Virus record (IMG/VR): IMGVR_UViG_3300037297_000388
Location: 2,177 to 66,176 of that record
DNA: 64,000 nucleotides
From: a virus
Reading direction: 5' to 3' (one strand)
In this document: piece by piece, positions 1-64,000 of the stretch
How the letters are laid out: each line of letters begins with the position of its first letter
Numbering within the stretch: position 1 is the first letter of the stretch
Program-made: the position numbers and the translations under genes
The notes under the pieces: generated by a model
What the model was told of the DNA's origin: nothing
Database searches by the model: none
The model's input: the letters and a program-made list of their open reading frames with translations, nothing else

Positions 1-2
1 CT

Positions 3-608
3 CTGGAGAAAGACCGTGCCGTAGCCAGGACAATCCTCACGACCTGGAAGGAGTGTCGGACGGAGGACGCCATCGCGTTTGTGCAGCAGGCGAAGCCGTT
101 CCTGATGCAGTTGGAAGAGGACCAGGAGACGTGGATTCGGCGCATCGTGCTTCTTCGACTCCCAACGGATCCTGTCTACGACAAAAACGGGAGAAATCTC
201 CTCCACCAATGGCTGATGAATTGCATTCAAAAGAGTATCCGAAAAAATCAATCTCAAGGTCATGACAGAGGCCCTCAAATTCCAGAGGGCGGGTATGGGG
301 GGTGCTTCATTCCATTGGAAGACAAACTGCGCAAGGCCGAAGAGGAGCGTGAGAGGGAGTTGGCGCCGAAGCAGCGGATTCTCGATGATCTGTTCCCGCG
401 CCTCGAGGGCGTGAAGACGTCTATAAGGGGCTACATCGCGCACTGTCCGGTCCATGATGATCACGAGCACAGCATGTTGATCAACATAGACCCAGATACG
501 TGGGATATCTCGTTCGAGTGCTCCGAGGGGTGCGACGAGGAGGCGATCGTCGCCGCTATCGGAGATGGGATATGGAGTAAGGGGCTCGGCCCGGCCAAGG
601 ACGCATAA
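3..608 (+). CDS. Replication protein with C-terminal primase-type zinc-binding domain (5'-truncated by window edge)
   Basis: Frame is open from position 3; C-terminal motif HCPVHDDHEHS...ECSEGC resembles phage primase zinc-binding domains. Confidence 0.6.
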   Translation: MEKDRAVARTILTTWKECRTEDAIAFVQQAKPFLMQLEEDQETWIRRIVLLRLPTDPVYDKNGRNLLHQWLMNCIQKSIRKNQSQGHDRGPQIPEGGYGGCFIPLEDKLRKAEEERERELAPKQRILDDLFPRLEGVKTSIRGYIAHCPVHDDHEHSMLINIDPDTWDISFECSEGCDEEAIVAAIGDGIWSKGLGPAKDA

Positions 609-791
609 ATGACGCACTCGCTGCACAAGATCCGGCTCAACGAACACGTCGCCCAGGGGTACTGGGAGACGGAAAACGGACGTGGAGAGGGCGTCAGCCT
701 GGGGGCTTGTCCCCAGCAATCCTCTGTGAAGCGTCAAGGCGGCATCCATGCCTGTTAACCAGACAGACATCGGTTTAAGTCCGTCATGCCA
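609..791 (+). mobile_element. tnpB-derived non-autonomous element / omegaRNA-like scaffold, copy 1
   Basis: Core 646-791 is near-identical to 8061-8206, 21714-21858 and 43778-43921; mini-ORF 609-758 MTHSLHKIRLNEHVAQGYWETENGRGEGV...SSVKRQ joins TnpB-like N- and C-terminal motifs. Confidence 0.75.
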
Positions 792-2736
792 GACAGCATA
801 CCGGATCGAACTATCCGATGGCGGGTATGTCGAGCACGTTCGAGTTGATGAGCCTGACGGAAAGAAGTTCTTCTGGAGAAGAAATGGAGAATCCGGGCTC
901 GGTGGACTGAAGGTTCGGGATATCCCTCTGTACTCTCCGCCAAAACAGGGTGATGATAACCGCGTAACGATATGTGAGGGAGAGAAGGCCGCCAACGCGG
1001 CGGCGCGGCTCGGGCTCTATGCGTTGGGGACGGTGTGCGGGGCGAGCTCGTGGCCGAGCAAAGAGGTGCTCCAGAGGACCTGTACCGACCAGGATGTGAT
1101 TCTGTGGGCAGACGCGGATGAAGCAGGACGCGATCACATGAAAAAAATTGCCGCGGCCCTCGATGGTATTGCCAAGAGCGTTGTCATCATCACCACCGGG
1201 AACGAGAAAGACGACGCAGCAGATTTTCGCGGTACACGGGAAGATCTAGAAAAGATCATCAGAGAGCATGCCACCCGCAGGGATCGGCGTGCGGAAAAAC
1301 AGCCAGCAGTATCCGCAAAACATCAACAAGGAGCCTTTCCCCCGCCGGATCAGTACGGATCTCCCACAGGCAGGGTCCCCCCGTACAGCTTCGAGGCGGA
1401 GCAAGCGTGTCTCGGCGCGGTGCTTTTGAATGAGAAGGCGCTGGTGGTAGTCAAGGGGGTTGTCGCCTCGGAAGACTTCTATGTTGAGGCTCACCGCCGC
1501 ATTTTCGAGGCGATGGTGGACCTTCAACAAGCTGGGGAGCCAATCGACCACCTCACGCTCGGAAATCACCTGAAGGGAAAGGGAGATCTCCAGCGGGCCG
1601 GCGGCGCCATCGCGCTCAGCAAGCTCACGGACAGCGTCTCGACCATTGCCAACGTTGACAACTACGCGAGGATCGTCAAGCAAAAATCGGTGCAGCGATC
1701 CATTATCTACTGCTGCCAAGAGATGGTAGCCAAGGGGTTTTTGGCGAATGGAGATGACGTCGATGAGTATGTCGCTGAGGTCCGGCGGTCGATAATCGAC
1801 ATCGCGAACAGGAGTGATGTGTCGGGTAGAGGCCCGACGACTGTCGACAGCACGATGCGGGTTCTCTATGCGGAGCTTGACAAAAAGGAGGAAGACCCCG
1901 CGGTCGTCAAGACCGGCATCGACACTGTGGACTTTATGACCGGCGGGTTGTTCCCAGGGCTCCTCACTGTTCTCGCCGGCCGCCCAAGCATGGGTAAGTC
2001 GACGTTCCTTCTGAACGTGGCGACCAATGCGGCCCTCCAAAATAAGAGGGTACTGTTTGTATCTCTCGAGGATGAGATTCGCTATCTGTCCGCCAGGCTC
2101 TTGGCTCGTTTCGCCAGGTGCGATCTCACGAAAATCATCAGGCGAGAGGTGAAAGGCTCTGAGTTTCCCAATTTGGTTTCAGCGATAAACAGGCTCTCCG
2201 GACAATCCCTCTGGATTGACGACCGAACGGGTCTTTCATCGAACCAGATAGCGCAGGTCGCCGCCATGCACAAAGACCTTCACGGCCTTGATTTGCTGAT
2301 AGTAGATCATCTCGGGGAGATACCTGAGAAGGGTGATAGTCTCACGGCCCAAACGGAGAGGGCGGCGAAGGGGTGCAGAGATATCGCGAAGCAACTCGGC
2401 ATCCCGGCTCTTCTCGGGGTGCAGCTCAACCGGGATGTCGAAAAGAGAACGAACCATCGTCCTGTCCTCTCCGACTTGAGACAGAGCGGGGCGATAGAAC
2501 AGGTGGCGCGCTGCGTTTGGATGCTGTATCGGCCTGGGTATTATTCCGAAGAGGACGAATCGCGCCAGATGGAGCTCATCATCACAAAGGCAAACCACGG
2601 AAAAACGGGGTCCGCAAAGATGTGGGCGGATATGTCTCAGATGTTCATTCGCGGCTGGCGGCACGAGGATGGTCCGTTTGATGGCAATCGTCAAATGGCG
2701 CCGGCGCCCAAAGAGGCCGGTTGGCAAGGATACTGA
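748..2736 (+). CDS. dnaB: TOPRIM primase domain fused to DnaB-like replicative helicase
   Basis: ICEGEKAA and WADADEAG (TOPRIM); PPYSFEAEQACLGAVL (DnaB N-terminus); AGRPSMGKST Walker A; LIVDHL, QLNR, LSDLRQSGAIEQ. The start codon lies inside repeat copy 1. Confidence 0.93.
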   Translation: MPVNQTDIGLSPSCQTAYRIELSDGGYVEHVRVDEPDGKKFFWRRNGESGLGGLKVRDIPLYSPPKQGDDNRVTICEGEKAANAAARLGLYALGTVCGASSWPSKEVLQRTCTDQDVILWADADEAGRDHMKKIAAALDGIAKSVVIITTGNEKDDAADFRGTREDLEKIIREHATRRDRRAEKQPAVSAKHQQGAFPPPDQYGSPTGRVPPYSFEAEQACLGAVLLNEKALVVVKGVVASEDFYVEAHRRIFEAMVDLQQAGEPIDHLTLGNHLKGKGDLQRAGGAIALSKLTDSVSTIANVDNYARIVKQKSVQRSIIYCCQEMVAKGFLANGDDVDEYVAEVRRSIIDIANRSDVSGRGPTTVDSTMRVLYAELDKKEEDPAVVKTGIDTVDFMTGGLFPGLLTVLAGRPSMGKSTFLLNVATNAALQNKRVLFVSLEDEIRYLSARLLARFARCDLTKIIRREVKGSEFPNLVSAINRLSGQSLWIDDRTGLSSNQIAQVAAMHKDLHGLDLLIVDHLGEIPEKGDSLTAQTERAAKGCRDIAKQLGIPALLGVQLNRDVEKRTNHRPVLSDLRQSGAIEQVARCVWMLYRPGYYSEEDESRQMELIITKANHGKTGSAKMWADMSQMFIRGWRHEDGPFDGNRQMAPAPKEAGWQGY

Positions 2737-2769
2737 AACAACCCGGCCAATGGCCGGCAGGAGGCGAAG

Positions 2770-3168
2770 ATGGAAAACTTAGGAGCAACGAAGGAAAAAA
2801 CAGCGATTCGGGTCAGTGCAGACGAAGGGATCGACCACAGCCAGACGGCGCGCGATCTCTTTAACGTGCTCACCGACATCACCACCCGGGATAAGCGAGA
2901 GATTGTTTACTTTCGGGTGTGTCAGCACTTCATTGGGGAAGGGAACGAATGGTTGATCGTCACGGCGACGGTACCGGTAGAGGACGTTGCTGTCTGCTGT
3001 AAGGTGGCAGCACCGCACGACTTCCATCTCGCCCGACGGAGCAGCAGGGAGCGCGGGATCTCTACGATTGCATTTGGACTTGATGTCAACTGGCTGGACC
3101 AAGAAACGGCGGATCAATATCGGGAGGCGGCGCGGTATCCGATAATCAAGGAGGGGTTGGGATATTAA
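2770..3168 (+). CDS. Hypothetical protein
   Basis: 132-aa ORF with GGAGG RBS, co-directional with neighbours. Confidence 0.6.
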   Translation: MENLGATKEKTAIRVSADEGIDHSQTARDLFNVLTDITTRDKREIVYFRVCQHFIGEGNEWLIVTATVPVEDVAVCCKVAAPHDFHLARRSSRERGISTIAFGLDVNWLDQETADQYREAARYPIIKEGLGY

Positions 3169-3199
3169 CGGGCGCCAAAGCGCCAGAGGAGATATAACT

Positions 3200-3991
3200 A
3201 TGTGTAACCCAGCGAGTTTTATCATCACGCGTGAGCGCGCTCTGTTTTGCGAGACAGACAGCCACGAGGATATTATCAAAAAACACAAACTAGTGGACTC
3301 ACGCATGGAGCCTGCATTTGTGCGAGTGGAGTTGATCCCGCCGGATGGTGACTATTCATCGCCGCCAGAGAAGTGGAAGTTGGAAACAGATCAAGGCGCT
3401 GTGCCAGATTGGTACAACCCAAAATGGGCTCAACAGATGTGCCTACTAGAGATGCCGAAGTGGTGGTCAGGGCGCTTTGCGACTTCGTCTGGAGTGCTTT
3501 ATTACGAGGGTCGCAAAATAAATAAGATACCGAATAATATGACTCATATCGGCGGCTCCCTGGACCTGCGCGGCACGCAGGTGAGCGACCTTGGGCAGCT
3601 GCAGTCCGTCGGCGGCTCCCTGGACCTGCGCGGCACGCAGGTGAGCGACCTTGGGCAGTTGCAGTCCGCCGGCGGCTCCCTGGACCTGCGCGGCACGCAG
3701 GTGAGCGACCTCGGGCAGTTGCAGTCCGTCGGCGGCTCCCTGTACCTGCGCGGCACGCAGGTGAGCGACCTCGGGCAGTTGCAGTCCGTCGGCGGCTCCC
3801 TGGACCTGCGCGGCACGCAGGTGAGCGACCTTGGGCAGCTGCAGTCCGTCGGCGGCTCCCTGGACCTGCGCGGCACGCAGGTGAGCGACCTTGGGCAGTT
3901 GCAGTCCGTCGGCGGCTACTTGTACCTGCGCGGCACGCAGGTGAGCATCGCAGATCTGCCTGAAGGTTTGAAGCCACGGGATGTGTTATAA
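3200..3991 (+). CDS. Leucine-rich repeat protein
   Basis: About 6.6 copies of 20-aa GGSLDLRGTQVSDLGQLQSV (LxLxxTxV LRR pattern). Confidence 0.85.
   Translation: MCNPASFIITRERALFCETDSHEDIIKKHKLVDSRMEPAFVRVELIPPDGDYSSPPEKWKLETDQGAVPDWYNPKWAQQMCLLEMPKWWSGRFATSSGVLYYEGRKINKIPNNMTHIGGSLDLRGTQVSDLGQLQSVGGSLDLRGTQVSDLGQLQSAGGSLDLRGTQVSDLGQLQSVGGSLYLRGTQVSDLGQLQSVGGSLDLRGTQVSDLGQLQSVGGSLDLRGTQVSDLGQLQSVGGYLYLRGTQVSIADLPEGLKPRDVL
3551..3946 (+). repeat. 60-bp coding tandem repeat, 6 full copies plus a partial copy
   Basis: Units start at 3551, 3611, 3671, 3731, 3791, 3851 and 3911. Confidence 0.97.
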
Positions 3992-4117
3992 TTCCCTGGT
4001 CGGCATAAAAAGACAATCAAAAGACCCCACAAAGCAAAAAAATATTTTAAAAAACCCCAATAAGGCAAAATACTGCTTGACTGTTCAGTGTGTGTAGGGC
4101 AGTATCAAACCTACATA

Positions 4118-4190
4118 GGGGCACGCCACCCCACCAGGGCAGTTGAACTCTGCCTGGTCCATTCATCATCAACCCATATCGGCGTGCCCC
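4118..4190 (+). ncRNA. Candidate structured RNA or leader hairpin
   Basis: Perfect 10-bp stem GGGGCACGCC/GGCGTGCCCC enclosing CCAGGGCAG/CTGCCTGG hairpin; TTGACT at 4077 upstream. Confidence 0.35.
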
Positions 4191-4463
4191 GCACATTTAT
4201 TCCACAACAGTTCATAACAGTATAAAATAAAAGGGTAATTACCTTTCGCGTTTACCGGAGTCTGATGAGTGCGGAGATCATTACCTAAACCGAACAGGAG
4301 GAGGGGGGAAGGGTCTTTTTGTTTCGTTTTTCGGTATGGCACGCTTCTTTCAGTGAGTGAACACTAGGAAACAGGAAGGCTCAGAAATATCCAGGTAGAC
4401 CATTTAATTGATAGAAAATGGTTGACGTGGATAGTGTTGCCTGATTAACTGGACAAGCGTGCA

Positions 4464-4724
4464 GTGAACGAAGAGGATTTGATGATGCCTGATGCAAAAA
4501 CAACCCAAGATGATGGACATTGGATGACGGCTGATGAAGTTGCTGAATACCTTCGACTTCCGAGCAGACGAGCCGTTTACCAGGCCACCAGGCGCGGGGC
4601 GATTCCGTATGTCAAGTTGGGGCGTCTGACGCGTTTCCGAAAAAAAGACATCGATGCAGTTCTTCTTGCCCACCAGCAGAATCCGATTGATCCGAATGTC
4701 GGAGATCTTGTATCCGATCTCTGA
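4464..4724 (+). CDS. xis: Excisionase-like helix-turn-helix protein
   Basis: WMTADEVAEYLRLPSRRAVYQATRRGAIPYVKLGRLTRFRKKDID; directly upstream of the integrase. Confidence 0.88.
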   Translation: MNEEDLMMPDAKTTQDDGHWMTADEVAEYLRLPSRRAVYQATRRGAIPYVKLGRLTRFRKKDIDAVLLAHQQNPIDPNVGDLVSDL

Positions 4725-4759
4725 CGCCTACTTCCTGGAGCAGAAAGGAGGTTGGTGAA

Positions 4760-5878
4760 TTGGGCGTCAAAAAATATACGGCGAGGGACGGAAAAGCATG
4801 GTGGATGGCTGACATCCGTGTGACCATGAGAGATGGTCGCGAGAAGCGGGTCAGGAAGAAGAAGATACCGACGAAAGAGATGGCCCTCCTGTACGAGTCC
4901 AAGGTGAAGACGGCAGCATTTGAGGGGCGCTACTTTGAGACGGGAAGCAATTTGACGGTCGAACAGGTCTGGAAAATCTACGAGCCCATCACGCGGCGTG
5001 ATAACGATTCATGGCGGGACGATGTCGGACGGGCCAAGCATTTGACCCGGTTGCTGGGGAAGCGGAAGGTCGAGCAGCTCGCGCTGACACATGTTGAGCA
5101 GTACCGCAGCAGGCGGATGGATGAAGTGAGCAACCGGACGAAGCGGGTGCCGGCGATCGGGACCATCAACCGGGAGGTTGGGCTTTTGAAGCGCATGATC
5201 AACTATGCGGTTCGGCGCGGTGATCTACGGATGAATCCCATCGCGCTAGTCAGGGCGCTCCACGAGTCCAATATCCGGCAGGTTGTGATCAGCGAGCGAA
5301 GGTTCGAAGTGCTGCTCGAGAAGGCGGACCCACCATTGCGCCCGATCATCCTGTTGGCGTATGACTGCGGGATGCGGAAGATGGAGATTCTGATGTTGAG
5401 GTGGAGTCAGCTGAACCTTCACACCGGTGTGGCCTATCTCGCCCCATGGGACACGAAGACGGATGAGTCTCGGGAGATCTATTTGACGGACAGGGCCATC
5501 CGGGAGCTCCAAGCGCTGAAGGGCATCGATGATGGGTTGTTGTCAATCAACGGCTACGCCATCATCAATCCGCAGACGGGCGAGCCCTGGGTGGACATCA
5601 AGAAGATGTTCAAGCGGGCGTGTGAGGCAGCTGGGCTCGTTTACGGCAGGGACAATGGGGTGATCTTCCATGACCTACGTCGGAGCTTTGTTACCAACGC
5701 GAGGAAGAGGGGAATCCCGGAATCGGTGGTGATGGCGATGTCTGGGCACCGGACGCGGAATGTGTTTGACCGCTACAATATCGTGGACAACGCGGATCTG
5801 AAAAACGCCGTCAGGCGGATGGAGCGGGCGCGGCGGGAAGAACTCCGGGAGCAAAAAAGGAGGCGGCCGGAGGTGTGA
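4760..5878 (+). CDS. int: Tyrosine integrase
   Basis: CGMRKMEI (catalytic Arg), KT, FHDLRRSF (HxxR), SGHRTRNVFDRY (H/Y); AAGGAGG RBS. Confidence 0.95.
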   Translation: MGVKKYTARDGKAWWMADIRVTMRDGREKRVRKKKIPTKEMALLYESKVKTAAFEGRYFETGSNLTVEQVWKIYEPITRRDNDSWRDDVGRAKHLTRLLGKRKVEQLALTHVEQYRSRRMDEVSNRTKRVPAIGTINREVGLLKRMINYAVRRGDLRMNPIALVRALHESNIRQVVISERRFEVLLEKADPPLRPIILLAYDCGMRKMEILMLRWSQLNLHTGVAYLAPWDTKTDESREIYLTDRAIRELQALKGIDDGLLSINGYAIINPQTGEPWVDIKKMFKRACEAAGLVYGRDNGVIFHDLRRSFVTNARKRGIPESVVMAMSGHRTRNVFDRYNIVDNADLKNAVRRMERARREELREQKRRRPEV

Positions 5879-5916
5879 GGCAAGTGGGTTCTGCGGTCAA
5901 AGAAAAGCCGAAAAAA

Positions 5917-5940
5917 TTGGACACATTTTGGACACATTTT
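5917..5940 (+). repeat. Candidate integrase arm-type sites (left)
   Basis: TTGGACACATTTTGGACACATTTT direct repeat; the same motif recurs at 6169-6192. Confidence 0.7.
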
Positions 5941-6004
5941 CTAAAAACTACATCAGAATACAATGTACTACATCAGTTAAAGTGTTGAAATTGTTTAAGA
6001 ATTA

Positions 6005-6048
6005 GGCACGCCCGACAGGACTCGAACCTGTGACCCACGGCTTAGAAG
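6005..6048 (-). other. 3' half of tRNA-Arg(UCU); probable attP core
   Basis: Minus strand reads CTTCTAAGCCGTGGGTCACAGGTTCGAGTCCTGTCGGGCGTGCC (anticodon loop, T-arm, acceptor 3' strand); the 5' half is missing; 127 bp downstream of int. Confidence 0.88.
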
Positions 6049-6168
6049 AACTTAAAAATCGTTTCAGGAAGTAGGCGTAATCTTTAATATTTGTCAATCA
6101 TGACGGTCTATTGGACGGATGGTCGAGTGTCCGTGAGTCAACGGGAATCAACATGAATCCACACTGTT

Positions 6169-6192
6169 TTGGACACTTTTTGGACACTTTTT
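6169..6192 (+). repeat. Candidate integrase arm-type sites (right)
   Basis: TTGGACACTTTTTGGACACTTTTT direct repeat. Confidence 0.7.
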
Positions 6193-6196
6193 TATA

Positions 6197-6289
6197 AGCT
6201 GCTCACCACCGCGGCGCCGAGGATAGCAGCTGCTCACCACCGCGGCGCCGAGGATAGCAGCCGCTCATCTCCGCGGCGCAGAGTTATGG
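6197..6289 (+). repeat. 31-bp tandem repeat (2 perfect copies plus 1 degenerate)
   Basis: AGCTGCTCACCACCGCGGCGCCGAGGATAGC at 6197 and 6228; degenerate copy at 6259. Confidence 0.9.
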
Positions 6290-6361
6290 GAAGAACAAAC
6301 CCGCCAAGGGGTAGATATAAATAAAAAAACCTGCCAAAGAAATAAAAAACAAAAAATAAGA

Positions 6362-6390
6362 TTGACAAGGAGAAAATAAAGATAAAAAAT
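6362..6390 (+). promoter_or_regulatory. Sigma70-like promoter upstream of the DUF5131-csf gene run
   Basis: TTGACA-17-AAAAAT in an A-rich tract; the TTGACAAGGA motif is shared with 21559 and 39881. Confidence 0.55.
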
Positions 6391-6420
6391 ACCCAAGAAG
6401 ATGATGAATGGAGGTAAATA

Positions 6421-6600
6421 ATGGACTTCGCAGACATTGGACATTGGAATTTTGATGAGGATGCCAGGGATCAACTCATGAGACTCCTGAGGAAGGACCT
6501 GGCAGGGATGGTTGGCGTTGGCGCGATCAGCCAAGATGATGCTGACAACTGGCTAAATCTCCCATCGGATTTTGATGATCTTTTCGGCGTTGAGGAGTAA
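6421..6600 (+). CDS. Small acidic protein (59 aa; not in ORF track)
   Basis: GGAGGT RBS; MDFADIGHWNFDEDARDQ...DFDDLFGVEE; 15 D/E versus 4 K/R; stop overlaps the next ATG. Confidence 0.7.
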   Translation: MDFADIGHWNFDEDARDQLMRLLRKDLAGMVGVGAISQDDADNWLNLPSDFDDLFGVEE

Positions 6601-7505
6601 TGCAACGGACAAAGATAGAATACCTAACCCACACCTGGAACCCGCTGGCTATGCGGTGTTCTCCGGTGTCGGATGGGTGTAAGAATTGCTGGCACCTTAG
6701 AATGGCGAATCGGATGGCAGGAAACTTTATATTGAAACCAGAAGCTCGACGAGCATATGCCGGTAATGGGCCATGGCTGAACACCGAGGAACTCTCAGCA
6801 CCATTCAAGCTGAAGAAGCCCTCCGTCATTGGCGTCCAGTTTATGGGGGATCTTTTTCACATGTCGGTTTCAGATGAGCAGATTGCAGCCGCCTATGGGG
6901 CGATGATGGCATGCCCACAGCACACTTTCATCATTTTGACGAAGCGGGCCGAAAGGATGTTCCATTGGTATCGCAACACGCAAAACATAGGCGGTTATCC
7001 GGTTGGTGATCCTCATCCTGAAGCGTTGAATTGCGCCTGGCAGCTGCTTCAATTGGCTGAACCAGAAGGAGACGGGCCGATCCATTGTAAATACGGACCT
7101 GCCCCTGATGCACCGTGGCCGCCCCGTAACGTAATCCCCGGCGTCAGCGTCGAGGATCAGAGAACCGCCGAAGAGCGATGGCGTTGGCTGTCGCGATGCC
7201 CGGCGGATGTTAGATGTGTATCGGTAGAGCCGATGCTCGGGCCGGTCGACCTATGCAATCAATGGGGACTCTATGAATTAGACGGTGGCGGCTATTCTAC
7301 AAAGGTATCTAGCCGATGGGATCGGTCACCTGACTGGGTCATCTGCGGCGCAGAAACGGGACCAAGAAAACGGCCATTTAAGAACGAATGGGCGCTTGAC
7401 TTGCGCGATCAATGCCGGGCAGCTGGCGTGCCGTTCTTTTTCAAACAGGATGGTGATGGCAACAAAACACTCTGCGGTGTCGAGTACCACGAGTGGCCGA
7501 AATAA
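6600..7505 (+). CDS. DUF5131 / phage Gp37-Gp68 family protein
   Basis: TKIEYLTHTWNP, CSPVSDGCKNCW (CxxxxxxCxxC), MGDLFH, ILTKRAER, GVSVEDQ, VSVEPMLGP, WVICGAETG, VPFFFKQ. Confidence 0.9.
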   Translation: MQRTKIEYLTHTWNPLAMRCSPVSDGCKNCWHLRMANRMAGNFILKPEARRAYAGNGPWLNTEELSAPFKLKKPSVIGVQFMGDLFHMSVSDEQIAAAYGAMMACPQHTFIILTKRAERMFHWYRNTQNIGGYPVGDPHPEALNCAWQLLQLAEPEGDGPIHCKYGPAPDAPWPPRNVIPGVSVEDQRTAEERWRWLSRCPADVRCVSVEPMLGPVDLCNQWGLYELDGGGYSTKVSSRWDRSPDWVICGAETGPRKRPFKNEWALDLRDQCRAAGVPFFFKQDGDGNKTLCGVEYHEWPK

Positions 7506-7519
7506 ACACACAGGAGGTA

Positions 7520-8031
<512 letters not shown>

Positions 8032-8060
8032 GAAAAGTCCGCCCGGAAGATGCGAGGAAT

Positions 8061-8206
8061 ACGTCGCCCAGGGGCACTGGGAGACGGAAAACGGACGTGG
8101 AGAGGGCGTCAGCCTGGGGTGTTGTCCCCAGCAATCCTCTGTGAAGCGTCAAGGCGGCTGCCATGCCTGTTGAACAGACAGACATCGGTTTAAGTCCGCT
8201 CTGCCA
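8061..8206 (+). mobile_element. tnpB-derived omegaRNA-like scaffold, copy 2
   Basis: 146-bp near-identity to 646-791. Confidence 0.75.
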
Positions 8207-8225
8207 GCCAAAGGCGTAATCAATC

Positions 8226-8645
8226 ATGGATATGAAACAGAAGCGCATGCGTCAAATCAACAAGCTGATCAGCGTGATTGCTTCATGTGGGAGAAAATTC
8301 TACTCCTACAATGGCACGGTCGCAGAATTCAAAATCTGGGGGAATGGTAGGCTTTATTTCGTCGAGCCATATGGGCGGAATTTACTGCCGTGTTACTCGA
8401 AGCCGGACAGCCATAGATGGAATACCCACCGGTGGGGTAGATTTGGCGGCGGCGGGACGCTCAAGGCCATGACAAAGTCCTTCGCTGCATACATTCTCAC
8501 CGGTGCTACGGTGCCAGCCCATCATTTTGGTCCATGGCCGGAGTGGTATTGTGGCAACCCAAATGATCTATGGGGGTACGGAGACGAAGCCATGGAGAAG
8601 GTCCGTTCTGCGGCGGTTTTGGTATCAACAGCGAGGCAAGGATGA
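8226..8645 (+). CDS. Hypothetical protein
   Basis: 139-aa ORF whose stop overlaps the csf2 start (ATGA). Confidence 0.65.
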   Translation: MDMKQKRMRQINKLISVIASCGRKFYSYNGTVAEFKIWGNGRLYFVEPYGRNLLPCYSKPDSHRWNTHRWGRFGGGGTLKAMTKSFAAYILTGATVPAHHFGPWPEWYCGNPNDLWGYGDEAMEKVRSAAVLVSTARQG

Positions 8646-9865
8646 GTAACGAAACGTTGATAAAGACGGTTACCGTAATCCGTCAAATCTATTTCAATTC
8701 GAGCATGAAAACAAGGCGCAAATATGCTGACTTCTTCACTGACCGGTTGAAGGCCGCATGCACTGAGCCGTCGTTGCTGGCCGCGGTAAACCGCCTGGGT
8801 GAGTCCGTCGACTGTTCTTTTGGATCATTGGATTCAACCACGGTGTCGGAGTTCATTCGTTGCGCAGGGGGCATCTCTTCCGCCGGCGTATTCGACTGGG
8901 TTCGGCAGTATCCGGCTATAATCACATCTCTATGTCTCCTGAAGAAGGACGATCTGGCCGAGACTGTCGCAACCATTGACATCTCCGAATCAAGAAGGTC
9001 AGGAACAGCGGTGAAGGCCCCAGCGGCGGAGATAGCCATAAACGTGAAGTGCCTTTCTCCCCTCGCCCACGGTGCTGATACCAAGTCTGGCAACTGTACT
9101 CTATTTCGTCGGATGCATGTGCTGAGCACTACCGGAGACACCCTATCTCTACCATTCTATGCTGGAAACGCAGTTCGTGGGCAAATGCGCGATTTGCTCG
9201 CCGATGATTTTATCCGGCGACTGGGGATGAGGCCAAGGCGTGACAATCCCCCTGTCTCTTTATGGTTCTTCCATGCGCTTTATGCCGGTGGTGCCCTTGA
9301 GGAGAACAGCGCGGCGGAGAAGGGACTGGGGAAGATCCTTGGGAAGAATGGCGCAGCTCGAGCGGAGGGATTCTATCAGGTTCGGAACACCCTTCCGCCG
9401 CTGTCTCTATTCGGTGCAGCCCTCGGGCGCCGGATTTTGAATGGTAGGTTTCAGTGTCACGATCTCCGCCCGGTATGTTATGAATGGGGCAACGGAGATG
9501 TACCGGTGGCGGATCTGTTTGAGTGGACATTTCTGACACGACGCGAAGATCATGAGGCTCACGATGACAATTCCAGCATGATCGCGAATACCGAAGTAAT
9601 GAAGGCCGGAGTAGATCTCACGGGCGGATTCAATATCGAATCCAACGCGACAGAGATTGAGCGCTCTGCATTGGGGCACGGGCTCGATCTTCTTGCAGCC
9701 AGGGGGATGCTCGGCGCCGAGAATCGACGAGGACTTGGCGCCGTAGAAATATCGGCGGAGAATGTCCCATCGCCGGTTACCTATCTTGATTTTATGGAGC
9801 AATCAAAGGCCGACATCCTGGCGTTTTTGTTGGAGATCGGGGCCATCAACGCTGAGGAAGCTTGA
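8642..9865 (+). CDS. csf2: Type IV Cas7 (Csf2) with N-terminal Cas11-like helical domain
   Basis: CLSPLAHGADTKSGNCTLFRR, LPFYAGNAVRGQMRDLLA, LYAGGAL, PPLSLFG, FLTRRED and Gly-rich GMLGAENRRGLG loop are Csf2-like; ~110-aa helical N-terminal extension. Confidence 0.9.
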   Translation: MSNETLIKTVTVIRQIYFNSSMKTRRKYADFFTDRLKAACTEPSLLAAVNRLGESVDCSFGSLDSTTVSEFIRCAGGISSAGVFDWVRQYPAIITSLCLLKKDDLAETVATIDISESRRSGTAVKAPAAEIAINVKCLSPLAHGADTKSGNCTLFRRMHVLSTTGDTLSLPFYAGNAVRGQMRDLLADDFIRRLGMRPRRDNPPVSLWFFHALYAGGALEENSAAEKGLGKILGKNGAARAEGFYQVRNTLPPLSLFGAALGRRILNGRFQCHDLRPVCYEWGNGDVPVADLFEWTFLTRREDHEAHDDNSSMIANTEVMKAGVDLTGGFNIESNATEIERSALGHGLDLLAARGMLGAENRRGLGAVEISAENVPSPVTYLDFMEQSKADILAFLLEIGAINAEEA

Positions 9866-10521
9866 TGCATCCGATTCAGTTGATAGCCCCGTGTATATCA
9901 GAAGAGGACTCGGGGTGCGATTTTGAGACGGTGGAGCATGTTTGCGCGGTCACTGGAGCGCGCGCCCCGTGTGTCCCTCGAAAGGCCCTTCTGAAGAAGG
10001 GATTCACCAACGAAGCGATTCTGAAGGCACCATTATCAGATTGGGTTTCGGTGGATGCCTATCGGGTACTTCGATTTCGTCCAGAGCGGTCCTGGTCATG
10101 GATCTGTGATGGAACGGATCTTGTCTTGCTCGACCGGATCGGCGTCAGGGAGATTGTGATTGAAGAGAAGTACCCTGCAGTCTGGTCTGGGTATGTGACG
10201 ACGAGCTACAAGAAGCACGGATCACTATGGGCTCGCGTCAACGCAAACGGAGTCCGGTTCTGGCGTTTCGAAGCTCTCGATGTTGACTGCTCCGACCATG
10301 GCTACCTAATGAGGGTATGGGAGCGGCTGAACGAGGAACTGAGACGCGGGTTCAGCCGGCCGACATTGGAGTCCCTTGCCTGTCCGCCTTTTTTTCTAAA
10401 AAAGGTGGGTGTGGACAAATGGCTTGAGCTCGAGCGGTGGGCTCGACCGATTGCCGCGTCTCCGCTCTATCGCTTTCTGTGCTATCTGCTTCCAAGTCAG
10501 AAGGAACTGGCCGATGAATGA
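9865..10521 (+). CDS. csf1: Type IV Csf1 (Cas8-like)
   Basis: CAVTG...KKGFTNEAILKAPLSDWVSVDAY...RSWSWIC resembles the Csf1 N-terminal pattern; coupled to csf2. Confidence 0.72.
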   Translation: MHPIQLIAPCISEEDSGCDFETVEHVCAVTGARAPCVPRKALLKKGFTNEAILKAPLSDWVSVDAYRVLRFRPERSWSWICDGTDLVLLDRIGVREIVIEEKYPAVWSGYVTTSYKKHGSLWARVNANGVRFWRFEALDVDCSDHGYLMRVWERLNEELRRGFSRPTLESLACPPFFLKKVGVDKWLELERWARPIAASPLYRFLCYLLPSQKELADE

Positions 10522-11263
10522 TACCCATATTCTCGGATGGCGGGTTCACGCAAAGACGAGAGCGTTCAAGCAGAAGGTTCGTGAGTCGATAGAAATTACT
10601 ACTGAGGCGCTTTTTGATTCCGATGTTAGGTTTTGCATCATGTGGAGCGGTGGGAAAGACTCTACGGCGATGACGCACATCGTGAAGTCGCTCCTTCCGA
10701 CCTGCCCTATTGTTTCCCAGTTTGATGACTGTGACTGGCCAGAGAAGTCGCCCTACATGGAAAGGGTGGCTGCAGAGCAGGGGTGGACCATCCATCGTGT
10801 GGAACCAGAATTTAGCGTGTGGGAAAGGACCAAGATGTTTCAGATTGGCGACGAGGACCTCTGTAAGAAATCCCACCCATTAACGAGGGAGGCCTTCCTC
10901 GATGTGCTCCATGAGGAACAGGAGAAACTTGGCTGCAGTGGTGCCTTTATTGGTCTACGCTCTCAGGAAAGCCCTGGCCGCCGAAAAAACTTCCAGGCGC
11001 GTGGGCACATATACCAGCTCAACAACGGAAAATGGCACTGTTGCCCGCTGAGCAGCTGGACATCACAGGACGTCTTCGCCTATCTTTCTGCTGTGGATAT
11101 TGAAATAAACCCATGCTATTTTAAAAACGCCATATGGGAACCGGAGGAGATCCGCCTTTCATGGGCATTGCCAACAATTTGGTGGAAGGGTCAGGATATT
11201 GAACATTTACGACGTTACTATCCAGAACAATTTCGCAGACTAAGAGAAAGGGGAACACAATGA
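10514..11263 (+). CDS. cysH: CysH-like PAPS-reductase-family protein (type IV-B associated)
   Basis: WSGGKDSTAM PP-loop, FIGLRSQESPGR, CPLSSWTSQDVFAY. Confidence 0.88.
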   Translation: MNDTHILGWRVHAKTRAFKQKVRESIEITTEALFDSDVRFCIMWSGGKDSTAMTHIVKSLLPTCPIVSQFDDCDWPEKSPYMERVAAEQGWTIHRVEPEFSVWERTKMFQIGDEDLCKKSHPLTREAFLDVLHEEQEKLGCSGAFIGLRSQESPGRRKNFQARGHIYQLNNGKWHCCPLSSWTSQDVFAYLSAVDIEINPCYFKNAIWEPEEIRLSWALPTIWWKGQDIEHLRRYYPEQFRRLRERGTQ

Positions 11264-11841
11264 GTAACACCGTGAGCAACACAGTATTGATTGGGGAGCT
11301 TACTTTGGAGCGCGCAAAAATGGTACTACAGGGAAAGAAGGCTGATATTGTCTACTCAGACCCACCCTGGGGACCTGGTAATCTCCGCTACTGGAGGACG
11401 ATGAACAATGAAGGAAATGAAGTCAACTGGAAAAAATTTCTTCATTTATTCTGCCAGGTGGTGAAGGATAGCACAAATCCGACATCGGAGATTTTCGTTG
11501 AGATGGGGACCCGCTGGATCGACGAGTTGGCGGCTGAGATGGCGTCCGTCGGTATTCAGGAGACGCAGCGGTTTGAGTGTTCATATCGGGGGGGCGCGAA
11601 GAGGTATCGAAACTTTCTATGGCACGCGGGGACACATATAGTACCAACTGAACTCAATGGTGGGGTGAAGATGACGATGGGGATTCTTTCCGCCGTTGCG
11701 AAAGATGGTGCCATCGTTTTTGATCCATGCTGTGGCAAGGGAATGAGCGCAAAATGCGCAATTAAAAACAATATGAAATTTGTAGGAATTGAACTAAATG
11801 CCAAACGCGCGGCGATGACGCAGAAAATATTAACCAAATGA
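11260..11841 (+). CDS. Small N6A/N4C-type methyltransferase
   Basis: YSDPPW (motif IV) followed by VFDPCCGKG (motif I) and GIELN. Confidence 0.8.
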   Translation: MSNTVSNTVLIGELTLERAKMVLQGKKADIVYSDPPWGPGNLRYWRTMNNEGNEVNWKKFLHLFCQVVKDSTNPTSEIFVEMGTRWIDELAAEMASVGIQETQRFECSYRGGAKRYRNFLWHAGTHIVPTELNGGVKMTMGILSAVAKDGAIVFDPCCGKGMSAKCAIKNNMKFVGIELNAKRAAMTQKILTK

Positions 11842-12167
11842 GGCTTGAGGAGGTAGTTCGGGAGGCCAGAAAAGAATATCAATCAAGTTTGAAGCCCAAA
11901 ACTGCGCCGACTCCAATATATTACAGTGGAAAGATTGTTGGAGTTTATCATCCTCACAGTTGTAAATATGGGCGTCGAATTGGGCCAATTTTTGTGCTTC
12001 CAGAATACCGCGGACGCGGGATTGCCCTTGGTATATATAACAGTATCAGCGGAGAACTTGTTGCATGTGTAAGAGACGATAATATTGCTGGTATCCGACT
12101 TCATGAGGCGGCTGGGTTTATACGGTTCCGTCGATATCAATACGGATGGTGGATGGTTAGAAAATGA
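11838..12167 (+). CDS. GNAT-family acetyltransferase
   Basis: IFVLPEYRGRGIA acetyl-CoA motif; NIAGIRLHEAAGF. Confidence 0.8.
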   Translation: MRLEEVVREARKEYQSSLKPKTAPTPIYYSGKIVGVYHPHSCKYGRRIGPIFVLPEYRGRGIALGIYNSISGELVACVRDDNIAGIRLHEAAGFIRFRRYQYGWWMVRK

Positions 12168-13024
12168 TTTTCCTTGGCGTTTCAATTGAAGAGAAAATTG
12201 ACGGTGTTAGAAGATACTGCACAAGACACAAAATAAAAAAAACGTTTATGATTTCTCCAGAGAAGTTCGTTTTTCAACCAGATGATGCCGAAACAATAGA
12301 ATACAGTGACGCCATAAAATACAAATACTACTACCGCCTCCTGCAAGAGATTGACCACAACACTCTGATTGTAATCAACGAGTGTCTCCGCACCCAAAAT
12401 AGATACGACCTGACATACAACTGCATCCGCAATTACCTGAATCAAACACATCACCAGATCATCTTTCAAAACCTTCCACTCATCGATACTTTTAATGACT
12501 TCATGATCCTATTTGATTTCGACACGAGGAGCCGCTGGAAACGTGAATCGTTCCGACGTGAGTTGCTGGCTGAGTGCAAAATAGTAAACCGAATCCGACC
12601 GATCACAATTTCACCGATAATAACCAAGGCGAACACTCAGACGCATGCGATCTATCAGAAGAAAAAAAGGAAACTCATTGATGAAATAGGGCTGAAGGAT
12701 CCCCATACTATACCGCGTAACCTCTATCTAATCGGTGGGAAAACCCGCCAGAGGTTGGTCCGCGCCGACGTGAACTATGTTGGGAGGAATAACCGGTTGA
12801 AGATTCCGACGTTGAAAACCTATCGAGAGAAGTTATTTCCACCGGATAACACTGTCTTTGAACTTCCCCATAATTTCATAGACTTCTCTGATTTTATAAC
12901 GCTGTCTGGCCAGGTCGACTTCGAAGTACTGGTGACAGACCTCAAGGTGGATCAGTGGTATCTGGATAGGTACCAAAAGTGGGCAGAGAGGATTGAAAAT
13001 GCTCGTTCAGTCCTACAGCAATAA
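12164..13024 (+). CDS. Hypothetical protein, possibly a degenerate SF2/RecA-like fold
   Basis: TLIVINEC resembles a degenerate Walker B; no Walker A seen; coupled on both sides. Confidence 0.6.
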   Translation: MIFLGVSIEEKIDGVRRYCTRHKIKKTFMISPEKFVFQPDDAETIEYSDAIKYKYYYRLLQEIDHNTLIVINECLRTQNRYDLTYNCIRNYLNQTHHQIIFQNLPLIDTFNDFMILFDFDTRSRWKRESFRRELLAECKIVNRIRPITISPIITKANTQTHAIYQKKKRKLIDEIGLKDPHTIPRNLYLIGGKTRQRLVRADVNYVGRNNRLKIPTLKTYREKLFPPDNTVFELPHNFIDFSDFITLSGQVDFEVLVTDLKVDQWYLDRYQKWAERIENARSVLQQ

Positions 13025-14126
13025 GACCGTCCTTGATGCCGCCCGGGAGCGGATGGCTTTCATCTTTGATGAATTCGAGACCATCATCGTGTCCATCAGC
13101 GGTGGAAAAGACTCAACAGTGTTGGCTTATCTGGCCCTCCATGAGGCGTCCTCGAGGGGGAGAAAAGTTGGGCTTTATTTTCTAGACGAAGAGGTGGTGT
13201 ACCAGAGCACAGTTGATCAGGTCGACTACCTGATGGACCTCTTTCCGGACACCGTGACGAAGATCTGGTTTCAGATTGAGTGTTGCCTCACGAACTCCAC
13301 GTCTGTGTCTGAGGGACAGCTCATCTGTTGGGAGGCAGGCAAGCACGAGATCTGGATGCGTCACAAAAAGCCGTTCGCCATTCAGCACCGAATGTGGCCA
13401 GCGGAAGAACAGACGGTTCGCGACAAAAACAAAGGGTTTGGGTTCTACGATGTCATCGACAACTTCGAGCGGTGCTACCACAGCGCCGCATTTTTGGTAG
13501 GGCTGAGGGCCGCGGGGGAGTCCCCAAACAGGTGGCGCGCAGTGGTCAAGAACCCCGTTCTGATCGGCGGGAAGAAGGTATATTGGGGCACGAAGAAGGG
13601 CAACAACGTGGCCCTTTATCCACTGTATGACTGGAATTTCCATGATGTCTGGAAGTATATCCATGACGCCGGCATCCGGTACTCGAAGATCTATGATATG
13701 CAGTTCAAGAAGGGCTATCCAATCACCCAAATGAGGGTGTCCTCGCTGATCCATGAACGGGCTTTCAAGAGCATCTGTGATCTTCCAGAGTTTGAGCCGA
13801 AGACCTTTGACCAACTGAGCAAACGCATCAAGGGCATCTCACTTGCTCAGGAAACTGGAAAGAACGCAAAGCTGTTTGCATGCAGAAAGCTCCCAAAGAA
13901 TTTCAAGTCATGGATCACCTACCGTGATTTTCTCATTTCCACCCATCAGGATCAGGAGAGACTTTCGATATTTCAAAAACGCTTCAGGAAGCACCTAAAC
14001 AACGAATATGTGGCGAGGCAGCAATGCCGGCAGCTTATTTTAAACGATTATGAAAACAACCTCCCCGTGGACAATAAACCAGACCCACGGGAAGATCTCA
14101 TCAAATACTACGACGAGGTTTTGTGA
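12999..14126 (+). CDS. ibrA: IbrA/YbdN-like PAPS-reductase-family protein (DUF3440-type C-terminus)
   Basis: TVLDAARERMAFIFDEF, SISGGKDSTVL, FLDEE, VGLRAAGESPNR, YPLYDWNFHDVWKY, MRVSSLIHE. Confidence 0.85.
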   Translation: MLVQSYSNKTVLDAARERMAFIFDEFETIIVSISGGKDSTVLAYLALHEASSRGRKVGLYFLDEEVVYQSTVDQVDYLMDLFPDTVTKIWFQIECCLTNSTSVSEGQLICWEAGKHEIWMRHKKPFAIQHRMWPAEEQTVRDKNKGFGFYDVIDNFERCYHSAAFLVGLRAAGESPNRWRAVVKNPVLIGGKKVYWGTKKGNNVALYPLYDWNFHDVWKYIHDAGIRYSKIYDMQFKKGYPITQMRVSSLIHERAFKSICDLPEFEPKTFDQLSKRIKGISLAQETGKNAKLFACRKLPKNFKSWITYRDFLISTHQDQERLSIFQKRFRKHLNNEYVARQQCRQLILNDYENNLPVDNKPDPREDLIKYYDEVL

Positions 14127-14728
14127 TGGTACATCGCGTCGACACAATAGAGCAGTTTCTCGAGATTAGAGACAAGTTGGAGCACGTCTACATCAACTCG
14201 AAGACGCGAGGTAAAGTACTCGTCCCGTGTTGCAACACGATTCTGGCCTCGACAAAACTCATCATAGAAAATCAGTATAACCCAAACCACGTACCAGCCG
14301 AGAAGATGGCGCTATTGAGTCAGTCGATTCTCGACAACGGATTTTGTTTCCCAGTGGTGGTGATCTACGATGATGAGTCCGAGCTCTTTGTCGTGATAGA
14401 TGGCTTTCATCGGACGATTATCGGCGGGGATGGCTGGTTGGAGTTCGACTACATCCCGCTGGTGGTACTTGACCATGACATCAAGAAGAGAATGGCGGCA
14501 ACGGTGCAGTTCAATAAGGCCCGCGGTGTTCACCAAGTAGATCTTGATGCGGATGTCATCCGGGCGCTCATCGAACAAGGGATGTCCGAGGATGAAATCT
14601 GCGCCCACCTTGGGATCGATGAGGATACGGTCCATCGATACAAGCAGCTCACCGGGATTGCTGAGCTCTTCAAGAACGCGGACTATTCCATGAGCTGGGA
14701 GATGAAGGATGTGAAGGATGGCTCTTAG
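14126..14728 (+). CDS. ibrB: IbrB/YbdM-like ParB/Srx-domain protein
   Basis: NQYNPNHV, SILDNGFCFPVV, VIDGFHR, ATVQFNKARGVH, C-terminal HTH. Confidence 0.88.
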   Translation: MVHRVDTIEQFLEIRDKLEHVYINSKTRGKVLVPCCNTILASTKLIIENQYNPNHVPAEKMALLSQSILDNGFCFPVVVIYDDESELFVVIDGFHRTIIGGDGWLEFDYIPLVVLDHDIKKRMAATVQFNKARGVHQVDLDADVIRALIEQGMSEDEICAHLGIDEDTVHRYKQLTGIAELFKNADYSMSWEMKDVKDGS

Positions 14729-15380
14729 ACCACTTAAAATAACTTTCCACATGGATGGCACTGGTGCCTTCTACGACCCGTCCGAACCAATGCACCTGGA
14801 TGGACTATTGGCGTGGGCGTTGTGTTTATACCAGACGTCAGGGGAGCCACCGGCGGCCGATGAAAAGCCGTTTGAACCACGGCTGCCACTCGGAAAATGG
14901 CATATTGGGGGCCAATGGGGCTGGACCGCCAGCGCCATCCTACCGGTGGGGGATAAACAGTGGGGGATGCAGCGCTTCATCAAGCGTTTTCGTGAGAATC
15001 GAATTGAGATCACAAAGGGATCACCGAATATGCAGATGAGCACCTATCGGAAATACTGTGTACCGATGCCGCTGGTGCTTTCTCATCAATTTGTAGCCTA
15101 TGCCCTGGGCCCAAGGGGCCGCGTTCACCAGATCCTGAAGAAAAACATCAAATTTCTCGGCAGAAAACGGGCCGCTGGCAAAGGTCGGATCGTGGACATT
15201 ACCACCGAAGAGATAGCCGATGATTTCTCACTTGTGAAGGATGGCCGAGCGAATCGGTATCTTCCAAAAGATGGAGCTCAGAGGCAAGTCAGAACACGCC
15301 CGCCCTACTGGAATATGTGGGGGCGCGTTCCTTGCTGTGAGGTGGGAGAGGCGTATCAACTGGATACAATTAATGGTTGA
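14718..15380 (+). CDS. csf3: Type IV Cas5 (Csf3)
   Basis: PLKITF, HLDGLLAWA, LPL..W...WGWTAS, FLGRKRAAGKGRI Gly loop, RPPYW. Confidence 0.88.
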   Translation: MALRPLKITFHMDGTGAFYDPSEPMHLDGLLAWALCLYQTSGEPPAADEKPFEPRLPLGKWHIGGQWGWTASAILPVGDKQWGMQRFIKRFRENRIEITKGSPNMQMSTYRKYCVPMPLVLSHQFVAYALGPRGRVHQILKKNIKFLGRKRAAGKGRIVDITTEEIADDFSLVKDGRANRYLPKDGAQRQVRTRPPYWNMWGRVPCCEVGEAYQLDTING

Positions 15381-15401
15381 GGGCGTCGGCGTGGATATGG
15401 C

Positions 15402-15435
15402 CATCACCATGGCCGCGATGATCGCGATGGTGGTG
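15402..15435. terminator. Hairpin between convergent transcription units
   Basis: CATCACCAT/ATGGTGGTG and CGCGAT/ATCGCG stems; no clear U-tract. Confidence 0.4.
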
Positions 15436-15439
15436 AGGT

Positions 15440-15850
15440 TCATTTACCCCTTGAAATTAAATTTTCAAGGTGGGCGTTGCCAGCCCAGAACTCGGAGACG
15501 ACGAGGTCGATCGAGAATGCGATGTGCTCTGATGTCGAGACCTGCTTGGCGAGCTCGAGCCATCGGTCTTGGGTGATGTCCCATTTCTCGGCGTACTCTG
15601 GCCCGTCCGCCATTGAGGCGCCGTGCCAGGTGGGGGACTGGACGAGCAGCCACGAGCCGTTCAGGACATCGCAGGCGGCCAATATCTCATTGGGTGTCCA
15701 CCCGGCCGCCTGCAGGGTAGACAGGGACTGGGTGGCCCGCTGGAACCTTTCACGGACTGCATGCTCGATGTAGTCGGAGATGTTGCCGACGCGATCGAGC
15801 AGATTTATGACATCAGGGGCGAGGGTAAGTTGTTTTTTGATTTTCTTCAT
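15440..15850 (-). CDS. Hypothetical protein with possible N-terminal ribbon-helix-helix
   Basis: KKQLTLAPDVINLLDRVGNISDYIEHAV; AAAGGAGA RBS. Confidence 0.6.
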   Translation of the reverse strand: MKKIKKQLTLAPDVINLLDRVGNISDYIEHAVRERFQRATQSLSTLQAAGWTPNEILAACDVLNGSWLLVQSPTWHGASMADGPEYAEKWDITQDRWLELAKQVSTSEHIAFSIDLVVSEFWAGNAHLENLISRGK

Positions 15851-15866
15851 AGTTCTCCTTTGCGCA

Positions 15867-16079
15867 TCAGCGGTTTAATTGATCCGCGTGCTCTTGCGCC
15901 TCACGATGGGACGCGAATGAACCGGACACATTTTTATAAGAATCATAAATTCCTTCATATTCTTCTTCGACGCCCCAATGCCTGGGGGCATCCATAACCA
16001 CGGCCCACCATGCGATTGGTTTTTCTAATGGAAGTTCATCCATCATTCTGTCTATTTCCGTGAAGATATCCATTTTCAT
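15867..16079 (-). CDS. Small acidic hypothetical protein
   Basis: 70 aa, preceded by the repeated ACAACAAAGGAGA cassette. Confidence 0.65.
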   Translation of the reverse strand: MKMDIFTEIDRMMDELPLEKPIAWWAVVMDAPRHWGVEEEYEGIYDSYKNVSGSFASHREAQEHADQLNR

Positions 16080-16082
16080 TTC

Positions 16083-16148
16083 TCCTTTGTTGTGGCCGAT
16101 TGGCCGATGGGGTCAATCAGGTTGATGAGCCCGTTGGGGGTCAATCAG
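16083..16148 (-). repeat. Intergenic cassette repeat (two GATTGACCCC units plus GGCCAATCGGCCACAACAAAGGAGA)
   Basis: Matches 19311-19348, 21046-21105 and partly 21414-21434. Confidence 0.85.
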
Positions 16149-16237
16149 GTTATGGTTTAGTTTAATTTCCCGCAAAATACCTCGCCCTCTTGGGCTAGAT
16201 AAGCCTTTTTCTCTCCCCTGGCATCTCTCCGCCAGAA

Positions 16238-16615
16238 TTACCCGACAAAATCACCGTTACCCGCATTATACGGAGGCTCTTCTGACTGCGAGTCAATGAG
16301 GTCCCAATGCAATTTGCAATGTTGCTTCTCCGAGAAAAACTGCCACGGAATCCCGTGGCGGCGACCGATAACGACCACAGACCGGTCCAATATGGAGTTT
16401 CTGATTTCGAGGAGGTTTCCACCGCTGGTCACCCATCGAAACGTTGTGCCCTCATGATTCTCTGAGTACCCGCACGGATAGGACCGACCGTCATACGCCA
16501 CTATCCTGGACGCACCACACGGGGTACCGTAATAGGATTCGTGCTCTTCGATCATTGTTTCACGAATTCTATCGACTGAGACTGAACAACTGCCAAATTC
16601 TGCTCTGGCTATCAT
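16238..16615 (-). CDS. Hypothetical protein
   Basis: GGAGG RBS before ATG at 16615. Confidence 0.55.
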   Translation of the reverse strand: MIARAEFGSCSVSVDRIRETMIEEHESYYGTPCGASRIVAYDGRSYPCGYSENHEGTTFRWVTSGGNLLEIRNSILDRSVVVIGRRHGIPWQFFSEKQHCKLHWDLIDSQSEEPPYNAGNGDFVG

Positions 16616-16629
16616 CTTGTCCTCCTTTG

Positions 16630-16851
16630 TTATTCCGAAACCATTGCCCAGGCGAAGTATTTTTTCCAGGCGGCGTCCCTTACGGACGCCCATTCTTTGT
16701 TATTTTTGGGGGTCTCCCCGAGTCCGAGCCCGCTGATGAGTATCCGGCCACGAGCTCGTCTCAGGAAATGCTGATGCCGGGACAGATTTCTAGGGTGGTT
16801 GTCTGCGATCGGCGCTCCATTCGCACCGATCTCTGTTTTCTCTATGTTCAC
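16630..16851 (-). pseudogene. Internally deleted, truncated copy of the 17647-18456 gene
   Basis: VNIEKTEIGA joined directly to NGAPIADNHP...GLGLGET; 41 codons absent; unrelated C-terminus. Confidence 0.75.
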
Positions 16852-17381
16852 GGGTGCACCTCCCACGCGCGGACGATCCACGCGAGGTACTTCTCTAGGG
16901 CCTTTTCCTCCTCCTCCGCCGCCCACGCCGCCCACGCCGCCGCTCTCGCCGCCGCCGCCGCCGCCTCCTCCGCCGCCTCCTCCGCCACCCACGCTGCCGC
17001 CGCCTCCGCCGCCAGCCAGGCCGCCGTGCTCGTCGCCCTCGCCGCCCACGTCGCCCTCGCCGCCCTCGCCGCCCACGCCGCCGCCTTACGGCTGTCGGTG
17101 TTACCGGTCATGAGATACCAGTAACAGGTATCTGGGCAGTCCCATTTGTTGGCAACATCAAGAGCGATCAATCGGGAAACGCGATTCGCAGTATGCGGAG
17201 ATGTCCTGTAAAGCAACCGCGATAGAATCCACAATCGGTCATTGATCGGGATGTCTAAATCGGCAATCTCTTGAGATGTGACCTGTTCTCGACCGGCCGC
17301 CAATTCGGTTAATCGCTCAAGCGGATAATTATTTTCGCAGGGCTCTTCTGTGAGTATGTCTTCCATTGTATATGTTTTCAT
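16848..17381 (-). CDS. Ala/Trp-repeat phage protein, paralog A
   Basis: MKTYTMEDIL...AAWAARAARA...WIVRAWEVHP. Confidence 0.8.
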   Translation of the reverse strand: MKTYTMEDILTEEPCENNYPLERLTELAAGREQVTSQEIADLDIPINDRLWILSRLLYRTSPHTANRVSRLIALDVANKWDCPDTCYWYLMTGNTDSRKAAAWAARAARATWAARATSTAAWLAAEAAAAWVAEEAAEEAAAAAARAAAWAAWAAEEEEKALEKYLAWIVRAWEVHP

Positions 17382-17531
17382 TTTAACCTCCTATGACGAT
17401 TTCCGTCACGTCGACGGCAACTACAGTTATCAGGCAGTAAAATCTCTGGGTCGCTCATTAATTGATTTACATATTCTTTGATTCTCATTTCCATCTCCTT
17501 TGTTACGCGCTCAATTGCGCTTACAATTATC

Positions 17532-17559
17532 AGTATAATCGCACTGCCAAAGGTGTCAA
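17532..17559 (-). promoter_or_regulatory. Sigma70-like promoter
   Basis: TTGACA-16-TATACT on the minus strand. Confidence 0.7.
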
Positions 17560-17646
17560 GAAAAATCGCCATTTTATTTCATTATTTTTTAAGTTATTAA
17601 TTTTATTGATGCTATGACGACAAAATGATTTTTAGATGAGCGTAGT

Positions 17647-18456
17647 TCATTTCCCCCGCGAAAGTAGTTCCCGGACCGATGGATCTTTGACTGCCGCAAC
17701 ATCCCGGAGGAGCCGTTTGGCCTCGTTGACCGCGCCCGCTTGCATAACCGCGGATTCCGTCATGCCGGCGGCGTTGGCGGCCAGGGTGATGAGCTCCATT
17801 TCGTCCGGGGTGAACCGGACGCCCTTTCTGACGACTCGCTGTATTGCCGGATCTTTGATATGACCAATCTTCACGCCTTTTTTACGGCCGGCGTTGGATC
17901 TGGGACCACCTTTCCCGGGGAAGAATACGAATCCCTGCCAATCGCAGTGAGCATCGAACACTTCCTGCAGGGCGTTTCGCTCTGCTGCCTTGGCGGCCTT
18001 CTTCGTGTTCCAAATGGAGTGGTAGACAAAATCATAGTGGTCGCCCGCGCCCGGGGTGTAGTCGAAAATGTCGGCGCGGATGAGATTCACTCTCTGGTCA
18101 TTCACGGCCGGTTTGACCAGGTCGATGATACCCTGGTGTTTTTCGATGACTCGGATGAGCTCCACGTCCTCCTGCTCGAGCAGCTTGAAAAGGGTCTCCC
18201 CGAGTCCGAGCCCGCTGATGAGTATCCGGCCACGAGCTCGTCTCAGGAAATGCTGATGCCGGGACAGATTTTTAGGGTGGTTGTCTGCGATCGGCGCTCC
18301 ATTCTGTAGGAGCTGCTGGTATATGATGGACAATTTGATGTCGACGGCGTCCTTCACCTCGAAGTTGCCAGCTATTCCCTCTTGGATACGGGTAATATTC
18401 TGTGAGTAGTCAACACCAAAAACCTCGGCGCCGATCTCTGTTTTCTCTATGTTCAC
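17647..18456 (-). CDS. Class I SAM-methyltransferase-like (spermidine-synthase-like) domain fused to AT-hook-like and RHH-like DNA-binding segment
   Basis: ILISGLGLG, IRVIEK, ADIFDY, YDFVYHSIW; then GGPRSNAGRKK and GVRFTPDEMELITLAANAAGMTES. Confidence 0.7.
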   Translation of the reverse strand: MNIEKTEIGAEVFGVDYSQNITRIQEGIAGNFEVKDAVDIKLSIIYQQLLQNGAPIADNHPKNLSRHQHFLRRARGRILISGLGLGETLFKLLEQEDVELIRVIEKHQGIIDLVKPAVNDQRVNLIRADIFDYTPGAGDHYDFVYHSIWNTKKAAKAAERNALQEVFDAHCDWQGFVFFPGKGGPRSNAGRKKGVKIGHIKDPAIQRVVRKGVRFTPDEMELITLAANAAGMTESAVMQAGAVNEAKRLLRDVAAVKDPSVRELLSRGK

Positions 18457-18953
18457 GGGTGCACCTCCCACGCGCGGACGATCCACGCGAGGTACTTCTC
18501 AAGTGCTGCCTCCTCCGCCATCGCCTCCGCCGCCCTCGCCGCCGCCCACGCCGCCGCCTCCGCCGCCCACCACGCCTCCGCCGCCCTCGCCGCCGCCCAC
18601 GCCGCCTCCGCCTCCCACCTCGCCTCCACCGCCTCCACCGTATCCACCGTATCCACCGCCCTCGCCTTGGTGTCATCGGTCATGAGATACCAGTAGCAGA
18701 CATCGGGGCAGTTCCATCTATCAACGACATCGAGAGCGATCAATCGGGAAATGCGATTTGCGGTATGTGGAGAGGTCCGGTAGAGCAATCGAGACAAAAT
18801 ACAGATCTTGTCGTTGATCGGGATGTCGAGATCAGCGATTTCTCGCGGAGTGATTTGATCACGACCGGCCGCTAATTCGACTAAACGATCGATCGGGTAA
18901 TTATCTTCGCAGGGTCCTTCTGCGAGAATATCTTCCATCGTGTATGTTTTCAT
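18453..18953 (-). CDS. Ala/Trp-repeat phage protein, paralog B
   Basis: Same N- and C-termini as 16848-17381. Confidence 0.8.
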   Translation of the reverse strand: MKTYTMEDILAEGPCEDNYPIDRLVELAAGRDQITPREIADLDIPINDKICILSRLLYRTSPHTANRISRLIALDVVDRWNCPDVCYWYLMTDDTKARAVDTVDTVEAVEARWEAEAAWAAARAAEAWWAAEAAAWAAARAAEAMAEEAALEKYLAWIVRAWEVHP

Positions 18954-18995
18954 TTTAACCTCCCAAAAACGCGCGAGCAGCTATTTCGGCCGCCG

Positions 18996-19295
18996 CTACA
19001 CTCCTCCTTCGCCGAGCTCAACGACCGTCACATCGACGGCCCACGGCCCGTTGTGGTCACAGATGACAATTATCCTGTCATCGTCCACCGCGACGATATT
19101 ACCCGTTGGGTCGAGGTCGCCCTCAACTCGGTATCCCTCATATTCTGCGGCACTGGTTGGGCTCTCGTCCGATACGTTTCCAGCCGGGGATGATCCAACA
19201 GCATATCCGCGGCCGGCGTCATTGCCGCGGCGCCAGGCGTTCATAAGCTCACTAGCGTCACCGTGCCAATACCCGTCTTTGGTTCTGATTCTCAT
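18996..19295 (-). CDS. Hypothetical protein, paralog of 19741-20034
   Basis: Shared GN.AG.G.A.G and DHNGPWAVDVTVVELGEGG. Confidence 0.7.
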   Translation of the reverse strand: MRIRTKDGYWHGDASELMNAWRRGNDAGRGYAVGSSPAGNVSDESPTSAAEYEGYRVEGDLDPTGNIVAVDDDRIIVICDHNGPWAVDVTVVELGEGGV

Positions 19296-19310
19296 CTCTC
19301 ATCTCTCATC

Positions 19311-19348
19311 TCCTTTGTTGTGGCCGATTGGCCCGTGGGGGTCAATCA
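19311..19348 (-). repeat. Intergenic cassette repeat
   Basis: GATTGACCCCCACGGGCCAATCGGCCACAACAAAGGA. Confidence 0.85.
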
Positions 19349-19731
19349 CGATCAATCCATTCAAGCGGCCATGATTCTGACAATCGATTGGGGATAAATC
19401 GATTGTGATCCCCAGATGAAACAGGGTCGCTATCAGTTATACTGCCGTCAATTGCCCTGCCACCTCCGAGTGATTTGGCATATACACGTGCGGCTCTGTT
19501 CTGTTCCGTTCGTTCTATCCTTTCACGAACTTTTTTTCTTACAACCGCTGCCGTGGATGCTGGCAGAGATGATGTAGGATCTATTGGTTGGGCCATAGCC
19601 TTGTACTCTCCTGATACATAATCAAAATGATCATGAGCAAAGTTATAAGCCCGCTCAACCATTGAATTAAAATCAAATCTATCTTTGATTCCTGGAAGAA
19701 ACTCATTGGACCTTCTTATTCTAGCCATCAA
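19342..19731 (-). CDS. Hypothetical protein
   Basis: 129-aa ORF with AGGAGG RBS. Confidence 0.55.
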   Translation of the reverse strand: MMARIRRSNEFLPGIKDRFDFNSMVERAYNFAHDHFDYVSGEYKAMAQPIDPTSSLPASTAAVVRKKVRERIERTEQNRAARVYAKSLGGGRAIDGSITDSDPVSSGDHNRFIPNRLSESWPLEWIDRD

Positions 19732-19740
19732 ACACCTCCT

Positions 19741-20034
19741 TTAGTTACCGAATCCGCAGTTGCCAGCTCCGCCGCCTTCGCCGAGCTCAACGACCGTCAC
19801 ATCGACGGCCCACGGCCCGTTGTGGTCACGGACGACAATCGCGTGTCCGTCGTCATCGCATCCGACGACGCTACCATCCGGAGTAATGACCTCTATCTCA
19901 GTGAGACCGTAGTCCTCAGCGGCCTCTTCTGGGGACATATCGTCGGCCCCGATCGCGAATCCTTTTCCGGCGTTGTTGCCGATGCGCCACGACTCGAGCA
20001 GTCCTTCCGTTTCGTTTTCCGTTGTTTTTAGCAT
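19741..20034 (-). CDS. Hypothetical protein, paralog of 18996-19295
   Basis: 55 bp identical (19775-19829 versus 19006-19060). Confidence 0.7.
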   Translation of the reverse strand: MLKTTENETEGLLESWRIGNNAGKGFAIGADDMSPEEAAEDYGLTEIEVITPDGSVVGCDDDGHAIVVRDHNGPWAVDVTVVELGEGGGAGNCGFGN

Positions 20035-20118
20035 CTCTCATCTCCTTCGTTCATCATGCCAAAATATTGGCCAATGGTCGATTGATCATCTACCCAACAA
20101 AATTCGGTATGTCATCAA

Positions 20119-20394
20119 TCATCTTCTGGTCTTGCCGTATTTTTCTATCCATTTCCTTATTTCTGCTTGGGCTGATTTTTCTACCGCTAATGCAGGATGA
20201 GCGATCGGGTTTCCGCGCGAGTCTGACACGACCAACCCGTCATGGTCTATTCTGCGCCTGGCCTCTCGCTGTGTCGCAACCTGACAACATAGTGATTCCA
20301 AACCAATAATACTGATTCTGTCCGTGACCTGCGGCGCGATCTCGGCCCATATTTCTGACATCTCACCGGTTATGTGGTTTGGGCAACTGATCAT
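20119..20394 (-). CDS. P27-family terminase small subunit-like protein
   Basis: CPNHITGEMSEIWAEIAPQV...LESLC...GLVVSDSRGNPIAHPALAVEKSAQAEI. Confidence 0.7.
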   Translation of the reverse strand: MISCPNHITGEMSEIWAEIAPQVTDRISIIGLESLCCQVATQREARRRIDHDGLVVSDSRGNPIAHPALAVEKSAQAEIRKWIEKYGKTRR

Positions 20395-21026
20395 TTTAAC
20401 CTCCCTACAGACACCGTTCCCGTTTTGATGGAATACGGCTTGTGTTTAGACGGGATTCCGTCGAGTAATGGTATCCCTTGTTTAAAGTTTCCTTCCTCGA
20501 CTTCTGTGAAAAGATCATCGGCGATTTTTCGCATGAACATTGCAAGTTCTGGGTCGTCACTGATCTCCAAATTTTCGAGTCTTGGGTTTTCGTTCAGATT
20601 CATGCTCGTCCTGAGGACGAGGTTCCAATTTTTGTTCTGTATAAGCACAAATTTTGCATGCGACCTAGTAGTGCGAATACATCGATCTCCAAATAGTGCT
20701 CGCATCGTGTCACAATATGCTGGCTGTCTAGTTGCAAATGACCGGTCGACGATAAACCGCAAAGACAGAATTGATGCACCTTGCACTTGTTTTTTTGTTC
20801 TGCGAAGATCAGCATTTGCGGCTGTCCACGTCGCTATTACAACATCAGCTGGACCAGTCTGAGTGAGACACTCGCAAATTGCGTCCATCAATGAAAACTG
20901 GCCGAATGTAAGGATGTATATTTCACAATTTTTATGAAGTGCCCCAATAGCATCCTTGGCATTAGCGGTTTTTTCAATGTTTAGTTGTCTGCTTCTTTGT
21001 CGTCCTTTATGAGCCGCGTGTTTCAT
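20391..21026 (-). CDS. Phospholipase D (HKD) superfamily nuclease-like protein
   Basis: IATWT, SHAKFVLI...LRTSMNLNENPRLE (HxK...SxN pattern). Confidence 0.7.
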   Translation of the reverse strand: MKHAAHKGRQRSRQLNIEKTANAKDAIGALHKNCEIYILTFGQFSLMDAICECLTQTGPADVVIATWTAANADLRRTKKQVQGASILSLRFIVDRSFATRQPAYCDTMRALFGDRCIRTTRSHAKFVLIQNKNWNLVLRTSMNLNENPRLENLEISDDPELAMFMRKIADDLFTEVEEGNFKQGIPLLDGIPSKHKPYSIKTGTVSVGRLK

Positions 21027-21045
21027 TGATAAGTTCTCCTTTTCT

Positions 21046-21105
21046 GGCCGTGATTGGCCGCCAATGAGGCCCACCAGCGTTGATGGGCCCGATGGGGGTC
21101 AATCA
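21046..21105 (-). repeat. Intergenic cassette repeat (variant)
   Basis: GATTGACCCCCATCGGGCCCATCAAC...GGCCAATCACGGCCA. Confidence 0.75.
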
Positions 21106-21106
21106 A

Positions 21107-21412
21107 TTATCTGTTGAGGCGACCTCGATTCCTCCAATATTCCTCTTCATCCTCTTCATAGATCCTCAACCATTCGACACCATCCCATTCTGACCACATA
21201 TCAAGGTCGGATACATCATCACCAATCGCAACATCGACCGGTTCCCTGAGCTCGCACGCCCCGTATCCGTGAGAATACCCGTCACTCGCGATAGCACCGT
21301 TGTGTCGTCGGACATATTCCTCAGCCGTTTCGGTTGACCGGTGGCGACAAACCACGGCCCTGCGCGGAGTCTGACAAGCATTTTCATAGTAACTGATTAT
21401 TTCCGTTTTCAT
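21107..21412 (-). CDS. Acidic hypothetical protein, first gene of the leftward unit
   Basis: CAACAAAGGAGA RBS downstream of a consensus promoter. Confidence 0.7.
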   Translation of the reverse strand: MKTEIISYYENACQTPRRAVVCRHRSTETAEEYVRRHNGAIASDGYSHGYGACELREPVDVAIGDDVSDLDMWSEWDGVEWLRIYEEDEEEYWRNRGRLNR

Positions 21413-21465
21413 TTCTCATCTCCTTTGTTGTGGCGCGTCATTGCGCTTCCGCATCATCTAAATAA

Positions 21466-21494
21466 AGTATAAGCCCTGAAAATAAAACTGTCAA
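21466..21494 (-). promoter_or_regulatory. Consensus sigma70 promoter (leftward)
   Basis: TTGACA-17-TATACT. Confidence 0.8.
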
Positions 21495-21558
21495 GCAAAA
21501 AAATCAAAGAAATAAAAAATAAATTCCCAGTGAGGGCAATTTAAGCCCTAAAAATAGA

Positions 21559-21587
21559 TTGACAAGGAAGATAAAAGTGAGCAAAAT
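21559..21587 (+). promoter_or_regulatory. Divergent rightward promoter
   Basis: TTGACA-17-CAAAAT with TTGACAAGGA motif. Confidence 0.6.
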
Positions 21588-21625
21588 ACCCGGAGCGGCT
21601 ATAGAAGGAGTGAATAAGGCCTAAC

Positions 21626-21858
21626 ATGTACAGATTGCGCGAGAAAATTGGCTTCGATACCACCCGCGACGCGGTGGTTGAGGGGTGCAACGCGGCAATC
21701 AACCTCAACAAACACGTCGCCCAGGGGTACTGGGAGACGGAAAACGGACGTGGAGAGGGCGTAAGTCTGTGGGCTGGCCCCAGCAATCCTCAGTGAAGCG
21801 TCAAGGCGGCTGCCATGACTGTTAAAAAAACAGACATCGGTTTAAGTCCGCTCTGCCA
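21626..21858 (+). mobile_element. tnpB C-terminal remnant plus omegaRNA-like scaffold, copy 3
   Basis: Mini-ORF 21626-21796 contains NAAINLNKHVAQGYWETENGRGEGV; NAAINL is the TnpB RuvC-III pattern; core 21714-21858. Confidence 0.78.
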
Positions 21859-21869
21859 AACTATAGAAA

Positions 21870-23063
21870 ATGGCTTTCTACAACGAAATAGACCCATTCG
21901 CGGCAAACTGGCTACGGAGATTGATTGATGCTGGAGAACTTGCAGTTGGACGAGTATCTGAAACCGACATCAGAGAACTCTCAACAGCCGACATTACCGA
22001 CCGAGGCCGAGCCCACTTCTTTGCCGGCATCGGAGGATGGGACCTTGCATTGCAACTCGCGGGATGGCCTTCAGACTGGCCAGTGTGGACCGGAAGTTGC
22101 CCGTGCCAACCCTGGAGCATCGCCGGAAAAGGGAGCGGGAAAAACGACGCCCGGCACCTCTGGCCGGACTGGTTCAGGCTCATCAAGGAGTGCCACCCTC
22201 CAATCATCTTTGGAGAGCAGGTTGCGAGCCCGGCTGGACGGGCGTGGTTCGATATTGTATCGGCTGACATGGAAGACCAGGACTACGCCGTCGGGGCGGC
22301 CGATCTGTGCGCTTGTGGGGTCGGTGCCCCGCACCTCCGGCAGCGACTCTACTGGGTGGCCATCGCCGATGGTTTCCGACAAGAATGGAGCCAGAAAACC
22401 GGACACCAAGAGGGGGCCAACACCGGGACTAACCTTTTGCGCAAAACTCGCGGCCTGGCCGACGCCGGTCGTGAGCGACTCAACAGGATCGGAGTACACG
22501 TACAGCCACGGAGATCACAACAAGGTGACGCTGAAGCTTGGAGGGACAGCGAAGCTTGCGGGTTGGTTGACCCCGAAGCTCCCGAGCGGCGGGGGACGCC
22601 CCACGAGGGAAACGCCGGGGGGCGGGCTGAGAAAACTGGAGGACCAGGCGCAACTCATCCGAGTTCCGTGGGGAACGCCGACGAGCCAAGAGGCGGGTGG
22701 GAGTCTGGAGGCGTTTGTCGAGCGGAAAAAGGATCTCCCGTGTGGGAAGAGCCTGACGGCGCTGAATCTACAGGCCCAGCTGACATGTGGTCCGACGCAG
22801 AATGGATTCCCTGTACTGACGGCAAAGCGCGGCCGGCTCAACCCGGCTCATTCCCGCTGGCTCATGGGCTTCCCCTCAGCCTGGGACGACTGCGCCCCTG
22901 GGAACGACAGCTGGCTGATGTGGCAGGAGCTGATGTGCGAAGTCTCAAGAAAGCAGGGCGAAACCGAGTCGGACGGCTCCGAGGATACGGCAACGCCATC
23001 GTCCCCGAGCTCGCAGCCGAATTCATACGAGCAGTAATGGAGGAACTGTCGTGCTTACAGTGA
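21870..23063 (+). CDS. C5-cytosine DNA methyltransferase, large (alpha) chain
   Basis: HFFAGIGGW (I), TGSCPCQP (IV), GEQV (VI), [11 protein letters not shown] (VIII), [11 protein letters not shown] (X). Confidence 0.92.
21925..23037 (+). CDS. Overlapping alternative-frame ORF supplying TRD-like repeats and motif IX (beta chain)
   Basis: 370-aa +1-frame ORF with WP(T/S)P repeats and [18 protein letters not shown]. Confidence 0.8.
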
Positions 23064-23124
23064 GCTTTTTCATAGTCGGATTGATGATCGGCATTGTCAC
23101 TGGGATTCTCGTGGAGAGAAACAG

Positions 23125-23361
23125 GTGGATAGGATGATCGAGATTGGCCCCACCCATCGGCGTCCTGTAGGCCCCATCATCGACGCCCATGGCAAGATGA
23201 TCGTCGTCTGTGATGATGGGGCCGTGTTCGAGTTCTCCGAGAGTGAAGAGGACTGGGTTCCATGGCCGCCAATCCCTGGATCGGAGGAAGCAGACAGGCG
23301 GGATGCCAAGTTGAAGAGGGTGTCTGAGGAGTTGAAGGCCCACTTCAGTGATAAGGAATAG
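23125..23361 (+). CDS. Hypothetical protein
   Basis: VCDDGAVF...W...PIPGS motif shared with 30414-30791. Confidence 0.55.
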   Translation: MDRMIEIGPTHRRPVGPIIDAHGKMIVVCDDGAVFEFSESEEDWVPWPPIPGSEEADRRDAKLKRVSEELKAHFSDKE

Positions 23362-23572
23362 CATAATGAGGTGCGTGATTTGTAATGTCAACGTGAGCCT
23401 GCCGACAGGGTGGGTTTTGTCCACCAAATCATGGCTTTGTGGCGCATGCGCACGAGAGTTTGCCAGGTGGTACAAACAACGGATGTGCAGGCAGAACCAT
23501 GACAAGGGCGCGGGCTGTTTCAATGAGGCCGCTGCGGGGGCAATAAAAGGAGAAGAGGGGGCGAAAAAATGA
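23348..23572 (+). CDS. Small zinc-finger-like protein
   Basis: CVIC...CGAC. Confidence 0.5.
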   Translation: MIRNSIMRCVICNVNVSLPTGWVLSTKSWLCGACAREFARWYKQRMCRQNHDKGAGCFNEAAAGAIKGEEGAKK

Positions 23573-24252
23573 AGACGTCATACGTGACTCTACAGCCCGA
23601 CATGGCATACCGAGCGGGATATAAAGGGATGATGCGGCGGGTCATTGTTCCACAACCAATGCACGACATCCCGGGCGCATCGTGGGTGTTCGATGGCACC
23701 CACTAGTGCTATCCCAACGTGTGCCCGGAGATCAGGGTAAAACTGCGGTATGGCGGCCCCGGCGACAAGATCATTCTCGGAACGACGTGGGCGGTTCCCG
23801 CTAAATATGACCACTTGAAACCGACTGAGTTACCGGTTGGTCATTTTGCCAGCCTGGGACAAATCCAGTACGATGATGAAAAACCCTACACGCCGATCCC
23901 GATCTGGTCCTACTTCGACTCCGACAAGAAGCCGAATGGATTTGGAAGGCTTCGGCCGGGTCGCTTCCTCCCCATGGAACTCCGCCTCCGGATGCCGCAG
24001 GAAAGATTGACCGACGTGCGCGCCGAGCGGGTGCAGAGAATCACAGAGGAGGACTGCGAGCAAGAGGGATTCGCCTATGAACGACATAGAATCAAAGGCA
24101 TTGTCGACAGATGGAAATACGGGTCATCAAAAATACCCGACCTTGATGGTAAATCGAGGGACTGGTTTGCATCCCTTTGGGACCGCCTCAACGCGCCTCG
24201 AGGCTACCCCTGGGCGTCTAATCCGTGGGTGCTTGCCTACAAATGGTGGTGA
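23569..24252 (+). pseudogene. ASCH-like phage protein with an in-frame TAG at 23704-23706
   Basis: N-part MKTSYVTLQPDM...MMRRVIVPQP is in frame with the C-part ...RPGRFLP...VRAERVQRITEEDCEQEG...NPWV. Confidence 0.7.
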
Positions 24253-24256
24253 TACC

Positions 24257-24541
24257 ATGGTGGCGGAGAAAAAGAGGATATTGGTCACTATCGCTCAGCA
24301 CAACGTCTACGAGGGGATTCTCTCCTTTTGGAGGAAGCACTTTCGGGCGCCATCTCAGTATGAGCTCGCCGGCGCCATCGGAGTCTCTCGCCGGCTTGTG
24401 AATGAATGCATAGGAGCACTCACGAGCAAAGGACTGGTGTCCCAGGCGCCGAGCATGGGTGTCGGCGCGGGGGCTGGGACACTCAAGCCGACCTCTCTCA
24501 AGGTGAAATTCACAGGGCAAGGAGGGTATTTATTTTGGTGA
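24257..24541 (+). CDS. LexA-like winged-helix DNA-binding protein
   Basis: FWRKHFRAPSQYELAGAIGVSRRLVNECIGALTSKGLV. Confidence 0.7.
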   Translation: MVAEKKRILVTIAQHNVYEGILSFWRKHFRAPSQYELAGAIGVSRRLVNECIGALTSKGLVSQAPSMGVGAGAGTLKPTSLKVKFTGQGGYLFW

Positions 24542-24936
24542 AGCGTTATGCCATGGACACGACGAAGGGTGAGATGTTCGAAATCGCAAAGGGAGCATAT
24601 GTGCTCTACGACGACGTCAAGGAGTTTCTGATAGAGAAGGAGGGCCCATCCTCCGCTGATTACCCCCCGCCCACGCGGCCGGGTTGGTATTGGATATTAC
24701 CCCGACTCTCGGAGAACTACATCAGGTCCTTGCCGCCAGAGCTCAAGGAGATGGAGGTAATGTCTAGTATTCGCGTGATCAGGGTCGACTATGCGACGGT
24801 GGATGGAGTGAGGCAACTGTGCGCTATCCACCCTTGCGTGGATGTGCCTATTATGTACCACAAAAAATGTGCCACCACTTGGGGCCCCCGTGTTCCGGAC
24901 TGGGTCCCGCGGATTCAGAACGAGGATGAGGATTGA
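24538..24936 (+). CDS. Hypothetical protein
   Basis: GTGA-coupled; PPTRPGWYW motif. Confidence 0.55.
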   Translation: MKRYAMDTTKGEMFEIAKGAYVLYDDVKEFLIEKEGPSSADYPPPTRPGWYWILPRLSENYIRSLPPELKEMEVMSSIRVIRVDYATVDGVRQLCAIHPCVDVPIMYHKKCATTWGPRVPDWVPRIQNEDED

Positions 24937-24947
24937 GGTGAACGATA

Positions 24948-25583
24948 ATGAGACAAAGACCAACTGAACTAGGCTATTATTGGTGGAGGGTCGATGGTGG
25001 TCACCCATGGGAGCCCGTCCATGTCAGGAAGAACAATGATGGCGAGCTCATCTGTCGGTGGATCGGACATCGTGACTTTGGATTTCTATCTGCTGTCTCC
25101 GGTGAGTGGGGCGGGCCGGTACAGCCGCCGGAGATGGAACGAGAACCGGGCCGCGCCGCGGCCAACCAACCGAACCCCGTGGACCTCGACTGGCTCTTCA
25201 CGACGATCGACTGTGGGGATAACAGCTGCCCCTTTCAGGATCTGTCTAAGCCAAGAGGTATGCGAACAAACGGCGGGTGCCGGTGTTTTAACGAACTGCC
25301 TGCTGAAAAAAAGCGATTTGTTTACAAGATGTTTCGACACCTCCTGGAAATGAAAATGGAAATTACATCGCTCAAAGAGGATAAGGAGGGAGGAAATAGA
25401 CAAGGTTATCTAGAATTGAAATTGACAGCTATCGCCGACGGCGACTACTGCAATCCGGAGTGCCCATTCCTTGCATGGGACGATCAGGAGTGTCGATTAT
25501 TCGGTCGGGTTTATTCCTTTTCGAGTGGTTCACGTAGGCTCTACACGCGGCCAGAGGCCTGTAGAAAGGCGACGGAGGGATGA
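24948..25583 (+). CDS. Hypothetical Cys-rich protein
   Basis: PTELGYYWW; CGDNSC...GGCRC; CNPECPFL..C..F. Confidence 0.6.
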   Translation: MRQRPTELGYYWWRVDGGHPWEPVHVRKNNDGELICRWIGHRDFGFLSAVSGEWGGPVQPPEMEREPGRAAANQPNPVDLDWLFTTIDCGDNSCPFQDLSKPRGMRTNGGCRCFNELPAEKKRFVYKMFRHLLEMKMEITSLKEDKEGGNRQGYLELKLTAIADGDYCNPECPFLAWDDQECRLFGRVYSFSSGSRRLYTRPEACRKATEG

Positions 25584-25834
25584 TAATAACGATACCAGGT
25601 GAATACAAGCTGCTCGAGAGCTACCAATTCAGGGGCCCCGGGAGCGTACTTTCTTGCGACGCTGGATATATTGTCGACATCAGACAGATAGACAAAAGCT
25701 CCAAAAAGGTAATCGGCCCCGATCTTCCTGATTGGGTATACTGGGACCTGCCAGTTGTTCCCGTCGACCTCGGCGAGCCTGTCGTTGAAGGGGTGCTGGA
25801 CGTGATGGCATTTCCTTTGGACGGAGGTGACTAG
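25580..25834 (+). CDS. Hypothetical protein
   Basis: ATGA-coupled ORF. Confidence 0.55.
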   Translation: MIITIPGEYKLLESYQFRGPGSVLSCDAGYIVDIRQIDKSSKKVIGPDLPDWVYWDLPVVPVDLGEPVVEGVLDVMAFPLDGGD

Positions 25835-25899
25835 GTGAAAAAAGAGATGACACATATTGGCACAATTGACCGACTATTCGGCCATATTGGGAAGATAAA

Positions 25900-26148
25900 A
25901 TGGCTGTGAGCCACGAGAGGGGTTGGGAAATTGTCTATCGCCAAAGTACACATGAATGGCTTTACGTAGACACGATGGAGCCCTGTACGCACCGTCGGCC
26001 GTGTAGAAGATGTGGGTTGGCTCCGACAAAGGAGGGCCATGATGCCTGTTTAGGGCGCCTGCCAGGAAATATTGTGAGCGCCTGCTGTGGTCATGGCGTT
26101 CACGCTCCGATACTACTTAGGAGGGGAGAGGGCGATATTTCCTGGTGA
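25900..26148 (+). CDS. Small phage zinc-binding protein
   Basis: RPCRRCG...EGHDACLG.LPG...SACCGHG. Confidence 0.65.
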   Translation: MAVSHERGWEIVYRQSTHEWLYVDTMEPCTHRRPCRRCGLAPTKEGHDACLGRLPGNIVSACCGHGVHAPILLRRGEGDISW

Positions 26149-26190
26149 GACCAGATATCACTTCGAAGGAGAGTGAGGCGGAGGTAAAGG

Positions 26191-26625
26191 ATGAATGAAG
26201 AGATAATAGCGCGAAAGCCCTGCAGAGAATGCCAAAGTGACGAACTCCACCTCGCCTACAGTGCAGGTCGTTTCCAAGTGCAATGCCTCAACTGCGGGTT
26301 TTTCGCCCCGTCTCAGTTAAGCGAGAAGTCCGCCTGGGCCGCATGGAACCGCGGAGAGATAGGCCCACTTGAATACAAGCGGGAGATCGAGCAAAAAGAG
26401 ATAGCGGCAGTGGCTGCTCTCAGGGGGCTATGCAGGGAGGTCACAGTGTCTGGCAACCACAAGTCGAGAACGGTGCTAACATACATCGACGACATTATGG
26501 ATAAGGAATTTGACCGTCTCAGGCGTGGTATAGTGGAGAAGGTCGAGAAATATTTCCAGCGGCTACAGGAGTTCAACGAGGAGTGTTTAGAACCCTCATC
26601 CGAGAGGGATGGTGGCGATGACTGA
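26191..26625 (+). CDS. Lar-like restriction alleviation zinc-finger protein with C-terminal extension
   Basis: PCRECQS...FQVQCLNCG...SEKSAWAAWNR. Confidence 0.7.
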   Translation: MNEEIIARKPCRECQSDELHLAYSAGRFQVQCLNCGFFAPSQLSEKSAWAAWNRGEIGPLEYKREIEQKEIAAVAALRGLCREVTVSGNHKSRTVLTYIDDIMDKEFDRLRRGIVEKVEKYFQRLQEFNEECLEPSSERDGGDD

Positions 26626-26881
26626 AGGCAAAAGAAACATTACGACAGTGAATTTCTGCTCACCTTATCTACTTGTGCACAATGTGAGACTTGAAGACTG
26701 GTGTGAACGCTACGACCTTACACCTTTCACCGGTGAATGCACGAAGTGCGGAAGAAAGATATCAGTCTCGACGCCTTTTATCGCCAAAGAACGCCGAGGA
26801 CTTTGTGCAAAAACATGCACATGTGGAAATACTGCTGTCCCCTTCACTTTCGTTGATTTTGGGTATCCCACACTCAGATGA
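26609..26881 (+). CDS. Hypothetical zinc-binding protein
   Basis: CTKCG...CTCG. Confidence 0.5.
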   Translation: MVAMTEGKRNITTVNFCSPYLLVHNVRLEDWCERYDLTPFTGECTKCGRKISVSTPFIAKERRGLCAKTCTCGNTAVPFTFVDFGYPTLR

Positions 26882-26920
26882 ATGATACGGTGACTGTCTC
26901 AAAATGCCCTACTCCCGCCC

Positions 26921-27961
26921 TCAGTCCCCGAGGTCCATCGGAATAGTATCCCCAACCTTTGGGCAGGCCCGTTCGAGACGGCGCTTGAACTCCTTCCACG
27001 ACTCACATCCCCGCATCAGAAAGATTAGATTAGAGAGGTGTTCCTTCAATTTTGGGTGTCCATAATCCCGGGTCAAATGCTGGTGATGAGCTCGAGCCCG
27101 ACCACCGGATGGCCGCTTTGGATTTTTCTTCTTCAATTCATTGAGAACACCGGGCGCCAATCGCTTGTACACGATGTCGTTCGTCCAGTGACCGATGAAC
27201 CCGGGTTTTTTGTTCCCTACTCGCGGATAGTCCAATCCGGCCAACCGAAACATCTCCCGATAATAGTCATCCGGGAACGTCTTCGTCCACTTCGCCCACT
27301 CGTCGGTGATGTACTTTTCCAGTATCTGTTGTAGAGCAAGACGATCCCGGACATCCTGATACCCCGTCGCCTCATCAATTAGGGCGATAATTCCGACTTT
27401 AGCGAATCCCCGAAGGAGGATATCACACTGAGCTGCAATATGGCGCTGATTCGCCCGTATGGCGCCCGCGTCGCGGGCCTCCAATACCGCCTTACACAGG
27501 TCTGCAAGAATGGTTCCTTCATACCCATAAGAGCCCGTACCACCGCTGGGATGCGCAAACCTTATTGGGTTTTGTATCCGCATCCCTAACTCGCTATTAA
27601 TAAACGGTTTAATTGCTTTCCCAGCGGTGAACTGGGTTAGTCTATCCGCGCCCATTCCTGCGGCGCCGCCATAAGACATCCCAAGCGCTGAGATCATCTG
27701 CCGTTGGGAAATGACACGCGTTCCATCCTCAAGGACATAACAGGGCAAAGCGATATCACCGAATTTTAATTCGCCATCATGAGTCGCCCTTGGTAGCGAC
27801 CACCTCGCTGCAGCAGCTCTCTTCGCCGCCGCAGAACGCTCCTCCTTCGTCATGTTCGCCGCTCGCGCCTTCCCCCCTTTCTTCCCCCCGCGTCGCCCCA
27901 AAGCCACAGCAGCAGGGTCCTTCTCCGGGCCAGGGACGTTGTCGGTTTTATTCTTGGGCAT
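26921..27961 (-). CDS. P63C-domain protein with basic KGG-type N-terminus
   Basis: AAVALGRRGGKKGGKARA; ATHDGELKFGDIALPCYVLEDGTRVISQ; ALIDEATGYQ; W.KTFPDDYY. Confidence 0.85.
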   Translation of the reverse strand: MPKNKTDNVPGPEKDPAAVALGRRGGKKGGKARAANMTKEERSAAAKRAAAARWSLPRATHDGELKFGDIALPCYVLEDGTRVISQRQMISALGMSYGGAAGMGADRLTQFTAGKAIKPFINSELGMRIQNPIRFAHPSGGTGSYGYEGTILADLCKAVLEARDAGAIRANQRHIAAQCDILLRGFAKVGIIALIDEATGYQDVRDRLALQQILEKYITDEWAKWTKTFPDDYYREMFRLAGLDYPRVGNKKPGFIGHWTNDIVYKRLAPGVLNELKKKNPKRPSGGRARAHHQHLTRDYGHPKLKEHLSNLIFLMRGCESWKEFKRRLERACPKVGDTIPMDLGD

Positions 27962-28198
27962 GTTAGCACCTCACTTTCATCTGCATGAATACTTTAACAG
28001 TCACGCATTGTCAAATATAAATATTATTCGTAAGCGATAACGCTAAACAAAATCATAACACAGGTGCTAAACAGCCTCCCCCGCGTGCGAGGGCAGATAG
28101 GGACCTGGGTGCGGCCAGCGGGAGGACTACGTCCACCGATCCGAGACCGATGAACCCATAGTCCTGCCCGCGAAGCGACGAGGTGATGGTTGAGCTAC

Positions 28199-28357
28199 AT
28201 GACAACACCAGCTCGATTCTGGTGGTGGATTCTCGGCGCGTTGCTGCTCCTCACCGCGGCTGTCCTCGTCTCTCCAACCCCCTCTTTGACCCAGAGACTG
28301 CGAGTGCTCATGCGACCTTGGCCAAGCTCGTTTTCTCGTGACCTTATTGGCGAATAA
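28199..28357 (+). CDS. Small hydrophobic peptide (52 aa; not in ORF track)
   Basis: MTTPARFWWWILGALLLLTAAVLVSP; single transmembrane or signal-like segment. Confidence 0.45.
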   Translation: MTTPARFWWWILGALLLLTAAVLVSPTPSLTQRLRVLMRPWPSSFSRDLIGE

Positions 28358-29429
28358 CCTCCATTTTAAACAACACTTTCCCCCAGCAACTCACACCCCA
28401 CAAAATAGCTGTTGCAGACCCTAATCACAATATACTACACTCTGAGGGTGGCTGGGAGGGGTTGGGGATGGTACTGGGACGAACCCTCTTTTATATATGA
28501 AAAGCAACGCCCCCCTTCTAGAGATCCCCCCTCAACTGAAAAAGAAGAACAAAAACACACAACCAGATCCCCCCTCTCAGTCCAACAAAGAAACCTGGCC
28601 AAAGCTGTAACCAGATCCTCTAATACCTAAACACAAAACAGTCGCACATATTAATACATTTACCTACCACCCCCTAATAACCGATCCGAGTAAATACCTA
28701 CAATGTAGGAAAGAAGACTACATCAAAATTGAAACTCAGGTACCAGGATGCCAAAGTGCCGAATAATCACACATGTCACTACACTAACCCACAGTATCAA
28801 AACCCACCGAACCTAGCCCCTTCCCCCACCCCGCCGACCGACTCAACTAGTTACCTACAATGTACGAAAAATGACCACATTAGGAACGTCATAGGTAATA
28901 AAGTGTAAACTGGTACTTGAATACCTGAATTCATCGCACAGGACTGATTACCAACACCCCATCCCTGGTGATGAGGTCGAGGTAGGGGAAGATGCCGTAT
29001 CTCCCCCCCCTGGGCATGCGAATGCGTGGGTAGCAAGCGACCTACCAGGCGTCAAAACGGACGAGATATATCCTTGGTGGGATATAAATGATAAAAAAAT
29101 GGTTGACTCATCCATGCGGGAGGATTACAAATTGGGTGTCTGGCCCTTATTGAAGCTGCCCAAAGTAGTGTCCGATAAGGGAAGGTTATCGGACACAATT
29201 GGGTGAATAGGAGCTCGCATGAGAAAACAGCCACCATCCAGGCCGAGGCCTTTGCCGTCCCCGCCGCCGCCCCCATTGTCGGGGCGGGGCGGGCAGGGGG
29301 TGGGTCGAAAAAGCACCAGTTCAGCGGCAGGAATTCCACGGCCCTCCCTCCTCCCTGTGTCTACGCGCGCGCGAGCTACCCAATCTCACGTGGCCGTCGC
29401 CTGGATGTGGGATCCGTGCTGGGGTTGTT
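28358..29429. other. ~1.1-kb low-coding region
   Basis: No convincing ORF; A/C-rich plus strand switches to G/T-rich; palindrome CCTACA-A-TGTAGG; G-tract cluster at 29281-29305. Confidence 0.55.
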
Positions 29430-29684
29430 GTGAAGACGCTTGTCGGGGGAGATGTAGGGGGTGCTGTCTTGGGTAAGGTGGATTCGAAAATGGTTTCAGT
29501 GTGGGGACTGCGAGCGGTTGTGTATTTTCGTGGCGACGGGGGATACCTAGTTGAGTGTATTGGTCTTGACGGGGAGACGGTTGGAGGGAGGGGGAGGGCT
29601 GTTTCCTGTGAAGACGGCGAGGCTGTGGTGGGGGTATTGAAAAGGCTTCGAGAGTTTTTGAAACAGGAGGATGTCGGAAAATGA
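29430..29684 (+). CDS. Hypothetical protein
   Basis: First ORF of a rightward run; coupled to the next gene. Confidence 0.5.
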   Translation: MKTLVGGDVGGAVLGKVDSKMVSVWGLRAVVYFRGDGGYLVECIGLDGETVGGRGRAVSCEDGEAVVGVLKRLREFLKQEDVGK

Positions 29685-30160
29685 GGAATAGATCTGGTAC
29701 GCGCGGGGGAGGCGGCGATGTGGGTGATGCCGCGGCTGTTCAAGTAGAGGATCTTAGAGAGGTTCGGATTGAACTGAGGCGAGCTCACGCTGCGATACAT
29801 TGGTTTGCCGGGGTGAGGTCTGCGGTCACGAGTGGAGCGTTGGTGGCGCAGGGTACGGATTGGTATGGCTTGTACAAAATCTTGGCTGTAGCGCATGCGG
29901 TGAGTGAGGTCTGGCTCAGTGGCGATGTGGTGACGGCTCGAGCGGTTGCGGACCTGCTTGGGTGGCACACGGAGAATGGTGAGTTGGAGGTGCGCAAGTG
30001 TTTACGTCCGCTTCAGAAGTGTTTTCCGCCAATGGTGCTCGACGACCTTCGGCCGAATATTGAGGAGTACGAGATTCATCCAGATGCAAACAAGTTTGGG
30101 CTCAGTAAGAAGGTTGCTATGGATCTTGTGGCTGAAACAATGAGGAAATTTGGCAAGTGA
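29681..30160 (+). CDS. Hypothetical protein
   Basis: 159-aa coupled ORF. Confidence 0.55.
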   Translation: MRNRSGTRGGGGDVGDAAAVQVEDLREVRIELRRAHAAIHWFAGVRSAVTSGALVAQGTDWYGLYKILAVAHAVSEVWLSGDVVTARAVADLLGWHTENGELEVRKCLRPLQKCFPPMVLDDLRPNIEEYEIHPDANKFGLSKKVAMDLVAETMRKFGK

Positions 30161-30166
30161 TGGGTA

Positions 30167-30412
30167 TTGAAGGAGTGTAAGATGAATCCAGATGCAAACA
30201 AATTTGAGCGCCTATTTAGCAGGGTGTCGATAAATCCCACTGTGCTGTTGCGCCCCAATGGTGAACCTGTGCCAGGGCATTGGACTCAGTTCCAGCTCGG
30301 TGAACACGTGGTCATCAAGAACTACACATTCAAGGTGGCCTATATTGGTGAGACGGCCATTTTGTTTGAGCCTGTAGGGATGGTGGAATTGCCGGGAGCG
30401 GAGGAGGATTGA
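30167..30412 (+). CDS. Hypothetical protein
   Basis: 81-aa ORF in the run. Confidence 0.6.
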   Translation: MKECKMNPDANKFERLFSRVSINPTVLLRPNGEPVPGHWTQFQLGEHVVIKNYTFKVAYIGETAILFEPVGMVELPGAEED

Positions 30413-30413
30413 T

Positions 30414-30791
30414 GTGATGAAAGGTAGTGGTGCTGTATACACGCTGGAGTGTCCGCACTGCGGTTACGTGGATTCTTTATGGAATGTTAAGAAGAGTGAA
30501 ATTCCAGATGAGCACGAGTGCAGCAAGTGCAACCAGGTTTTTCTTGTACCGAAGATCAAAAAGAAAGCAAAGGAGCAGAAACCGAGAAAACCGGTAGCAA
30601 TGGTCATTGCTCTGAATGGCGAGGTGCTTCTTGTTTGCGATGATGGATCGGTTTTTGTTCTGCCTACGGAGGGGAAAGCTGAATCGCTCGGGCTGGAGGT
30701 TGGTAATTGGAACGAAGGTTTTCCAGTTCCAGGTTCGGCCCGTGACCTCGAGTTGAAGCGCGCCGACGACGATGAAACGAAGGGCAAGTGA
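30414..30791 (+). CDS. Zinc-ribbon protein
   Basis: CPHCG...CSKCN; C-terminal VCDDGSVF...PVPGS. Confidence 0.65.
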   Translation: MMKGSGAVYTLECPHCGYVDSLWNVKKSEIPDEHECSKCNQVFLVPKIKKKAKEQKPRKPVAMVIALNGEVLLVCDDGSVFVLPTEGKAESLGLEVGNWNEGFPVPGSARDLELKRADDDETKGK

Positions 30792-30797
30792 GGGGTA

Positions 30798-31373
30798 TTG
30801 ATGAATCTGAAAACCTACACACTCGACGACCTCATGCGAGAGAGGCCCTGTTTCCCACCAGGTTACATAATAGAGATGATGTCTGGTCGTGATCGGATAA
30901 GTCCTCGTGATATAGCCGCATTTGATAAACTCTCAACTCACAGCCGAACTTGGCTTTTGTCTCGATTGCTCTATCGCTTGTCTCGTTCAGCGCACCACCG
31001 CGTGGCTCGGTTGATATCGCTCGACATCGTTGACGTTTGGCCATGTCCGGACATTGTCTACTGGTATCTTATCACAGGAGATCCATCAGTTAAGGCAGAC
31101 GCTGTGATTGAGGCCAAAATTGTCGCCTCTTCCGGCTATGAGGATGCCTCCTGGTACGCAGCAAGGACCATCAGAAGAGTCGCTTCTTGGATCGCTTATC
31201 GGGATGATATCTGGAATGTAGTTTTTGACGCAGAACTTGCTTTGGATGCGTGGGCCTGGGAGGTTGATGCAGGAACTTTGGCCAGTTCCTTCGCTTGGGA
31301 TGCTTCATACCGCAAATCAATTTTAGAGAGGTGGCTCAATCTGATCGTCCGCGCCTGGGAGGTGCACCCATGA
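30798..31373 (+). CDS. Diverged paralog C of the AWEVHP family
   Basis: KTYTLDDL..E.PC, LSRLLYR, CPD.VYWYL.TGD, LIVRAWEVHP. Confidence 0.8.
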   Translation: MMNLKTYTLDDLMRERPCFPPGYIIEMMSGRDRISPRDIAAFDKLSTHSRTWLLSRLLYRLSRSAHHRVARLISLDIVDVWPCPDIVYWYLITGDPSVKADAVIEAKIVASSGYEDASWYAARTIRRVASWIAYRDDIWNVVFDAELALDAWAWEVDAGTLASSFAWDASYRKSILERWLNLIVRAWEVHP

Positions 31374-31933
31374 AACAGCCACCACTGCTCGCCGTATCCA
31401 TAGGGGGTGTGTTTTCAGACGACATACACCCAATGGTCGAGGACCTCGTCCGGAAGTCCGTTTCGACGGCGCGATTTCTCCGGCTGAAGGGCGAACCCGT
31501 GACGTTTTCTGGGGATGTCGATCGCGCAGTCGATGCTATCGAAGCTCAGCCTTTGTGCGAGCGGTTGATTGTCGTCGGCAAATCCGCCGGCGGGATTCTG
31601 GCGTGGTACCTCGCCCACGAGGAGCGCCTCATCCGGCGATATCCGAACCCCATTTTCGTTTTGATTGATCCCCATGGGGCCGTAAACGGGGACAGGAAAT
31701 TCGGTCCATACTGCGAACGCCAGGATCTTTGTTCGGAATTTATACCGGATGGCCCGGTGCTCTGTAACGTATACCAGCACAACCACGCTTTTATGGGCGC
31801 TTCGTTTCCGGATCTCGGGAATAGAAATATCCGGATCGGGGATCCATGGGTCGACCATCGCAATATTACGCAGCACAAGGCCACGCGTGAAGTGGTGCGA
31901 TGGGCCATAAAAGAGGCGAACAAGGAGGACTGA
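31370..31933 (+). CDS. Alpha/beta-hydrolase-fold protein
   Basis: VVGKSAGG nucleophile elbow, VLIDP, C-terminal DHRNI His. Confidence 0.7.
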   Translation: MKQPPLLAVSIGGVFSDDIHPMVEDLVRKSVSTARFLRLKGEPVTFSGDVDRAVDAIEAQPLCERLIVVGKSAGGILAWYLAHEERLIRRYPNPIFVLIDPHGAVNGDRKFGPYCERQDLCSEFIPDGPVLCNVYQHNHAFMGASFPDLGNRNIRIGDPWVDHRNITQHKATREVVRWAIKEANKED

Positions 31934-32232
31934 TGACCCCCAGGGATTTTATGAGAATCGATCCAATGGACTCGGTGGCGCAGAATAGTGATGCCGAGGA
32001 TGTGGCGCGAAATATTATGGTCATCCTCGCCAGGACGGGAAACGTGTGGCGCAACCTGTCGTGGGAAGAGTATGAGTCCGAGCGCGCAGTTGATGGCAAG
32101 TTCGCGGCGCGGCGCGAACGTCATTATTTCAACCATGTAATTGACTACTGCGAGTCTGAGCAGACGGCGCGGGTTTTCAGTCCGGCGTGGAAACTGGCGA
32201 GGCTTGGTGGCGTTCCTGGAGGTTTGCGATGA
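31933..32232 (+). CDS. Hypothetical protein
   Basis: TGATG-coupled. Confidence 0.6.
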   Translation: MTPRDFMRIDPMDSVAQNSDAEDVARNIMVILARTGNVWRNLSWEEYESERAVDGKFAARRERHYFNHVIDYCESEQTARVFSPAWKLARLGGVPGGLR

Positions 32233-32921
32233 GCGAAACAGAGAGACAGAAGGTGGCTCATGGGATGGTTGTCAGGTCCACAATTCACCATGACAAGTTG
32301 TCTCTGAGGGGCGGCGCCACTTCGGACAACCAAAGCATCCGGGACGCCTTATCTGCGGCCGGCTTTGTCGCAGGGGACAGGGTGGTGATAGTTGATACAG
32401 GGCATTATGCCGCATTGGTGGCGGCCACGCGGGTGGCGTATGTGCTGATCGTGGATGGTCACGAGGTTGGATCGTATTGTTGCCGGGCAGCTGCCCGGGA
32501 GGATCAAGAGATCTACGGCGGGCAAATCAAGCCCATCAAGGACCCCACCATCTCCCCGGCGGAAGACTGCGAACCCGTGGACGACGACGGGGAGTCTCCC
32601 CACTATCTCCGTCAGGCAGAACTCTTTGGGGTTCCACCATTCGTCGGTACTGGCGATCCTGATGGTGACGCCGGGGGGGCTCCCCCCTCTGAGCCGGTGC
32701 TCGTTGACCGGTGTCTTGAAGATGGCATCTCGCGGGTCTATGACGAGAAGACGGGTATGATGACCGTCTGCATCTGCGAGCCAGCGAGCGACCGACGGGG
32801 GAATCACCCGCGTCAGTCAGCTGGCTTTGATGTAAAATCGCGCGAATCTTTCATTGATTCCATTAATCCAGATTCTGGGATATTGTGGTTGGGCGAAAAG
32901 ACAGAGAAGGATGGGCAGTGA
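32229..32921 (+). CDS. Hypothetical protein
   Basis: ATGA-coupled long ORF. Confidence 0.55.
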   Translation: MSETERQKVAHGMVVRSTIHHDKLSLRGGATSDNQSIRDALSAAGFVAGDRVVIVDTGHYAALVAATRVAYVLIVDGHEVGSYCCRAAAREDQEIYGGQIKPIKDPTISPAEDCEPVDDDGESPHYLRQAELFGVPPFVGTGDPDGDAGGAPPSEPVLVDRCLEDGISRVYDEKTGMMTVCICEPASDRRGNHPRQSAGFDVKSRESFIDSINPDSGILWLGEKTEKDGQ

Positions 32922-32964
32922 ACAAGAGAGCGAGTCTTGTGGTCGCCAGTGTGCGGCGAGATGA

Positions 32965-33288
32965 GTGATGGGATATCGGACACCAGAAGAGCAACGTATC
33001 GACCGTGAGGTTGCGGATGCCCAGTTGCGCGTCTCAGATGGAGAACGCAAGCGGGGACATTGTCTTTTTTTACCCAAAGACGCGAGGGGGTATAGGTCAG
33101 TAGCACGGTGGCTGGAGCTCGAGGCTCTCCGCCAGTACCCATCGTACCGAGAGACGCTCGAGCACGCCCAGAATCAGCGATGGATGGCCGAGCTTGTAAA
33201 TCTTCACGGGTTGGAGAAGGCGAAGGAGATTGGCGGTGAGTACTTCAGGAAGAGGTGCGGGTCACCAAGGCGCAGGGGAAGTGACTGA
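32965..33288 (+). CDS. Hypothetical protein
   Basis: 107-aa ORF in the run. Confidence 0.5.
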   Translation: MMGYRTPEEQRIDREVADAQLRVSDGERKRGHCLFLPKDARGYRSVARWLELEALRQYPSYRETLEHAQNQRWMAELVNLHGLEKAKEIGGEYFRKRCGSPRRRGSD

Positions 33289-33337
33289 TGGCTGACCGCC
33301 GAATAGCAAGGGTGTTCCCGAGGAAGCGGATTGTGAA

Positions 33338-33553
33338 GTGAACAGGAGACGACGCATAGAGCTTGTCCGCGCTGATGGTTTGTATCAACGGACGATATTC
33401 CAGTTGGGGCTTGGAAACTATCTTGTGCTGTCATGCGGGACCCAAGAGGAGCAGATGGGCTGCCCAAACTGGAACGACAGCCGGCCGCTGTCGCCTCCGC
33501 ACGCGCGGGTCACCATAGAGCAGCTCGGGATGAACTGGAGGCTCAATAGATGA
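33338..33553 (+). CDS. Hypothetical protein
   Basis: Coupled to the next ORF. Confidence 0.4.
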   Translation: MNRRRRIELVRADGLYQRTIFQLGLGNYLVLSCGTQEEQMGCPNWNDSRPLSPPHARVTIEQLGMNWRLNR

Positions 33554-33774
33554 ACCTGCATGATGAAGTGCGCAAGGAGATCACCCGGTGTCATGAGGTG
33601 CTGGCCCAGTACAGGGCTTTCGGATGGACCGGGCAGGTGGCGATGAACAGAATGAATATTCAGCGATCCCAGATGATCATGGTGAATATTTGGCGCGCCG
33701 AGAAAGCACTTGCTGACTCAGACAGAGAAAGACTCGAAAATGCGCTGAAGGCGCTCCAGGAATACGAATATTGA
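33550..33774 (+). CDS. Small helical hypothetical protein
   Basis: 74-aa ORF. Confidence 0.6.
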   Translation: MNLHDEVRKEITRCHEVLAQYRAFGWTGQVAMNRMNIQRSQMIMVNIWRAEKALADSDRERLENALKALQEYEY

Positions 33775-33786
33775 AAAGGAAAGATC

Positions 33787-34173
33787 ATGGATGCTTCTAA
33801 CGGAAAAGGTGCGACAAACCAACGCTGCGGGGCAGAGCTGATAGCTATCGAGCGCGCCCGACAAATCAACGAGGCAAGATGGACCTCGGAGCATGACGAC
33901 AAGCATACAAAGGGACAACTGGCGATGGCAGCGGTGTGCTACGCGTCTGTTGAGAGGGTATACGTCTGCCGGGAGTACGCGAATGGGACGATGTACCGAG
34001 ATCCGTTCCCGTTCGATGTTCGCGATAAGCGATTTCTATACGGCGAGCGGCGAAACAACTGGGTGAATGAGATACCTGACCCGTCGACCTACACCAAAGA
34101 GGAGAGAATCGACCTGCTGGTGAAAGCAGGGGCGTTGATTGCTGCCGAGATTGACCGGCTGCGGAGGACCTGA
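33787..34173 (+). CDS. Conserved phage hypothetical protein
   Basis: IAIERARQI...W..EHDD.H..GQLA.AA..YA...LVKAGALIAAEIDRL. Confidence 0.75.
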   Translation: MDASNGKGATNQRCGAELIAIERARQINEARWTSEHDDKHTKGQLAMAAVCYASVERVYVCREYANGTMYRDPFPFDVRDKRFLYGERRNNWVNEIPDPSTYTKEERIDLLVKAGALIAAEIDRLRRT

Positions 34174-34598
34174 TGGACAAAGTGACATTGATAAAGGGGA
34201 GATTTCGAACACTGGCCTACGTGGCGGGGCCGTACCGATCTAAGGGGTTGTGTCGGGTGGCGATTCTCCAGAACATTCAGCGGGCCGTCGCTGTTGCTGC
34301 CGAGCTCCGGCGCCAGGGGATGGCGGCTATCGTCCCCCACCTCGAGTCGCTGTTCTGTGAGGATGCAATTTCAGAGGATGGTTGGCGAAAACACGGATTG
34401 AAGCTTCTCTCTGTGTGCGACATCTTGGTTTTAACCTCTCCTGCGGGCGTCTTCGAATCATATGGAACAAAAGCTGAGGTGGAGTTCGCTGAGCAGAACG
34501 GCATCCCCATATTCGCCTTCGACGAAGGGATGGAATTGTGCCAAGTCAACTTCCAGTTTAGTTCGAGTATGCCCGGAGGTTGGTCATGGTTTACGTAA
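34173..34598 (+). CDS. DUF4406/DUF1937-like (nucleoside deoxyribosyltransferase-like fold) protein
   Basis: YVAGPY, IVPH, LSVCDILVL...ESYGTKAEVEFA. Confidence 0.7.
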   Translation: MDKVTLIKGRFRTLAYVAGPYRSKGLCRVAILQNIQRAVAVAAELRRQGMAAIVPHLESLFCEDAISEDGWRKHGLKLLSVCDILVLTSPAGVFESYGTKAEVEFAEQNGIPIFAFDEGMELCQVNFQFSSSMPGGWSWFT

Positions 34599-35113
34599 AG
34601 ATGTCGGACGGACGACCCAACGGTAACGCCGCCGGGTTCTGTCGGCGCTCTAAATTAGGAGACAGTAGCGATGGGCCCAACCATCTCTACACCGCATGCC
34701 GTGAGATACTCGACCAGGCGCGCCGGTATTCTGCGGAGGAGCAGCGATACTTCGCCGTCGCCCTGGGGAATCTCGCAAAGGCCATGGAGTATGGGACCGA
34801 CAAGCGAGAGGGTAACGCGGGTGGTTTTTTTGAAGTTGGTCCGCCATCCTTCCCGCCAGGGTTTGAGAAATGGCCAGAGAAGATTTTGTTTTCACCTCGA
34901 GCAAAGATGGGATGGAAGATTATCGTCCATAAAGATAAAGCGCAGTCACACGCATCAGTTGGGGAGCGACCAGACGATGATCTACCAGGGGTTCGTCATT
35001 TTTCGTTTGCCGCGGCGCGGTCGCTGATTGCGGACGCGGTCACCCAAAAGCGCTTAGAAGACGCAACGAGGAGGTATGTTGGTGGGCAACTTGAATCCAA
35101 TAACCGAAAGTAA
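34580..35113 (+). CDS. Hypothetical protein
   Basis: 177-aa ORF in the run. Confidence 0.5.
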   Translation: MVMVYVKMSDGRPNGNAAGFCRRSKLGDSSDGPNHLYTACREILDQARRYSAEEQRYFAVALGNLAKAMEYGTDKREGNAGGFFEVGPPSFPPGFEKWPEKILFSPRAKMGWKIIVHKDKAQSHASVGERPDDDLPGVRHFSFAAARSLIADAVTQKRLEDATRRYVGGQLESNNRK

Positions 35114-35312
35114 ACAAGCGAAGGAGCTCGGGTTGGCGATGAGGGTCGTTAGGCGGCAGTATGGAAAGACAATTGGCCAGGTTGCCAGGGCGATCGACAC
35201 TGGTCCTGCGTTTGTGTCAACCCTTGAGCGTGGGACAGCGCACGTGGCCGTTGCCCAAAGATACTTCAAACGGTTCATCGACGCAGTGGTGCTCGGCTTT
35301 GGAGATGAATAA
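35076..35312 (+). CDS. XRE/Cro-like HTH protein
   Basis: LGLAMRVVRRQYGKTIGQVARAIDTGPAFVSTLERG. Confidence 0.75.
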   Translation: MLVGNLNPITESKQAKELGLAMRVVRRQYGKTIGQVARAIDTGPAFVSTLERGTAHVAVAQRYFKRFIDAVVLGFGDE

Positions 35313-35328
35313 CTGAATAGGAGGAAAT

Positions 35329-35682
35329 ATGCCAATTAAAGAATCCGTGACAATTGATGAAGCGATAGCGGTGTTGAACAGGGCACTTGAGAAAGACCCT
35401 GCGGCCATCTCTGAGCTTTTTCTGCGCAACCGTTCACAATGCAACGATTTACTGGCGGATGACGAAACAATTCAGGTGGGACATATATTCGGCGAGACAG
35501 AATGTACGGTAGGAGTACTTGGGATACTGAACGGAATTTTCGGGATCCACGATGAAACGGGGTACGGGGCGATCGAGGCGGACGTTCGCTCCCAGAATGA
35601 AATAGTGTCATTCAAAAAAGTGGACCACTCAAAAATCAGAGACGAGACTGTTTCGATCAGGAGGCGCCATGACAAGCATTGA
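35329..35682 (+). CDS. Conserved phage hypothetical protein
   Basis: GGAGG RBS; CN..LAD..TIQV...VG.LGILNGIFG. Confidence 0.7.
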   Translation: MPIKESVTIDEAIAVLNRALEKDPAAISELFLRNRSQCNDLLADDETIQVGHIFGETECTVGVLGILNGIFGIHDETGYGAIEADVRSQNEIVSFKKVDHSKIRDETVSIRRRHDKH

Positions 35683-36100
35683 ATTCAGGATGAAGGAGCT
35701 CGCAACCGAGATCGCGGGGATGGACGTGGACGAGATCCAGTCTGTCCTCGAGAAATGCCAAGGCGTGGACACGGCGGCAGCCGTGCGGAGGCTCTGTAGC
35801 GCGATGGGACTCATTCCCCCGCGGCCGGAGATAACCGATGGTCAGATCGACGCCGCGATGGCCGACCTGTGGAAGCGCATCGGCGATGCATTTCAGAAGC
35901 ATGGACGCAAAGCCTTCACCTCTCTCTACGAAACCTACGGGGCACTGATGGCGGGGGTGCGGGAGTTCGAAAATGCGGTCCAGACGAAAGACAAGGCGGC
36001 GGTGAGGGGGGCGCTCCTCGACGTTGCCGGCGGTTGCATCATTGGTATTGCGAGTATCGACAAGTCTTATTCTGAAGCTCGCGCGCGGGGCGATTCATGA
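35669..36100 (+). CDS. Hypothetical protein (possible MazG-like helical C-terminus)
   Basis: KHG..AF.S..E.YG.L...EF..AV...VRG.LLDVA..C. Confidence 0.55.
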   Translation: MTSIEFRMKELATEIAGMDVDEIQSVLEKCQGVDTAAAVRRLCSAMGLIPPRPEITDGQIDAAMADLWKRIGDAFQKHGRKAFTSLYETYGALMAGVREFENAVQTKDKAAVRGALLDVAGGCIIGIASIDKSYSEARARGDS

Positions 36101-36471
36101 TCCAGTTGGACTTCTTTGGCTCCTTGGAGGCAGAGGGGCCAGCCACGGTGATTCCACAAGTGGTACCTCCTGCACGTCAGCCCCTGGCAAAGGTGGTTCC
36201 GTTCGAAATCCATGAGCCATTCAGCGGCATTCAGTGGCTGCATGGCATGATCGGCGCCGGCGAGTACATGGTCTTTCTATTCGGTCGGAATCCACATGTC
36301 TGTCAGGTGAAGAGCTGCTCATCATGGGAGAATGGCGTGCCAGATTTGGTTGCTCGAGCGTGGGTGATGCGGAATAAGGCTGAGGGCGTGCTGACGGGCG
36401 CTGGATACGTGCACGACTCCAACTACAGCCATGGGTTGGACTGGGCAAAAATATTTATCCGGAGGGTGTGA
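36097..36471 (+). CDS. Hypothetical protein
   Basis: ATGA-coupled. Confidence 0.55.
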   Translation: MIQLDFFGSLEAEGPATVIPQVVPPARQPLAKVVPFEIHEPFSGIQWLHGMIGAGEYMVFLFGRNPHVCQVKSCSSWENGVPDLVARAWVMRNKAEGVLTGAGYVHDSNYSHGLDWAKIFIRRV

Positions 36472-36968
36472 TGGATAAACCTGTTCTAAGAAAAGTAGCT
36501 CTCTTGGCAAAACATGGCGACCCCGGTGAACGTGACGCCGCAAAGTTCATCCTCGAAAAGCAAGGGACCACCGCGGAAGAGGTGTTGTCCGAGACGGAAG
36601 ATGAGACTGAAATCGTCGATGTGACTTTCAAGAATTCCATGGAGCGGGAATTGGTGGCGCAAGTATTTTTTAAAATCACAAATGCTGCGGATTTTGAGTA
36701 TTACAGGTATGGAAGTCGACGCATCGGGGCGGTCCTTCCAACATCAAAAGCCAGCCGATTCAAAGAAGACGTCAAGACGGTACTTGGACTCTGGCGCAAA
36801 GAACTCAAAAAGTTTCGCATAGCATTCATCGCAGCCAATCAGTTGTGGTCTGACAGGCCAGGGGTGGCGTCTCCTCTTTCCCAAAAGGAGATTGCGGAGA
36901 TCATGGCCATGGCGGCGTCAATAAAGACGACTGCACTTGGTCCTCTCCTGGAAGGGAGGAGATGTTGA
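36468..36968 (+). CDS. DUF2786-like protein
   Basis: LRKVALLAKHGDPGERDAAKFILEK. Confidence 0.55.
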   Translation: MMDKPVLRKVALLAKHGDPGERDAAKFILEKQGTTAEEVLSETEDETEIVDVTFKNSMERELVAQVFFKITNAADFEYYRYGSRRIGAVLPTSKASRFKEDVKTVLGLWRKELKKFRIAFIAANQLWSDRPGVASPLSQKEIAEIMAMAASIKTTALGPLLEGRRC

Positions 36969-36972
36969 AAAA

Positions 36973-37344
36973 ATGAACGAGAGAACGACTATTCAGGTTG
37001 GAGACACGACGTGGTCGGATGCGACGCCTGATGAAATTTTGGCTGACATCGCCGAATGCACGAAACTAATCGGACGAAACAAGGACAAGGATGATATCGG
37101 CGCCGTGCTCGTGAATCCCGGGGAAAAACCTCTTAAGTCGTTCCTGGAGTCGAAGGGCATCCAGGTTGATTCCAGCCCAATGGCACTACCTTTATCTTTT
37201 TGTGGTATTCCAGTCATCTTAGACAGAAGGATCAAGGTAGGGCAATTTCTACCCGTTCCGAAGAGGCTCATACCTGATGGTTGGCCGCGAGTCCTGGACT
37301 CCGTCGGTTATCGTCTTGCCTCCGATGCACCGGATGAGCCATGA
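36973..37344 (+). CDS. Hypothetical protein
   Basis: GGGAGG RBS; coupled to the next gene. Confidence 0.55.
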   Translation: MNERTTIQVGDTTWSDATPDEILADIAECTKLIGRNKDKDDIGAVLVNPGEKPLKSFLESKGIQVDSSPMALPLSFCGIPVILDRRIKVGQFLPVPKRLIPDGWPRVLDSVGYRLASDAPDEP

Positions 37345-37931
37345 AAGCTTTGACAATCTGGCCAGAATGGGCGTGGGCGATCTGCCAAATCGAAAAGGAT
37401 GTCGAAAATCGGACATGGACACCGCCGTCATCGGTTATCGGCCAGCGGATCGCCATCCATGCGGGTAAGAATATTGGCGGACGGTACAACCCACCCAATG
37501 CTGCAGCGAATTTTGGACTCGTAGCGGAGATGGCTGTGCACGCTGGAATAGAGTTGCGCCCCATCTACCGCCTTGGTGTCGCAATTGGCTTCTCGTGGTA
37601 TCGGTGTGAGAACGGCAACGTCAAAGAGATGAACCAATTTTTTGCATCGTTGCCGACAGGGGGAGTGGTGGCAACGGCCAAGATTTCTGGCTGGAGCAAA
37701 AGTTCCTCATCTCCGTGGGCGGTACCAGGGCAGGTTCATTGGCAGCTTGAAGAGGTGCAGGTGCTTCCCCAGCGGATACCTTGCCGTGGCGCGCAGGGGC
37801 TTTGGCCGTTGCCGGAGGATGTTGAATCGAAAATTCTCATCGCGGCAACATGCCCTCCGGTACCACACGTTACCGACGGAAATAATGATCGAGACGATGG
37901 CGCCATGGATGGGCAGTTAGAACTGTTTTGA
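37341..37931 (+). CDS. ASCH-domain protein
   Basis: KALTIWPEWAWAI...KDVENRTW...RIAIHAGK...GGVVATA...PW...HWQL...PCRGAQGLW. Confidence 0.85.
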   Translation: MKALTIWPEWAWAICQIEKDVENRTWTPPSSVIGQRIAIHAGKNIGGRYNPPNAAANFGLVAEMAVHAGIELRPIYRLGVAIGFSWYRCENGNVKEMNQFFASLPTGGVVATAKISGWSKSSSSPWAVPGQVHWQLEEVQVLPQRIPCRGAQGLWPLPEDVESKILIAATCPPVPHVTDGNNDRDDGAMDGQLELF

Positions 37932-38452
37932 TGGACCTTCTGTTCCCAGATATGGCAATGACAGAGGAGGAAGCCATCGCCGCGATGGAGCGCGGGGCGG
38001 TCTTCTCGGAGTGCCGCCGGTACCGGACTCGGTTGTTTCGTACATGGGATCGGACTCGCCCCGGTGTTCTCTTTGTCATGCTGAATCCGTCGACGGCCGA
38101 TGCCGAAGTGGACGACCCAACGGTGAGGAGGTGCATCGGGTTCGCGGTCCGGTGGGGCTACGGCCACCTCGAGGTACGGAATCTCTTCGCCCTGCGGTCG
38201 ACATCCCCACGTGGGCTCTACACCGCTGAGGACCCGGTCGGCAACAACCCGCTCATCTACCCAGGAGATGGATTCGACAGGGTTGTGGTGGCATGGGGAA
38301 ATCATGGGTCTCTGGCTGGCCGCGGTGACGCGGCGCTCGAGATGTTGGTCAAGGATGGTCCCCCTGTTTATCATTTTGGACTCACTCAAGAGGGGCATTC
38401 GCGGCACCCTCTCTATCTTCGGAACGATGCTGAGTTAAACGAGGTGCGATGA
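37928..38452 (+). CDS. DUF1643-family protein
   Basis: FSECRRYR..L.R.W, FVMLNPSTAD...DDPTVRRC, NLFALRST, AWG..G, RHPLY. Confidence 0.88.
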   Translation: MMDLLFPDMAMTEEEAIAAMERGAVFSECRRYRTRLFRTWDRTRPGVLFVMLNPSTADAEVDDPTVRRCIGFAVRWGYGHLEVRNLFALRSTSPRGLYTAEDPVGNNPLIYPGDGFDRVVVAWGNHGSLAGRGDAALEMLVKDGPPVYHFGLTQEGHSRHPLYLRNDAELNEVR

Positions 38453-38697
38453 TGGTGGTATATCTCACGATGCTGAAACTGCGGCTGAAGTTGCGGCTGA
38501 AATTACGAAAATTGCGGTCGAGGCAGATGAAAAATAGGGAGAAGGAGGCGCAGCGTAGAAGTTTTGCATATGGCAACGCCTCCGAGTCCAATCCTGCGGT
38601 GACTCGACAGATGGTGGATGAGGCTGCCGATCGGATATATCGTGGATCCGATGTCGAAAGAGCGGCGGCTGATCCATTGGGAAATAAGGAAAAATAG
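38449..38697 (+). CDS. Small basic hypothetical protein
   Basis: KLRL repeats; end of the gene run. Confidence 0.35.
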   Translation: MMVVYLTMLKLRLKLRLKLRKLRSRQMKNREKEAQRRSFAYGNASESNPAVTRQMVDEAADRIYRGSDVERAAADPLGNKEK

Positions 38698-38719
38698 TTA
38701 TATTTTTTGATTAAATTGC

Positions 38720-38748
38720 TTGACAATATAAACTATTAGCCTTACTCT
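38720..38748 (+). promoter_or_regulatory. Sigma70-like promoter of the second recombinase
   Basis: TTGACA-17-TACTCT. Confidence 0.65.
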
Positions 38749-38779
38749 TATTTCAGATGATGCGGAAACGCAAAGGAGG

Positions 38780-39712
38780 TTGATGATGGACACTGCACTG
38801 GCATTAATGGTTGATGACTCGAGGCAGGTCGCCGCCGGCGCAAAGGCAACGAACACGAAGCGCGCCTACCGCGGGGACTGGGATCGATTTGTGGCGTGGT
38901 GCATCGATGTAGGGACGGACTACTTGCCGGCGAGCTCGCAGACGGTTGCTGCCTACCTGGTACGGCTCGCGCGCGAGGGGCGCCGTGTGTCGACGGTTGA
39001 GCGGGCTGCCGCGGCCATCTCTCAGGCTCATCAGATGGCGGGGGAGGTGCCCCCTACGTCATCGGTCGTGGTACGGGAGACGATGAAGGGGCTTCGACGA
39101 GAGGTCGGTACCGCTCAGTCGCAGAAAGCCCCGGTGATGGCTGAGCATCTCCGCAGGATGGTGGAGCATCTCCCGTGGACTCCCCTGGGGCTCCGGGACC
39201 GGGCACTACTGCTTCTCGGGTGGTCAGGGGCGTTCCGTCGTTCGGAGATCGTGGCACTCAACGTGGAGGATATCGAGGAGTCGCCAGAGGGAATGGTGGT
39301 CACCGTCCGTAGGAGCAAGACGGACCAAGATGGAAACGGGAGACGAGTCGGAATCCCCTTCGGCGAACAGCTCTGCCCCGTGCGAGCAGTGCGATCCTGG
39401 TTGATCTCGGCGGGGATATCCTCGGGCCCGATCTTCCGGCCGATATCCCGAGGTGGGCGGGTGCTCGACAGGAGGATCAGCGACAAGACGGTAGCCCGGG
39501 CCGTGAAGGGGGCCGCGGAGGCCGCCGGCTACGACGCGAAGAAGTACGCGGGGCACTCCCTGCGCTCCGGATTCGCCACCGAGGCGGGCCGGGCTGGGAA
39601 ATCCGAGCGCTCCATCATGCGTCAGACTGGCCATCGCTCCGAGCGGCAGGTCCGTCGGTACATCCAGGACGGTAGACTGTTCGAGGATTGTGCAGCCGTT
39701 GGGCTGCTATGA
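38780..39712 (+). CDS. Second tyrosine recombinase (Cre/resolvase-like with N-terminal SAM-like domain)
   Basis: NTKRAYRGDW, RDRALLLLGWSGAFRRSEI, RRSKTDQ, GHSLRSGF, TGHRS...RY. Confidence 0.92.
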   Translation: MMMDTALALMVDDSRQVAAGAKATNTKRAYRGDWDRFVAWCIDVGTDYLPASSQTVAAYLVRLAREGRRVSTVERAAAAISQAHQMAGEVPPTSSVVVRETMKGLRREVGTAQSQKAPVMAEHLRRMVEHLPWTPLGLRDRALLLLGWSGAFRRSEIVALNVEDIEESPEGMVVTVRRSKTDQDGNGRRVGIPFGEQLCPVRAVRSWLISAGISSGPIFRPISRGGRVLDRRISDKTVARAVKGAAEAAGYDAKKYAGHSLRSGFATEAGRAGKSERSIMRQTGHRSERQVRRYIQDGRLFEDCAAVGLL

Positions 39713-39880
39713 TAGTTGCGGTCAGTATCCCCACGCCAGGAATAATTTCAGGAATAATTTATCCCAATCACAGATGGTGTTGCTTCCCTATAAGGCATTA
39801 AATGCCGCGTATGGCGGCTATGTTGGAAGGTAAGATCCAGGAAAAAAACCCAACAAGGTAGAAAAAAACACAAAAAATAG

Positions 39881-39909
39881 TTGACAAGGATAAAAGCAGG
39901 GCTGATATT
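39881..39909 (+). promoter_or_regulatory. Sigma70-like promoter
   Basis: TTGACA-17-GATATT with TTGACAAGGA motif. Confidence 0.55.
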
Positions 39910-39989
39910 AGGCGAAGAACATGGCGGGTGGTGAATACTTCGGCATGGTGTCACCACCCATAATTAAAAAATGCCGATACGGTGATAAA

Positions 39990-41399
39990 ATGGCTCGAAA
40001 ATTGGTAGAGCGGCCTCAGACGATAATCGGTTTTAAGTCTTCAAACGTGAAGCGGCTGTGTGCCGTCGAAATATCCCTAGAAGAGGGAAACCCCATCGTG
40101 CTCATCGGTGGAAGGAACGGCCAGGGAAAGAGTAGCGTGCTCGACTCGATTATGTACGCGCTCACAGGAAAAAATATCCCCAAGTCCGTGCTGCATGACG
40201 GAGCAGACCGCGCGGAGACATGCATCGAGACACAGGATCTATTTATCAAATTTGTCATCACCAAAAGTTCGTCACGCCTTGAGGTTCGTCCGCGGCACAT
40301 CGACATGGCCATTCAGAAGCCAAGGTTGGCGCTGAATAACATGATCGGAAAGATCTCCTTCGACCCGATGGAGTTCAATCGTTTGTCTGGCAGGAAGCAG
40401 GGCGATGAGCTCAAAAAGATCGTCGGGGTTGATTTCTCAGACATTGACCAGATCTTACTGGACGCCCGCGATGAGCGGACGGGGGTAAACAGGGACCTCA
40501 AAAGGGCACAGGTAGTGCTCGGCGAGCTTCCCTACTTCACAGACGCAGGCGAGGAGGAGGCTTCTGCCAGCGAACTGATGGAGGAATACCGTGGTATTCA
40601 GGCGCAAAACAGCGAGATTGGGCGGCTAGAGGGCGAGAAACGGGACAGAGAGCAAGGGATTGGGGAGCTGGACCGCGATATTGAGCGGACCCTTGACGAA
40701 ATAGAGAAGCTCAAGGAAAGGGTCGTGTCGCTAAAACATAGTCGCGACGAGCTCGCAGAAGAGCTTTCGCAGATCTCCAGCATTCTGTCCGATAAGGAGC
40801 TTCAAGACACCTCTGAGATTGAGGCACGTATCGCAGGCGTTGACGATAACAACAGAAAAGTCAGGGCGAACGCCGAATACCAGAAGCAGCAAGAGATAGT
40901 CGAAGCCCTTAACAGGGAGTCATCGACGTTAAACGAGAAGATAGGGGAGATAGAGAAAGAGCGCCAAGCCAGGATAGCCGCAGCTGATATGCCGGTAGAC
41001 GGGTTGGCGTTCAGCGAGGACGGAGAACTGATATTCAACGGTCGACCCCTGGAGGTTTGCTCTCAGTCCGAAAAACTACGCGTGTCCGTGGCTATCGCCA
41101 TGGCAGGAAGCCCAGACCTGAGAATCATTCTAGTTCGCGAGGGGTCGGCTCTGGATTCAGAATCGCTACGCACGCTCGGCAAGTGCGCCGCGGAGTATGG
41201 CGCAAGCGTTTGGGTGGAGCAGGTAATGGAGGAGCCGAAAGAGGGCGTGATTTTCATTGAGGACGGGATGGTGCTCAACGACAAGCGCGTTCAGTCAGAG
41301 CACGAGAAACGGAGCGGAATTGCCGCTACCGCTGGTCCCCTCGCAAAGGATGGGGGTGAGAAAGATGGGAAAGACGCAAATACTGGACAGTCATCTTGA
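39990..41399 (+). CDS. SMC/Rad50-like coiled-coil ATPase
   Basis: GGRNGQGKSSVLD Walker A, long coiled coil, CSQSEK signature, IILVREG Walker-B-like; start could be 39921. Confidence 0.85.
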   Translation: MARKLVERPQTIIGFKSSNVKRLCAVEISLEEGNPIVLIGGRNGQGKSSVLDSIMYALTGKNIPKSVLHDGADRAETCIETQDLFIKFVITKSSSRLEVRPRHIDMAIQKPRLALNNMIGKISFDPMEFNRLSGRKQGDELKKIVGVDFSDIDQILLDARDERTGVNRDLKRAQVVLGELPYFTDAGEEEASASELMEEYRGIQAQNSEIGRLEGEKRDREQGIGELDRDIERTLDEIEKLKERVVSLKHSRDELAEELSQISSILSDKELQDTSEIEARIAGVDDNNRKVRANAEYQKQQEIVEALNRESSTLNEKIGEIEKERQARIAAADMPVDGLAFSEDGELIFNGRPLEVCSQSEKLRVSVAIAMAGSPDLRIILVREGSALDSESLRTLGKCAAEYGASVWVEQVMEEPKEGVIFIEDGMVLNDKRVQSEHEKRSGIAATAGPLAKDGGEKDGKDANTGQSS

Positions 41400-41598
41400 A
41401 GAAGAGGCAATGAGAAGGATCATCGAACCAATTATGAGGCACCCTGGAGTAAGGAACGTGTTTCGTGAGCTTATCCGCGACGCTGGGGACGTCGCCCTCG
41501 AGGCGGTGCTCTGGAGCAAACTCAGGGAAGTCACAGAGCGAAAGCTGCAGGATTGCCAAAACAGAGAAAGGACGGGCCGCCTCTTGCCGGCCGTATAG
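41365..41598 (+). CDS. Hypothetical protein
   Basis: 77-aa ORF between the ATPase and transglycosylase genes. Confidence 0.45.
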   Translation: MGKTQILDSHLEEEAMRRIIEPIMRHPGVRNVFRELIRDAGDVALEAVLWSKLREVTERKLQDCQNRERTGRLLPAV

Positions 41599-41605
41599 AT
41601 AAACT

Positions 41606-42397
41606 ATGCTCAGATTTGTTACATCGCCGAGCAAACTCGGCTTGTCGATTATGTTAGCCATTGCTTTTATGGTCGGGGCCATCATCGCACCGGAACGGTC
41701 AACAGCGGACAAGGTGTCCGCAGACCCCATGTTTGATGCGTCATTGAATGCTCCTTTGAATGCTCCTTCGTCAGATCCATTGATGGTGGCCCCGACCGCT
41801 TTTGTCAAAAAGGTCGGACAGATGTCTGTCCGCATCCGGAGTATCGCTGGAGAGCAGTGGTTTGTCTGCGGTGAACAGCTCTCCGTTGAGCGATCTGAAG
41901 ACGTATCTGTCGCGATAGCCAACTCTCTGTTGACCAACATCGAGAGCGTCGGGCTTGATGTCGAGCCCATGGGTGTTCTCGCCACCATGTACAACGAGAG
42001 CGGGTTTGATCCCTGCGCACTTGGAACAACACCACGGAAGTGGGCCCAAGGCGTTGGGCTGCTCAAAAAAAAGAAGAGAACCATCAGCTACTCGAGAGCG
42101 GAGGTACTCGGTGTTGTCAATGACCAGCGCGCAATCCGACGGTTTGCCGGTACAGGCTTCGACCTCGGACTATGTCAGATCCTCTCTAAATACTACAGGG
42201 GGGAGAAGGAGAACCTCTTGAGTATTGGTGAAGGCGCGCGGCTTTGCGTGATCGAGATGCAGAGCAGGGCGCGGATGTACCGGACCAGTACCCCATGGCT
42301 GTATTGGCGGGGGAAGGAGACCGCGTGGTACCGGATTAAGATCCGGAAATGGGCGATGCGTATGGGGGCTACGTCTTCGGAAATGCGTGGGATTTAA
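41606..42397 (+). CDS. Exported lytic transglycosylase (SLT/lysozyme-like) protein
   Basis: N-terminal hydrophobic segment; ATMYNESGFDP (catalytic Glu), DLGLCQI. Confidence 0.7.
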   Translation: MLRFVTSPSKLGLSIMLAIAFMVGAIIAPERSTADKVSADPMFDASLNAPLNAPSSDPLMVAPTAFVKKVGQMSVRIRSIAGEQWFVCGEQLSVERSEDVSVAIANSLLTNIESVGLDVEPMGVLATMYNESGFDPCALGTTPRKWAQGVGLLKKKKRTISYSRAEVLGVVNDQRAIRRFAGTGFDLGLCQILSKYYRGEKENLLSIGEGARLCVIEMQSRARMYRTSTPWLYWRGKETAWYRIKIRKWAMRMGATSSEMRGI

Positions 42398-42399
42398 AA

Positions 42400-42507
42400 T
42401 GGTCGGTGGCGAAATGGTAGACGCACGTGAGTGGAGATACTTGCCTGGGCCCCGAAGTACAAGGCGCGCCCAGAAGCTCCATCCTGGTTCGAATCCAGGC
42501 CGACCCA
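42400..42507 (+). ncRNA. tRNA-like RNA A with extended non-canonical anticodon/variable arm
   Basis: Acceptor (T)GGTCGG/CCGACC(C)A, D-arm GCG-AAATGGTAGA-CGC, T-arm CCTGG-TTCGAAT-CCAGG; middle is TGGAG/CTCCA plus CTGGGC/GCCCAG helices. Confidence 0.75.
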
Positions 42508-42711
42508 CAACGTTAGAGGCCGAATAGGCAGTAACGATTGCCCGCAAGGGCCCCCGACGCTGCGCGGGGTTACGGCAAGGGTTGTTCCTGCCAACGCAGC
42601 ACATTTTACAGCGCGGAAATGCGCTCGACCGGCGCACAATAAGCATGGCCAGAATCAGGATGGCAAATTCTGTCAACAAGACCGCCACGATCCGGTGAGA
42701 GGCCGGAAATT
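42508..42711 (+). ncRNA. Hairpin-rich linker between the tRNA-like units
   Basis: GCCC-GCAA-GGGC, GGCA...TGCC, GCGC-GGAAAT-GCGC and CCGG-TGAGAGG-CCGG hairpins. Confidence 0.5.
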
Positions 42712-42909
42712 GGGTCGGTGACCGATATGGAAATCGGTGAAGTTTGACGAGGTTTGTAGTGGATAAAGCGATGCGTGAAACACTGCTAAAAATGAATATG
42801 TAGCAATGTTAACGGATGCGGAAGGAGAATGGGCAGCAATATTTGGTCTGGCAAGTGTACCAAGCTGTCAACCAACTTTCCACCCCGGGTTCGAACCCCG
42901 GCCGACCCA
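42712..42909 (+). ncRNA. tRNA-like RNA B with ~125-nt insert replacing the anticodon loop
   Basis: 7-bp acceptor GGGTCGG/CCGACCC+A, D-arm ACCGAT/ATCGGT, stem AAGTT/AACTT plus TGAC/GTCA, T-arm CCGGG-TTCGAAC-CCCGG. Confidence 0.75.
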
Positions 42910-42929
42910 CCGCCATGAAAGGAGGCATT

Positions 42930-43145
42930 ATGGGAGATTTGATTTCACAGATTGAAAATTGGTTCCGATATCATCCACCGAAGGGTGATCAGGCAGAACG
43001 GTACGAGCGTATTCGCGCTTCCGCCAAAGATCTGGCGATGGTGATTGCTGAGTGCACACCACTGTCGGCCGATCAAACCGCGGCACTCAGGCAGCTCCGT
43101 CAGTGCGTGATGACGGCGAACGCCTCTATCGCGTGTAACGAGTAA
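42930..43145 (+). CDS. Acb2/Tad1-like helical-hairpin protein (candidate signalling-nucleotide sponge)
   Basis: AAGGAGG RBS; FRYHPP..DQ.ERYERIR..AK.LA..I....P.SADQT.ALRQL..CVM.ANASIA. Confidence 0.6.
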   Translation: MGDLISQIENWFRYHPPKGDQAERYERIRASAKDLAMVIAECTPLSADQTAALRQLRQCVMTANASIACNE

Positions 43146-43159
43146 CGAGTAACGGGCAT

Positions 43160-43179
43160 GGTTCAAGTCCGTCATGCCA
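43160..43179 (+). repeat. Stand-alone copy of the 3' tail of the tnpB-derived repeat
   Basis: GGTTCAAGTCCGTCATGCCA differs by 1 nt from the end of copy 1 (772-791). Confidence 0.65.
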
Positions 43180-43252
43180 ATGACTCAAAGCCTACCAATT
43201 TCTACCGGCTCCGGTTTGGCCCTGTCCTCAAAAAGGTGGCCCCTCCAACCCT

Positions 43253-43290
43253 GGGGAGGCGCCGTCGCCTCGGCGCCTCCCCTATCTTTT
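43253..43290 (+). terminator. Intrinsic terminator
   Basis: 12-bp GC stem GGGGAGGCGCCG/CGGCGCCTCCCC followed by TATCTTTT. Confidence 0.75.
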
Positions 43291-43306
43291 CACAAAGGAG
43301 TACCTG

Positions 43307-43576
43307 ATGCATGATGACTACAATCGGTTGGAGAAAGTTCCATACCCAAATACTTCATCTCAAGATCAAGTGGCGAGTCCAGACGCGGTGACCAACCAAT
43401 GCAAACCGCGGGTGATTTTTGTCTGCGGATCGAACGGCAACCCGGAATTCTGCATGCACGGTGGCTGCTTCCCCGGGAAGAAAACCTGCCGGTTTTCATC
43501 GAAGCACCGCGGTATCTTTCTTTGCGTAAGCCGTGAGGCTCACATTGACTCCGGTGTGGTCGCACAAGAAACCTAA
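43307..43576 (+). CDS. Small Cys/His-rich hypothetical protein
   Basis: AAAGGAG RBS; C..H..C...C...C..H. Confidence 0.55.
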   Translation: MHDDYNRLEKVPYPNTSSQDQVASPDAVTNQCKPRVIFVCGSNGNPEFCMHGGCFPGKKTCRFSSKHRGIFLCVSREAHIDSGVVAQET

Positions 43577-43740
43577 CCAATACGGAGGCCCCTGCAGCTG
43601 GAATGGCGCACATGACAAAAACAAACAACCAAGGAGTGCAAATCTATGGTAGCGAACTCACGGGTAAATGCTGCGGCGCCGGGGGCCTTTTTTAAAATAG
43701 GTTTTTTTGGACTTAACCCGCGCGAATATTGGTTAACAAA

Positions 43741-43921
43741 ATGACGCACCTGTTGCACAAGATCCGGATCAACGAACACGTCGCCCAGGGGCACTGGGAG
43801 ACGCAAAACGGACGTGGAGAGGGCGTAAGTCTGTGGGCTGGCCCCAGCAATCCTCAGTGAAGCGTCAAGGCGGCTGCCATGGCTGTTAAAAAACAGACAT
43901 CGGTTCAAGTCCGCTATGCCA
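43741..43921 (+). mobile_element. tnpB-derived element / omegaRNA-like scaffold, copy 4
   Basis: Mini-ORF 43741-43860 MTHLLHKIRINEHVAQGHWETQNGRGEGV; core 43778-43921. Confidence 0.75.
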
Positions 43922-44027
43922 AAGCGGTGATCCTTGTTTCCGAGCGCGGGCTCCACCACCACATCACAGAATCTCACGGAAAACCGATTCGATACGTCGC
44001 CCTGACTGCAAACTGGGGGCTTGCAAC

Positions 44028-45812
44028 ATGACCGTTCCGTCCATAATCGTGCCTGATTTCCTTCGGCCGGCATCTCCACCGCCAGGAGCACACAGGTACG
44101 GCAAGCTCACCTTCGATAAGGATTATTTTTTTATACTCACCGGAGAGAGCCTGCTCTTGGAGTTCGCGAAGCGGCTATTTCCTGGGGCGAAATTGATTGG
44201 GCGGAAAAGTATCCAGTTTCGGACATCGAGGAGAGAGGTCTCCGACCTGAATTGGCTCCTGCAGCGATTTCCAGTTGAGATCCAGTGCGACGAGTTTGAA
44301 GAGCACCGCCAAGAAGTCGTCAAGCAGTTCAACCAACGAATTGCTGGGGATGACCATAAGCGCACCACACCACCGGTTGAGTTCGTTGGGAAACTGTATC
44401 CGTATCAAGAGGAGGCGGTTTCGTTCTTGACAATCAATAAGCGAACCCTGTTGGCGGATGGTATGGGACTCGGAAAGACGTGGAGCTCATTAGGGGCAAC
44501 GGCGACGGCGGGTAAATATCCGGTGTTGATTGTCTGTCAGACGCAGGTACAGAAACAGTGGCAGCGGGTCATTGGTGCCCTTTTTAATCTGCCCTGTAAA
44601 GGTCAGCCCGGGCTATTCGATTCTCCATTCGATACTGCGGTGAAGAGGGGGCAGGCGCTGGCGCCGATCCTCAAAGGCCAGACTCCATATGACATTCCAG
44701 ATACCCCCTTCACGATCATCCACTACGGGCTGCTGTCGTGGTGGGACAACAAGCTTCATGATCGTGGGTACCCCGTGGTCATCTATGACGAGATCCAAGA
44801 GCTCCGCCATACTGGATCCCAAAAATATTCGGCGGCATCCTTGAGATCCAGTGATGCAGAGTACGTATGGGGATTATCCGGTACGCCGATTTTTGGGTAT
44901 GGTATCGAGATCTGGTCTGTGATGAACGCCATTGAGTTCCATTGTCTCGGGTCAAAGGAGGCTTTTTCTCGCGAATGGTGTACCGGGTACCACGAGAAGG
45001 TGGTGGCATCGCCTCGGACGCTGAATGAATATCTGGTCCGCGAGGGGCTCATGATGCGGCGGAAGGCGGAGGACGTCTCTGTCTATCTGCCAAAGGTGGC
45101 CAGACACATACAGGACGTCGAGCATGATAATGAACTGTATGAGAGGTTGATATCTGCTGCGAGGGCATCTGCTTCGGCATACGATCAGTCCGACAAGGAA
45201 ACGAGATTCAAGCTCTCTGGAGAAATCGAAAGGAATGCCAGGCGCGCCGCCGGCGTGGCCAAGGCGCCATTCGTTGCTGATTTTATCGCCGCACTCATGA
45301 AGGGTGGTGAGCGGCCGCTCGTCTACGCCTGGCACCACGATGTTCACGATATCCTGCAGGAAAGGCTCAAAGAGTATTCACCGGCTGTGATCAATGGCCG
45401 GTCGGACAAGGATGCCAACCTAAAGCGTTACATCAACGGGAAAACCGACCTGATGATGCTGAGCCTGCGCTCGGCGGCGGGCATGGATGGGCTTCAGCAC
45501 AGGGCGACCTGTTGCGTCTTTGCGGAACTGGATTGGGCCCCTGCCGTCCATTCCCAGGCTGAGACAAGGATTGCCCGTATCGGCGTCGATAAGACAATGG
45601 GAGAAATTCCAAGTTTCTACTGCGTGGCCCGCACTGGGTACGACGAGATCATGCTGGACGTGCTCGGTCTAAAGACCGGGCAGTTTGTCGGTCTGATGGG
45701 CGACGAGCCAGAGGACCTACAGGAGCAAAAGGCAGCAGAGCAAAAGGCAGCAAGCCGTATTCGCCGGTTGATAGATAAACTCACCGGTGTGGAGGAGAAA
45801 AATGCAGAATAA
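44028..45812 (+). CDS. SNF2-family helicase/ATPase
   Basis: LYPYQEEAV, LADGMGLGKT, IYDEIQ, LSGTP, LMMRRK, GMDGLQ, QAETRIARIG. Confidence 0.9.
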   Translation: MTVPSIIVPDFLRPASPPPGAHRYGKLTFDKDYFFILTGESLLLEFAKRLFPGAKLIGRKSIQFRTSRREVSDLNWLLQRFPVEIQCDEFEEHRQEVVKQFNQRIAGDDHKRTTPPVEFVGKLYPYQEEAVSFLTINKRTLLADGMGLGKTWSSLGATATAGKYPVLIVCQTQVQKQWQRVIGALFNLPCKGQPGLFDSPFDTAVKRGQALAPILKGQTPYDIPDTPFTIIHYGLLSWWDNKLHDRGYPVVIYDEIQELRHTGSQKYSAASLRSSDAEYVWGLSGTPIFGYGIEIWSVMNAIEFHCLGSKEAFSREWCTGYHEKVVASPRTLNEYLVREGLMMRRKAEDVSVYLPKVARHIQDVEHDNELYERLISAARASASAYDQSDKETRFKLSGEIERNARRAAGVAKAPFVADFIAALMKGGERPLVYAWHHDVHDILQERLKEYSPAVINGRSDKDANLKRYINGKTDLMMLSLRSAAGMDGLQHRATCCVFAELDWAPAVHSQAETRIARIGVDKTMGEIPSFYCVARTGYDEIMLDVLGLKTGQFVGLMGDEPEDLQEQKAAEQKAASRIRRLIDKLTGVEEKNAE

Positions 45813-46671
45813 TATCTTGAAGCTGACGAAACCGATGATGCACGGTCCGGCCGTGGCCAGACTCCAGGAGATCGGGGATCTGTTGGGCTGCGATTTTGGC
45901 CCGAACGATGGGATCTTTGGCGTCGCCACACAGAGCGTCGTGATGGATCTGCAGAAGAAGCTGGGCATCACAGTAGACGGAGTATGCGGACCGAAGACGT
46001 GGGAGGCGATTTTGGGCGCCGTCGACGAGGATCCCCTTTACGACGTAATAGGCATCCATGATCGCAGGGGACTCCATGGCCACCCAAAACTGTATGGACG
46101 GGTACGGTCGTGGGACGATATCGACGGCGTGACCCTCCATCAGACCGGATGCAAGATGCCCCTCGCCCCGAAGGGGTGGGACCGCCTCAACGCGCACATC
46201 GGCGTCACCCGGGATGGTAAGGTCATCCTCGCGAACGACCCAACCGATATGATCTGGCATGCCCAGGGGCTCTCGAGGCATACCATCGGCATCGAGATCG
46301 CTGGGAACTTCGCTGGCATCGACGGCAACATGAAAACCCTCTGGAGGGGAGGGGGCGGACCACACACACTCAATAAGGCAATGTTGTCGGCCATGGACGC
46401 GGTTCTTGAGTGGCTCCTTGAACAGTTCTCGGAGAACGGTCGTGAGTTCCGCACCATCTGCGCCCACCGGCAGAGCGCACCTTCCAGGATCGCTGACCCT
46501 GGTAGTGAGATCTGGCAGAAGGTGGCCCTCCCGTGGATGGAGAGGACGGGGGCCACGGTTGGCGCCTATGGGTTCTGCCTGCCGAAGGGGAGGCCGATTC
46601 CGCAAGAGTGGGACCCAAGGTCAACTGGTCGGTATTGGGATAAACCCGGCACGCAGCGCTGGGATGTGTAA
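45802..46671 (+). CDS. Endolysin: peptidoglycan-binding domain plus Amidase_2
   Basis: DGIFG..T..V...QK..G..VDG.CGPKTW; VTLHQT, NAHIGV, WHAQG..RHTIGIEI, CAHRQ, DPG. Confidence 0.9.
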   Translation: MQNNILKLTKPMMHGPAVARLQEIGDLLGCDFGPNDGIFGVATQSVVMDLQKKLGITVDGVCGPKTWEAILGAVDEDPLYDVIGIHDRRGLHGHPKLYGRVRSWDDIDGVTLHQTGCKMPLAPKGWDRLNAHIGVTRDGKVILANDPTDMIWHAQGLSRHTIGIEIAGNFAGIDGNMKTLWRGGGGPHTLNKAMLSAMDAVLEWLLEQFSENGREFRTICAHRQSAPSRIADPGSEIWQKVALPWMERTGATVGAYGFCLPKGRPIPQEWDPRSTGRYWDKPGTQRWDV

Positions 46672-46676
46672 CAATC

Positions 46677-47549
46677 TTGGCATCTTGGCAAATAATCCTC
46701 GGCGACGCAGTCGAGATGATGCGAGAACTTCCGGCTGAGTCTGTCGATTGCTGCGTCACAAGCCCGCCGTACTGGAGGCTCCGCGATTATGGAGTCGACG
46801 GGCAGATTGGACAAGAGGAGACATTGTTCGAGTATCTCGACAAACTGATTCTCGTTTTCCAGGAGGTACGCCGAATTCTGAAGAAGGATGGAACGCTTTG
46901 GTTGAACATGGGGGACGGGTACGTGTCGGTTGCATGGGGGGGCGGTGGCGGTAACGGTGATGCAATTGGCCAAAAGACAAAATCAGCGAGAATCAATGCC
47001 GGAAAAAGGCCGAATAAGTGTGGTATATTGAAACCGAAAGATCTCATCGGTATGCCATGGAGGTTGGCATTAGCGCTACAGGATGATGGTTGGTATCTCA
47101 GGCAGGATATAATCTGGGAGAAGCCAGCGCCGATGCCGGAATCAGTCCATGATCGCTGCACGAAATCCCACGAATATATTTTCTTGTTGTCGAAGAGTCG
47201 TCGATACTATTTCGACGCAGATGCAATCAAGGAGAAGGCCTTGGTCGAATATCGAAATGCCCGATCCGTCTGGCGTATCCCGTCTCAACCGAGATCTGAA
47301 AATCATTGGGCAGCTTTTCCTGATGAGTTCGCTCGCCGCTGCATCGTGGCAGGATGCCCACCAGGTGGTGTGGTGCTGGATCCTTTCGTCGGCCGCGGTA
47401 CAACGGCCATAGTTGCTTTACGATGTAGCCGTTCGGCTATCGGCATTGAATTGAGCCCTGAGTCCCATAAACTTGCCAGAGAAAACATTCTGGCGGATGC
47501 ATCATTGCTGAATCTCACGGTCTTCAGTGAGGCCAAAAATGGCATTTGA
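46677..47549 (+). CDS. N6A/N4C DNA methyltransferase (beta class)
   Basis: CCVTSPPYW, WLNMGD, IIWEKP.PMPES..DR, HWAAFP, VLDPFVGRGTT, GIEL. Confidence 0.92.
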   Translation: MASWQIILGDAVEMMRELPAESVDCCVTSPPYWRLRDYGVDGQIGQEETLFEYLDKLILVFQEVRRILKKDGTLWLNMGDGYVSVAWGGGGGNGDAIGQKTKSARINAGKRPNKCGILKPKDLIGMPWRLALALQDDGWYLRQDIIWEKPAPMPESVHDRCTKSHEYIFLLSKSRRYYFDADAIKEKALVEYRNARSVWRIPSQPRSENHWAAFPDEFARRCIVAGCPPGGVVLDPFVGRGTTAIVALRCSRSAIGIELSPESHKLARENILADASLLNLTVFSEAKNGI

Positions 47550-47609
47550 CGTCCAGATCTTCAGGTGAGATAATCCTCGTGATGACGGATGGGCCAACGG
47601 AGGAATCCA

Positions 47610-47927
47610 ATGGACTTCGTCATCTCTCTCATTTCCACACAGGTACTATTGATCGCCGGCGCCATCACCTCGGTGCTGTGGGCCATCACCCGTCTCAAGG
47701 TCGGGAATGTCGTGCTCAAGGAGAGCAAGGTGTGGATGGGGCTTCGTCCCCTGGCGGCCCTGTCTCTTGGCATCGGCGCGGCGATGCTCCCAGGGGTCTT
47801 TGAGGATCCGGTCGGGATCGAAATCCTGAAGGGACTTACCGCTGGGTTCATCGGCAACCTGCTCTTCTTATCTGGGGTCGCAAAGAAGCTGATCTCTGTG
47901 TTCAAGAAATCAAAAAAGAAGGAGTAG
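47610..47927 (+). CDS. Holin-like membrane protein
   Basis: Three hydrophobic segments and basic KKSKKKE tail; near the endolysin. Confidence 0.6.
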   Translation: MDFVISLISTQVLLIAGAITSVLWAITRLKVGNVVLKESKVWMGLRPLAALSLGIGAAMLPGVFEDPVGIEILKGLTAGFIGNLLFLSGVAKKLISVFKKSKKKE

Positions 47928-47931
47928 CCAC

Positions 47932-48327
47932 ATGCTCACCGTTCTCGGGAGGCTTTTCGGCCTCATCAAAAAGAACCGGTTCGTTTGGTGGCTGGTCATT
48001 ATCGGTTGTGGAGTCATCTTGGCGCTCGGGCTATTGCGCGGATTCTTGGATGACAGCGACAGCGATATCGATCCAGCGGATGCCGAAGAGGTGATCACTC
48101 AACAGCAAATCGAAGTCGTTGCGGAAGTTCAACGCGACATCGACGAGACAAAGCAACGAAATGCCGAGCTCGAGGCTGAGATAGCCGAGCTCCACAACCA
48201 AATCCAACAACTGGAGGAAAAGATCAATGAAAATGCTCAACAACGTAAACAGACTCACTCGTTTCTTGATGATGCTCTTGGTATCGACGATATTGATCGG
48301 ATACTCAGCGACGGTGAGCGCCGCTGA
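47932..48327 (+). CDS. Membrane-anchored coiled-coil protein (spanin-like)
   Basis: N-terminal TM segment then coiled coil; overlaps the next gene. Confidence 0.55.
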   Translation: MLTVLGRLFGLIKKNRFVWWLVIIGCGVILALGLLRGFLDDSDSDIDPADAEEVITQQQIEVVAEVQRDIDETKQRNAELEAEIAELHNQIQQLEEKINENAQQRKQTHSFLDDALGIDDIDRILSDGERR

Positions 48328-48781
48328 GAGATCCGTCATCGAGAAAGACGTCAAACCAGCCCAGATCTTCAATGTTCCCGAAGGTAAAAATCTGCGTCCG
48401 GAGGTGGATGACCGAGGAAAACCGGTGGTTTTCGTCGTCGACCAGGAATACAAATGCTTCTCTGTGCCGGAATACTTGACGATCGCACGGATTATCACCG
48501 ACTACCGATGGTTTTGGAGTTACGCAACGGACTTAGAGCATCAGCTGGAATTGCAAGTGGCTGAGACCGACAAAGTACGATTGCAAAGAGACGCTTGGGC
48601 TGGTACGGCGAAACGCACTGAACGCGCGATGACAAAGCTGGACAACCTATTTACGACAGATCAACGATTAAGACTATCTGCATCGAAGTCGAAGAAATAC
48701 GAACTCTGGGGGTGGCGCGCGGCGACCGTAGTTTTCGCAGGTTCGGTAGTCGCCATGGGGATCGTCGGTCTCCGGAACTGA
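48227..48781 (+). CDS. Exported/membrane protein (spanin-like partner)
   Basis: Signal-like N-terminus, coiled coil, C-terminal TM segment. Confidence 0.5.
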   Translation: MKMLNNVNRLTRFLMMLLVSTILIGYSATVSAAERSVIEKDVKPAQIFNVPEGKNLRPEVDDRGKPVVFVVDQEYKCFSVPEYLTIARIITDYRWFWSYATDLEHQLELQVAETDKVRLQRDAWAGTAKRTERAMTKLDNLFTTDQRLRLSASKSKKYELWGWRAATVVFAGSVVAMGIVGLRN

Positions 48782-48788
48782 ACTTCCG

Positions 48789-49310
48789 ATGTCAAAATTT
48801 CCCCGCATTCATCTCCTAATTTTTCTCCCCACCCTCCCTATGGATATCCTCGTATGGCCGATCGTGCTCATCCTTTGGATTGCTTGGGGCAGATACCTGC
48901 ACTGGCAGAATGGTCTCTGGTGTGAGCTCAAGCCTGGATCTTGGCCACTCCGCACATGGTGGAAGGGCTACAGGGGGGCAACTCTCGGTCACGGTGGATT
49001 CTACGCTCCGGGTGACGCTGGCGGCGACGGTATCGACACCAAGGTTGAGTATCACGAGCACGTCCACGCCGAGCAGTTCGAGGTGGCCATGCTCATCTCG
49101 TTCTTGCTGGCCGTCTACGTATTCACCGCCATGGCGTTACTGGGTCACTTCGACCTGACGCCATTCCTCTGCATTCCGATCTGGGCATCCGGGTGGATCG
49201 TAACACTGGCTGGCGGGTGGGTTGTGGCTCTGCTTCGCGGTGAGCCGGTATACCGAGGGAGCGCCCACGAAGAAGCCGCCTATGCAATCCAAGAGCAGTT
49301 CCCGGAGTAG
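48789..49310 (+). CDS. Membrane protein with HExxH motif
   Basis: YHEHVHAEQ...AHEEAAY; hydrophobic segments. Confidence 0.6.
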   Translation: MSKFPRIHLLIFLPTLPMDILVWPIVLILWIAWGRYLHWQNGLWCELKPGSWPLRTWWKGYRGATLGHGGFYAPGDAGGDGIDTKVEYHEHVHAEQFEVAMLISFLLAVYVFTAMALLGHFDLTPFLCIPIWASGWIVTLAGGWVVALLRGEPVYRGSAHEEAAYAIQEQFPE

Positions 49311-49797
49311 TCTTCTCGCGATCGACCCCGGGAACACCTCCGGGGTTGTTGTGGTGACCATCGCAGCAGCACCAAAATTGTTGTTTTGGACACAGATCAA
49401 AATCAAAAAAAAGGGTGAAGAGCTTCCTTCATCCCTGATTGCACGGTTGAAGGAAGAACACGATATTGTCGCGGCGGCCATCGAGGATCAGTTTTACCTC
49501 CGAAACATCAACTCACTCAAGGTGCTCAGCAAGACCGCTGGAAGATGGGAGGAGGCCTGCTTGGCGGCTGGCCTCGAGTCTGTTGAATGGATCAACCCAA
49601 AGACATGGCAAACGGCATTGTTCGGAAAAACCATGCGGAGGGATCAGTTCAAGGCGGCCTCATGCGCAATGGCAAAGGCTGAAACCAGGCAATTGTTGCC
49701 GGTGGATGTTGCCGATGCTTACTGCATTGGGAGGTTTCTGGCTATTCGGACTTGGCTTTTTTCTTCGCCTGGAACTCGGCGAGGCGCCGCTCTATAA
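49282..49797 (+). CDS. RuvC-like Holliday junction resolvase
   Basis: LLAIDPGNTSG, AAIEDQ, INPKTWQ, DVADAYCIG. Confidence 0.8.
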   Translation: MQSKSSSRSSLLAIDPGNTSGVVVVTIAAAPKLLFWTQIKIKKKGEELPSSLIARLKEEHDIVAAAIEDQFYLRNINSLKVLSKTAGRWEEACLAAGLESVEWINPKTWQTALFGKTMRRDQFKAASCAMAKAETRQLLPVDVADAYCIGRFLAIRTWLFSSPGTRRGAAL

Positions 49798-50083
49798 TTT
49801 TCTCGGCCCTCGCATGTTCACGCCTTATTATCATTAGCTTTTTTGCCTCATCGGACTTATCGGACGAGACAAGAAAACTGTTGAGTCGCTTCCACGTCAC
49901 CCCCAATGCATCAGCAATGGACACGATCTTTGGGTCATCGAGGTCATTGATTGTCTCCTTGATGATTTCCCAGGCGTAGGCCGTTAATTTCGAATCAAAA
50001 GCCCCTTCCGACATAGGAAAGAAGGTTGCGGGGTTTTTGTACTCTTCGCTCTTTTCAGAAGATTTTTTTTTGGTCATCATCAC
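49742..50083 (-). CDS. Small HTH protein
   Basis: IVSIADALGVTWKRL; AAGGAG RBS. Confidence 0.6.
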   Translation of the reverse strand: MMMTKKKSSEKSEEYKNPATFFPMSEGAFDSKLTAYAWEIIKETINDLDDPKIVSIADALGVTWKRLNSFLVSSDKSDEAKKLMIIRREHARAEKIIERRLAEFQAKKKAKSE

Positions 50084-50599
50084 TCCTTGCCGAAATAGTA
50101 TATCCAGGCAGTTTACATGGCAATGTTTTTACGATGCTGGTTTTTTGCAAGTGAAAAATCACCGATCAGCGGATCATGGTTGCGGCAATGCCCATTGCAG
50201 TCGTGTGGGGCCGGCTCCATGCATCCAGCAATAACGCAAGACGGTAATTTCATGTAGTGGGACTCACAGTATACCCCGGATGGGGTCCACCGAAGATTTC
50301 GGACCTCTTGACAGTATCGTTGCGAGCATTCCCAGGTATGAAACCCTGGGATGTCGCCATCTGGGATTGTTTCGTTTTCCAGTGGCTGTGACCGTTCCCA
50401 TTGTTGAGATCGATATGTTTTTTCGCTACAAGCGATTTCTTTCATCAAGTTGTATTTTCTTCGGCATGACACAAAAAGTATATTACAGCTCGACATAAAA
50501 TCAACCCAAAACATCCCGTGTAAGCAAGAAAAAGCACAAAACAGGTCCGAAAAGGAAATTTGCAGTTGAAAAATAACCTTTACTGAACCTATATTCAGG

Positions 50600-52279
50600 G
50601 TGATGCGGCATCGACTCGACAGTGATACAGGATCAGAAACCTCCAAGGAGGCAAAACTTCAACTTCTTATTCAGGCGACTATGCGCAGGGCCGAGGAGGC
50701 CCGAAACGACATATCCAAGTTCTACGAATTCGTCATCCGAGAAGAAAAAACTCGCGCGAAAATTCAAACGACGCCGCATCAACATGTCATGTTTTCATTC
50801 GCGGAGTATCACCCATACTGCGTGATACGGATACCAGTTGGATGCGGGAAGACATATTTTATCGGGGCGAGAGCCCTCTTCCTCCTCGGTAAAAACAGAA
50901 CCCGGCGTGGCGCGATTATGGCGTCCGCCCAGGGGCAGGCAAAAAAAGTGCTCCTGTTCGTGTCGGATTACATTGAGGATCCGACCCTCAACCAGCCTCT
51001 GGCCCTGGTATTCCCGGAGCTACGGCCGACCACGAAAGCGAAGGAACCATGGACGTCCGAGGCGATCACTGTCGACCGGCCGGCCGGCATCAGGGATCCG
51101 TCTCTGGTTGCGGCAGGATTGGACACGAAAATCTCTGGGTCTCGTCTCTCATATGGTGTCGGCGACGATATTGTCGACGATATAAACAGCCGCAACCCAT
51201 CAGTCAGGAGAGAGACGACGAGGATGTTCAACGCTCGTCTGATGAACCGCATGGATCCGGCTGACTCGAGCGTCACTGTCACCAACACACCGTTCGACCG
51301 AGAGGACTTGACGTATTACCTCGAGAATGAAGAGCGGTGGCCAACCATCACGATGGATATCTACGGGTATATCCGGTTTTCAAACGCCGAGGCATCCTGG
51401 ATGGCCATGGCCATGGACACCATGCTGAGGCCGAGCACGACACGAACAGGAGGCGCCCACGACTGGTACCGGCTCAGGGCACATGATCCCGACCCGGAGG
51501 AGGAAACACCACTTTGGCCAGAGCGTTATTCGCTCAAGTGGATTCAGGAGAAGAGATACGGGAAAGACGGAAAAGGCGGGATGCTTCCCATTGAGTTCGC
51601 GCGGGCATTCCTTTGCGATCCAATGAGCGATGATGCTACTCGGTGCCAGCGAGCTTGGATTGAGCGATGCAAACTCAAGGGGATGCGCGAAGACTTCGGG
51701 TTCCCGCTCGAGTACAATGGTCCGAATCCGACATTTACCGGTGTCGACCTTGGCGTCGGTAAAGATAGAGCGCATGATCGCTCGACATTGTTCACCTTCG
51801 AGCTTCTTCCAAGTAGCGAGCGAAGGATCCTTGATATTGAGAGTGGGCGGTGGCCAGGAAAGACCATCATCCAAAAGATCATCCATAAGACCGAATGCTT
51901 CGACAGTTCTATCGCTGTTGAAAACAATAACGCGCAAGACTACATCATTCAGTTTGCGGTTGAAGAAAAGAAAGATCTCCAGATCACTGCTCACACGACG
52001 GGAAAGGTGAATAAACACGATACGAATTGGGGAGTGGAGAGCATCTTCAACGAGGTCCATAATGGGGCATGGATTATCCCGTGTGACAGGAACGGCAAGT
52101 GCCATCCCGAGGTACAGAAATGGATCGACGATATGGTGTTCTACATTCCCAATACTCATACCGGCGACCATCTGATGGCCTGCTGGATCGGCAGAGAGGC
52201 ATCGCGAAAGAAGAAGTCGTCCGGGCCGAAGCCGACAACCGGAAAGAAGCGCCAGATGTCCTCTACGGGTGCATTTTGA
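50600..52279 (+). CDS. terL: Terminase large subunit
   Basis: IRIPVGCGKT Walker A, GVGDDIVD Walker B, TNTP, FARAFLCDP, GVDLGVG (RNase H-like), VENN, GDHLMACW. Confidence 0.92.
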   Translation: MMRHRLDSDTGSETSKEAKLQLLIQATMRRAEEARNDISKFYEFVIREEKTRAKIQTTPHQHVMFSFAEYHPYCVIRIPVGCGKTYFIGARALFLLGKNRTRRGAIMASAQGQAKKVLLFVSDYIEDPTLNQPLALVFPELRPTTKAKEPWTSEAITVDRPAGIRDPSLVAAGLDTKISGSRLSYGVGDDIVDDINSRNPSVRRETTRMFNARLMNRMDPADSSVTVTNTPFDREDLTYYLENEERWPTITMDIYGYIRFSNAEASWMAMAMDTMLRPSTTRTGGAHDWYRLRAHDPDPEEETPLWPERYSLKWIQEKRYGKDGKGGMLPIEFARAFLCDPMSDDATRCQRAWIERCKLKGMREDFGFPLEYNGPNPTFTGVDLGVGKDRAHDRSTLFTFELLPSSERRILDIESGRWPGKTIIQKIIHKTECFDSSIAVENNNAQDYIIQFAVEEKKDLQITAHTTGKVNKHDTNWGVESIFNEVHNGAWIIPCDRNGKCHPEVQKWIDDMVFYIPNTHTGDHLMACWIGREASRKKKSSGPKPTTGKKRQMSSTGAF

Positions 52280-52593
52280 TAAACAAATACAAGAATCTCC
52301 TGTTCACTTCCGGGGTCAACTTTGGACAAGCACAGGCACTGAAGCGCGTCATAAATAGGCTTGAGGGTGTCCTGTCTGACCCCAAGAATTCTGAGATCGA
52401 AGCGCTTCTTGCCGAGCTCAATGTCCTTATCGTGGGTGAAAAAGAAATCGTCACTGAGTCGGAGCAGTTGTCAATCCGGCAGCGCGTCGCCGCAGCTGAA
52501 ATCACCCCGCGTGAAAAGCCGCTGTTGTCCATTCGCTTAAAACAGGCGATAATAGGCGCGATTGATGGATGGACAGGCGGAAGTGAGGACTGA
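52276..52593 (+). CDS. Hypothetical protein
   Basis: Between terL and portal; start uncertain. Confidence 0.45.
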   Translation: MINKYKNLLFTSGVNFGQAQALKRVINRLEGVLSDPKNSEIEALLAELNVLIVGEKEIVTESEQLSIRQRVAAAEITPREKPLLSIRLKQAIIGAIDGWTGGSED

Positions 52594-52596
52594 ATC

Positions 52597-55242
52597 ATGG
52601 TCAGTCTATCCAGACAGATAGTATCAACGGCACTTCGAGTCGCCGGGCGTGCAATCAACAGGGTATCCGCCGCCGCAAACACACAACCTCGTGGCATATC
52701 GGAGGCCAAGATGAGGTCTTCGATGTCAGAAACAAAAGATGCACGCAGAGAATATCGCAGCCGCCTTGGTAGGGCGATTTCCATGGACGGCATAGAGCGT
52801 GCGATCAGATCTGCTGATGGCGGGTCAATGCGAGCCCTAACAGATATCGCATATGAGACGGTGGACACGGACCCACATCTGGCCTCAGTGCTTCAGAAGC
52901 GCTTCGGGGCAGTATCTGTCCTGCCGATTGAGGTGAGGCAGGCGAAAAGAGAAGGAATTGATAAAGGGCGGGCAAAGGAATACGCCGAGATTATCCGAGG
53001 ACAACTCGGAGAAATCCCCTTCTTTCGCAATAATATCCGACAAATGGCATGGGGACTCTTCCATGGGCGGATGGCTCAGGAAATCCACTGGGAGATGAAG
53101 CAGGGGGATGGCGCGCAATTGAAGATCTCAAAGATCTCACGCATCCACGCGCGACGGCTGTCGTTTGGTCCAAAACGAGAGCTTCGGCTCCAGAACGAGG
53201 AGGCGACATCGGTTGGGAGGTTCTCGCCTGTCGGGCTCAGTCTCGCAGAGGAGGACCTCAGGGCAGAGAGGCTCTGGAGAAAGTTCGTGATATGGACGCC
53301 ATCTCTGTTTGACGAATATCCAGAGAGAGAGGGGCTTGCCCCGAGGTGTCTTTACTGGAGCTTCATGAAACGGTTCGCAGCTCGTGAGCGGATGATACTC
53401 ATGGAGTTGTTCGGGAAGCCGTGGCGCATCATCACTATTGATCCTGAGTCGCCCGCTAGCAAGGAGGACCTCGACGACGCACTCGATGCGGTCGATGCGC
53501 TCGGGGATACCTACACAGCGAGGATGCCACAAGGTACAAACCTGAACGTCGAAAAACCAGCGGAGCGCGCGGCACGGACGCATAAAGAGGTGGTTGAGGA
53601 TTCCGATAAGCAGCTGTCGAAGCTCGTATTGGGACAAACAGGAACGACGGATGGGGTTCCCGCGGGACTCAATTCCAACCAGGCCGCGGTCATGTCAGAC
53701 GAGCAGATGCTCATCCTTGCACATGATGCGTTTGCAATTTCAGAAGTCATAAAGACATACGTCTCGGACGCATTTATTGAGGTGAACTTCGGAGCCGAGG
53801 CTCTATCACACGCTCCGGATATCGTATTGCGTGCAGACCGGCCGGCGGACCGAAACACAGAAATCGTGCGGCTCCAAGGTAGCCTTAACGCTGGGTTGGA
53901 GGTTGATCTGAACGAGGCATACGAGGTAGCTGGTTTTGCTCGACCGGAAGATGGCGTACCGTTGCTCAAGGTCGAGCAACCCCCACCGCCACCTAACTCA
54001 CCGAACCCACCCGCGCCTCGCCCCGTCATCGTCTACCCGAAGGGCGAGACACCAGAGGGAGGAGAGCAGCTTCCTCCGGCGCCATCTGTCAAAGATGATG
54101 AGCCTGTCATTCCGGATCAAGACGACGATGGCGGCGAAGATGATAACGATGTCCAGGATGCGGCCGCCGGCGACGTTGATGATGACGATGTGAAATCGGC
54201 AGAACGCAGAATACGGCTATCGAAGATACTTGACGAGGAAAGCCTCGTGATACTTCTTGAAGATGGCCCGGGACCGATGGCGCTTGAAACCGATGAAATT
54301 CATGAGCAGCCATCGACGGATCTTGGAAGCCCGGAAGATCTGATCCAAAAGGGGCGCAGTGAGATCATGCGCGCGTCCGGAGCATGGGCAAACGAGGTTT
54401 CCGATGCCATCAAGGATATTGAAAACCCAAGTGCGATCGTCAAGGCGATTAACCGGGTGTTCGAGGATATCGATACTCAACCATATGCTCGGGCGCTCGA
54501 GCGGCGGATGGTGCATGGAGCCGCGCTTGGTGCCATGGATAATGCACTTGACATCGACGACATTGATGTTGTCAAAAGCGCCAATACTAACCGCGGTGGA
54601 GATGCCGTTACACTGACGGCATTTTCTGAGAAGGCCTACAAAACAGCGATCGACGAGTTTCTGAAGAAGGGCATTGTGAGCAAGGCCACTTGGAACACAA
54701 TGCGCGCGGAGATCAAGCGCAAGTCATTCACCGTTGCGGGAATTGAATCCCAGGTGATGCGGACGAAAATCTTCGAGTCCCTGGCGAGAGAGATCGAAAA
54801 GGGAGCAGATCTCCGAGCGTTCAGAAAGATAATGGTCTCTGACCTTCAGGCGGCCGGCATCATAAAGAGCGTTCCAAAGAGGGGTGTGTTGAGCGCGTCC
54901 CACATCGATACCGTATTCAGGACAAACGTGCTCAATAGCTACAACTACGGGCGCGTCGAGCACGCCCGTCAACCGCAGGTGCTTCGCCGTTTCCCAATAT
55001 GGGAAATTGTGTCAGTTCTGGATGGAAGATCCCGGGACACTCACCGCGCGGCCAACGGAAAGATGTTGCTTGCCAGCGATCCGTTTTGGCTGACGGCTTA
55101 TCCGCCGTTTGGATTCAATTGCCGCTGCCGTGTGCGCAGCCGTCCCGCGAAGTTCATGCCACAGGTGGTATCTGGAACGACCATCATTGGACTTCCGGAC
55201 CCAGGTTTTACCTCTGGTTATAAGGGACTCCTGGCTGCCTAA
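52597..55242 (+). CDS. Mu-like portal (DUF935) fused to MuF / SPP1 gp7-like head morphogenesis domain
   Basis: DPHLASVLQKR, GLAPRCLYW, ELFGKP, LSKLVLGQT (portal); Pro/Asp linker; SFTVAG, IDTVFRTN...Y..GR, D.R.R.TH, DPFW...PP.GFNCRCRV (MuF). Confidence 0.9.
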   Translation: MVSLSRQIVSTALRVAGRAINRVSAAANTQPRGISEAKMRSSMSETKDARREYRSRLGRAISMDGIERAIRSADGGSMRALTDIAYETVDTDPHLASVLQKRFGAVSVLPIEVRQAKREGIDKGRAKEYAEIIRGQLGEIPFFRNNIRQMAWGLFHGRMAQEIHWEMKQGDGAQLKISKISRIHARRLSFGPKRELRLQNEEATSVGRFSPVGLSLAEEDLRAERLWRKFVIWTPSLFDEYPEREGLAPRCLYWSFMKRFAARERMILMELFGKPWRIITIDPESPASKEDLDDALDAVDALGDTYTARMPQGTNLNVEKPAERAARTHKEVVEDSDKQLSKLVLGQTGTTDGVPAGLNSNQAAVMSDEQMLILAHDAFAISEVIKTYVSDAFIEVNFGAEALSHAPDIVLRADRPADRNTEIVRLQGSLNAGLEVDLNEAYEVAGFARPEDGVPLLKVEQPPPPPNSPNPPAPRPVIVYPKGETPEGGEQLPPAPSVKDDEPVIPDQDDDGGEDDNDVQDAAAGDVDDDDVKSAERRIRLSKILDEESLVILLEDGPGPMALETDEIHEQPSTDLGSPEDLIQKGRSEIMRASGAWANEVSDAIKDIENPSAIVKAINRVFEDIDTQPYARALERRMVHGAALGAMDNALDIDDIDVVKSANTNRGGDAVTLTAFSEKAYKTAIDEFLKKGIVSKATWNTMRAEIKRKSFTVAGIESQVMRTKIFESLAREIEKGADLRAFRKIMVSDLQAAGIIKSVPKRGVLSASHIDTVFRTNVLNSYNYGRVEHARQPQVLRRFPIWEIVSVLDGRSRDTHRAANGKMLLASDPFWLTAYPPFGFNCRCRVRSRPAKFMPQVVSGTTIIGLPDPGFTSGYKGLLAA

Positions 55243-55373
55243 AATCTCGCCCCTTTTAGAAGTACTTCGTAAAGAAGCAAAAAAAATCGCCTGAAAGTGC
55301 AGATCGCTGTTGCGATCGGAAAAAATCCATAGTCAAATAGGGACAAGGTTGATGATGAGGAAGGTTAGTTGGT

Positions 55374-57158
55374 TTGCTGGACCAACCCATCAGTCGACCT
55401 CAACGACACGCCGCCCAGGGGCATTGCCAGGCGCAAAACGGGCGTAGCACAGTTCCGCTCTGCATATTCCTCAGCAACACTCCACCTATCATCCAGGGGA
55501 AGGCCATTTCACTGGAAGGTGTTTTCTCCGATGACGGAGAGGATGACAGCTCGCCGAAGTGGGTACAGGTGGCGGCCGCCGGTGAATTTAAGGGCTACGC
55601 TGACGGGAAAACATTCAAATTCGACAAGAAGGTTTTTCAGCAGGTCATAGACAATCTGCATAATCATCCGTCATTCAGAGCCGGTGAAGATGGAGTTGGC
55701 GTCGAGCGCGTCATCCCCTGGGACTTCCACCACGCGTCAGAGCAAGATGCGACCCAAGGTGAAATCCCTGTCATCGGCGCCCCCTCGCAGGGGTGGACCT
55801 ACGACATGCAGATGCGCGTGGGAGAAAATGGGATTGAGCTCTGGGCTCTGACAGAGTTCCTTGAGCCGGCAAAGACATATGTGAAGGATGGCAAATATCA
55901 ATGGGCGTCAATTTCGCTTTGGTTCAATGCCGTCGACCCTGTGAGTGGCGAGAAGGTTGGCGCGCTGATCACTTCTATCGCCTTGACCAACACGCCGTTC
56001 ATTGAGGGCATGCAGAAGCTCGTCGCCCAAAGGCCCACATCAAATCCGAAGCGTATTATTTCTCAATCGCCCGTTTCGGCGGAGACGATTCTTGGCCGAT
56101 GGTATGGTCCGGCGGAGACACCGGAAGAGGCTGTCGGCAGCATGAAGGAGCTCTTTGGTCTCAGCACTGCATCAGTGATTTCGGAGTTACTCACAGAGAT
56201 CCAAAAGATTTCCACATGGGTCGAGACCGATACAATACCGATTGGTGTGGATGTCAACGATATTATCGGTAGCATGCGCAGAATTCTCAATCTCCCTGCG
56301 CTCACACCTAATTCAGAGGTACTGAAACAGGCCAGCCAATCCGTAGCGAGCCTACTCAACGAACCAGCATTGTCCGGCGTCGCAAACCCGGCGCAGAACC
56401 CCCTTGCCGCTAACCGAGGCGGTGCAGACGGAGGAAATAACATGAATCTCGAACAGATTGCAAAATTACTCGGCGTACGGGCGATCGAGGCGGAGGTGTT
56501 GGAAGCGATCACCGATAGCGTTGAGCTCCGCAACAAGGTTGCGAAGATGCTCGCATCGAAATCATCCAGCCGGGAGATTGTGGAGGCGACCGAGGCAAAC
56601 TTGCAGGCCGCCGAGCAGCTCAGCGCACTCACGGAGGCGCTCGGTGTTCAGTCGCCGAATGATGCCATCTCCAAGGTTGTCGACCTGATGAAGTCGGCGG
56701 AGACGCTTGCGGAACTCCAACCGGATTACGAGGCGCTGAAAGAGAAGCAGAAAGCGGCAGAGGAGGCGCAAATCGCCCTGGACGTAAATGAGGCCATCGC
56801 CGCCCACAAGCTTCCGGAGAAGACCAAGCCGGCATTACTCCTTCAGCGTCGGCACGATCCGAAGCAGTTTCAGGAGGCATATCCGAAGCTGACTCAGGAG
56901 CAGAAAACGCTGACCAAGCCCGTCGCAGTGACGCCTGATGGCGCCCCGCTGAAGGTGGCCGGGTCGGATGGCGGCGCATCCAGCGGGACGACGGAGAAAA
57001 TCGACGTTTCGGGATATCCCGGCGGCAGTATTACCGCCAAAACCCAGGAATACGTCAAAGCCAATAAGCTTTGCGACACGGCCGACTTTGATGCCGTCCA
57101 TAAAATGGCGGTTGCGCTGAAGAAACAAGGGCGCGTTTTCGACAGCAGCACCGAATAG
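55374..57158 (+). CDS. Mu gpI-like prohead protease/scaffold
   Basis: WVQVAAAGEF, IPWDFHH, PSQGW, Y.WAS, SIALTNTPFI; helical scaffold-like C-terminus. Confidence 0.85.
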   Translation: MLDQPISRPQRHAAQGHCQAQNGRSTVPLCIFLSNTPPIIQGKAISLEGVFSDDGEDDSSPKWVQVAAAGEFKGYADGKTFKFDKKVFQQVIDNLHNHPSFRAGEDGVGVERVIPWDFHHASEQDATQGEIPVIGAPSQGWTYDMQMRVGENGIELWALTEFLEPAKTYVKDGKYQWASISLWFNAVDPVSGEKVGALITSIALTNTPFIEGMQKLVAQRPTSNPKRIISQSPVSAETILGRWYGPAETPEEAVGSMKELFGLSTASVISELLTEIQKISTWVETDTIPIGVDVNDIIGSMRRILNLPALTPNSEVLKQASQSVASLLNEPALSGVANPAQNPLAANRGGADGGNNMNLEQIAKLLGVRAIEAEVLEAITDSVELRNKVAKMLASKSSSREIVEATEANLQAAEQLSALTEALGVQSPNDAISKVVDLMKSAETLAELQPDYEALKEKQKAAEEAQIALDVNEAIAAHKLPEKTKPALLLQRRHDPKQFQEAYPKLTQEQKTLTKPVAVTPDGAPLKVAGSDGGASSGTTEKIDVSGYPGGSITAKTQEYVKANKLCDTADFDAVHKMAVALKKQGRVFDSSTE

Positions 57159-57181
57159 GCGATGCTGTAACGGAGGATCCA

Positions 57182-58057
57182 ATGGGAACTACCCTGCTAA
57201 GTACGGCGCCGGAACATCGAAGCGTCGTGAATGCTTCCGGATCGGAGATCGCGGAAGGGAAAATTGTCAAACTCGCAGCAAATCCGACGGTCCCGCTCGA
57301 GGTCGATCTTGCGTCTGCCGTTACAGACGCACTGTATGGTGTTGTTGTAAATGCTGCCATCCCAAACGGGGAGCCGGGTGATGCGGCGATCCGAGGCATT
57401 GTCCCTGTGCTCGCCGGAGGCGCAGTGGCTGCCGGAGATCGCGTCACAACCGACGCGAATGGAGATGGCGTCACGGCGACGGAAGGCGATGTCATTCTCG
57501 GCGTGGCCGGCACCGTTGGTGTCGACGGCGCACTATTCGAGGTCGAACTGACCGGGCCGGGGAATGATTCTTTGTCCACCTCTGTAGCTGCTGTTGCGGT
57601 CAATTCAGCGCATGTCGCCGGAGATGGAAGCGATCACGCGGATGTCGCAACGAATACGGCTGCCATTGCGGCGATTGTAGACGATCACGTCCGAGCGGAG
57701 ATGACGGGGTTGGCGGCACAGACGGACGAGGACGAGGTGTCGGCAGCTCTCAGTGGGCTCGTCAGCAAGACATTTGCCCCGGCAGAGATTGCGATTGTCG
57801 TTACCGAGGCAACAGGAAGCATCGCCGCAGATGGAACAATCAACGTTGGCACGACAACGGATGGGGCGGAAATTCTATCCGCTCAAGCCCTCACGGGGCT
57901 TGATACGGCCGGGAAATCTCGTCGAATTCCATTGTCAGAGGCCCAGTACGACATTCTGGCAAACGCAACGCTGTATGCAAACGTCGAATCGGCCGATTCG
58001 ACTGCGACAACGTTGGTGTTGTCGGTGTTCGTACTCGGAAGGCAATTCGCGTTTTAA
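57182..58057 (+). CDS. Capsid cement/decoration protein (DUF2190-like N-terminus)
   Basis: GIVPVLAGGAVAAGDRVTTDANG.GV...G.A; between protease and capsid genes. Confidence 0.7.
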   Translation: MGTTLLSTAPEHRSVVNASGSEIAEGKIVKLAANPTVPLEVDLASAVTDALYGVVVNAAIPNGEPGDAAIRGIVPVLAGGAVAAGDRVTTDANGDGVTATEGDVILGVAGTVGVDGALFEVELTGPGNDSLSTSVAAVAVNSAHVAGDGSDHADVATNTAAIAAIVDDHVRAEMTGLAAQTDEDEVSAALSGLVSKTFAPAEIAIVVTEATGSIAADGTINVGTTTDGAEILSAQALTGLDTAGKSRRIPLSEAQYDILANATLYANVESADSTATTLVLSVFVLGRQFAF

Positions 58058-58106
58058 TTAGCGTTCACCGATAAGCCGGCTGTGGAACGCAACAAGGAGT
58101 AAGAAA

Positions 58107-59135
58107 ATGCCCCAGCAAATCAACATCGAACTCGCGCACGACGCCGCTGGCCTCGGTAAACAGGGTGACCGCGTGACGCTCACAGTGGTTCCGGCGGACA
58201 TGCATGATCCAGAGGAGTTGACCTCCTATCTGGCGGGATACAAGCTGGCCAATATGCGGGCGGACGAGGTGTCGCCCCCCATCCCCGTCAAAAACCAGTC
58301 GGACAAATACCGGACTTTCTCGGAGGACGACGCGTTCAATGACGTCGCAAGGAAAGGGTCCAACAACGGACCCATTCCCGAGGTAGATCCGAAGTCTGCA
58401 CTTGAGACGTACAAAACCCTGCCGCGGGTCATCGGATCGTTTGTCCCGCGAAATCTTCCGGGCCGGTACGACCCCATCAATGTCGCGCTCCGTCGCTGCA
58501 AGCGGGCGATTGGACTCAATCGGGAGATCGAGGTAATGGCCCTGGTCGGGACGAACACGAACTGGGACTCCACCGTCAGGACCGCCCTCACATCCACCTA
58601 CCAGTGGAACGACGGATCGGCTTCGAATCCCATCAAGGACATCATGACGGGCTTGGAGAAATCCATCCAGCCGGTTTCGGACATCTGGATGAACCAGAAG
58701 GTGGCGCACCTGTTCATCCGTCATGCAGAGGTCCGAAACCACATGCGGCAAATGCTCGGCGACGAAGCGGCTCCGAAGGCCGCTGCCGCGGTTGCACAGG
58801 CCGGGATGATGCCGACGGATTTCTTCATCCCGGGGCTTCCGCCCATCCACGTGTCAGCGTTGAAGTACAACGCGGCAGGTACCCTCTCCTACGCGCTCGG
58901 AGATGTGGTCGTCTTCATCTGCAGACCGCCAGGCGTCCCGACCGACGGTGAGGAGATCGCATCCACGTACACGTTCCAGTACGAAGGTCCAGAGGGGAAC
59001 GGGTACACCGTGAGACAGTGGACCGTCGAAAACAGAGGTGCCTACGGTGGCGAGATGGTGTCGGTGACCGAGGAAGACGATGCCGTCATGACCTCGACCA
59101 AGGCCGGTGGAATCCTCACCGGAGTGGTGCAGTAG
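58107..59135 (+). CDS. Major capsid protein
   Basis: 342 aa; ADEV.PP.PV, REIEV..L, W.....NPI.DI pattern; position in the head operon. Confidence 0.8.
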   Translation: MPQQINIELAHDAAGLGKQGDRVTLTVVPADMHDPEELTSYLAGYKLANMRADEVSPPIPVKNQSDKYRTFSEDDAFNDVARKGSNNGPIPEVDPKSALETYKTLPRVIGSFVPRNLPGRYDPINVALRRCKRAIGLNREIEVMALVGTNTNWDSTVRTALTSTYQWNDGSASNPIKDIMTGLEKSIQPVSDIWMNQKVAHLFIRHAEVRNHMRQMLGDEAAPKAAAAVAQAGMMPTDFFIPGLPPIHVSALKYNAAGTLSYALGDVVVFICRPPGVPTDGEEIASTYTFQYEGPEGNGYTVRQWTVENRGAYGGEMVSVTEEDDAVMTSTKAGGILTGVVQ

Positions 59136-59167
59136 TCCACGTCCAATAGCTGGAAGGCAGGAGCGGT

Positions 59168-59494
59168 ATGGCTCGCAGGAAGACAAAGACAACACCAAAG
59201 AAGAAGCCGGTGAATGAGCAGAAGGCAACACCGGCGGCTCTGGAGGAAAAGCCCGCTGTCGATAAGAAAGTGATGCTGGCGGCTCCGAAGGAAGATCTTG
59301 CTGTTGACGAGGCAGTAACGCCAGAGGCTCCAGAGGCGGAGGCACCATCCGCGATCCGATACAAGGCGGGCGCCGAAATTATCTGGAAGGGAGGCCAAAT
59401 CTTGCCTGGCGAGTATCTGGACGCCCTTCCACAGGAAGAGATCGAGAACCTTCAGCGACAAGGAGCCGGGACCGTTCTTCCTGCCAACCAATAG
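59168..59494 (+). CDS. Small virion-associated hypothetical protein
   Basis: Lys/Ala/Pro-rich N-terminus; follows the capsid gene. Confidence 0.6.
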   Translation: MARRKTKTTPKKKPVNEQKATPAALEEKPAVDKKVMLAAPKEDLAVDEAVTPEAPEAEAPSAIRYKAGAEIIWKGGQILPGEYLDALPQEEIENLQRQGAGTVLPANQ

Positions 59495-59509
59495 ACCACG
59501 AGGCCAACG

Positions 59510-60004
59510 ATGGCGCGGTATCTACAAAAATCAGATCTAGACGCACTCGTTGGTTCGGCGCGGGTCAATCAATATTTCGACGATGATAACAGCGGAAACC
59601 TTTCAGAAGATGAACTCGTAGAGCTTGACAGCGTCATGTCAGCTGCAGAGTCCGAGGTGGACAGCTATCTGATGCGATCGTTTGCACCAGACGCAATTGA
59701 CGACTTGGCAGAGAACGACCCTGCCCTCAAGAGGCATGCGTCCTGGATCGCCTTGCATTTCGCTTCAGAACGCAGAACGGAATTCGCGGGGGAAAATGGT
59801 GTCGGCGCCTACAAGGACCAATACGATCGCGCTATTACGTTCTGTAAGAATCTGTCGAAGGGGAATAGCCGGAGCACTGGGGAATCCGTCGCCGGCAAAA
59901 GCGGCCGCATTGGAGGCGTGGTGCAGCCGCGGCTGCAGAGCGGACAATCACGGTTCATCTTTGCCAAGGACAAGGCCCACCCGACAGGACATGGTGGGTT
60001 CTGA
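59510..60004 (+). CDS. Mu gp36-like (DUF1320) head-tail connector
   Basis: Y....DL, AESEVDSYL..., YDRAI..C..LSKG. Confidence 0.75.
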   Translation: MARYLQKSDLDALVGSARVNQYFDDDNSGNLSEDELVELDSVMSAAESEVDSYLMRSFAPDAIDDLAENDPALKRHASWIALHFASERRTEFAGENGVGAYKDQYDRAITFCKNLSKGNSRSTGESVAGKSGRIGGVVQPRLQSGQSRFIFAKDKAHPTGHGGF

Positions 60005-60414
60005 TGGAAACTGTAAAAGTAAACGTCGATGTCAGCGAGATAACCGACTGGCTGATGCAGTACGATGAGGCAATTGCCAGTATTCCTATGCCGGTGATCG
60101 GGGAACTGCTGGCTGGAGCTGTTGAGGACACAATCCAATCCGAGGGGTTTGGCGGATGGGAGCCGCTGTCCCCGAATACCCTGAAGCTGAGGCCGCGCAG
60201 GATCGGCGGGCAACTTCTCCAAGACAGAGGACTACTCGCCGATATCCAGACAAGGGACGGATACAACTGGGCTGAGGCATGGAGCCCGGCGCCGTATGCC
60301 GGCTTCCATATCACGGGCACCGAACACATGGACGCTCGCGACTGGACCGACATCAATTGGGCTGAGCTTCTCAACTCCGTGGAGGAGTTTGTGATGGACC
60401 GGGTGGTGCAATGA
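60004..60414 (+). CDS. Mu gpG-like virion morphogenesis / tail completion protein
   Basis: W.PLSP.TL..R...LLQDRGLL...PYA.FH..GT..M.AR.W. Confidence 0.8.
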   Translation: METVKVNVDVSEITDWLMQYDEAIASIPMPVIGELLAGAVEDTIQSEGFGGWEPLSPNTLKLRPRRIGGQLLQDRGLLADIQTRDGYNWAEAWSPAPYAGFHITGTEHMDARDWTDINWAELLNSVEEFVMDRVVQ

Positions 60415-61349
60415 GCGACATCCTCAACCTCCAGCGGGATATTGCGGCTATTTGCGGTCCTGAGACGGGCACCAGAGCAACCGGTGCCGTGACCATGGTC
60501 GCGGAAGCAGCGGATGTCAATATCCCCAGGAACACCTTCATCATACCGATTCTGGATGGGCAACTGAAGCCGAGTTTTGTTTTCAGAGTCGGCCCGGGTC
60601 CGAACCTGGACAAGTCGTGGACGGTCACAAGCGAGGGCGTACAAGTGGACGCCATGTCCAATATCGGTGGCGCTCGGTTCAACTTATCGGAGGGAACTGC
60701 ATTCAGGCTCGACCCGCCATCGATAGAAGGCATCGCTTCCATTTTAGCGTCATCTGATTTTGAGGGTGGGTCCGACAAGACAGCCTTTGGGGCACTGCGT
60801 GATGTTGTCTTCTTTGAAAAACTCGGCGCAAAGCCCAACGTCGATCTGCTTCGTAGCGAGGTTGTGAAGTTCCCGGCGATGATTATCACGTGGATCGACT
60901 CCACCCCAGCGGACGGAACGACGCTTCCGAATGTTCAGTCGTCCCGGGGGAGTCGCAACTCAACAGTCTACAAAGAGATGTTTCAGTTGACCATTTTCTC
61001 CTCAAGGGCAGAGTGCGACCACCTCCGGCGCGAGGAGGGGCACTACCTGATGGAGAATCTGTGCGATTGGCTCAAGGACCGGACGTCCGTCGACGGACGT
61101 GTGTTTTCGGCACCAAGCGGCCTGCATATCCTGAGACGGTATCGAGAAGATGGCCGGTCGCAGATTTACCAGCGGTTCTATATCTACAACATCTTGTTGA
61201 CGGCGCAAAACACACTTACGCGGCGAGATGTCCGTGAGTGGAATGATTGGAATACTACGGTGATCGACTCATCTCTGACACAGCGACCGGCGCTGCCGAA
61301 TCAGGGAGACAAGATCATCGTGGACGACATGACAGTGGAGATGCAATGA
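60411..61349 (+). CDS. Tail-completion protein with baseplate-J-like N-terminal segment
   Basis: ATGAVT...V.IP.NT...G.RFNL..GT (baseplate J N-terminal-like); C-terminal half resembles a tail terminator by position. Confidence 0.5.
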   Translation: MSDILNLQRDIAAICGPETGTRATGAVTMVAEAADVNIPRNTFIIPILDGQLKPSFVFRVGPGPNLDKSWTVTSEGVQVDAMSNIGGARFNLSEGTAFRLDPPSIEGIASILASSDFEGGSDKTAFGALRDVVFFEKLGAKPNVDLLRSEVVKFPAMIITWIDSTPADGTTLPNVQSSRGSRNSTVYKEMFQLTIFSSRAECDHLRREEGHYLMENLCDWLKDRTSVDGRVFSAPSGLHILRRYREDGRSQIYQRFYIYNILLTAQNTLTRRDVREWNDWNTTVIDSSLTQRPALPNQGDKIIVDDMTVEMQ

Positions 61350-61762
61350 ATTTTCTATATTTTAGCGCGACACGGGGACACGCTGTGTCGAGGTTTGGCA
61401 CACAACAATTTATCGGCGCGAAGCGCGTGCTTGGTGTCGGTATCGTCGTAGACGAGTCAGTGATCGTAAGGATCCCCGAGGTCGAATATATCCAGTACCT
61501 CAAGTCATATAGTCGGGCCATCTCGGATGGCTCCTTGAAGAAACGCACCGCGTCAGAATACGAGGAGTACCAGGCAAAGAAATCCGGTGGTGTGGGTGCG
61601 GCTGGGGATTCAGACGGAGATTCAGACGGAGATTCAGACGGAGATTCAGACGGAAATATCGATGTGGACACGAACACCGATATCGATGTCGCAGACAACA
61701 CACGCAAATCGGGAAAATCAAACGCAAAATCCGATAGGCGCAAGACCGGAGGGACAAAATGA
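61346..61762 (+). CDS. Hypothetical protein with DSDG repeats
   Basis: ATGA-coupled on both sides. Confidence 0.65.
   Translation: MNFLYFSATRGHAVSRFGTQQFIGAKRVLGVGIVVDESVIVRIPEVEYIQYLKSYSRAISDGSLKKRTASEYEEYQAKKSGGVGAAGDSDGDSDGDSDGDSDGNIDVDTNTDIDVADNTRKSGKSNAKSDRRKTGGTK
61607..61654 (+). repeat. 12-bp tandem repeat x4 (GATTCAGACGGA)
   Basis: Direct observation; encodes (DSDG)4. Confidence 0.95.
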
Positions 61763-63291
61763 CGATACCTACCGCGGTCAGCCCAGGTAATCTGGTACCA
61801 GGACTTTATCTGTCAGTGAACACCATGGCCGGAGTCGCCAGCCCAGGCGGGTCATCAATGGCGGTCGCTCTCGTGGCCCCCAAGAGCTCGGCAGGCGATC
61901 TGACGGTGGACACCGAGGTGAGAACGGGCGCCGGGGAGGCCTCGGCATCGGTTGCGTTCGGACCCGGGACCGTCGGACACCAGACTGCGAAACAGATCTG
62001 GACCAAATACCCGGCGTCGGAGATCGATTTCATTGCGCCGACGGCCGGGGCTGGGTCCGCGACCCTCGACCTGACGTTCGCGAATTCACCCACTTCGAAC
62101 ATCACGGTTTATCTGGATATTCACGGGGTGGAATTTGAGGTGGCCTGGCTGGCCGGAGAATCCGCCGATGACATCAGGGACACGGTTATTTCAGCCATCA
62201 ATGAGCGCACCTCACAGCTCATGGTGGCGGCATCGACAGGCGGCACCGGCATCGTGACGATCACGGCCAAGATTGCCGGCAACGTCGGCAACGATATCCT
62301 GATTTATGCCTCTCTATCGGAACAGTCGGGAACTGAGACCATCAACAGCGGAACTTCCGTATCGAGCGCGTTGTCCGGTGGTTCGAGCGACCCGGATTTG
62401 ACAAACGCACTGGCAGCGTTGTCGGCGAAGGAATACGACATCATCCTGCCATGCCTGAGCAATACGGATGTGGCGAATACGGCGTCGACGAACAACCTCA
62501 AGCGGATCGTGAACCACATCTCTGCCTACAACAGCGGTCTGAACGCGAAGCTGCAGCAGTTCGTGGTGGGATACACCGGAACGGTTGCGCTGGCCGTTGC
62601 GACATCGTCGCACTCGAATAGTGCGAACAACGTCGACTTCGGCGAGATCATTCTGTGTATCGCAGGGCGAGATCTGCCGTCAGTGCTTGCCGGGAGAGAG
62701 GTGGCCGATTGGCTGGTTCGATACTCATCGGATCCCTCCGCGAACAGGATCGGTCAGATATTCGATGGCATCGTCGGTGCCAAGGACAAGCTGACAAATA
62801 CTCCTACGGATGCTGAGCTTCAGACGCTAATTGGAAACGGCGTGTCGCCTATTTCCTACACCAAACAACTATCTCCGAAGTTGGTGCGTCCTGTCACGAC
62901 GCACAGCCAGGATGATGCTGGCGGAGCAGACCGGCGGGTTCTCGATGTACAGAATGTCGTCGCGGAATATGTGGTGGCCCGCGACATCCGGGACACCCTG
63001 CCATCTGCGTTCCCTCAGGCGAAAATATCCGAAGATCTCGCGGAGGGTGAGGAGCCGGTGCCCGGCGTGACGGAGGTCCGCGACGTGAAAGCGTGGCTTG
63101 GGGACCGCTTGATGGCCTGGGCAGACGACGGTGTCCTCAATAAAGCGCGGGTGAGGACTGTCATTTCTGACGGGTCGTTGATTGTCCAGGTGAACGGCAC
63201 GGACGCAACACAGGTCGACATCGTGTTGCCGAAGAAGATCGTCCAGCCCTGGGCGAAGACAAGCTTGGTTTCACAGCGTGAGCCGAGCTAA
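61759..63291 (+). CDS. Contractile tail sheath protein (Mu gpL-like)
   Basis: VPGLY, VTITAK..GNVGNDI, G..DPD...ALA, GVSP, RPVTT...D. Confidence 0.9.
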   Translation: MTIPTAVSPGNLVPGLYLSVNTMAGVASPGGSSMAVALVAPKSSAGDLTVDTEVRTGAGEASASVAFGPGTVGHQTAKQIWTKYPASEIDFIAPTAGAGSATLDLTFANSPTSNITVYLDIHGVEFEVAWLAGESADDIRDTVISAINERTSQLMVAASTGGTGIVTITAKIAGNVGNDILIYASLSEQSGTETINSGTSVSSALSGGSSDPDLTNALAALSAKEYDIILPCLSNTDVANTASTNNLKRIVNHISAYNSGLNAKLQQFVVGYTGTVALAVATSSHSNSANNVDFGEIILCIAGRDLPSVLAGREVADWLVRYSSDPSANRIGQIFDGIVGAKDKLTNTPTDAELQTLIGNGVSPISYTKQLSPKLVRPVTTHSQDDAGGADRRVLDVQNVVAEYVVARDIRDTLPSAFPQAKISEDLAEGEEPVPGVTEVRDVKAWLGDRLMAWADDGVLNKARVRTVISDGSLIVQVNGTDATQVDIVLPKKIVQPWAKTSLVSQREPS

Positions 63292-63341
63292 GTGAGAGGT
63301 TGGCGCGGGTCAAACCCCGAATTACCAACCAGGAGGATACG

Positions 63342-63704
63342 ATGGGCGGTGAATATTACCCGCATGGGCGGATTCAAATCGAGGGGGTTGGTGACATGCT
63401 GGACGTAACCACCATAAAGCATGATGTCAGCAACCAGGGAAAGCTCGTCCACACGTTGGGGTCTACGGGATGGACCACCGGCAACAACGAGCACGACATT
63501 ACGTTTGACGTGGCGATTCCGGCAACTGGTTTTACCATGGATTTCATTGAGTGTGTTGTCCGCCACCTCTCAAAAGAAGTCAGGGTGAAGATACCGGGAA
63601 AGACCATACAGTGCTTCGGTATCTTCACGGCGGTGTCTACGGATATGCCGATTGACGACGCCGTCAAACAGGGCGTCTCGTTTATCGGCGTATCGAGGCA
63701 ATAG
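63342..63704 (+). CDS. Tail tube protein
   Basis: AGGAGG RBS; ~120 aa directly after the sheath gene. Confidence 0.7.
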   Translation: MGGEYYPHGRIQIEGVGDMLDVTTIKHDVSNQGKLVHTLGSTGWTTGNNEHDITFDVAIPATGFTMDFIECVVRHLSKEVRVKIPGKTIQCFGIFTAVSTDMPIDDAVKQGVSFIGVSRQ

Positions 63705-64000
63705 ATGTCCATCAAAGAAAAAATGCTGAAGGCTGGTGCTCCGGGGCATGTAGCAGAGCAGCTGGCGACGATGGGCTGGGATAAGGTGGTCGAGCTCGAG
63801 AATGGCGGAGGGCTTCTGTTCCCTGCGAAACTCCAACGCATGAAGGGAAATGGCGAGTTCGAGTCGATAGACGTTTGCCTCAGGGTACCGCGTGAGCCAG
63901 ACCTCCGGAAGGCGAGAGTCATGGCCCGTCGGATGGCCGAAGAGCAAGGGCTCGACATGGATCGCGACAAAGACCTCATCGACAACTTCGAGACGATGTG
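63705..64000 (+). CDS. Probable tail assembly chaperone (3'-truncated)
   Basis: ATG right after the tube stop; frame is open to the window end; assigned by position. Confidence 0.5.
   Translation, partial: MSIKEKMLKAGAPGHVAEQLATMGWDKVVELENGGGLLFPAKLQRMKGNGEFESIDVCLRVPREPDLRKARVMARRMAEEQGLDMDRDKDLIDNFETM

Follow-up and report, generated by a model that had tools for sequence, protein, structure and literature searches.

A phage operon that merges an array-less type IV-B Cas set with a mobile methyltransferase/SNF2-like/IbrA/IbrB cassette

Subtype IV-B loci are composed of csf1, cas11, csf2 and csf3, accompanied by a cysH-like gene, and have been reported on plasmids, in prophages, in some phages and in Bathyarchaeia viruses. 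The reference complex is that of Mycobacterium sp. JS623 (PDB 7JHY); the sole type IV-B complex studied so far carries heterogeneous RNA and is not known to act on DNA (PMC7937560). According to the reviews, the function of type IV-B is unknown and the key to it is probably the CysH-like partner. In types IV-A and IV-D, the Csf complex works beside a helicase, DinG or RecD, and, judged by the titles of PDB entries, type IV-A Csf complexes bind dsDNA. PP-loop and ParB proteins are also associated in DNA modification, i.e., DndC/DndB (phosphorothioation), BrxP (BREX type 4) and DpdA/DpdB (Dpd 7-deazaguanine), and SNF2-type helicases are found within these same systems. As for IbrA/IbrB, this family has been described in papers only as co-activators of prophage genes. 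We found no paper in which type IV-B is connected with IbrA/IbrB or DUF3440; a type I-E phage CRISPR with IbrA/B (PMC4490671) is unrelated to this subtype.

We analysed a stretch of 64,000 nucleotides (the window) from a temperate tailed phage, available as a provirus record of 66,213 bp that is estimated to be 84% complete. One of its operons merges two modules. The Cas module, an array-less type IV-B set, consists of Csf1, Csf3 and Csf2, the last fused to a Cas11-like domain, together with a CysH-like enzyme of the PP-loop type. The other module is a mobile cassette, found also without Cas genes, whose members are a degenerate SNF2-like protein, an IbrA-like enzyme, also of the PP-loop type, an IbrB-like protein with a ParB/Srx domain and a small DNA methyltransferase, to which a GNAT is sometimes added. 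The operon spans positions 8642-15380 of the window and contains nine ORFs, all on the + strand, in the order Cas11-like/Csf2 fusion, Csf1, CysH-like enzyme, DPPW methyltransferase, GNAT, SNF2-like protein, IbrA-like enzyme, IbrB-like protein and Csf3. Each gene overlaps the next one: by ATGA at the three junctions from cysH to the SNF2-like gene, by TGATG-type junctions between csf2 and csf1 and between ibrA and ibrB, and by 8-32 nt at the csf1/cysH, SNF2-like/ibrA and ibrB/csf3 junctions. An earlier sequence-only reading of this DNA had proposed nine translationally coupled genes in this order, and the ORF coordinates, identical in both analyses, bear it out together with the overlap at every junction. 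The gene after csf3 is convergent, and csf3 closes the operon, which adjoins the integrase and the attachment region. A site beside the integrase is a typical location of prophage accessory genes. At the DNA level, a search with positions 8226-15380 found no match among cultured phages.

The first gene of the operon (8642-9865) encodes a putative Cas11-like domain fused to a type IV Csf2 (Cas7). Residues 131-396 match the PADLOC typeIV_Cas7 profile Csf2_0_IV (E = 1.6e-44), and the best Foldseek matches of the AF2 model (pLDDT 85) are type IV Csf2 chains (8s37_E, E = 9e-9; 7jhy_a, TMt 0.70), which confirms the Cas7 fold previously attributed to this gene. The profile of its family, with more than 346 full-length homologues, matches Cas7c (11fs_C, E = 8e-12) and Csf2 (7jhy, E = 1e-8) in the PDB; against TIGR03115, the protein reaches 27 bits only, below the 130-bit cut-off. 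The N-terminal part, from residue 1 to about 125-128 (8642 to about 9016), is a helical bundle in the AF2 model. Its profile matches Cas11c (11fs_N, E = 7e-4), the domain alone reaches E = 0.0037 with Cas11_0_IV, and hhalign aligns it with the separate Cas11 of unfused relatives at E = 0.002, with a probability of only 14%; an Atlas search with the 125 N-terminal residues returned generic helical bundles only. These matches are concordant and weakly suggest a Cas11-like domain, and the operon contains no separate Cas11 gene.

The second gene (9862-10521) encodes Csf1, the type IV large-subunit-like protein. It matches Csf1_0_IV over its full length (E = 3e-4), a profile that is matched by all of the aligned family members (19/19, best E = 9.7e-34), and its place directly after csf2 is conserved across relatives; the family profile has no match in the PDB. 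The last gene (14718-15380) matches the cas5_csf3 profile TIGR03116 (E = 6.8e-20, below the 140-bit cut-off) and PADLOC Csf3_0_IV (E = 6.6e-30), and these sequence profiles confirm its earlier assignment to csf3, the type IV Cas5. Throughout the 66,213-bp record (84% complete), we found no spaced repeats, no CRISPR array, no tRNA and no Rfam match; cas1, cas6 and dinG are absent (PF01867, PF10040 and PF06733 unmatched), and the cas2 profile PF09827 gives 13.7 bits only, which is sub-threshold. The lack of array, cas1, cas2, cas6 and dinG, first noticed in the window, holds across the whole record. In plasmids, the Csf2 search returned only distant archaeal and actinobacterial IV-B-like matches.

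The locus resembles subtype IV-B by its Csf1, Csf2, Csf3 and CysH-like proteins, with a putative Cas11-like domain in addition, by its mobile carrier, and by the absence of array, cas6, dinG and adaptation genes. It differs from this subtype in that Cas11 appears to be fused to Csf2 and that the methyltransferase, GNAT, SNF2-like, IbrA and IbrB genes are located between cysH and csf3. The pairing of a Csf effector with a superfamily-1/2 helicase-like protein recalls types IV-A and IV-D, and the Csf2 model best matches type IV-A Csf2 chains. On the contrary, no crRNA array and no Cas6 are present here, and the helicase-like protein is a 286-aa SNF2-like fold without Walker A.

Profile searches (Pfam, PHROG) support the identities first given to the other enzymes. 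The CysH-like PP-loop ATP pyrophosphatase (10514-11263; PAPS_reduct, E = 2.5e-17) conserves its SGGKDS motif at 85% or more among 54 relatives; like the published CasCysH, it keeps the PP-loop intact and lacks a conserved cysteine. In PADLOC, it weakly matches BrxP and SspD. The IbrA-like PP-loop enzyme (12993-14126) matches PAPS_reduct (E = 1.5e-10), DUF3440 (E = 1.2e-5) and phrog_2302 (E = 1.5e-77), and its SGGKDS motif is conserved at 85% or more among 33 relatives. The IbrB-like ParB/Srx protein with a C-terminal HTH (14123-14728) matches phrog_2159 (E = 3e-43), ParB_N and HTH_23, with a DGFHR motif conserved at 85% or more. These two genes are adjacent and overlapping and have the same domain architectures as the known IbrA/IbrB pair of prophages and phages; IbrA-like genes are present in 221 cultured phage records. 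Unlike this known pair, the one described here lies within a Cas operon, together with a degenerate SNF2-like protein that is unmatched in cultured phages. The small beta-class N6A/N4C-type DNA methyltransferase (11260-11841, 193 aa; N6_N4_Mtase, E = 3e-8) matches phrog_67 and phrog_498, and its DPPW and motif I are kept in at least 85% of relatives; phrog_498 matches the IbrB-like protein too, which implies ParB-methyltransferase fusions. Finally, a short GNAT acyltransferase (11838-12167) scores above the curated cut-off of Acetyltransf_1 (E = 6e-5) and is found again in this cassette at seven other loci.

The sixth gene (12164-13024) encodes the 286-aa SNF2-like protein, which has no Pfam, PHROG or PADLOC match, and a protein search in cultured phages found none either. 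Its AF2 model (pLDDT 90.8) adopts a SNF2-type fold of two RecA-like lobes, and Foldseek retrieves the ATPase cores of ISWI, Chd1 and SNF2h in the PDB and AFDB (E = 1e-8 to 1e-9, TMq 0.55-0.66). In the consensus of the family, which counts at least 746 homologues, Walker A (GxGK[ST]) is absent and NEC stands at the DExx (motif II) position. The predicted fold and the absent ATPase motifs agree with the description of a degenerate helicase-like protein in the sequence-only reading. We propose that this core member of the cassette may be an adaptor. A 264-aa gene located between ibrB and ibrA in another locus (L042) shows no similarity to this family.

We surveyed the viral and metagenome sets with the SNF2-like gene as seed, so that the survey is not biased towards csf. 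Of the metagenome loci, 52 were informative: the neighbours are csf genes in 28 of them, an active SNF2 helicase in 20 and neither in 4, and no locus has both (0/48 of the partnered loci); the viral set contains 10 csf-linked loci, 8 SNF2-linked loci and 3 with neither. The csf-less cassette is partnered by a genuine SNF2 helicase (PF00176 and PF00271, with ZorD/DpdE/DrmD-like matches in PADLOC), found directly upstream with a protein of about 250 aa, and this pair is missing where Cas genes are present. Since the partner is csf or the SNF2 helicase and never both, functional coupling is favored over chance adjacency. On the IbrA tree, the partner label requires three or more changes; as the loci are not independent samples, this exclusivity could nevertheless reflect lineage history instead of functional replacement. 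Many other contigs also carry the cassette genes together with csf genes; the cassette is inserted into the csf operon in several different arrangements, and csf3 again comes last, behind the cassette, in three other loci. This recurrence and the exclusion between csf and SNF2 support the earlier proposal that the embedded genes and the Cas genes act as one system. CysH is limited to the csf-linked version of the cassette, and the slot beside csf1 and csf3 in related phage loci is occupied by CysH, by IbrA and IbrB, by both, or by a radical SAM enzyme; indeed, IbrA and IbrB stand in place of CysH between csf1 and csf3 at six loci.

This locus and its relatives add three features, i.e., a partner slot that can be filled by CysH-like, IbrA/IbrB or radical SAM enzymes; a Cas module that joins a defined methyltransferase/SNF2-like/IbrA/IbrB cassette; and, within this cassette, the strict mutual exclusion of the Cas module and the SNF2 dsDNA translocase. 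Together they lead to a specific hypothesis, namely that modification enzymes reach DNA by means of the Csf complex. We propose, with a probability of about one half, that the phage marks its own DNA by an ATP-dependent modification machine in which a Csf RNA-protein filament, instead of the SNF2 motor, engages the DNA. The filament, loaded with a non-CRISPR RNA, would take over the job of the SNF2 motor, which is to engage and open dsDNA, and the degenerate SNF2-like protein, present in both versions, would be the likely adaptor. The PP-loop enzymes would adenylate a DNA group, which would then be replaced by a nucleophile that is not a cysteine persulfide of the enzyme; the ParB/Srx protein would ensure NTP-dependent clamping or nicking of DNA; and the methyltransferase and the GNAT would add further marks. 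Phage DNA marked in this way during replication would be spared by the restriction systems of the host or of rivals. The presence of SNF2, ParB and DNA-methyltransferase proteins and the ParB-methyltransferase fusions of phrog_498 suggest DNA as the substrate. If this hypothesis is confirmed, the operon would offer an example from nature of Cas proteins that direct the covalent modification of DNA.

Such a machine would resemble the Dnd, BREX type 4 and Dpd systems, where a PP-loop ATP pyrophosphatase or a base-exchange enzyme is combined with a ParB-superfamily NTPase on DNA. However, an RNA-binding Cas filament would here replace the helicase. Moreover, unlike in Dnd, Ssp and BREX type 4, the PP-loop families lack sulfur-relay cysteines: no cysteine is conserved among the 54 CysH-like or the 33 IbrA-like relatives, none being kept in more than 70% of them. 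The phage record contains no Aminotran_5 match above the cut-off that would indicate a cysteine desulfurase, although the host may supply one. Phosphorothioation chemistry is disfavoured because of these two absences, and the matches of the operon PP-loop proteins to DndC, SspD and BrxP are weak. The sequence-only reading had proposed, as an example, that a Cas7 filament may scaffold or target the enzymes. A wider version, which we regard as tentative, is that type IV-B Csf filaments are RNA-loaded recruiters of DNA-modifying enzymes, i.e., an RNA-directed epigenetic writer that can be exchanged with a SNF2 remodeller. The filament would then assemble on RNA of non-CRISPR origin, which may be transcribed from the element itself, and pair with matching DNA, which would be exposed to the interchangeable enzymes (CysH-like, IbrA/IbrB, radical SAM, methyltransferase).

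The biological role could be defence instead of self-protection, since combinations of SNF2, methyltransferase and PP-loop proteins also mark DISARM, BREX type 4 and Dpd. As in these systems, the cassette would mark the resident DNA, and the Csf filament and ParB/Srx would attack unmarked phages or plasmids, in prophage defence or competition between elements. We consider this possible, at rather low odds. The SNF2 helicase of the csf-less version is most similar to the defence helicases ZorD, DpdE, DrmD and BrxH, and the weak BrxP and SspD matches of the CysH-like protein, the position of the operon beside the integrase and attachment region, and the competition between mobile elements by type IV-A systems (PMC7038947) point the same way. 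However, the operon has no dedicated nuclease or other effector except ParB/Srx, many carriers are phage contigs without recognisable lysogeny context, and a 150-nt element shared with DnaB, C5 methyltransferase and helicase operons suggests co-expression during the lytic cycle.

We judge it unlikely that the substrate is RNA (the filament RNA or cellular RNAs such as tRNA), or that the system is regulatory, with IbrA/IbrB as transcriptional co-activators of prophage genes, a function to which their family name refers, and the Csf complex sequestering RNA. It is true that many PP-loop enzymes modify RNA, that those of the operon weakly match TtcA, TtuA, NcsA and TilS, that the type IV-B complex of known structure binds RNA (PMC7937560) and that IbrB carries an HTH, but the interchangeable partner is a SNF2 dsDNA translocase and the cassette never lacks its DNA-type methyltransferase or its ParB/Srx protein, all of which point to DNA. 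That the two modules are independent and became neighbours by chance in a variable accessory region, without cooperation, is highly improbable. Each module does exist alone (about 28 loci have Csf and CysH but no cassette, and 20-24 the cassette but no csf), and the GC and GC3 contents, which vary among the operon genes, suggest a mosaic origin. Nevertheless, about half of the cassettes, seeded regardless of csf, adjoin csf genes, while Csf2 is found in only 1 of 50,697 cultured phage records; the cassette sits inside the csf operon in several orders; and the SNF2 partner is lost whenever csf is present.

Upstream of csf2, a tenth gene on the + strand (8226-8645) encodes a YoqU-like phage protein (phrog_14313, E = 3.7e-16) that matches YoqU clusters in the Atlas (TM 0.77). 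It overlaps the start of csf2 by ATGA, so the coupled run starts at 8226. We rejected this gene as a conserved csf partner, because the first 70 csf2-seeded loci contain no homologue of it and the 139-aa gene at the equivalent position in L094, one of the loci with IbrA/IbrB in place of CysH, is unrelated. Just upstream of the run lies the 150-nt element (8057-8210, + strand). Rfam and tRNA searches gave no match to it, its fold z-score is -1.2, and its copies show no covariation or compensatory changes, for which reasons an earlier idea of a structured RNA cargo was not adopted; no exact match was found in viral contigs. The window contains four copies, all on the + strand and 90-92% identical (642-795, 8057-8210, 21711-21858 and 43774-43921). 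The element also precedes the DnaB, C5 methyltransferase and helicase operons of the phage and may act as a common regulatory or leader sequence.

Nine plus-strand genes, every neighbouring pair overlapping according to the ORF listing and the junctions, occupy 8642-15380, as the sequence-only reading had proposed, and the labels that it gave them hold. Indeed, the Csf2 protein matches PADLOC Csf2_0_IV (E 1.6e-44), its family profile matches Cas7c (11fs_C, 8e-12) and Csf2 (7jhy, 1e-8), and the best structural matches of its AF2 model (pLDDT 85) are type IV Csf2 chains. Csf3 is recognized by TIGR03116 (E 6.8e-20) and PADLOC (E 6.6e-30); Csf1 has a weak match of its own (3e-4), and 19/19 of its aligned relatives match, the best at 9.7e-34. 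The CysH-like, methyltransferase, GNAT, IbrA-like (PAPS_reduct and DUF3440) and IbrB-like (ParB and HTH) proteins each have a significant Pfam or PHROG match. For the protein at 12164-13024, described as a degenerate helicase, no sequence-family match was found; its AF2 model (pLDDT 91) matches the ATPase cores of SNF2, ISWI and Chd1 (E ~1e-8), and the family consensus is devoid of a Walker A motif and carries NEC at the place of DExx. The claimed absence of a CRISPR array, cas1, cas6 and dinG extends to the whole record; that of cas2 also stands, the only match being sub-threshold (13.7 bits over 23 positions, 6566-6634 on the minus strand, within a 100-aa minus-strand ORF) and probably due to chance.

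The Csf2 protein carries an additional helical N-terminal domain (~125 residues), whose conservation extends to over 346 full-length homologues. The profile of this domain matches a solved Cas11c chain (11fs_N, E 7e-4) and the domain by itself matches PADLOC Cas11_0_IV (E 0.0037). Moreover, a separate 125-aa gene, which is a clear Cas11 (E 3.6e-20) and precedes a short csf2 (272 aa) in unfused relatives, aligns with this same stretch. The domain is thus probably a Cas11 fused to Csf2.

The genes embedded between csf1 and csf3 include a cassette made of a small DNA methyltransferase, sometimes a GNAT, the SNF2-like protein, IbrA and IbrB. Its relation to the csf genes was investigated by a survey seeded on the SNF2-like protein, in order to avert a bias towards csf. 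The core, i.e., SNF2-like/IbrA/IbrB with a methyltransferase on one side or the other, is kept in 21/21 viral loci of sufficient extent. The cassette adjoins csf genes and CysH in 10 of these 21 loci, while in 8 of the remaining ones a ~250-aa protein and a ~470-aa active SNF2 helicase lie directly upstream; in metagenomes (80 loci, 52 long enough to judge), 28/52 are csf-linked, 20/52 SNF2-linked, 4/52 neither and 0/52 both, and, since the loci are interrelated and some contigs stand in both collections, all these counts describe a pattern and not independent events. The embedded genes do therefore co-occur with csf genes elsewhere, and the order of the window, with csf3 last behind the cassette, is seen again in three loci (L126, L130, L132). 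The active helicase combines SNF2-rel_dom and Helicase_C and matches ZorD, DpdE and DrmD in PADLOC; the metagenome loci linked to it never have CysH. Its constant companion upstream of csf-less cassettes, the ~250-aa protein (L081:7763-8623; L082:5722-6600; L076:2970-4136; and others), has no Pfam or PADLOC match. The degenerate SNF2-like protein is retained in both versions, and in a 32-row tree of IbrA at least three changes of the csf/SNF2 label are required inside the clade having this protein. Of 50,697 records of cultured phages, a single one has a Csf2 relative and 221 have IbrA-like genes. The csf module and the cassette can exist apart; they are joined far above the chance rate, since Csf2 is so rare in cultured phages, yet csf genes adjoin about half of all cassettes.

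A survey seeded on Csf2 (70 loci, i.e., 62 viral contigs and 8 genomes, annotated with profiles built iteratively from the genes of the window) showed that the slot adjoining csf1 and csf3 is variable in content. The order csf2-csf1-cysH-csf3 is the most frequent one (~28 distinct loci). In L002, L007, L009, L010 and L011, a small conserved protein, IbrA and IbrB fill the slot without CysH; L049 has the small protein and IbrA, its contig stopping after ibrA. This ~100-aa protein (L002:4700-5020; L007:11857-12144; L010:11905-12246; L011:2173-2496), which matches no family, stands ahead of IbrA in every locus that has IbrA/IbrB instead of CysH and lacks the SNF2-like protein. In L012 (4182-5528), L040 (1905-3257), L044 (11897-13147), L056 (12214-13476) and L058, the slot is filled by a B12-type radical SAM enzyme instead of CysH; in L053 (4848-6113) and L055 (11789-13018) this enzyme comes after csf3. 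CysH occurs together with IbrA/IbrB, in differing orders, in L023, L042, L051 and L057. Even the nearest relatives of the window's Csf2 differ in slot content: IbrA/IbrB in L094 (59% identity), CysH in L095 (55%) and, in L096 (52%), the radical SAM enzyme (7495-8874) flanked by two csf3 copies. Two csf3 paralogues also lie within one type IV-B operon in L037/L045 (csf2-csf3-cysH-csf1-csf3). In L070, whose Csf2 is distant, csf3 is separated from the methyltransferase cassette by a 624-aa protein bearing a Cas6 domain (11685-13559; Pfam E 1.6e-5; PADLOC Cas6 E 5.5e-6). In Skermania phage SPI1 (L093, KR011061.1, 2807-6440), Orf40-44, annotated as hypothetical, match the csf1, cas11, csf2, csf3 and cysH-like profiles, so that this isolated phage has a type IV-B set that had gone unannotated.

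In type IV-B systems, carried by plasmids, prophages, some phages and an archaeal virus family, the cysH-like gene is described as nearly invariant, with an ADP-ribosyltransferase or an N6-methyltransferase as occasional neighbours. The 2025 classification adds nothing further on IV-B accessory genes, and we found no paper tying DUF3440, IbrA/IbrB or a PAPS reductase with ParB to type IV systems. Our finding bears on the question of what type IV-B does. Comparative genomics supports the proposal that the nine genes act as one system, through a mechanism that is hypothetical. The strict alternation between csf and a dsDNA translocase of the SNF2 type, together with the invariable ParB/Srx protein and the DNA-type methyltransferase, leads us to infer that the substrate is DNA. 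The same alternation suggests that the Csf filament would stand in for the SNF2 motor by engaging or opening duplex DNA, and that the degenerate SNF2-like protein, being kept in both versions, would connect either module to the enzymes. As for the chemistry, both PP-loop families (33 and 54 sequences) keep the SGGKDS PP-loop, the ParB/Srx protein keeps DGFHR, and the methyltransferase keeps DPPW and motif I, each in at least 85% of aligned relatives. Sulfur insertion of the Dnd type is disfavoured, as no conserved cysteine was found in either PP-loop family and no cysteine desulfurase above cut-off in the record; the former agrees with a published statement that the CysH of type IV-B has no catalytic cysteine (PMC8175902). 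Adenylation-dependent substitution and methylation, perhaps with acylation, would most likely be the reactions involved. They may serve to protect phage DNA or else form a prophage-encoded defence.

The window covers most of a 66,213-bp IMG/VR provirus record and the carrier is, judging from PHROG matches, a temperate tailed phage (DnaB-like helicase, 748-2736; integrase, 4760-5878; large terminase, 50600-52279; portal and protease; tail sheath, 61759-63291). The operon comes right after the integrase and a few small regulator-like genes, and the ORF listing places a convergent gene after it (15440-15850). A tenth gene upstream (8226-8645), with an ATGA overlap with the first operon gene, encodes a YoqU-like phage protein; as it is not kept in related loci, we take it as co-transcribed and outside the system. 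Four plus-strand copies of a 150-nt element, 90-92% identical (642-795, 8057-8210, 21711-21858 and 43774-43921), each stand just upstream of a gene block, namely those of the DnaB-like helicase, the nine-gene operon, a C5 methyltransferase and a helicase. The element matched neither tRNAs nor Rfam, its fold was not significant, and no exact match to it turned up in viral contigs; at its 3' end, TGCCA comes after a T-arm-like GGTTYAAGTCCG motif. Two tandem repeats were also observed, one of 6.6 copies of a 60-nt unit (3549-3946, within ORF 3200-3991) and one of 2.8 copies of a 31-nt unit (6197-6283) beside the putative attachment region.

Follow-up and report, generated by a model that had tools for sequence, protein, structure and literature searches.

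Type IV-B is, to our knowledge, the least understood class 1 CRISPR-Cas subtype, which lacks both an array and a nuclease and has no known function. The window analyzed here, a stretch of 64,000 nucleotides, belongs to an IMG/VR record, a metagenome-derived provirus 66 kb long that has a tyrosine integrase at 4760-5878. A preliminary description had proposed that a Cas11-like small subunit is fused to the N-terminus of Csf2 (Cas7) in this virus, at coordinates 8642-9010, which correspond to residues 1-123 of the encoded protein. Is this gene a genuine fusion of cas11 and csf2, and what would such a fusion mean for the effector complex?

The frame from the ATG at 8642 to the stop at 9865 on the plus strand is a single open frame of 407 residues with no interruption. 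GAGG sits 5 nt 5′ of this ATG, which shares an ATGA overlap with the stop of the preceding ORF. A longer ORF starting at ATG 8570 was rejected, since the alignments of the homologues begin at the Met of 8642. There are 346 homologous database proteins of about 400-440 residues, with 97-100% coverage of the 407-residue protein and 44-63% identity; the NCBI label for the fused homologues is 'hypothetical'. A contig in Logan, from a run on a wetland metagenome and separately assembled with a different assembler although probably from the source sample, matches 8200-10600 at a depth of 22 with 0 differences and 0 gaps. Thus, the N-terminal extension is a conserved domain and not an effect of chance or of assembly. 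The preliminary description had also left room for a sequencing error or an internal start near 8980-9030. No stop or frameshift was found there in either the window or the Logan contig, nor was a conserved internal start. The fusion of cas11 and csf2 in ORF 8642-9865 is confirmed as real and is not an artefact.

Table 1. Domains of the fusion gene and the genes that follow it in the operon, with positions in the window.
Feature	Position	Strand	Evidence
Cas11 (small-subunit) domain, residues 1-112	8642-8977	+	Model, VIA-align, PDB profile, hhalign, PADLOC
Linker of ~20 residues, residues about 113-130	8978-9031	+	No regular secondary structure, lower pLDDT
Csf2 (type IV Cas7, RAMP) domain, residues 131-407 and stop codon	9032-9865	+	PADLOC, PDB profile, Foldseek
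csf1-like large subunit, 219 residues	9862-10521	+	PADLOC Csf1_0_IV, E = 3.1e-4, profile positions 23-210 of 227
cysH-like PP-loop gene (PAPS-reductase family)	10514-11263	+	Pfam PAPS_reduct, E = 2.5e-17
Inserted block: N6/N4 DNA methylase, GNAT, 286-residue ORF, IbrA-like, ParB/IbrB-like	11260-14728	+	Pfam/PHROGs
csf3 (type IV Cas5)	14718-15380	+	PADLOC Csf3_0_IV, E = 6.6e-30; NCBIfam TIGR03116, E = 6.8e-20

The AlphaFold2 model, prepared with a 36-sequence alignment, shows a seven-helix bundle for residues 2-110, so the leading part is indeed helical, as had been noticed. The domain alone was modelled with a pLDDT of 93.5 and a pTM of 0.85, and the whole protein with a pLDDT of 85.4. The length of the N-terminal 125 residues is conserved, R26, D34, and R88 are invariant, and R14, L52, and W86 are near-invariant. 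The linker is variable in the alignment except for the nearly invariant G121 and A123. The remainder of the protein is recognizable as Csf2: PADLOC Csf2_0_IV matches residues 131-396 with E = 1.6e-44, the profile of this domain finds IV-C Cas7c (E = 1.5e-12) and the Csf2 of 7JHY (E = 1.6e-8) in the PDB, and the best Foldseek matches for the whole model are type IV-A and IV-B Cas7, with E about 1e-10. The observation that the Csf2 motifs come late in the ORF holds, as the profile match starts at residue 131 and CLSPLAHG is just beyond. NCBIfam and Pfam give only weak Csf2/RAMP signals for the fusion ORF, and the score for TIGR03115, the Csf2 equivalog, is 27.3 bits, which does not reach the cut-off of 130. 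Since the clade is too divergent for TIGR03115, we file the Cas7 domain as a divergent Csf2 and not as an equivalog.

What is the N-terminal domain? When its model was compared exhaustively by VIA-align with 48,161 representative PDB chains, including the type IV-B Cas11 suggested earlier as the reference, the chain ranked first was 7jhy_h, with an rmsd of 3.1 Å over 99 residues and Z = 8.6, which falls short of the level (about 13) below which VIA-align itself advises caution with helical bundles. A repeat search gave the same top match, 7JHY Cas11, with which the domain has 9% identity. The solved type IV Cas11 has a helix arrangement of its own (PMC7937560). The 7JHY complex consists of six Csf2 and five Cas11 and nothing else (PMC7937560), and its Csf2 chain has 300 residues; hence, the 143-residue chain is Cas11. 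Rank 2 went to 8fcj_J (Z = 5.5), which has 109 residues, belongs to a type I-B CAST Cascade, and is, as we read it, the Cas11 of that complex; all of the remaining chains have Z below 5. Foldseek with the domain model against the PDB gave nothing at E ≤ 0.001; the highest CRISPR-related entry was from type I-A, with E = 3.3. Because Z is below the caution level and Foldseek is empty, the fold match counts only jointly with the sequence evidence.

The sequence evidence does not depend on the fold match and points the same way. In the PDB, the profile of the N-terminal domain finds the type IV-C Cas11c of P. abyssi (PDB 11FS, PMC13676074) with E = 1.4e-4. Against 1.84 billion cluster representatives, it finds three proteins of 106-112 residues (P0283, P0284, and P0286; E = 3e-5 to 4e-4), all of which are typeIV_Cas11 by PADLOC (E = 1e-16 to 1e-20). 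One of the three, P0283, is from a textbook operon, Csf1-Cas11-RAMP-Csf3-PAPS_reduct, and the match to the standalone Cas11 of the canonical csf1-cas11-csf2-csf3-cysH operon has E = 3.3e-5. Of 111 cluster representatives matched, 55 have 380-520 residues, and among the matches listed, it is their N-terminus that the profile matches. A word-indexed search with this profile among proteins of 66-228 residues gave three fragments only. The single PADLOC match for residues 1-125 alone is Cas11_0_IV (E = 0.0035), a profile that also matches weakly in control genomes.

Comparison with standalone genes gives the same answer. In at least 14 unfused viral csf2 loci, the N-terminal domain profile matches an ORF of 113-179 residues directly upstream, and PADLOC identifies each of the 10 upstream ORFs tested as type IV Cas11 (E = 1e-13 to 1e-28). 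The hhalign comparison of the fused N-terminal domains with twelve standalone phage Cas11 proteins gave 97.1% and E = 7.5e-11 over 98 columns, in which R14, F32, D34, and R88 of the fused domain align to conserved positions of standalone Cas11. In the reverse search, the standalone Cas11 profile matches the N-termini of 11 fused proteins; against PDB sequences, the same profile found no Cas11. Neither this profile nor the operon census revealed a separate cas11 in the fused loci. The 139-residue ORF at 8226-8645, upstream of the fusion gene, was considered as a separate cas11 and rejected; it has no PADLOC or Pfam match, matches only PHROG families of unknown function and neither Cas11 profile, and lies beside the cassette without being conserved. 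Thus the fold, the profiles, the comparison with standalone genes, and the absence of a separate cas11 are four independent lines that agree in supporting the assignment of the N-terminal domain as the Cas11 small subunit, fused N-terminal to Csf2 as had been claimed.

The csf1-like gene overlaps the stop of the fusion gene. Its assignment is weak by itself, given the PADLOC E value of 3.1e-4, but a profile made from it also finds csf1 upstream of cas11 in unfused loci, which ties the window gene to the csf1 of those loci. The cysH-like gene occupies the same slot in relatives. In the inserted block, the IbrA-like gene has the composition PAPS_reduct+DUF3440, and IbrA/IbrB blocks sit in the same slot in other fused loci. 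The operon order in the window is cas11::csf2-csf1-cysH-MTase/GNAT/IbrA/IbrB block-csf3. The type IV-B core functions csf1, cas11, csf2, and csf3 are all present, together with the cysH-like gene. No CRISPR array-like repeats or tRNA were found in the window, and Rfam at the gathering threshold gave no family over its whole length. Among the ORFs annotated between 6600 and 15380, there is no cas6, dinG, or adaptation gene. Elsewhere in the window, a 60-nt unit is repeated in tandem 6.6 times (96% matches) at 3549-3946; this array lies within the ORF at 3200-3991 and corresponds to a 20-residue protein repeat.

How widespread is the fused gene? A scan of IMG/VR returned 80 loci, a sample that covers loci found by two peptide patterns, and about 50 of these have the full-length fused gene. 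The same fusion, which the preliminary description had thought worth seeking in related phages, is not limited to the window. In distant IMG/VR loci, the Cas7 match begins at query residue ~135. The fused form is present in fifty viral contigs and in eight species genomes, the latter being at least eight of about 185,000 matched in a pattern-limited scan. The hosts belong to several phyla and include Nitrospirae and Sulfuriferula, both with Mu-like prophages, as well as Pedobacter, Anaerolineales, Rubrivivax, Desulfofustis, Pseudomonadales, and Syntrophaceae. In Sulfuriferula multivorans (loci L003/L088), the four-gene cassette lies between a Mu-type portal gene and a Mu F-like head gene, and thus within the genes for head morphogenesis of a Mu-like prophage, which is an odd site for a defence-type operon.

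A maximum-likelihood tree with 84 rows, built from nothing but the Cas7 domain, has a branch (UFBoot 100 / SH-aLRT 99) with all 54 fused genes to one side, and one change is enough in 100% of the bootstrap trees. The tree is unrooted, so that one fusion and one fission fit it alike, and its sample is bounded by the search patterns. The fusion marks a whole clade of phage-borne type IV-B systems. In the operon census, the gene order of the unfused loci is csf1-cas11-csf2, then csf3 and cysH, and that of the fused loci is cas11::csf2-csf1-cysH-csf3. Between csf1 and csf3 there is a slot with interchangeable content. It holds cysH in most fused loci, ibrA-ibrB instead of cysH in at least six, and ibrA-ibrB together with cysH in at least four others and the window; a DNA methylase is often present in the loci with ibrA-ibrB (L008, L019, L027, L030, L035, L087, L036, L046, L049, and L055).

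A third clade of phage type IV Cas7 (L057, L064, L065, L067, L068, L069, and L076; longest ORFs of 495-826 residues), which we call X-cas7, has a conserved N-terminal extension of ~170 residues and the gene order X-cas7 - csf3 - cysH. Neither a csf1 nor a cas11 gene was detected in these loci. By hhalign, the extension matches standalone Cas11 with E = 0.0027 and 11% probability, and comparison with the fused N-terminal domain and with Csf1 gave nothing useful. It may be a second, independent fusion.

Could Cas11 and Cas7 still be made from the fused DNA as separate proteins, wholly or in part, by internal initiation or by proteolysis of the linker? In the window gene, codon 124 is an in-frame GTG with AGGA six bases ahead of it, and no part of the protein is less conserved, or modelled with less confidence, than the linker. 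There is also a precedent, since the Cas11 of several type I systems is translated from within cas8. Furthermore, in two members of the fused clade the gene is interrupted right in the linker, in L047 (2473-3776) by a frameshift and in L097 (2550-3755) by one in-frame TAA, which suggests that the halves can be tolerated apart; these breaks, seen in one contig each, may be sequencing error, pseudogene, or natural fission. However, a Shine-Dalgarno-like site with a start codon occurs in the linker in 9 of 49 distinct fused genes, as compared with 80 of 532 background windows, and so is not enriched. At codon 124 the homologues have V, L, H, or I, so that the AGGA-N6-GTG of the window is not conserved, and hundreds of homologues keep the frame open across the linker. 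We therefore consider separate products improbable.

Still less probable is that the N-terminal domain is an unrelated phage helical module, adaptor or regulatory, which resembles Cas11 only in being a small helical bundle. The lack of a significant Foldseek match, a Z score that is middling for helical proteins, and the low identity to 7JHY Cas11 speak for such a module. The hhalign match to standalone Cas11, by contrast, does not depend on the fold, the library-wide matches are canonical type IV-B Cas11, and the PDB profile match is the IV-C Cas11c. In addition, the matched standalone genes are always directly upstream of csf2, and no other cas11 exists in the fused loci. As for an assembly or sequencing artefact that has joined two real genes, its sole support is that the record is a metagenome-derived provirus. 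The independent Logan assembly is identical, and neither an indel nor a stop is seen within 8978-9031 in the contigs; the architecture is shared by homologues that come from many samples and sources, and the fusion recurs in viral contigs and species genomes, so that we give an artefact hardly any credence.

We thus favor, with a probability of about 0.88, a natural fusion of cas11 and csf2 in an array-less prophage type IV-B-like system, which probably arose by merger of adjacent genes and would encode a co-assembling protomer. The most likely course is that adjacent cas11 and csf2 merged, while sister loci kept both genes apart as csf1-cas11-csf2. The csf1 gene would have relocated downstream, after the fusion or along with it, to give cas11::csf2-csf1-cysH(/ibrAB)-csf3. 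The analysis shows the domain identities, the conservation, the single grouping on the tree, and the operon order, whereas assembly as one chain and the geometry of the filament we infer. By analogy with 7JHY, the Cas7 domains would polymerize on bound RNA as the backbone, and the Cas11 domain of each protomer, held by its tether of ~20 residues, would form the minor 'belly' filament at the Cas7-Cas7 interfaces. Csf1 and Csf3 would cap the complex.

What would the fusion change in the stoichiometry? For n Cas7 there would be n Cas11 and not n-1, with one extra Cas11 domain at one end, and the tether would guarantee the co-assembly of the Cas11 and Cas7 filaments. Every Cas11 of 7JHY lies at an interface between two Csf2, at 5 Cas11 per 6 Csf2 (PMC7937560). 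Since the canonical IV-B complex already has this ratio, a forced 1:1 ratio changes little. The preliminary description had called the 1:1 stoichiometry an unusual architecture, and this needs correction: the ratio itself is near the canonical 5:6, whereas the covalent tether and the reordered operon are unusual. These two are the real differences of the fused system.

The canonical type IV-B system of Mycobacterium sp. JS623 (7JHY; PMC7937560, PMC8175902) shares with the window the four core components and a cysH-like gene, and it is without an array, cas6, dinG, and adaptation genes, none of which was seen in the window. However, its cas11 and csf2 are separate, with csf1 upstream, whereas the window has one gene with csf1 downstream. 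The canonical system is on an actinobacterial plasmid and that of the window in a phage or prophage, and in the window the MTase/GNAT/IbrA/IbrB block lies between cysH and csf3. Because cas11 is fused and the order csf1-cas11-csf2-csf3 is lacking, we class the window system as a type IV-B variant. The nearest relatives of its Cas7 domain outside the fused clade are in unfused phage IV-B loci (for example L058-L063, L070-L074, L077-L086, and the P0283 operon, L095/L096). The accessory genes are the same there (cysH and in some cases ibrA/ibrB), and the standalone Cas11 is detectably homologous to the fused N-terminal domain; these loci differ in having a cas11 of 111-184 residues directly upstream of a csf2 of 267-380 residues, in the order csf1-cas11-csf2, and lie on the opposite side of the branch supported at 100/99.

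Joined effector subunits are known from other systems. In type III-E Cas7-11 (gRAMP), III-I Cas7-11i, and III-Dv (PMC12669027, PMC11026444), Cas11 is also covalently joined to Cas7 domains. Those proteins are single and non-polymerizing, and each combines one Cas11 with three or four Cas7 domains that differ from one another, whereas the window protein has one Cas11-Cas7 unit and is expected, by analogy with 7JHY, to polymerize as a repeating protomer. The type III and type IV fusions are of independent origin. In types I-B, I-C, and I-D, Cas11 likewise shares an ORF with another effector subunit (bioRxiv 10.1101/2020.04.18.045682), but there it is the C-terminal part of the large subunit, cas8, made from an internal start; in the window, Cas11 is N-terminal to Cas7 and no conserved internal start was found. 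The Csf3-Csf1 fusion of type IV-E is also a fusion of type IV subunits and reflects their proximity in the complex, but it joins the Cas5 and Cas8-like subunits, each present once per complex, and not two repeating subunits (PMC7038947).

The reviews and classifications covered describe a separate cas11 in type IV-B, consistent with the earlier statement that it is normally a gene of its own, and Csf3-Csf1 of IV-E is the only type IV subunit fusion that they name (PMC7038947). A Cas11-Csf2 fusion is not mentioned in PMC8175902, PMC7038947, PMC12669027, PMC11656645, or PMC13676074. Phrase searches of the literature, in which few subscription papers are covered, returned Cas11-Cas7 fusions in type III only. 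The present gene is the first case that we could find of two repeating class 1 effector subunits that are fused and yet expected to polymerize.

What does the fusion mean for type IV-B? The fused system is a variant of the known type IV-B system, and its biological role is inferred. The fusion confirms by comparative genomics that Cas11 and Csf2 are an obligate pair near 1:1. It also offers a simpler, three-protein effector (the fusion, Csf1, and Csf3) for reconstitution, cryo-EM, and sequencing of bound RNA, and it marks a coherent phage clade with a varying accessory slot, which gives leverage on the purpose of the complex. We suggest tentatively, at somewhat less than even odds, that the fused genes constitute an undescribed, mainly phage-borne type IV-B variant with a single self-polymerizing Cas11-Cas7 protomer from which both effector filaments are built, csf1 downstream, and an interchangeable accessory slot. 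If this is true, the complex would be a general RNA-scaffolded platform for the delivery of PP-loop nucleotide-modifying enzymes, with a role in phage-host or phage-phage conflict, and not a CRISPR-guided interference machine.

Follow-up and report, generated by a model that had tools for sequence, protein, structure and literature searches.

A mobile IbrA/IbrB-methyltransferase module is recurrently linked to type IV-B CRISPR-Cas loci in viruses

CRISPR-Cas systems of subtype IV-B are composed of csf1, cas11, csf2 and csf3 together with a cysH-like gene, as in the Csf complex of Mycobacterium sp. JS623 (PMC7937560, PMC8175902). In a 64,000-nucleotide stretch of viral DNA (the whole of which is hereafter called the window), we characterized a provirus operon that is an array-less, guide-less type IV-B system (Table 1). 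It shares with subtype IV-B the Csf1, Csf2 and Csf3 proteins, a CysH-like PP-loop protein devoid of the catalytic cysteine and a location on a mobile element. No CRISPR array was found in the window, and no match to Cas6, DinG or a nuclease in the operon. It differs by the fusion of Cas11 to Cas7, by the gene order csf2-csf1-cysH-...-csf3 and by the presence of five extra enzyme genes inside the operon. Csf2 matches the PADLOC typeIV_Cas7 profile (PDLC01724, 2e-44) over residues 155-420 and, weakly, Cas11 over residues 44-82. Thirteen Csf2 relatives with 43-52% identity were found in IMG/VR, and 12 related loci encode a Csf1 homologue (35-50% identity) at the equivalent position.

Table 1. Genes of the type IV-B operon and of the block inserted in it.
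Feature	Coordinates	Strand	Evidence or remark
Csf2 (Cas7), N-terminal extension = Cas11-like fusion	8570..9865	+	opens the coupled operon; context gene
Csf1 (Cas8-like)	9862..10521	+	PADLOC typeIV_Cas8 3.1e-4; context gene
CysH-like PP-loop protein (CasCysH)	10514..11263	+	PAPS_reduct 3.6e-17, SGGKDS
Small beta-class N6-adenine/N4-cytosine DNA methyltransferase, 193 aa	11260..11841	+	N6_N4_Mtase
Mini-GNAT acyltransferase, 109 aa	11838..12167	+	Acetyltransf_1 6e-5
X, compact SNF2-like two-lobe protein, 286 aa	12164..13024	+	predicted structure
IbrA-like PP-loop ATP pyrophosphatase (PAPS_reduct + DUF3440), X-linked subfamily	12999..14126	+	phrog_2302 1.5e-77
IbrB-like ParB/Srx-domain protein, C-terminal HTH	14123..14728	+	phrog_2159 3.2e-43
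Csf3 (Cas5)	14718..15380	+	PADLOC typeIV_Cas5 PDLC01727 6.6e-30; closes the coupled operon

The initial annotation had proposed a methyltransferase-GNAT-unknown-IbrA/IbrB block between cysH and csf3, and profile matches confirmed this content gene by gene. Start and stop codons overlap at all junctions from 9862 to 14728, chaining the five block genes to the cysH-like gene on the 5' side and to csf3 on the 3' side. The csf2 stop and csf1 start overlap by 4 nt, those of cysH and the methyltransferase gene share ATGA, IbrA starts 26 nt within X, the IbrA stop and IbrB start share GTGA, and the IbrB stop and csf3 start overlap by 11 nt. The CysH-like and IbrA-like open reading frames open with GTG at 10409 and TTG at 12993, respectively, but the ATG codons at 10514 and 12999 are the likely starts. 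Promoter or terminator matches are not in excess within the coupled operon. Comparison with a related locus devoid of the block, as had been suggested, proved informative: in the closest cysH-only relative (L006), whose CysH-like protein is sister to that of the window (49% identity), cysH directly abuts csf3, and therefore positions 11260-14728 are the exact limits of the extra block.

Positions 11260-13000 had also been described as AT-richer than the flanking csf genes, which is borne out by per-gene GC contents (methyltransferase 0.478, GNAT 0.445 and X 0.430, vs 0.53-0.55 for the csf genes) and by 1-kb windows. The lowest-GC stretch of the window, at 0.435, corresponds to GNAT and X (11838-13024), and equally low values are found in 0.4% of the 1-kb windows across the 64 kb. 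The low GC content of X stems from its amino-acid make-up, since its GC3 is ordinary (0.52) and its GC2 very low (0.30). Only GNAT has a deviant GC3 (0.34). The drop in GC content does not mark a simple foreign island. The GC3 of IbrA and IbrB (0.67) is above that of the csf genes (0.56-0.60). Such a mismatch is expected of a fairly recent mosaic, and we count it against a joint function of the block and the csf genes.

The presence of two PP-loop enzymes in one operon was verified, as both the CysH-like and the IbrA-like proteins harbour the SGGKDS motif. IbrA matches PAPS_reduct (1.5e-10) and DUF3440 (25.6 bits, for a cut-off of 25) and shares 25% identity with YbdN of E. coli (E 4e-29). IbrB has an HTH_23 domain (9e-5) and a ParB-type DGFHR motif, and its identity with YbdM of E. 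coli is 39% (E 2e-36); its residues D93, G94, H96, R97, N131, A133, R134, G135 and H137 are kept in 90% or more of 35 sequences. Like E. coli IbrA/IbrB and their K-12 paralogues YbdN/YbdM, the pair forms a two-gene unit with overlapping genes, combining a PP-loop and a DUF3440 domain in one protein with a ParB/Srx and an HTH domain in the other. However, the 34 X-linked IbrA proteins form one clade (support 98), with X always on the 5' side and, in most cases, a small DNA methyltransferase alongside. The initial assignment is thus correct at the family level, but these proteins are members of a distinct subfamily rather than YbdN/YbdM themselves.

The methyltransferase matches N6_N4_Mtase (34.2 bits, cut-off 26.7) and has the motifs DPPW (residue 34) and VFDPCCGKG (residue 153), which are shared by most of the 31 small methyltransferases linked to the module; DPPW is present in 26 of these. 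The phrog_498 profile matches IbrB and the methyltransferase alike, which fits a split version of the ParB-methyltransferase fusions found in phages and plasmids (PMC12839542, PMC5512222). The GNAT protein matches Acetyltransf_1 (23.7 bits, cut-off 20.7) and has a conserved P-x-x-R-x-x-G motif; the Foldseek matches listed for its AlphaFold2 model (pLDDT 88.8) are all GNATs, the best being 9dsb_A (1.5e-5). It is present in about 11 module loci. Catalytic motifs are retained across the block, namely SGGKDS, DGFHR, DPPW/FxGxG and GNAT motif A.

Protein X has no match in Pfam, NCBIfam, PADLOC or PHROGs, in line with its initial description as unknown, but that description missed its SNF2-like nature, which emerged from comparisons of its AlphaFold2 model (pLDDT 90.3). 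The predicted structure identifies it as a compact SNF2-like two-lobe protein: it superimposes on CSB (7oob_b; VIA Z 18.0, rmsd 3.4 over 276 residues), and Foldseek matches include ISWI/Chd1 (1e-8). Homologues number 746, with 51-65% identity among the 120 matches listed. In hhalign alignments, NECL pairs with DESS of motif II and FQNLP with TGTP of motif III. X is probably ATPase-defective, as its Walker A is degenerate, GxGKT is absent and N-E-C replaces D-E-x-H. Nevertheless, it retains E73, which is invariant along with R208 and R211, and a GRNNR motif.

X, IbrA and IbrB are encoded contiguously and in the same order in 30 IMG/VR and 6 genome loci, wherever the contig allows, and in most of them a DPPW methyltransferase gene is found directly 5' of X or 3' of IbrB. 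X-IbrA-IbrB and the methyltransferase therefore represent a conserved mobile module, present in 36 other loci. Among the 30 viral loci, 12 have csf genes next to the module, and one more has them at a distance of about 10 kb. The Cas7 proteins of module-adjacent csf loci are only 18-28% identical to that of the window, vs 61-78% for IbrA. The csf-linked loci display at least five distinct gene orders. The module separates csf from cysH in seven loci (L017, L023, L024, L025, L026, L031 and L043), and cysH from csf3 in the window and in L019. The window and L023 belong to the same Cas11-Cas7 clade, yet they differ in gene order and in the subclade of their IbrA proteins, and we count them as independent gains. 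Recruitment of a modification-type cassette into a type IV locus, one of the possibilities raised initially, is thus supported, the module being stand-alone in complete phages and recurring in different orders in or beside divergent type IV-B loci. We found no published account of a link between IbrAB and type IV-B.

Loci of the Cas11-Cas7 clade that includes the window encode either cysH, a canonical YbdN/YbdM-type IbrAB pair, a radical-SAM enzyme or the X-IbrA-IbrB module in the slot separating csf1 from csf3. The canonical pairs, which share 46% and 57% identity with the E. coli YbdN/YbdM proteins, replace cysH in five loci (L003, L008, L009, L011 and L012). They constitute a second IbrAB lineage linked to type IV-B, which we count in favour of a functional joining. 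In addition, an alternation that the initial annotation had missed was found beside the module: 12 of the 28 scorable loci, window included, have only csf genes, 13 only an SNF2 helicase gene, 1 both and 2 neither (Fisher p 7e-5, uncorrected for relatedness). Thus, the csf genes appear to take the place of the SNF2 helicase. The alternation is clade-structured, as about 4-5 state changes suffice to explain it on the IbrA tree, and a phylogeny-aware pair test with 2 usable pairs was not significant. Another, unrelated SNF2 helicase gene is located elsewhere in the window (44028-45812), about 30 kb away. We count both this gene and the clade structure against a functional joining.

We lean towards the view that the block is a mobile DNA-modification module, with adenylation as its putative chemistry, that has become functionally associated with Csf. 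Its core would be composed of X, a putative DNA-binding, probably ATPase-dead protein, of IbrA as a cysteine-less PP-loop ATP pyrophosphatase, of IbrB as an HTH-containing ParB/Srx protein of the NTPase/nickase type, and of the small DNA amino-methyltransferase, the mini-GNAT being an addition in this provirus. IbrB and X might associate with DNA and either open it or keep hold of it, and IbrA would spend ATP to adenylate a base or backbone oxygen, enabling a nucleophile to displace it. Methyl or acyl groups would then be added by the methyltransferase and, here, by GNAT, and the covalently marked DNA may benefit the phage or prophage against restriction systems or rival elements. As a dedicated SNF2 helicase is found beside the module elsewhere but is missing where csf genes adjoin, the Csf ribonucleoprotein, with CasCysH, might be an alternative DNA-engaging partner. 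We infer the substrate, the product and the physical cooperation with Csf, as well as methylation, acylation or adenylation as the actual chemistry. The Dpd (7-deazaguanine) and DISARM/BREX-type systems with SNF2 helicases and the ParB-methyltransferase fusions similarly involve ParB-like ATPases, DNA methyltransferases, SNF2 helicases and mobile elements, but the window system is devoid of TGT/DpdA, PglZ and DrmA/B, has a PP-loop protein as its central enzyme and includes an SNF2-like protein, X, in which the canonical ATPase motifs are missing.

Alternatively, the module might be a self-sufficient phage cassette, for instance for anti-restriction self-modification, shuffled into the csf operon without interplay with Csf or CasCysH. 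The complete phage genomes G006 and G018 harbour it without csf genes, indicating that cooperation with Csf is not obligatory, and both the uneven GC3 and the variable cargo of the csf1-csf3 slot are consistent with this possibility. We nevertheless consider it unlikely, given the recurrence of the linkage with such divergent Cas7 lineages and gene orders, the frequent sandwiching of the module between csf genes and cysH, the translational coupling of all junctions, the second IbrAB lineage in the same slot and the loss of the SNF2 helicase in csf-adjacent loci. Another possibility is that the PP-loop enzymes, GNAT (as for ac4C) and the helicase-like X modify RNA, either that of the Csf filament or host RNAs. 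tRNA is the target of most characterized PP-loop enzymes acting on nucleic acids (TilS, TtcA and ThiI), and both PP-loop proteins weakly match TtuA, NcsA, TtcA and TilS in NCBIfam. Furthermore, the small RNAs bound by type IV-B Csf complexes are heterogeneous (PMC7937560, PMC8175902). This is rather improbable, however, as the methyltransferase belongs to the N6_N4 DNA family, IbrB is ParB-like with an HTH, the best matches of X are SNF2-family dsDNA translocases, an SNF2 helicase is the partner in csf-less loci and 5500-17000 gave no match to an Rfam RNA.

IbrAB were reportedly first described as regulators of eib gene expression, hence their name. Together with the C-terminal HTH of IbrB, the regulation of YbdNM with citR in E. 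coli (PMC9068703) and the possible NTPase activity of ParB/Srx proteins (PMC5512222, PMC10853773), this is compatible with a regulatory or nucleotide-based conflict system, in which IbrB would be a repressor, activator or NTPase and IbrA would make or consume a nucleotide signal, leading to gene control or nucleotide depletion rather than DNA marking. The motif-intact methyltransferase, the SNF2-like X and the SNF2 helicase alternation point instead to an action on DNA itself, and we regard such a system as distinctly improbable. Finally, the PAPS-reductase family membership of both PP-loop proteins, weak PADLOC matches to DndC, SspD and BrxP, and the PAPS reductase label used by PHROGs and in surveys of auxiliary metabolic genes (bioRxiv 10.1101/2021.01.05.425418) might evoke Dnd/Ssp-like phosphorothioation, which the initial annotation had considered, or a viral 'cysH' auxiliary to sulfur assimilation. 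DndBCDE and SspABCD similarly combine a PAPS-reductase-family ATP pyrophosphatase (DndC/SspD-like), a ParB-family protein (DndB-like) and a DNA-binding partner with an ATPase fold. However, no cysteine is conserved in at least 80% of 42 IbrA sequences, and the CysH-like protein lacks the ECGLH catalytic cysteine, making both phosphorothioation and sulfate assimilation unlikely. The operon is also devoid of the conserved cysteine dyad and of genes for a cysteine desulfurase or for DndD/E- or SspB/C-like proteins, which argues against sulfur insertion, and the closest solved relative of both PP-loop proteins is the adenylyl-transferring CysD (1zun, 1e-4 for the CysH-like protein). Both possibilities are thus highly improbable. 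The repeated association of the module with unrelated type IV-B loci, in which Csf apparently stands in for its SNF2 helicase, provides a testable clue to the function of type IV-B systems.

The plus strand of the window harbours a single, densely packed operon between positions 8570 and 15380, in which start and stop codons overlap by 4 to 26 nt at all junctions from csf2 to csf3, and purine-rich stretches precede the start codons at the three junctions inspected. The frequency of promoter-like and terminator-like matches did not exceed that of shuffled sequence. The source record is a 66-kb provirus in IMG/VR. The operon combines type IV Csf2 and Csf3 with an adjacent cysH-like gene whose product lacks the reductase Cys residue, and it has no array, Cas6 or helicase-nuclease effector, which places it in subtype IV-B. 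HMM searches detected neither Cas6 nor DinG among the operon proteins, the 64-kb window contains tandem repeats only and no CRISPR array, and no Rfam family was found in the region 5500-17000. A weak Cas11 HMM match (0.031 with PADLOC) lies inside the N-terminal extension of Csf2. Five genes, coding for a methyltransferase, a GNAT, a 286-residue protein hereafter called X, and IbrA- and IbrB-like proteins, form a block between cysH and csf3. X, IbrA, IbrB and the small methyltransferase recur together elsewhere and are collectively called the module; the window operon encloses the CysH-like protein, the full module and the GNAT together.

Features of the window and of related IMG/VR loci (L numbers, collected through Cas7 and X searches)
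Feature	Locus	Position	Strand	Evidence or remark
Csf2/Cas7 with N-terminal extension	window	8570-9865	+	PADLOC typeIV_Cas7 2e-44
Csf1	window	9862-10521	+	weak HMM match 3.1e-4; homologues at same position in 12 related loci
CysH-like PP-loop protein	window	10514-11263	+	PAPS_reduct 3.6e-17
Beta-class DNA amino-methyltransferase, 193 aa	window	11260-11841	+	N6_N4_Mtase over cut-off; DPPW, DPCCGKG
GNAT, 109 aa	window	11838-12167	+	Acetyltransf_1 over cut-off
X, 286 aa	window	12164-13024	+	no Pfam, NCBIfam, PADLOC or PHROGs match
IbrA-like PP-loop protein with DUF3440	window	12999-14126	+	phrog_2302 1.5e-77
IbrB-like ParB/Srx protein, C-terminal HTH	window	14123-14728	+	phrog_2159 3e-43
Csf3/Cas5	window	14718-15380	+	PADLOC typeIV_Cas5 6.6e-30
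Tandem repeats, ~8 copies of 60-nt unit	window	3490-3969		
Integrase	window	4760-5878		
Tandem repeats, 3 copies of 31-nt unit	window	6197-6289		between integrase and DUF5131
DUF5131 protein	window	6600-7505		Pfam 4e-59; PADLOC defence candidates PDC-M41B 1e-48, PDC-M30B 9e-46
HTH_17 / MADS mad1-like protein	window	7493-7792		overlaps DUF5131 gene
GC-rich periodic repeats, 9-15 nt	window	16630-17124, 18497-18667		inside leftward genes
SNF2-family helicase	window	44028-45812		SNF2-rel_dom 6e-16
Full-length N6_N4 DNA methyltransferase	window	46677-47549		2e-48
Slot: short CysH-like gene	L004/L005, L006, L007, L014, L015			
Slot: small ORF and IbrA/IbrB pair	L003, L008, L009, L011, L012			
Slot: radical-SAM enzyme, 448 aa	L013	4182-5528		between csf1 and csf3, replacing cysH/IbrAB
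Small slot protein	L003	4700-5020		
Small slot protein	L008	11875-12162		
Small slot protein	L009	3502-3879		
Small slot protein	L011	11905-12246		
Small slot protein	L012	2173-2496		
Second IbrA-IbrB pair	L040	5637-7303		
Second IbrA-IbrB pair	L044	10436-12102		
Two LAGLIDADG homing endonucleases and RRXRR (HNH-type) protein	L001	5128-9363		

Genes for a DUF5131 protein and an HTH_17 protein follow that of the integrase, just upstream of the csf operon; they may represent a separate pair of defence candidates or a regulator of the csf operon. The two series of tandem repeats in this part of the window were considered as CRISPR arrays and rejected, as they have no spacers. Beyond the operon, the GC-rich periodic repeats encode low-complexity tracts, Ala/Trp-rich or Gly/Pro-rich depending on the frame.

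The initial annotation had described the block as AT-richer than its surroundings and the operon as encoding two distinct proteins with SGGKDS motifs, and both observations hold. The region 11838-13024, with a GC content of 0.435, represents the lowest-GC kilobase of the window, and only 0.4% of 1-kb windows are equally low. Nevertheless, a simple AT-rich foreign island was rejected, because the GC3 of X is ordinary (0.52); together with its very low GC2 (0.30), this indicates that the low GC content of X reflects a protein rich in Lys, Asn, Ile and Tyr. Low GC3 is found in the GNAT gene alone (0.34), and the values for IbrA and IbrB (0.67) exceed those of the csf genes (0.56-0.60). The block is not flanked by direct or inverted repeats. 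In the comparison with a block-less relative that had been proposed, cysH abuts csf3 in L006, the closest relative with cysH only, and the coordinates of the block thus correspond exactly to the extra DNA.

Searches with X yielded 30 IMG/VR loci and 6 genome loci, whose genes were mapped with iterated local profiles. In all of them, X, IbrA and IbrB are encoded contiguously and in the same order wherever the contig permits. In most module loci a gene for a small methyltransferase with a DPPW motif is found directly 5' of X or 3' of IbrB, and a GNAT is present in about 11. IbrA proteins of these loci are 61-78% identical to that of the window and form a tight clade of 34 sequences (support 98). 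The window protein has the architecture of the family, with PF01507 (1.5e-10) followed by DUF3440 (PF11922, 25.6 bits for a cut-off of 25) and the SGGKDS motif. We rejected it as an orthologue of YbdN, the E. coli K-12 paralogue of IbrA, given its 25% identity (E 4e-29) and a clade distinct from that of YbdN and the proteins of L003, L008, L009, L011 and L012; it belongs to a subfamily paralogous to YbdN. IbrB, encoded directly after IbrA, is 39% identical to YbdM (E 2e-36), with conserved DGFHR and NxARGxH motifs and an HTH_23 domain (9e-5). The methyltransferase carries DPPW at position 34 ahead of DPCCGKG at 153, the order of beta-class N6A/N4C enzymes, and its profile match is over the cut-off (34.2 bits vs 26.7). 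The phrog_498 family, annotated as DNA methyltransferase, matches IbrB and the methyltransferase alike, which is consistent with the two being a ParB-methyltransferase fusion in split form. The GNAT harbours motif A (RGRGIA) and its AlphaFold2 model is confident (pLDDT 88.8); all Foldseek matches listed for this model are GNATs, although the protein is short, without the strand and helix with which GNATs usually begin.

Two nearly identical phages (L040 and L044) encode an additional, divergent pair of IbrA and IbrB, with 44% and 41% identity to the window proteins, directly after the methyltransferase-GNAT-X-IbrA-IbrB genes. In L001, genes for homing endonucleases and an RRXRR protein are found upstream of a module copy without csf or SNF2 genes.

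X belongs to a large, well conserved family, with 746 homologues, identities of 51-65% among the 120 matches listed and 56 invariant columns in an alignment of 26 sequences. We found no tblastn match to it in GenBank phages and no sequence match in the PDB, and a search of the ESM Atlas, whose own model of X is poor, returned matches under useful scores. Its AlphaFold model is confident (pLDDT 90.3, pTM 0.86), and in structure comparison the whole length of X matches the two-lobe ATPase core found in SNF2-family remodellers. The best match is CSB (7oob_b; VIA Z 18.0, rmsd 3.4, 276 of 286 residues aligned), followed by Ino80, SNF2h, CHD4, Chd1, Rad54 and the Zorya ZorD helicase; SNF2-family enzymes make up nearly all of the top 25 VIA matches, and Foldseek retrieved such remodellers at E 1e-8. 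X has the two RecA lobes of SNF2/SWI2 proteins but neither the Walker A GxGKT nor the motif II DExH: its N-terminus reads M-I-x-L-G-x5-K, and N-E-C-L occupies the position of motif II, with a nearly invariant N72 and an invariant E73. A motif VI-like GRNNR with invariant R208 and R211 is retained, and X may therefore still bind nucleotides. An hhalign comparison of X with the SNF2 helicase of csf-less module loci was not significant (E 0.24), but it pairs N-E-C-L with D-E-S-S (motif II) and F-Q-N-L-P with T-G-T-P (motif III), as the fold predicts. X is probably a minimal, SNF2-derived predicted DNA-binding protein that has lost its ATPase activity. A fold can thereby be assigned to several hundred previously unannotated proteins of its family.

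In 12 of the 30 viral loci csf genes adjoin the module, and in a thirteenth a Cas7 gene lies approximately 10 kb away. The Cas7 proteins of module-linked loci are only 18-28% identical to that of the window, and several type IV-B lineages are thus involved. The module is located between the csf genes and cysH (L017, L023, L024, L025, L026, L031 and L043), between cysH and csf3 (the window and L019), after cysH (L037) or convergent with the csf genes (L020). Within the Cas11-Cas7 clade of the window, it is present only in the window and L023, which differ in gene order and have IbrA proteins of different subclades, indicating two separate acquisitions. Among 13 relatives of the window Cas7, the site that separates csf1 from csf3, or that immediately follows csf3, is variable in content (slot entries in the table). 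The slot IbrA/IbrB pairs are close to YbdN and YbdM (46%, E 1e-129 and 57%, 5e-67), and no short CysH was found in these five loci, one of which (L008) is on a contig that stops just past csf3. This Cas clade has thus acquired IbrAB from two different lineages, one of which replaces cysH. A small protein of 95-125 residues, with 21 invariant columns among five sequences, is always encoded 5' of the YbdN-type IbrA in the slot; it has no Pfam match and no GNAT motif. A Csf3-based scan for related loci gave no matches.

Using the helicase upstream of X in L002 as a query, we identified a highly conserved SNF2 helicase of approximately 475 residues in 13 loci without csf genes, where it is likewise encoded upstream of X and mostly scores >750 bits. 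It is accompanied by a partner of approximately 286 residues, to which it is fused in L038. This helicase is missing from 12 of the 12 csf-linked loci scored; the module pairs with Csf or with the SNF2 helicase, with both only once (L041), and two loci have neither. Fisher's test returns 7e-5. The pattern is, however, structured by clade: on the IbrA tree it requires at minimum five changes in csf state and four in SNF2 state, and a phylogeny-aware co-occurrence test was underpowered, with two usable pairs only. The alternation is for these reasons descriptive, without statistical security. The window has another SNF2-family helicase approximately 30 kb from the block, unrelated to that of the module (20.9 bits); a full-length N6_N4 DNA methyltransferase is encoded at a similar distance.

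Regarding chemistry, the initial annotation had included sulfur transfer of the Dnd/Ssp type among its readings, and this part was not borne out. No Cys residue is conserved in at least 80% of 42 IbrA sequences, for which conservation of the PP-loop and of numerous polar positions is 95% or higher, and no cysteine desulfurase or DndD/E-type gene was matched in the operon; conserved Cys residues with a desulfurase partner, as in Dnd/Ssp systems, are thus missing. Likewise, the ECGLH Cys residue of E. coli CysH has no aligned residue in the window CysH-like protein or in 16 other short CysH-like proteins. For both PP-loop proteins, CysD, an adenylyl-transferring enzyme, is the best match among solved structures. 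With these features, phosphorothioation and sulfate assimilation are unlikely, and sulfur chemistry is the least likely of the alternatives. Rather, IbrA is most probably an ATP pyrophosphatase that would adenylate a substrate oxygen. A published analysis of CasCysH, the CysH-like PP-loop protein of type IV-B systems, concurs on the lack of the catalytic Cys residue (PMC8175902). Viral surveys class DUF3440-bearing 'cysH' among sulfur-metabolism genes (bioRxiv 10.1101/2021.01.05.425418), a label that is doubtful for this family.

The genes identified here, the folds of their products, the conservation of the module and its repeated linkage to type IV-B are best accounted for by a DNA-modification module that partners with either an SNF2 helicase or the Csf complex of type IV-B, and that in this provirus is wired into the Csf/CasCysH operon. 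Its substrate and product, and any physical cooperation with Csf, are inferred. RNA is a rival substrate, and Csf complexes are themselves ribonucleoproteins; the partners are of DNA type, namely a ParB/Srx protein whose DGFHR and NxARGxH motifs are intact, a motif-intact DNA methyltransferase and the SNF2-like X, with a well-folded small GNAT in the window. The module might alternatively be independent cargo without interplay with Csf, a reading favoured by the csf-less copies and disfavoured by the repeated joining of the conserved module (SNF2-like protein, IbrA, IbrB, methyltransferase) to divergent csf operons. A regulatory or nucleotide-based role is a further rival, favoured by the HTH of IbrB, with the intact methyltransferase and the SNF2-like X speaking against it.

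To our knowledge, type IV-B is the sole CRISPR-Cas subtype without a known function, and the cysH-like gene has been its only clue so far. In the literature, its links are limited to cysH-like genes and, on occasion, ADP-ribosyltransferases (bioRxiv 10.1101/270033, 10.1101/780106; PMC8175902; PMC10848311). Our literature search found nothing joining type IV-B with ParB and, among the papers listed, no microbial work on IbrA/IbrB function. The loci described here show that IbrA/IbrB-type enzymes, from two separate lineages, can occupy the position of cysH or add to it, and these loci speak against two common annotations, as auxiliary genes of sulfur metabolism and as Dnd-like phosphorothioation. 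A broader proposal, which we put forward tentatively and regard as rather unlikely at this stage, is that type IV-B Csf ribonucleoproteins might be the targeting or DNA-opening part of a covalent nucleic-acid modification machine, in which Csf would replace the SNF2 motor of the csf-less module. Its catalytic partners would be interchangeable: Cys-less adenylating enzymes of the PP-loop type (either CasCysH or the IbrA-IbrB pair), along with DNA methyltransferases and the radical-SAM enzyme of one sister locus. Type IV-B would then be not an interference system but one by which phages and plasmids mark DNA, scaffolded and possibly also guided by RNA.

Follow-up and report, generated by a model that had tools for sequence, protein, structure and literature searches.

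What kind of RNA may be produced from a phage sequence that is closed like a tRNA, carries a long insert at the place of the anticodon arm and immediately precedes an anti-defence gene? This question is raised by a 198-nt unit, called unit B in the following, for which an initial annotation had proposed a ribosome-rescue-like RNA resembling a miniature tmRNA, an intron-containing tRNA or a decoy. Unit B belongs to a 66-kb source record labelled as a provirus in IMG/VR, most of which is covered by the 64,000-nt stretch of DNA analysed here (the window). This phage is remote from cultured phages, the identity of its terminase with those of phage records not exceeding 31%. Its endolysin carries Amidase_2 and PG_binding_1 domains and, because such an enzyme is directed against peptidoglycan, the host is read as bacterial.

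Organization of the locus

The genes surrounding unit B and a second tRNA-shaped unit, unit A, are all encoded on the + strand. From 5′ to 3′, the main features are the following:

39921-41399, + strand: gene of an SMC/ABC-type ATPase, with generic SMC/ABC-head matches only
41606-42397, + strand: gene of a 263-aa protein, whose stop codon lies 3 nt before unit A
42400-42510, + strand: unit A, a tRNA-shaped RNA of 108 nt plus a CAA trailer
42511-42711, + strand: G+C-rich spacer of 201 nt between units A and B, without detectable coding signal
42712-42909, + strand: unit B, a tRNA-shaped RNA of 198 nt, delineated from the sequence, constrained folds and ARAGORN in intron mode at 95%
42930-43145, + strand: acb2/tad1-like gene, 71 aa (Pfam Acb2_Tad1_hairpin, E=5e-14; phrog_1454)
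43154-43179, + strand: hairpin with the T-loop-like loop GGTTCAAGTCC and a GCCA end, directly 3′ of acb2
43253-43282, + strand: hairpin with a T run, resembling an intrinsic terminator and the nearest such element 3′ of the units

A small ORF separates the ATPase gene from that of the 263-aa protein, and the terminator is followed by genes for an SNF2 helicase, the endolysin and a DNA methylase. The acb2 gene starts 21 nt after unit B and possesses a ribosome binding site, AGGAGG, at 42920-42925. Four dispersed repeats are closed by 3′ ends like that of the hairpin located at 43154-43179.

Upstream of the units, neither the ATPase nor the 263-aa protein has relatives in IMG/VR, and 16 homologues of the latter were found in metagenomes. 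The two genes were considered as a possible PARIS-like pair, a candidate that was rejected: the ATPase has a generic SMC/ABC head and is not AriA, and the 263-aa protein has no Pfam, PADLOC or other family match. As to the effector of this system, the determinants recognized by AriB are the anticodon stem-loop and the D loop (bioRxiv 10.1101/2025.02.04.636281). Thus, an RNA devoid of anticodon would be no obvious PARIS decoy. ORFs overlapping the spacer gave no Pfam match, those overlapping units A or B gave no family match, and neither repeats nor similarity were found for the spacer.

Promoter prediction gave no sigma-70-like sequence from 41400 to 43700, and the first terminator is met after acb2. 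Units A and B are therefore probably co-transcribed with the flanking genes. Folding of the whole 533-nt region as a single RNA is not significant (z=-1.6), and the search for antisense targets of the two units within the window returned chance-level 11-mers only. According to ARAGORN, the phage has no ordinary tRNA gene. Hence, the two units are not what is left of a tRNA cluster.

Architecture of unit B and its readings as a tmRNA or a spliced tRNA

Unit B may be divided as follows, all parts being on the + strand:

42712-42718: acceptor stem, 5′ strand
42719-42720: U8 and G9
42721-42738: D arm
42739-42767: linker
42768-42819: hairpin 1
42771-42803: mini-frame ATG CGT GAA ACA CTG CTA AAA ATG AAT ATG TAG (MRETLLKMNM*), preceded by ATAAAGCG
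42820-42881: hairpin 2, 17 bp in three segments (GGAAGG/CUUUCC, GGCAGC/GCUGUC and UUGGU/ACCAA)
42882-42884: ACC
42885-42901: T arm
42902-42908: acceptor stem, 3′ strand
42909: A73

The canonical features of a tRNA found in this unit are a 7-bp acceptor stem, a 5-bp T stem, a TTCRANY loop, a D arm with GG and a discriminator base. The acceptor strands, GGGTCGG and CCGACCC, pair at 7/7 positions, the third pair being G-C. In the T arm (CCGGG-TTCGAAC-CCCGG), 5/5 stem pairs enclose a canonical loop. The D stem has 4-6 bp and the D loop contains GG; this arm can be drawn only with a 3-nt linker at positions 8-9 or with a 6-nt variable loop. When the pairs of this upper half are enforced, the fold remains within 1 kcal/mol of the unconstrained minimum, and unit B folds better than its shuffled versions (z=-2.7). 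The anticodon arm and the variable loop are replaced by ~145 nt, predicted to form the linker (~29 nt) and the two hairpins. With the upper half constrained, the pairs of hairpin 2 have probabilities of 0.93-1.0, for a duplex energy of -19.2 kcal/mol. This hairpin ends 3 nt before the T stem, where a class II tRNA would have its variable arm. An anticodon stem with a 7-nt loop was detected neither by ARAGORN in default mode nor by the Rfam tRNA model (RF00005) at E<=10. In intron mode with a 95% threshold, ARAGORN returned three sites only on both strands of the window, and units A and B are two of them. In unit B, what exceeds chance is the tRNA-like upper half alone. The initial annotation was right in describing a tRNA-like RNA unable to decode in the ordinary way.

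The two units resemble each other at their 3′ ends. Their last 22 nt, corresponding to the T arm and the acceptor 3′ strand, are those of genuine tRNA-Lys(CUU/UUU) genes of metagenomes. Units A and B share the same type of acceptor and T arm, with T stems differing by one compensatory pair (U-A in A, G-C in B), and their D arms differ.

All the sequence elements listed by the initial annotation between 42712 and 42909 are where it had placed them. The one that made a tmRNA tempting is the 10-codon frame, viewed as the tag template of a miniature rescue RNA charged with an amino acid other than alanine. This frame spans the 5′ strand, the loop and the beginning of the 3′ strand of hairpin 1, and its stop codon (TAG, 42801-42803) is indeed engaged in a hairpin, the strands of which are TGCTA (42784-42788) and TAGCA (42801-42805). 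The frame is thus present, but it does not exceed chance: 73% of the shuffled versions of unit B contain a complete ATG frame of >=10 codons, and so do 58% of all windows of 198 nt in the sequence. Because the frame is at chance level, the lead towards a mini-tmRNA disappears. No Shine-Dalgarno sequence is found upstream of the frame, and its start codon is base-paired in the predicted fold.

Other comparisons go in the same direction. Like the tmRNA (SsrA) that works with SmpB, unit B has a large insert closed by a tRNA-like acceptor/T-arm domain and requires no anticodon. However, tmRNA has a G3-U70 pair, whereas the third acceptor pair of unit B is G3-C70, which excludes alanine identity, as had been noted from the start. 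Unit B probably lacks pseudoknots, and it has neither a conserved resume codon nor a degron, the peptide MRETLLKMNM having no hydrophobic ALAA-like end. Moreover, unit B has a true D stem, absent in tmRNA, and its 198 nt would hardly accommodate the set of pseudoknots, a kind of structure that the folding tool cannot predict. Bacterial tmRNAs usually exceed 260 nt. In its tmRNA mode, ARAGORN found 0 genes at the default and 70% thresholds. Rfam gave nothing on unit B at gathering scores and, at E<=10, the tmRNA model (RF00023) matched the T arm only, with 6.5 bits for a cutoff of 47. No SmpB gene is present in the record, although a host copy would serve. As far as a sequence can tell, a tmRNA-like rescue RNA appears refuted and we regard it as extremely improbable. 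Unit B does not act as a tmRNA.

A second reading would have unit B spliced into a tRNA-Val(GAC), after removal of a 124-nt insert at position 37/38, either at a junction of the bulge-helix-bulge type or by self-splicing. ARAGORN in intron mode at 95% does propose such a cloverleaf, with an anticodon stem GAAGU/ACUUU, a loop UUGACGA (U33, G37), a 5-nt variable loop and A73. A junction can also be drawn, in which a 3-nt bulge (CC↓A) separates a 5-bp stem from a 4-5-bp helix UUGA(C)/(G)UCAA, itself separated by a 2-3-nt bulge ((C)G↓A) from a 6-bp helix GGUUUG/CAAGCU. In this respect, and by an insert that can be placed at 37/38, unit B recalls archaeal pre-tRNAs with bulge-helix-bulge introns. 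However, its 3-(4/5)-(2/3) arrangement is not the canonical 3-4-3 one, and the drawing requires that 3 nt link the acceptor stem to the D stem. The informativeness of the ARAGORN calls was evaluated by shuffling the inserts. Unit A, called tRNA-Ser(GGA) with a 26-nt intron, is still called a tRNA after shuffling in 81% of the cases in default mode and in 99.5% at the 95% threshold. For unit B, the corresponding values are 8% and 44%. Since these calls survive shuffling of the insert, they reflect the upper half and give no evidence for an intron.

The anticodon-stem helix that would flank the insert fares no better. The initial annotation had seen the anticodon stem continue as an interrupted helix, and the complementarity is real: AAGTT and TGAC (42740-42748) face GTCA (42867-42870) and AACTT (42874-42878). 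However, the energy of this duplex, -11.3 kcal/mol, is equalled or beaten by 6.3% of the shuffles and, with the upper half fixed, its ensemble probability is about zero. The 3′ strand of the helix pairs far better (-19.2 kcal/mol) with 42821-42848, within the competing hairpin 2 (P>0.93), which is 7.5 kcal/mol better than the flanking duplex. Similarly, CTGTCAA, proposed as an Asp-type loop, does occur at 42865-42871, but no anticodon stem flanks it and it sits inside hairpin 2. As for the means of splicing, neither a group I intron (RF00028) nor another ribozyme was matched in Rfam at E<=10, and the insert measures 124-145 nt, known group I introns being longer than 124 nt. No splicing endonuclease (PF01974) or RtcB was matched in the record. 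No such endonuclease is known from bacteria, and the endolysin domains point to a bacterial host. Considering that the call survives shuffling, that the fold is disfavoured and that neither a group I intron nor a splicing endonuclease was detected, an intron-containing tRNA is quite improbable, and unit B is most probably not spliced into a tRNA.

Related RNAs in phages

If unit B is neither a tmRNA nor a pre-tRNA, the question arises of whether similar RNAs exist elsewhere. Unit A proved informative in this respect. Its parts, on the + strand, are the following:

42409-42424: Leu-type D arm, followed by a 6-nt linker
42431-42482: hairpin of 52 nt, abutting the T arm
42483-42499: T arm
42507: A73

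With the Rfam tRNA model (RF00005), unit A scores 29.0 bits and reaches the cutoff only because its anticodon arm is skipped. The IMG/VR sequences were searched for the pattern GGTAGACRC-N45-75-GGTTCRANYC, which describes a Leu-type D arm followed by a T loop. At least 116 loci match. Among the matches listed, 54 have an acceptor stem with 6-7 of 7 bp at the exact spacing of a tRNA, for about 1.5 expected by chance. These 54 loci, among the matches listed, combine a near-invariant D arm, TGGCGGAATTGGTAGACGC, with unrelated inserts of 43-75 nt and usually end with A73 followed by CAA. A generic scan of the loci listed gave 201 tRNA-shaped units, 106 of them expanded (96-191 nt). A Leu-type D arm is present in 95 of these 106 units from the loci listed and a few are of non-Leu type, bearing in mind that the loci were gathered with a Leu-type pattern, so that the share of non-Leu frames cannot be read from them. 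ARAGORN calls a tRNA in only 3 of the 106 expanded units of the loci listed.

A covariance model, R1, was built from an alignment of 35 IMG/VR members (alignment A2). All 7 acceptor pairs covary in this alignment; its members having been chosen for pairing, the percentage of paired positions is circular, whereas the diversity of pair types is not. R1 recognizes unit A from end to end, with the ACAA tail included, at 54 bits (E=4.5e-12). Unit A is thus, as judged from this model, a member of a widespread family of phage RNAs with variable inserts. We found no publication describing such a class of tRNA-framed phage RNAs devoid of anticodon.

On unit B, R1 matches the T arm only (10.3 bits, E=1.3). 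Unit B and the Leu-frame RNAs have in common an intact upper half (acceptor stem, D arm, T arm and A73) and a folded insert that takes the place of the anticodon arm. The Leu-frame RNAs are borne by phages and often occur in tandem with a common acceptor sequence. Unit B differs from them by the lack of both the D arm TGGCGGAATTGGTAGACGC and the CAA trailer. Its insert of ~145 nt stands at the upper end of the size range of the family, where the longest unit among the loci listed has 191 nt. A hairpin abutting the T arm is found in unit A, in a unit of locus L002 (L002:2764-2892) and in unit B. From these comparisons, unit B is not a member of the Leu-frame family, with which it shares an architecture; its acceptor and T arm are those of unit A.

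Homologues of unit B itself were found neither in phage records nor in IMG/VR, GTDB genomes or JGI metagenomes. A blastn search against phage records and plasmids returned nothing, nor did an exact 22-mer of unit B in IMG/VR. In JGI metagenomes, the matches of the 22-mer were limited to genuine tRNA-Lys genes, two tRNA(UCA) genes and 3′ fragments of the att-like kind. Gapped patterns joining the acceptor to the T arm gave nothing at the size of unit B and, at that of unit A, three archaeal intron-containing tRNAs, such as one with a D-loop intron in locus L082. The 18-mer of the D arm of unit B had two chance matches within coding sequences. As no homologue was found, selection on the insert of unit B could not be demonstrated. 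Among the phage RNAs that have a tRNA frame but no anticodon, unit B is best viewed as an orphan variant, in tandem with a true member of the family.

The neighbourhood of acb2 was also compared between phages. Homologues of Acb2 are encoded at 40 IMG/VR loci, the closest being L002 and L003 (72-74% identity), which effectively represent one lineage. In both, 76 nt separate the end of an RNA of the R1 type (68 bits) from the acb2 gene that follows it, and another tRNA-shaped, non-decoding RNA is also present upstream; in L003, the latter is a cloverleaf of 74 nt whose "anticodon" loop has 3 nt. The other Acb2 loci among the 40 have no such RNA, three of them having ordinary tRNAs nearby. The association of acb2 with a non-decoding tRNA-shaped RNA is thus met again in the nearest relatives. 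A different situation is met in L068-L070, the only lineage found to be syntenic for the gene of the 263-aa protein. There, this gene is followed by a genuine tRNA-Pro(TGG) and no RNA like unit B is observed. The presence of a tRNA-Pro in this slot indicates that the slot is a position for accessory tRNAs or RNAs.

Possible functions beside acb2

Taking these data together, we consider it reasonably probable that unit B, transcribed together with acb2, gives a "cargo" RNA that has the frame of a tRNA and does not decode. It keeps that part of a tRNA which is read by the maturation enzymes of the host, namely an acceptor stem stacked on the T arm, a D arm with the GG of the elbow, and A73. RNase P would cut the transcript at G42712, and a 3′ tRNA-processing activity together with the CCA-adding enzyme would finish the end at A42909. 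A stable L-shaped RNA would be released in this way, with the hairpins as its working cargo. Through the same cuts, the acb2 message would gain a 5′ end of its own, shortly before the ribosome binding site. Unit A would likewise be excised from the transcript by RNase P and 3′ processing. Since unit B adjoins the gene of an anti-CBASS/anti-Thoeris sponge, a role of the cargo in counter-defence or in host takeover would be the most likely one. The decoy evoked by the initial annotation would be compatible with these properties, being among the tasks that a tRNA-shaped RNA unable to decode may perform.

A more specific model may be imagined, in which units A and B would be either aminoacylatable but non-decoding RNAs or decoys of the acceptor end, and would form with Acb2 a counter-defence cassette made of RNA and protein. 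LeuRS ignores the anticodon, and the family keeps the features of tRNA-Leu that this enzyme reads (A73 and the geometry of the D loop). If this model, which we view as clearly unlikely, were true, the RNAs could for example soak up defence enzymes attacking the 3′ ends or the bodies of tRNAs. Alternatively, a host pathway dependent on aminoacyl-tRNA would be fed or blocked.

Two further explanations would dispense with a functional RNA. In one of them, unit B would be a relic, derived from a duplicated or recombined tRNA-like gene, the middle of which would have been overwritten by an insertion and which would not yet have decayed. The lack of homologues, which leaves no purifying selection to be demonstrated, is consistent with such an origin, as are an insert that resembles neither other inserts nor targets within the phage, and the variability, in relatives, of the slot between the gene of the 263-aa protein and that of the SNF2 helicase. 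However, all the stems of the upper half are perfect, the sole difference between the T stems of units A and B is compensatory, and the insert folds better than shuffled sequences (z=-2.7). In addition, 200 nt of junk right before a ribosome binding site would be rare in a compact phage operon, and a like RNA precedes acb2 in the nearest relatives. A relic is, in our opinion, a minor possibility. The 22 nt shared with the 3′ ends of tRNA-Lys genes lead to the other explanation, where the units would be recombination sites or mimics of an integration target, that is, copies of the 3′ end of a tRNA-Lys of the host, on which the second tyrosine recombinase (38780-39712) would act. Bare 3′ fragments of this kind do occur as att-like remnants in metagenome contigs, and the recombinase gene lies 2.7 kb upstream. 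Yet an att site has no need of the matching 5′ acceptor strand and of the D arm that are present here, unit A falls within a family of RNAs whose stems covary, and the att-like site adjacent to the integrase is a 3′ fragment of tRNA-Arg(UCU) at 6008-6056. This makes a recombination site very improbable. Weighed against both, the cargo RNA remains the reading that we retain.

The tRNA genes of phages are now mostly read as replacing tRNAs destroyed by host defences. Units A and B would represent a different use of the tRNA shape, in which the part read by processing enzymes and by some synthetases is kept and unrelated folded inserts are carried. A temperate phage with two such units beside a known anti-defence gene would offer a small test system.

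Several known RNAs may be compared with the proposed cargo RNA. The rnaC and rnaD RNAs of phage T4 (species 1 and 2; NC_000866, 70908-71171) are also stable phage RNAs, of 119-139 nt, encoded beside tRNA genes and of unknown function. The rnaC RNA ends in a canonical T arm, the 3′ strand and ACAA, and is weakly matched by R1 (22.6 bits), with a mispaired acceptor stem. Unlike unit B, with which they have no sequence similarity, rnaC and rnaD lie in a tRNA cluster and not by an anti-defence gene. Another case is that of the Y RNAs of the YrlA type, associated with Ro60/Rsr in bacteria and phages. They possess a tRNA-like D/T/acceptor module recognized by tRNA enzymes, and some are cut by RNase P and given CCA (PMC4201824). 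However, the "acceptor" of YrlA forms a closed stem-loop, with the ends of the molecule located on the anticodon side (PMC4201824), whereas those of unit B are at the acceptor stem. A gene for Ro60 (TROVE), which YrlA needs nearby, was not matched here, nor was a Y RNA of Rfam. Finally, two analogies without homology, one with a man-made tool and the other with an organellar system, concern the functions envisaged for unit B. In the tRNA scaffolds engineered for recombinant RNA, the tRNA body protects a foreign RNA placed at the anticodon position (PMC3753655, PMC3401473). In plant mitochondria, 't-elements' define mRNA ends (PMC1920247), the tRNA body punctuating a longer transcript via RNase P and 3′ processing.

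Unit A, its RNA family and the acb2 gene

The tRNA-shaped RNA referred to as unit A (window 42400-42510) is matched over its full length, with 54 bits and E=4.5e-12, by R1, a covariance model built from 35 IMG/VR members of a phage RNA family having a tRNA-Leu frame and a variable insert. This family is widespread in IMG/VR phages. Its members combine a D arm of the tRNA-Leu type with a T arm and an acceptor stem whose pairs covary; A73 is followed by CAA, and the position of the anticodon arm is taken by an insert that is unrelated from one member to another. No ordinary tRNA genes were found in the phage carrying unit A.

In the two loci containing the closest homologues of the acb2/tad1-like gene (L002 and L003), a member of the R1 family is located 76 nt upstream of acb2. 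Farther upstream is a 74-nt cloverleaf, the 'anticodon' loop of which has just 3 nt. Therefore, the pairing of acb2 with a non-decoding tRNA-shaped RNA recurs in its two closest homologues.

tRNA-shaped RNAs upstream of acb2 homologues
L002:2764-2892 and L003:2764-2892, R1-family member, R1 68 bits
L003:2436-2509, 74-nt cloverleaf with a 3-nt 'anticodon' loop

3′ ends and T-loop-like hairpins

Four intergenic repeats of about 150 nt each are present in the window, with a mean column identity of 80%. They have no family match in Rfam.

Intergenic repeats
c. 640-800, + strand
c. 8060-8210, + strand
c. 21710-21860, + strand
c. 43780-43925, + strand

In all four, the last elements are a T-loop-like hairpin (CGGTTTAAGTCCG) and the tetranucleotide GCCA; a similar, stand-alone hairpin is found 3′ of acb2 (window 43154-43179). 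The repeats may represent further tRNA-end-like processing signals.

Among the matches listed in IMG/VR phage loci (L084-L199), the triplet CAA very frequently comes directly behind the discriminator base, giving ACAA, TCAA or GCAA. This ending is common to expanded tRNA-shaped units and ordinary tRNAs alike, which suggests a shared 3′ processing context. The 3′ end of phage T4 rnaC (species 1 RNA; NC_000866, 70908-71046) consists of CCGGGTTCGAATCCCGG, the 3′ strand and ACAA. The match to R1 is weak (22.6 bits) and leaves the acceptor stem mispaired, which makes rnaC a possible distant analogue rather than a clear member of the family.

tRNA genes sharing the acceptor stem and T arm of units A and B

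Two metagenome contigs carry tRNA(UCA) genes whose acceptor stem and T arm are the same as those of unit A and of its neighbour, unit B (window 42712-42909). They are probably phage suppressor-type tRNAs.

tRNA(UCA) genes
L051:539-612, labelled SeC by ARAGORN
L065:2375-2447, labelled SeC by ARAGORN

The gapped acceptor-to-T-arm pattern also retrieved a tRNA from an archaeal MAG (L082:1693-1796), in which the acceptor/T-arm sequence is the same. Its D loop, a non-canonical intron position, holds an insert of some 35 nt. This tRNA has no relation to the phage units.

Neighbouring protein and att-like site

In the 263-aa protein encoded upstream of unit A (window 41606-42397), a hydrophobic segment lies at the N terminus, and the motifs NESGFDPC and GLCQ are reminiscent of lytic transglycosylases; the protein has no match in Pfam, PHROG or PADLOC. 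Its homologues (L068-L075) belong to phage replication modules, where a gene for DNA polymerase A or an SNF2 helicase lies beside them.

Finally, an AT-rich gap adjoining a tyrosine integrase gene (4760-5878; Pfam 1e-17) contains the 3′ part, about 48 nt from the anticodon loop to the CC end, of a tRNA-Arg(UCU)-like gene (6008-6056, - strand). This fragment looks like an intact attP; the record that contains it is labelled as a provirus.
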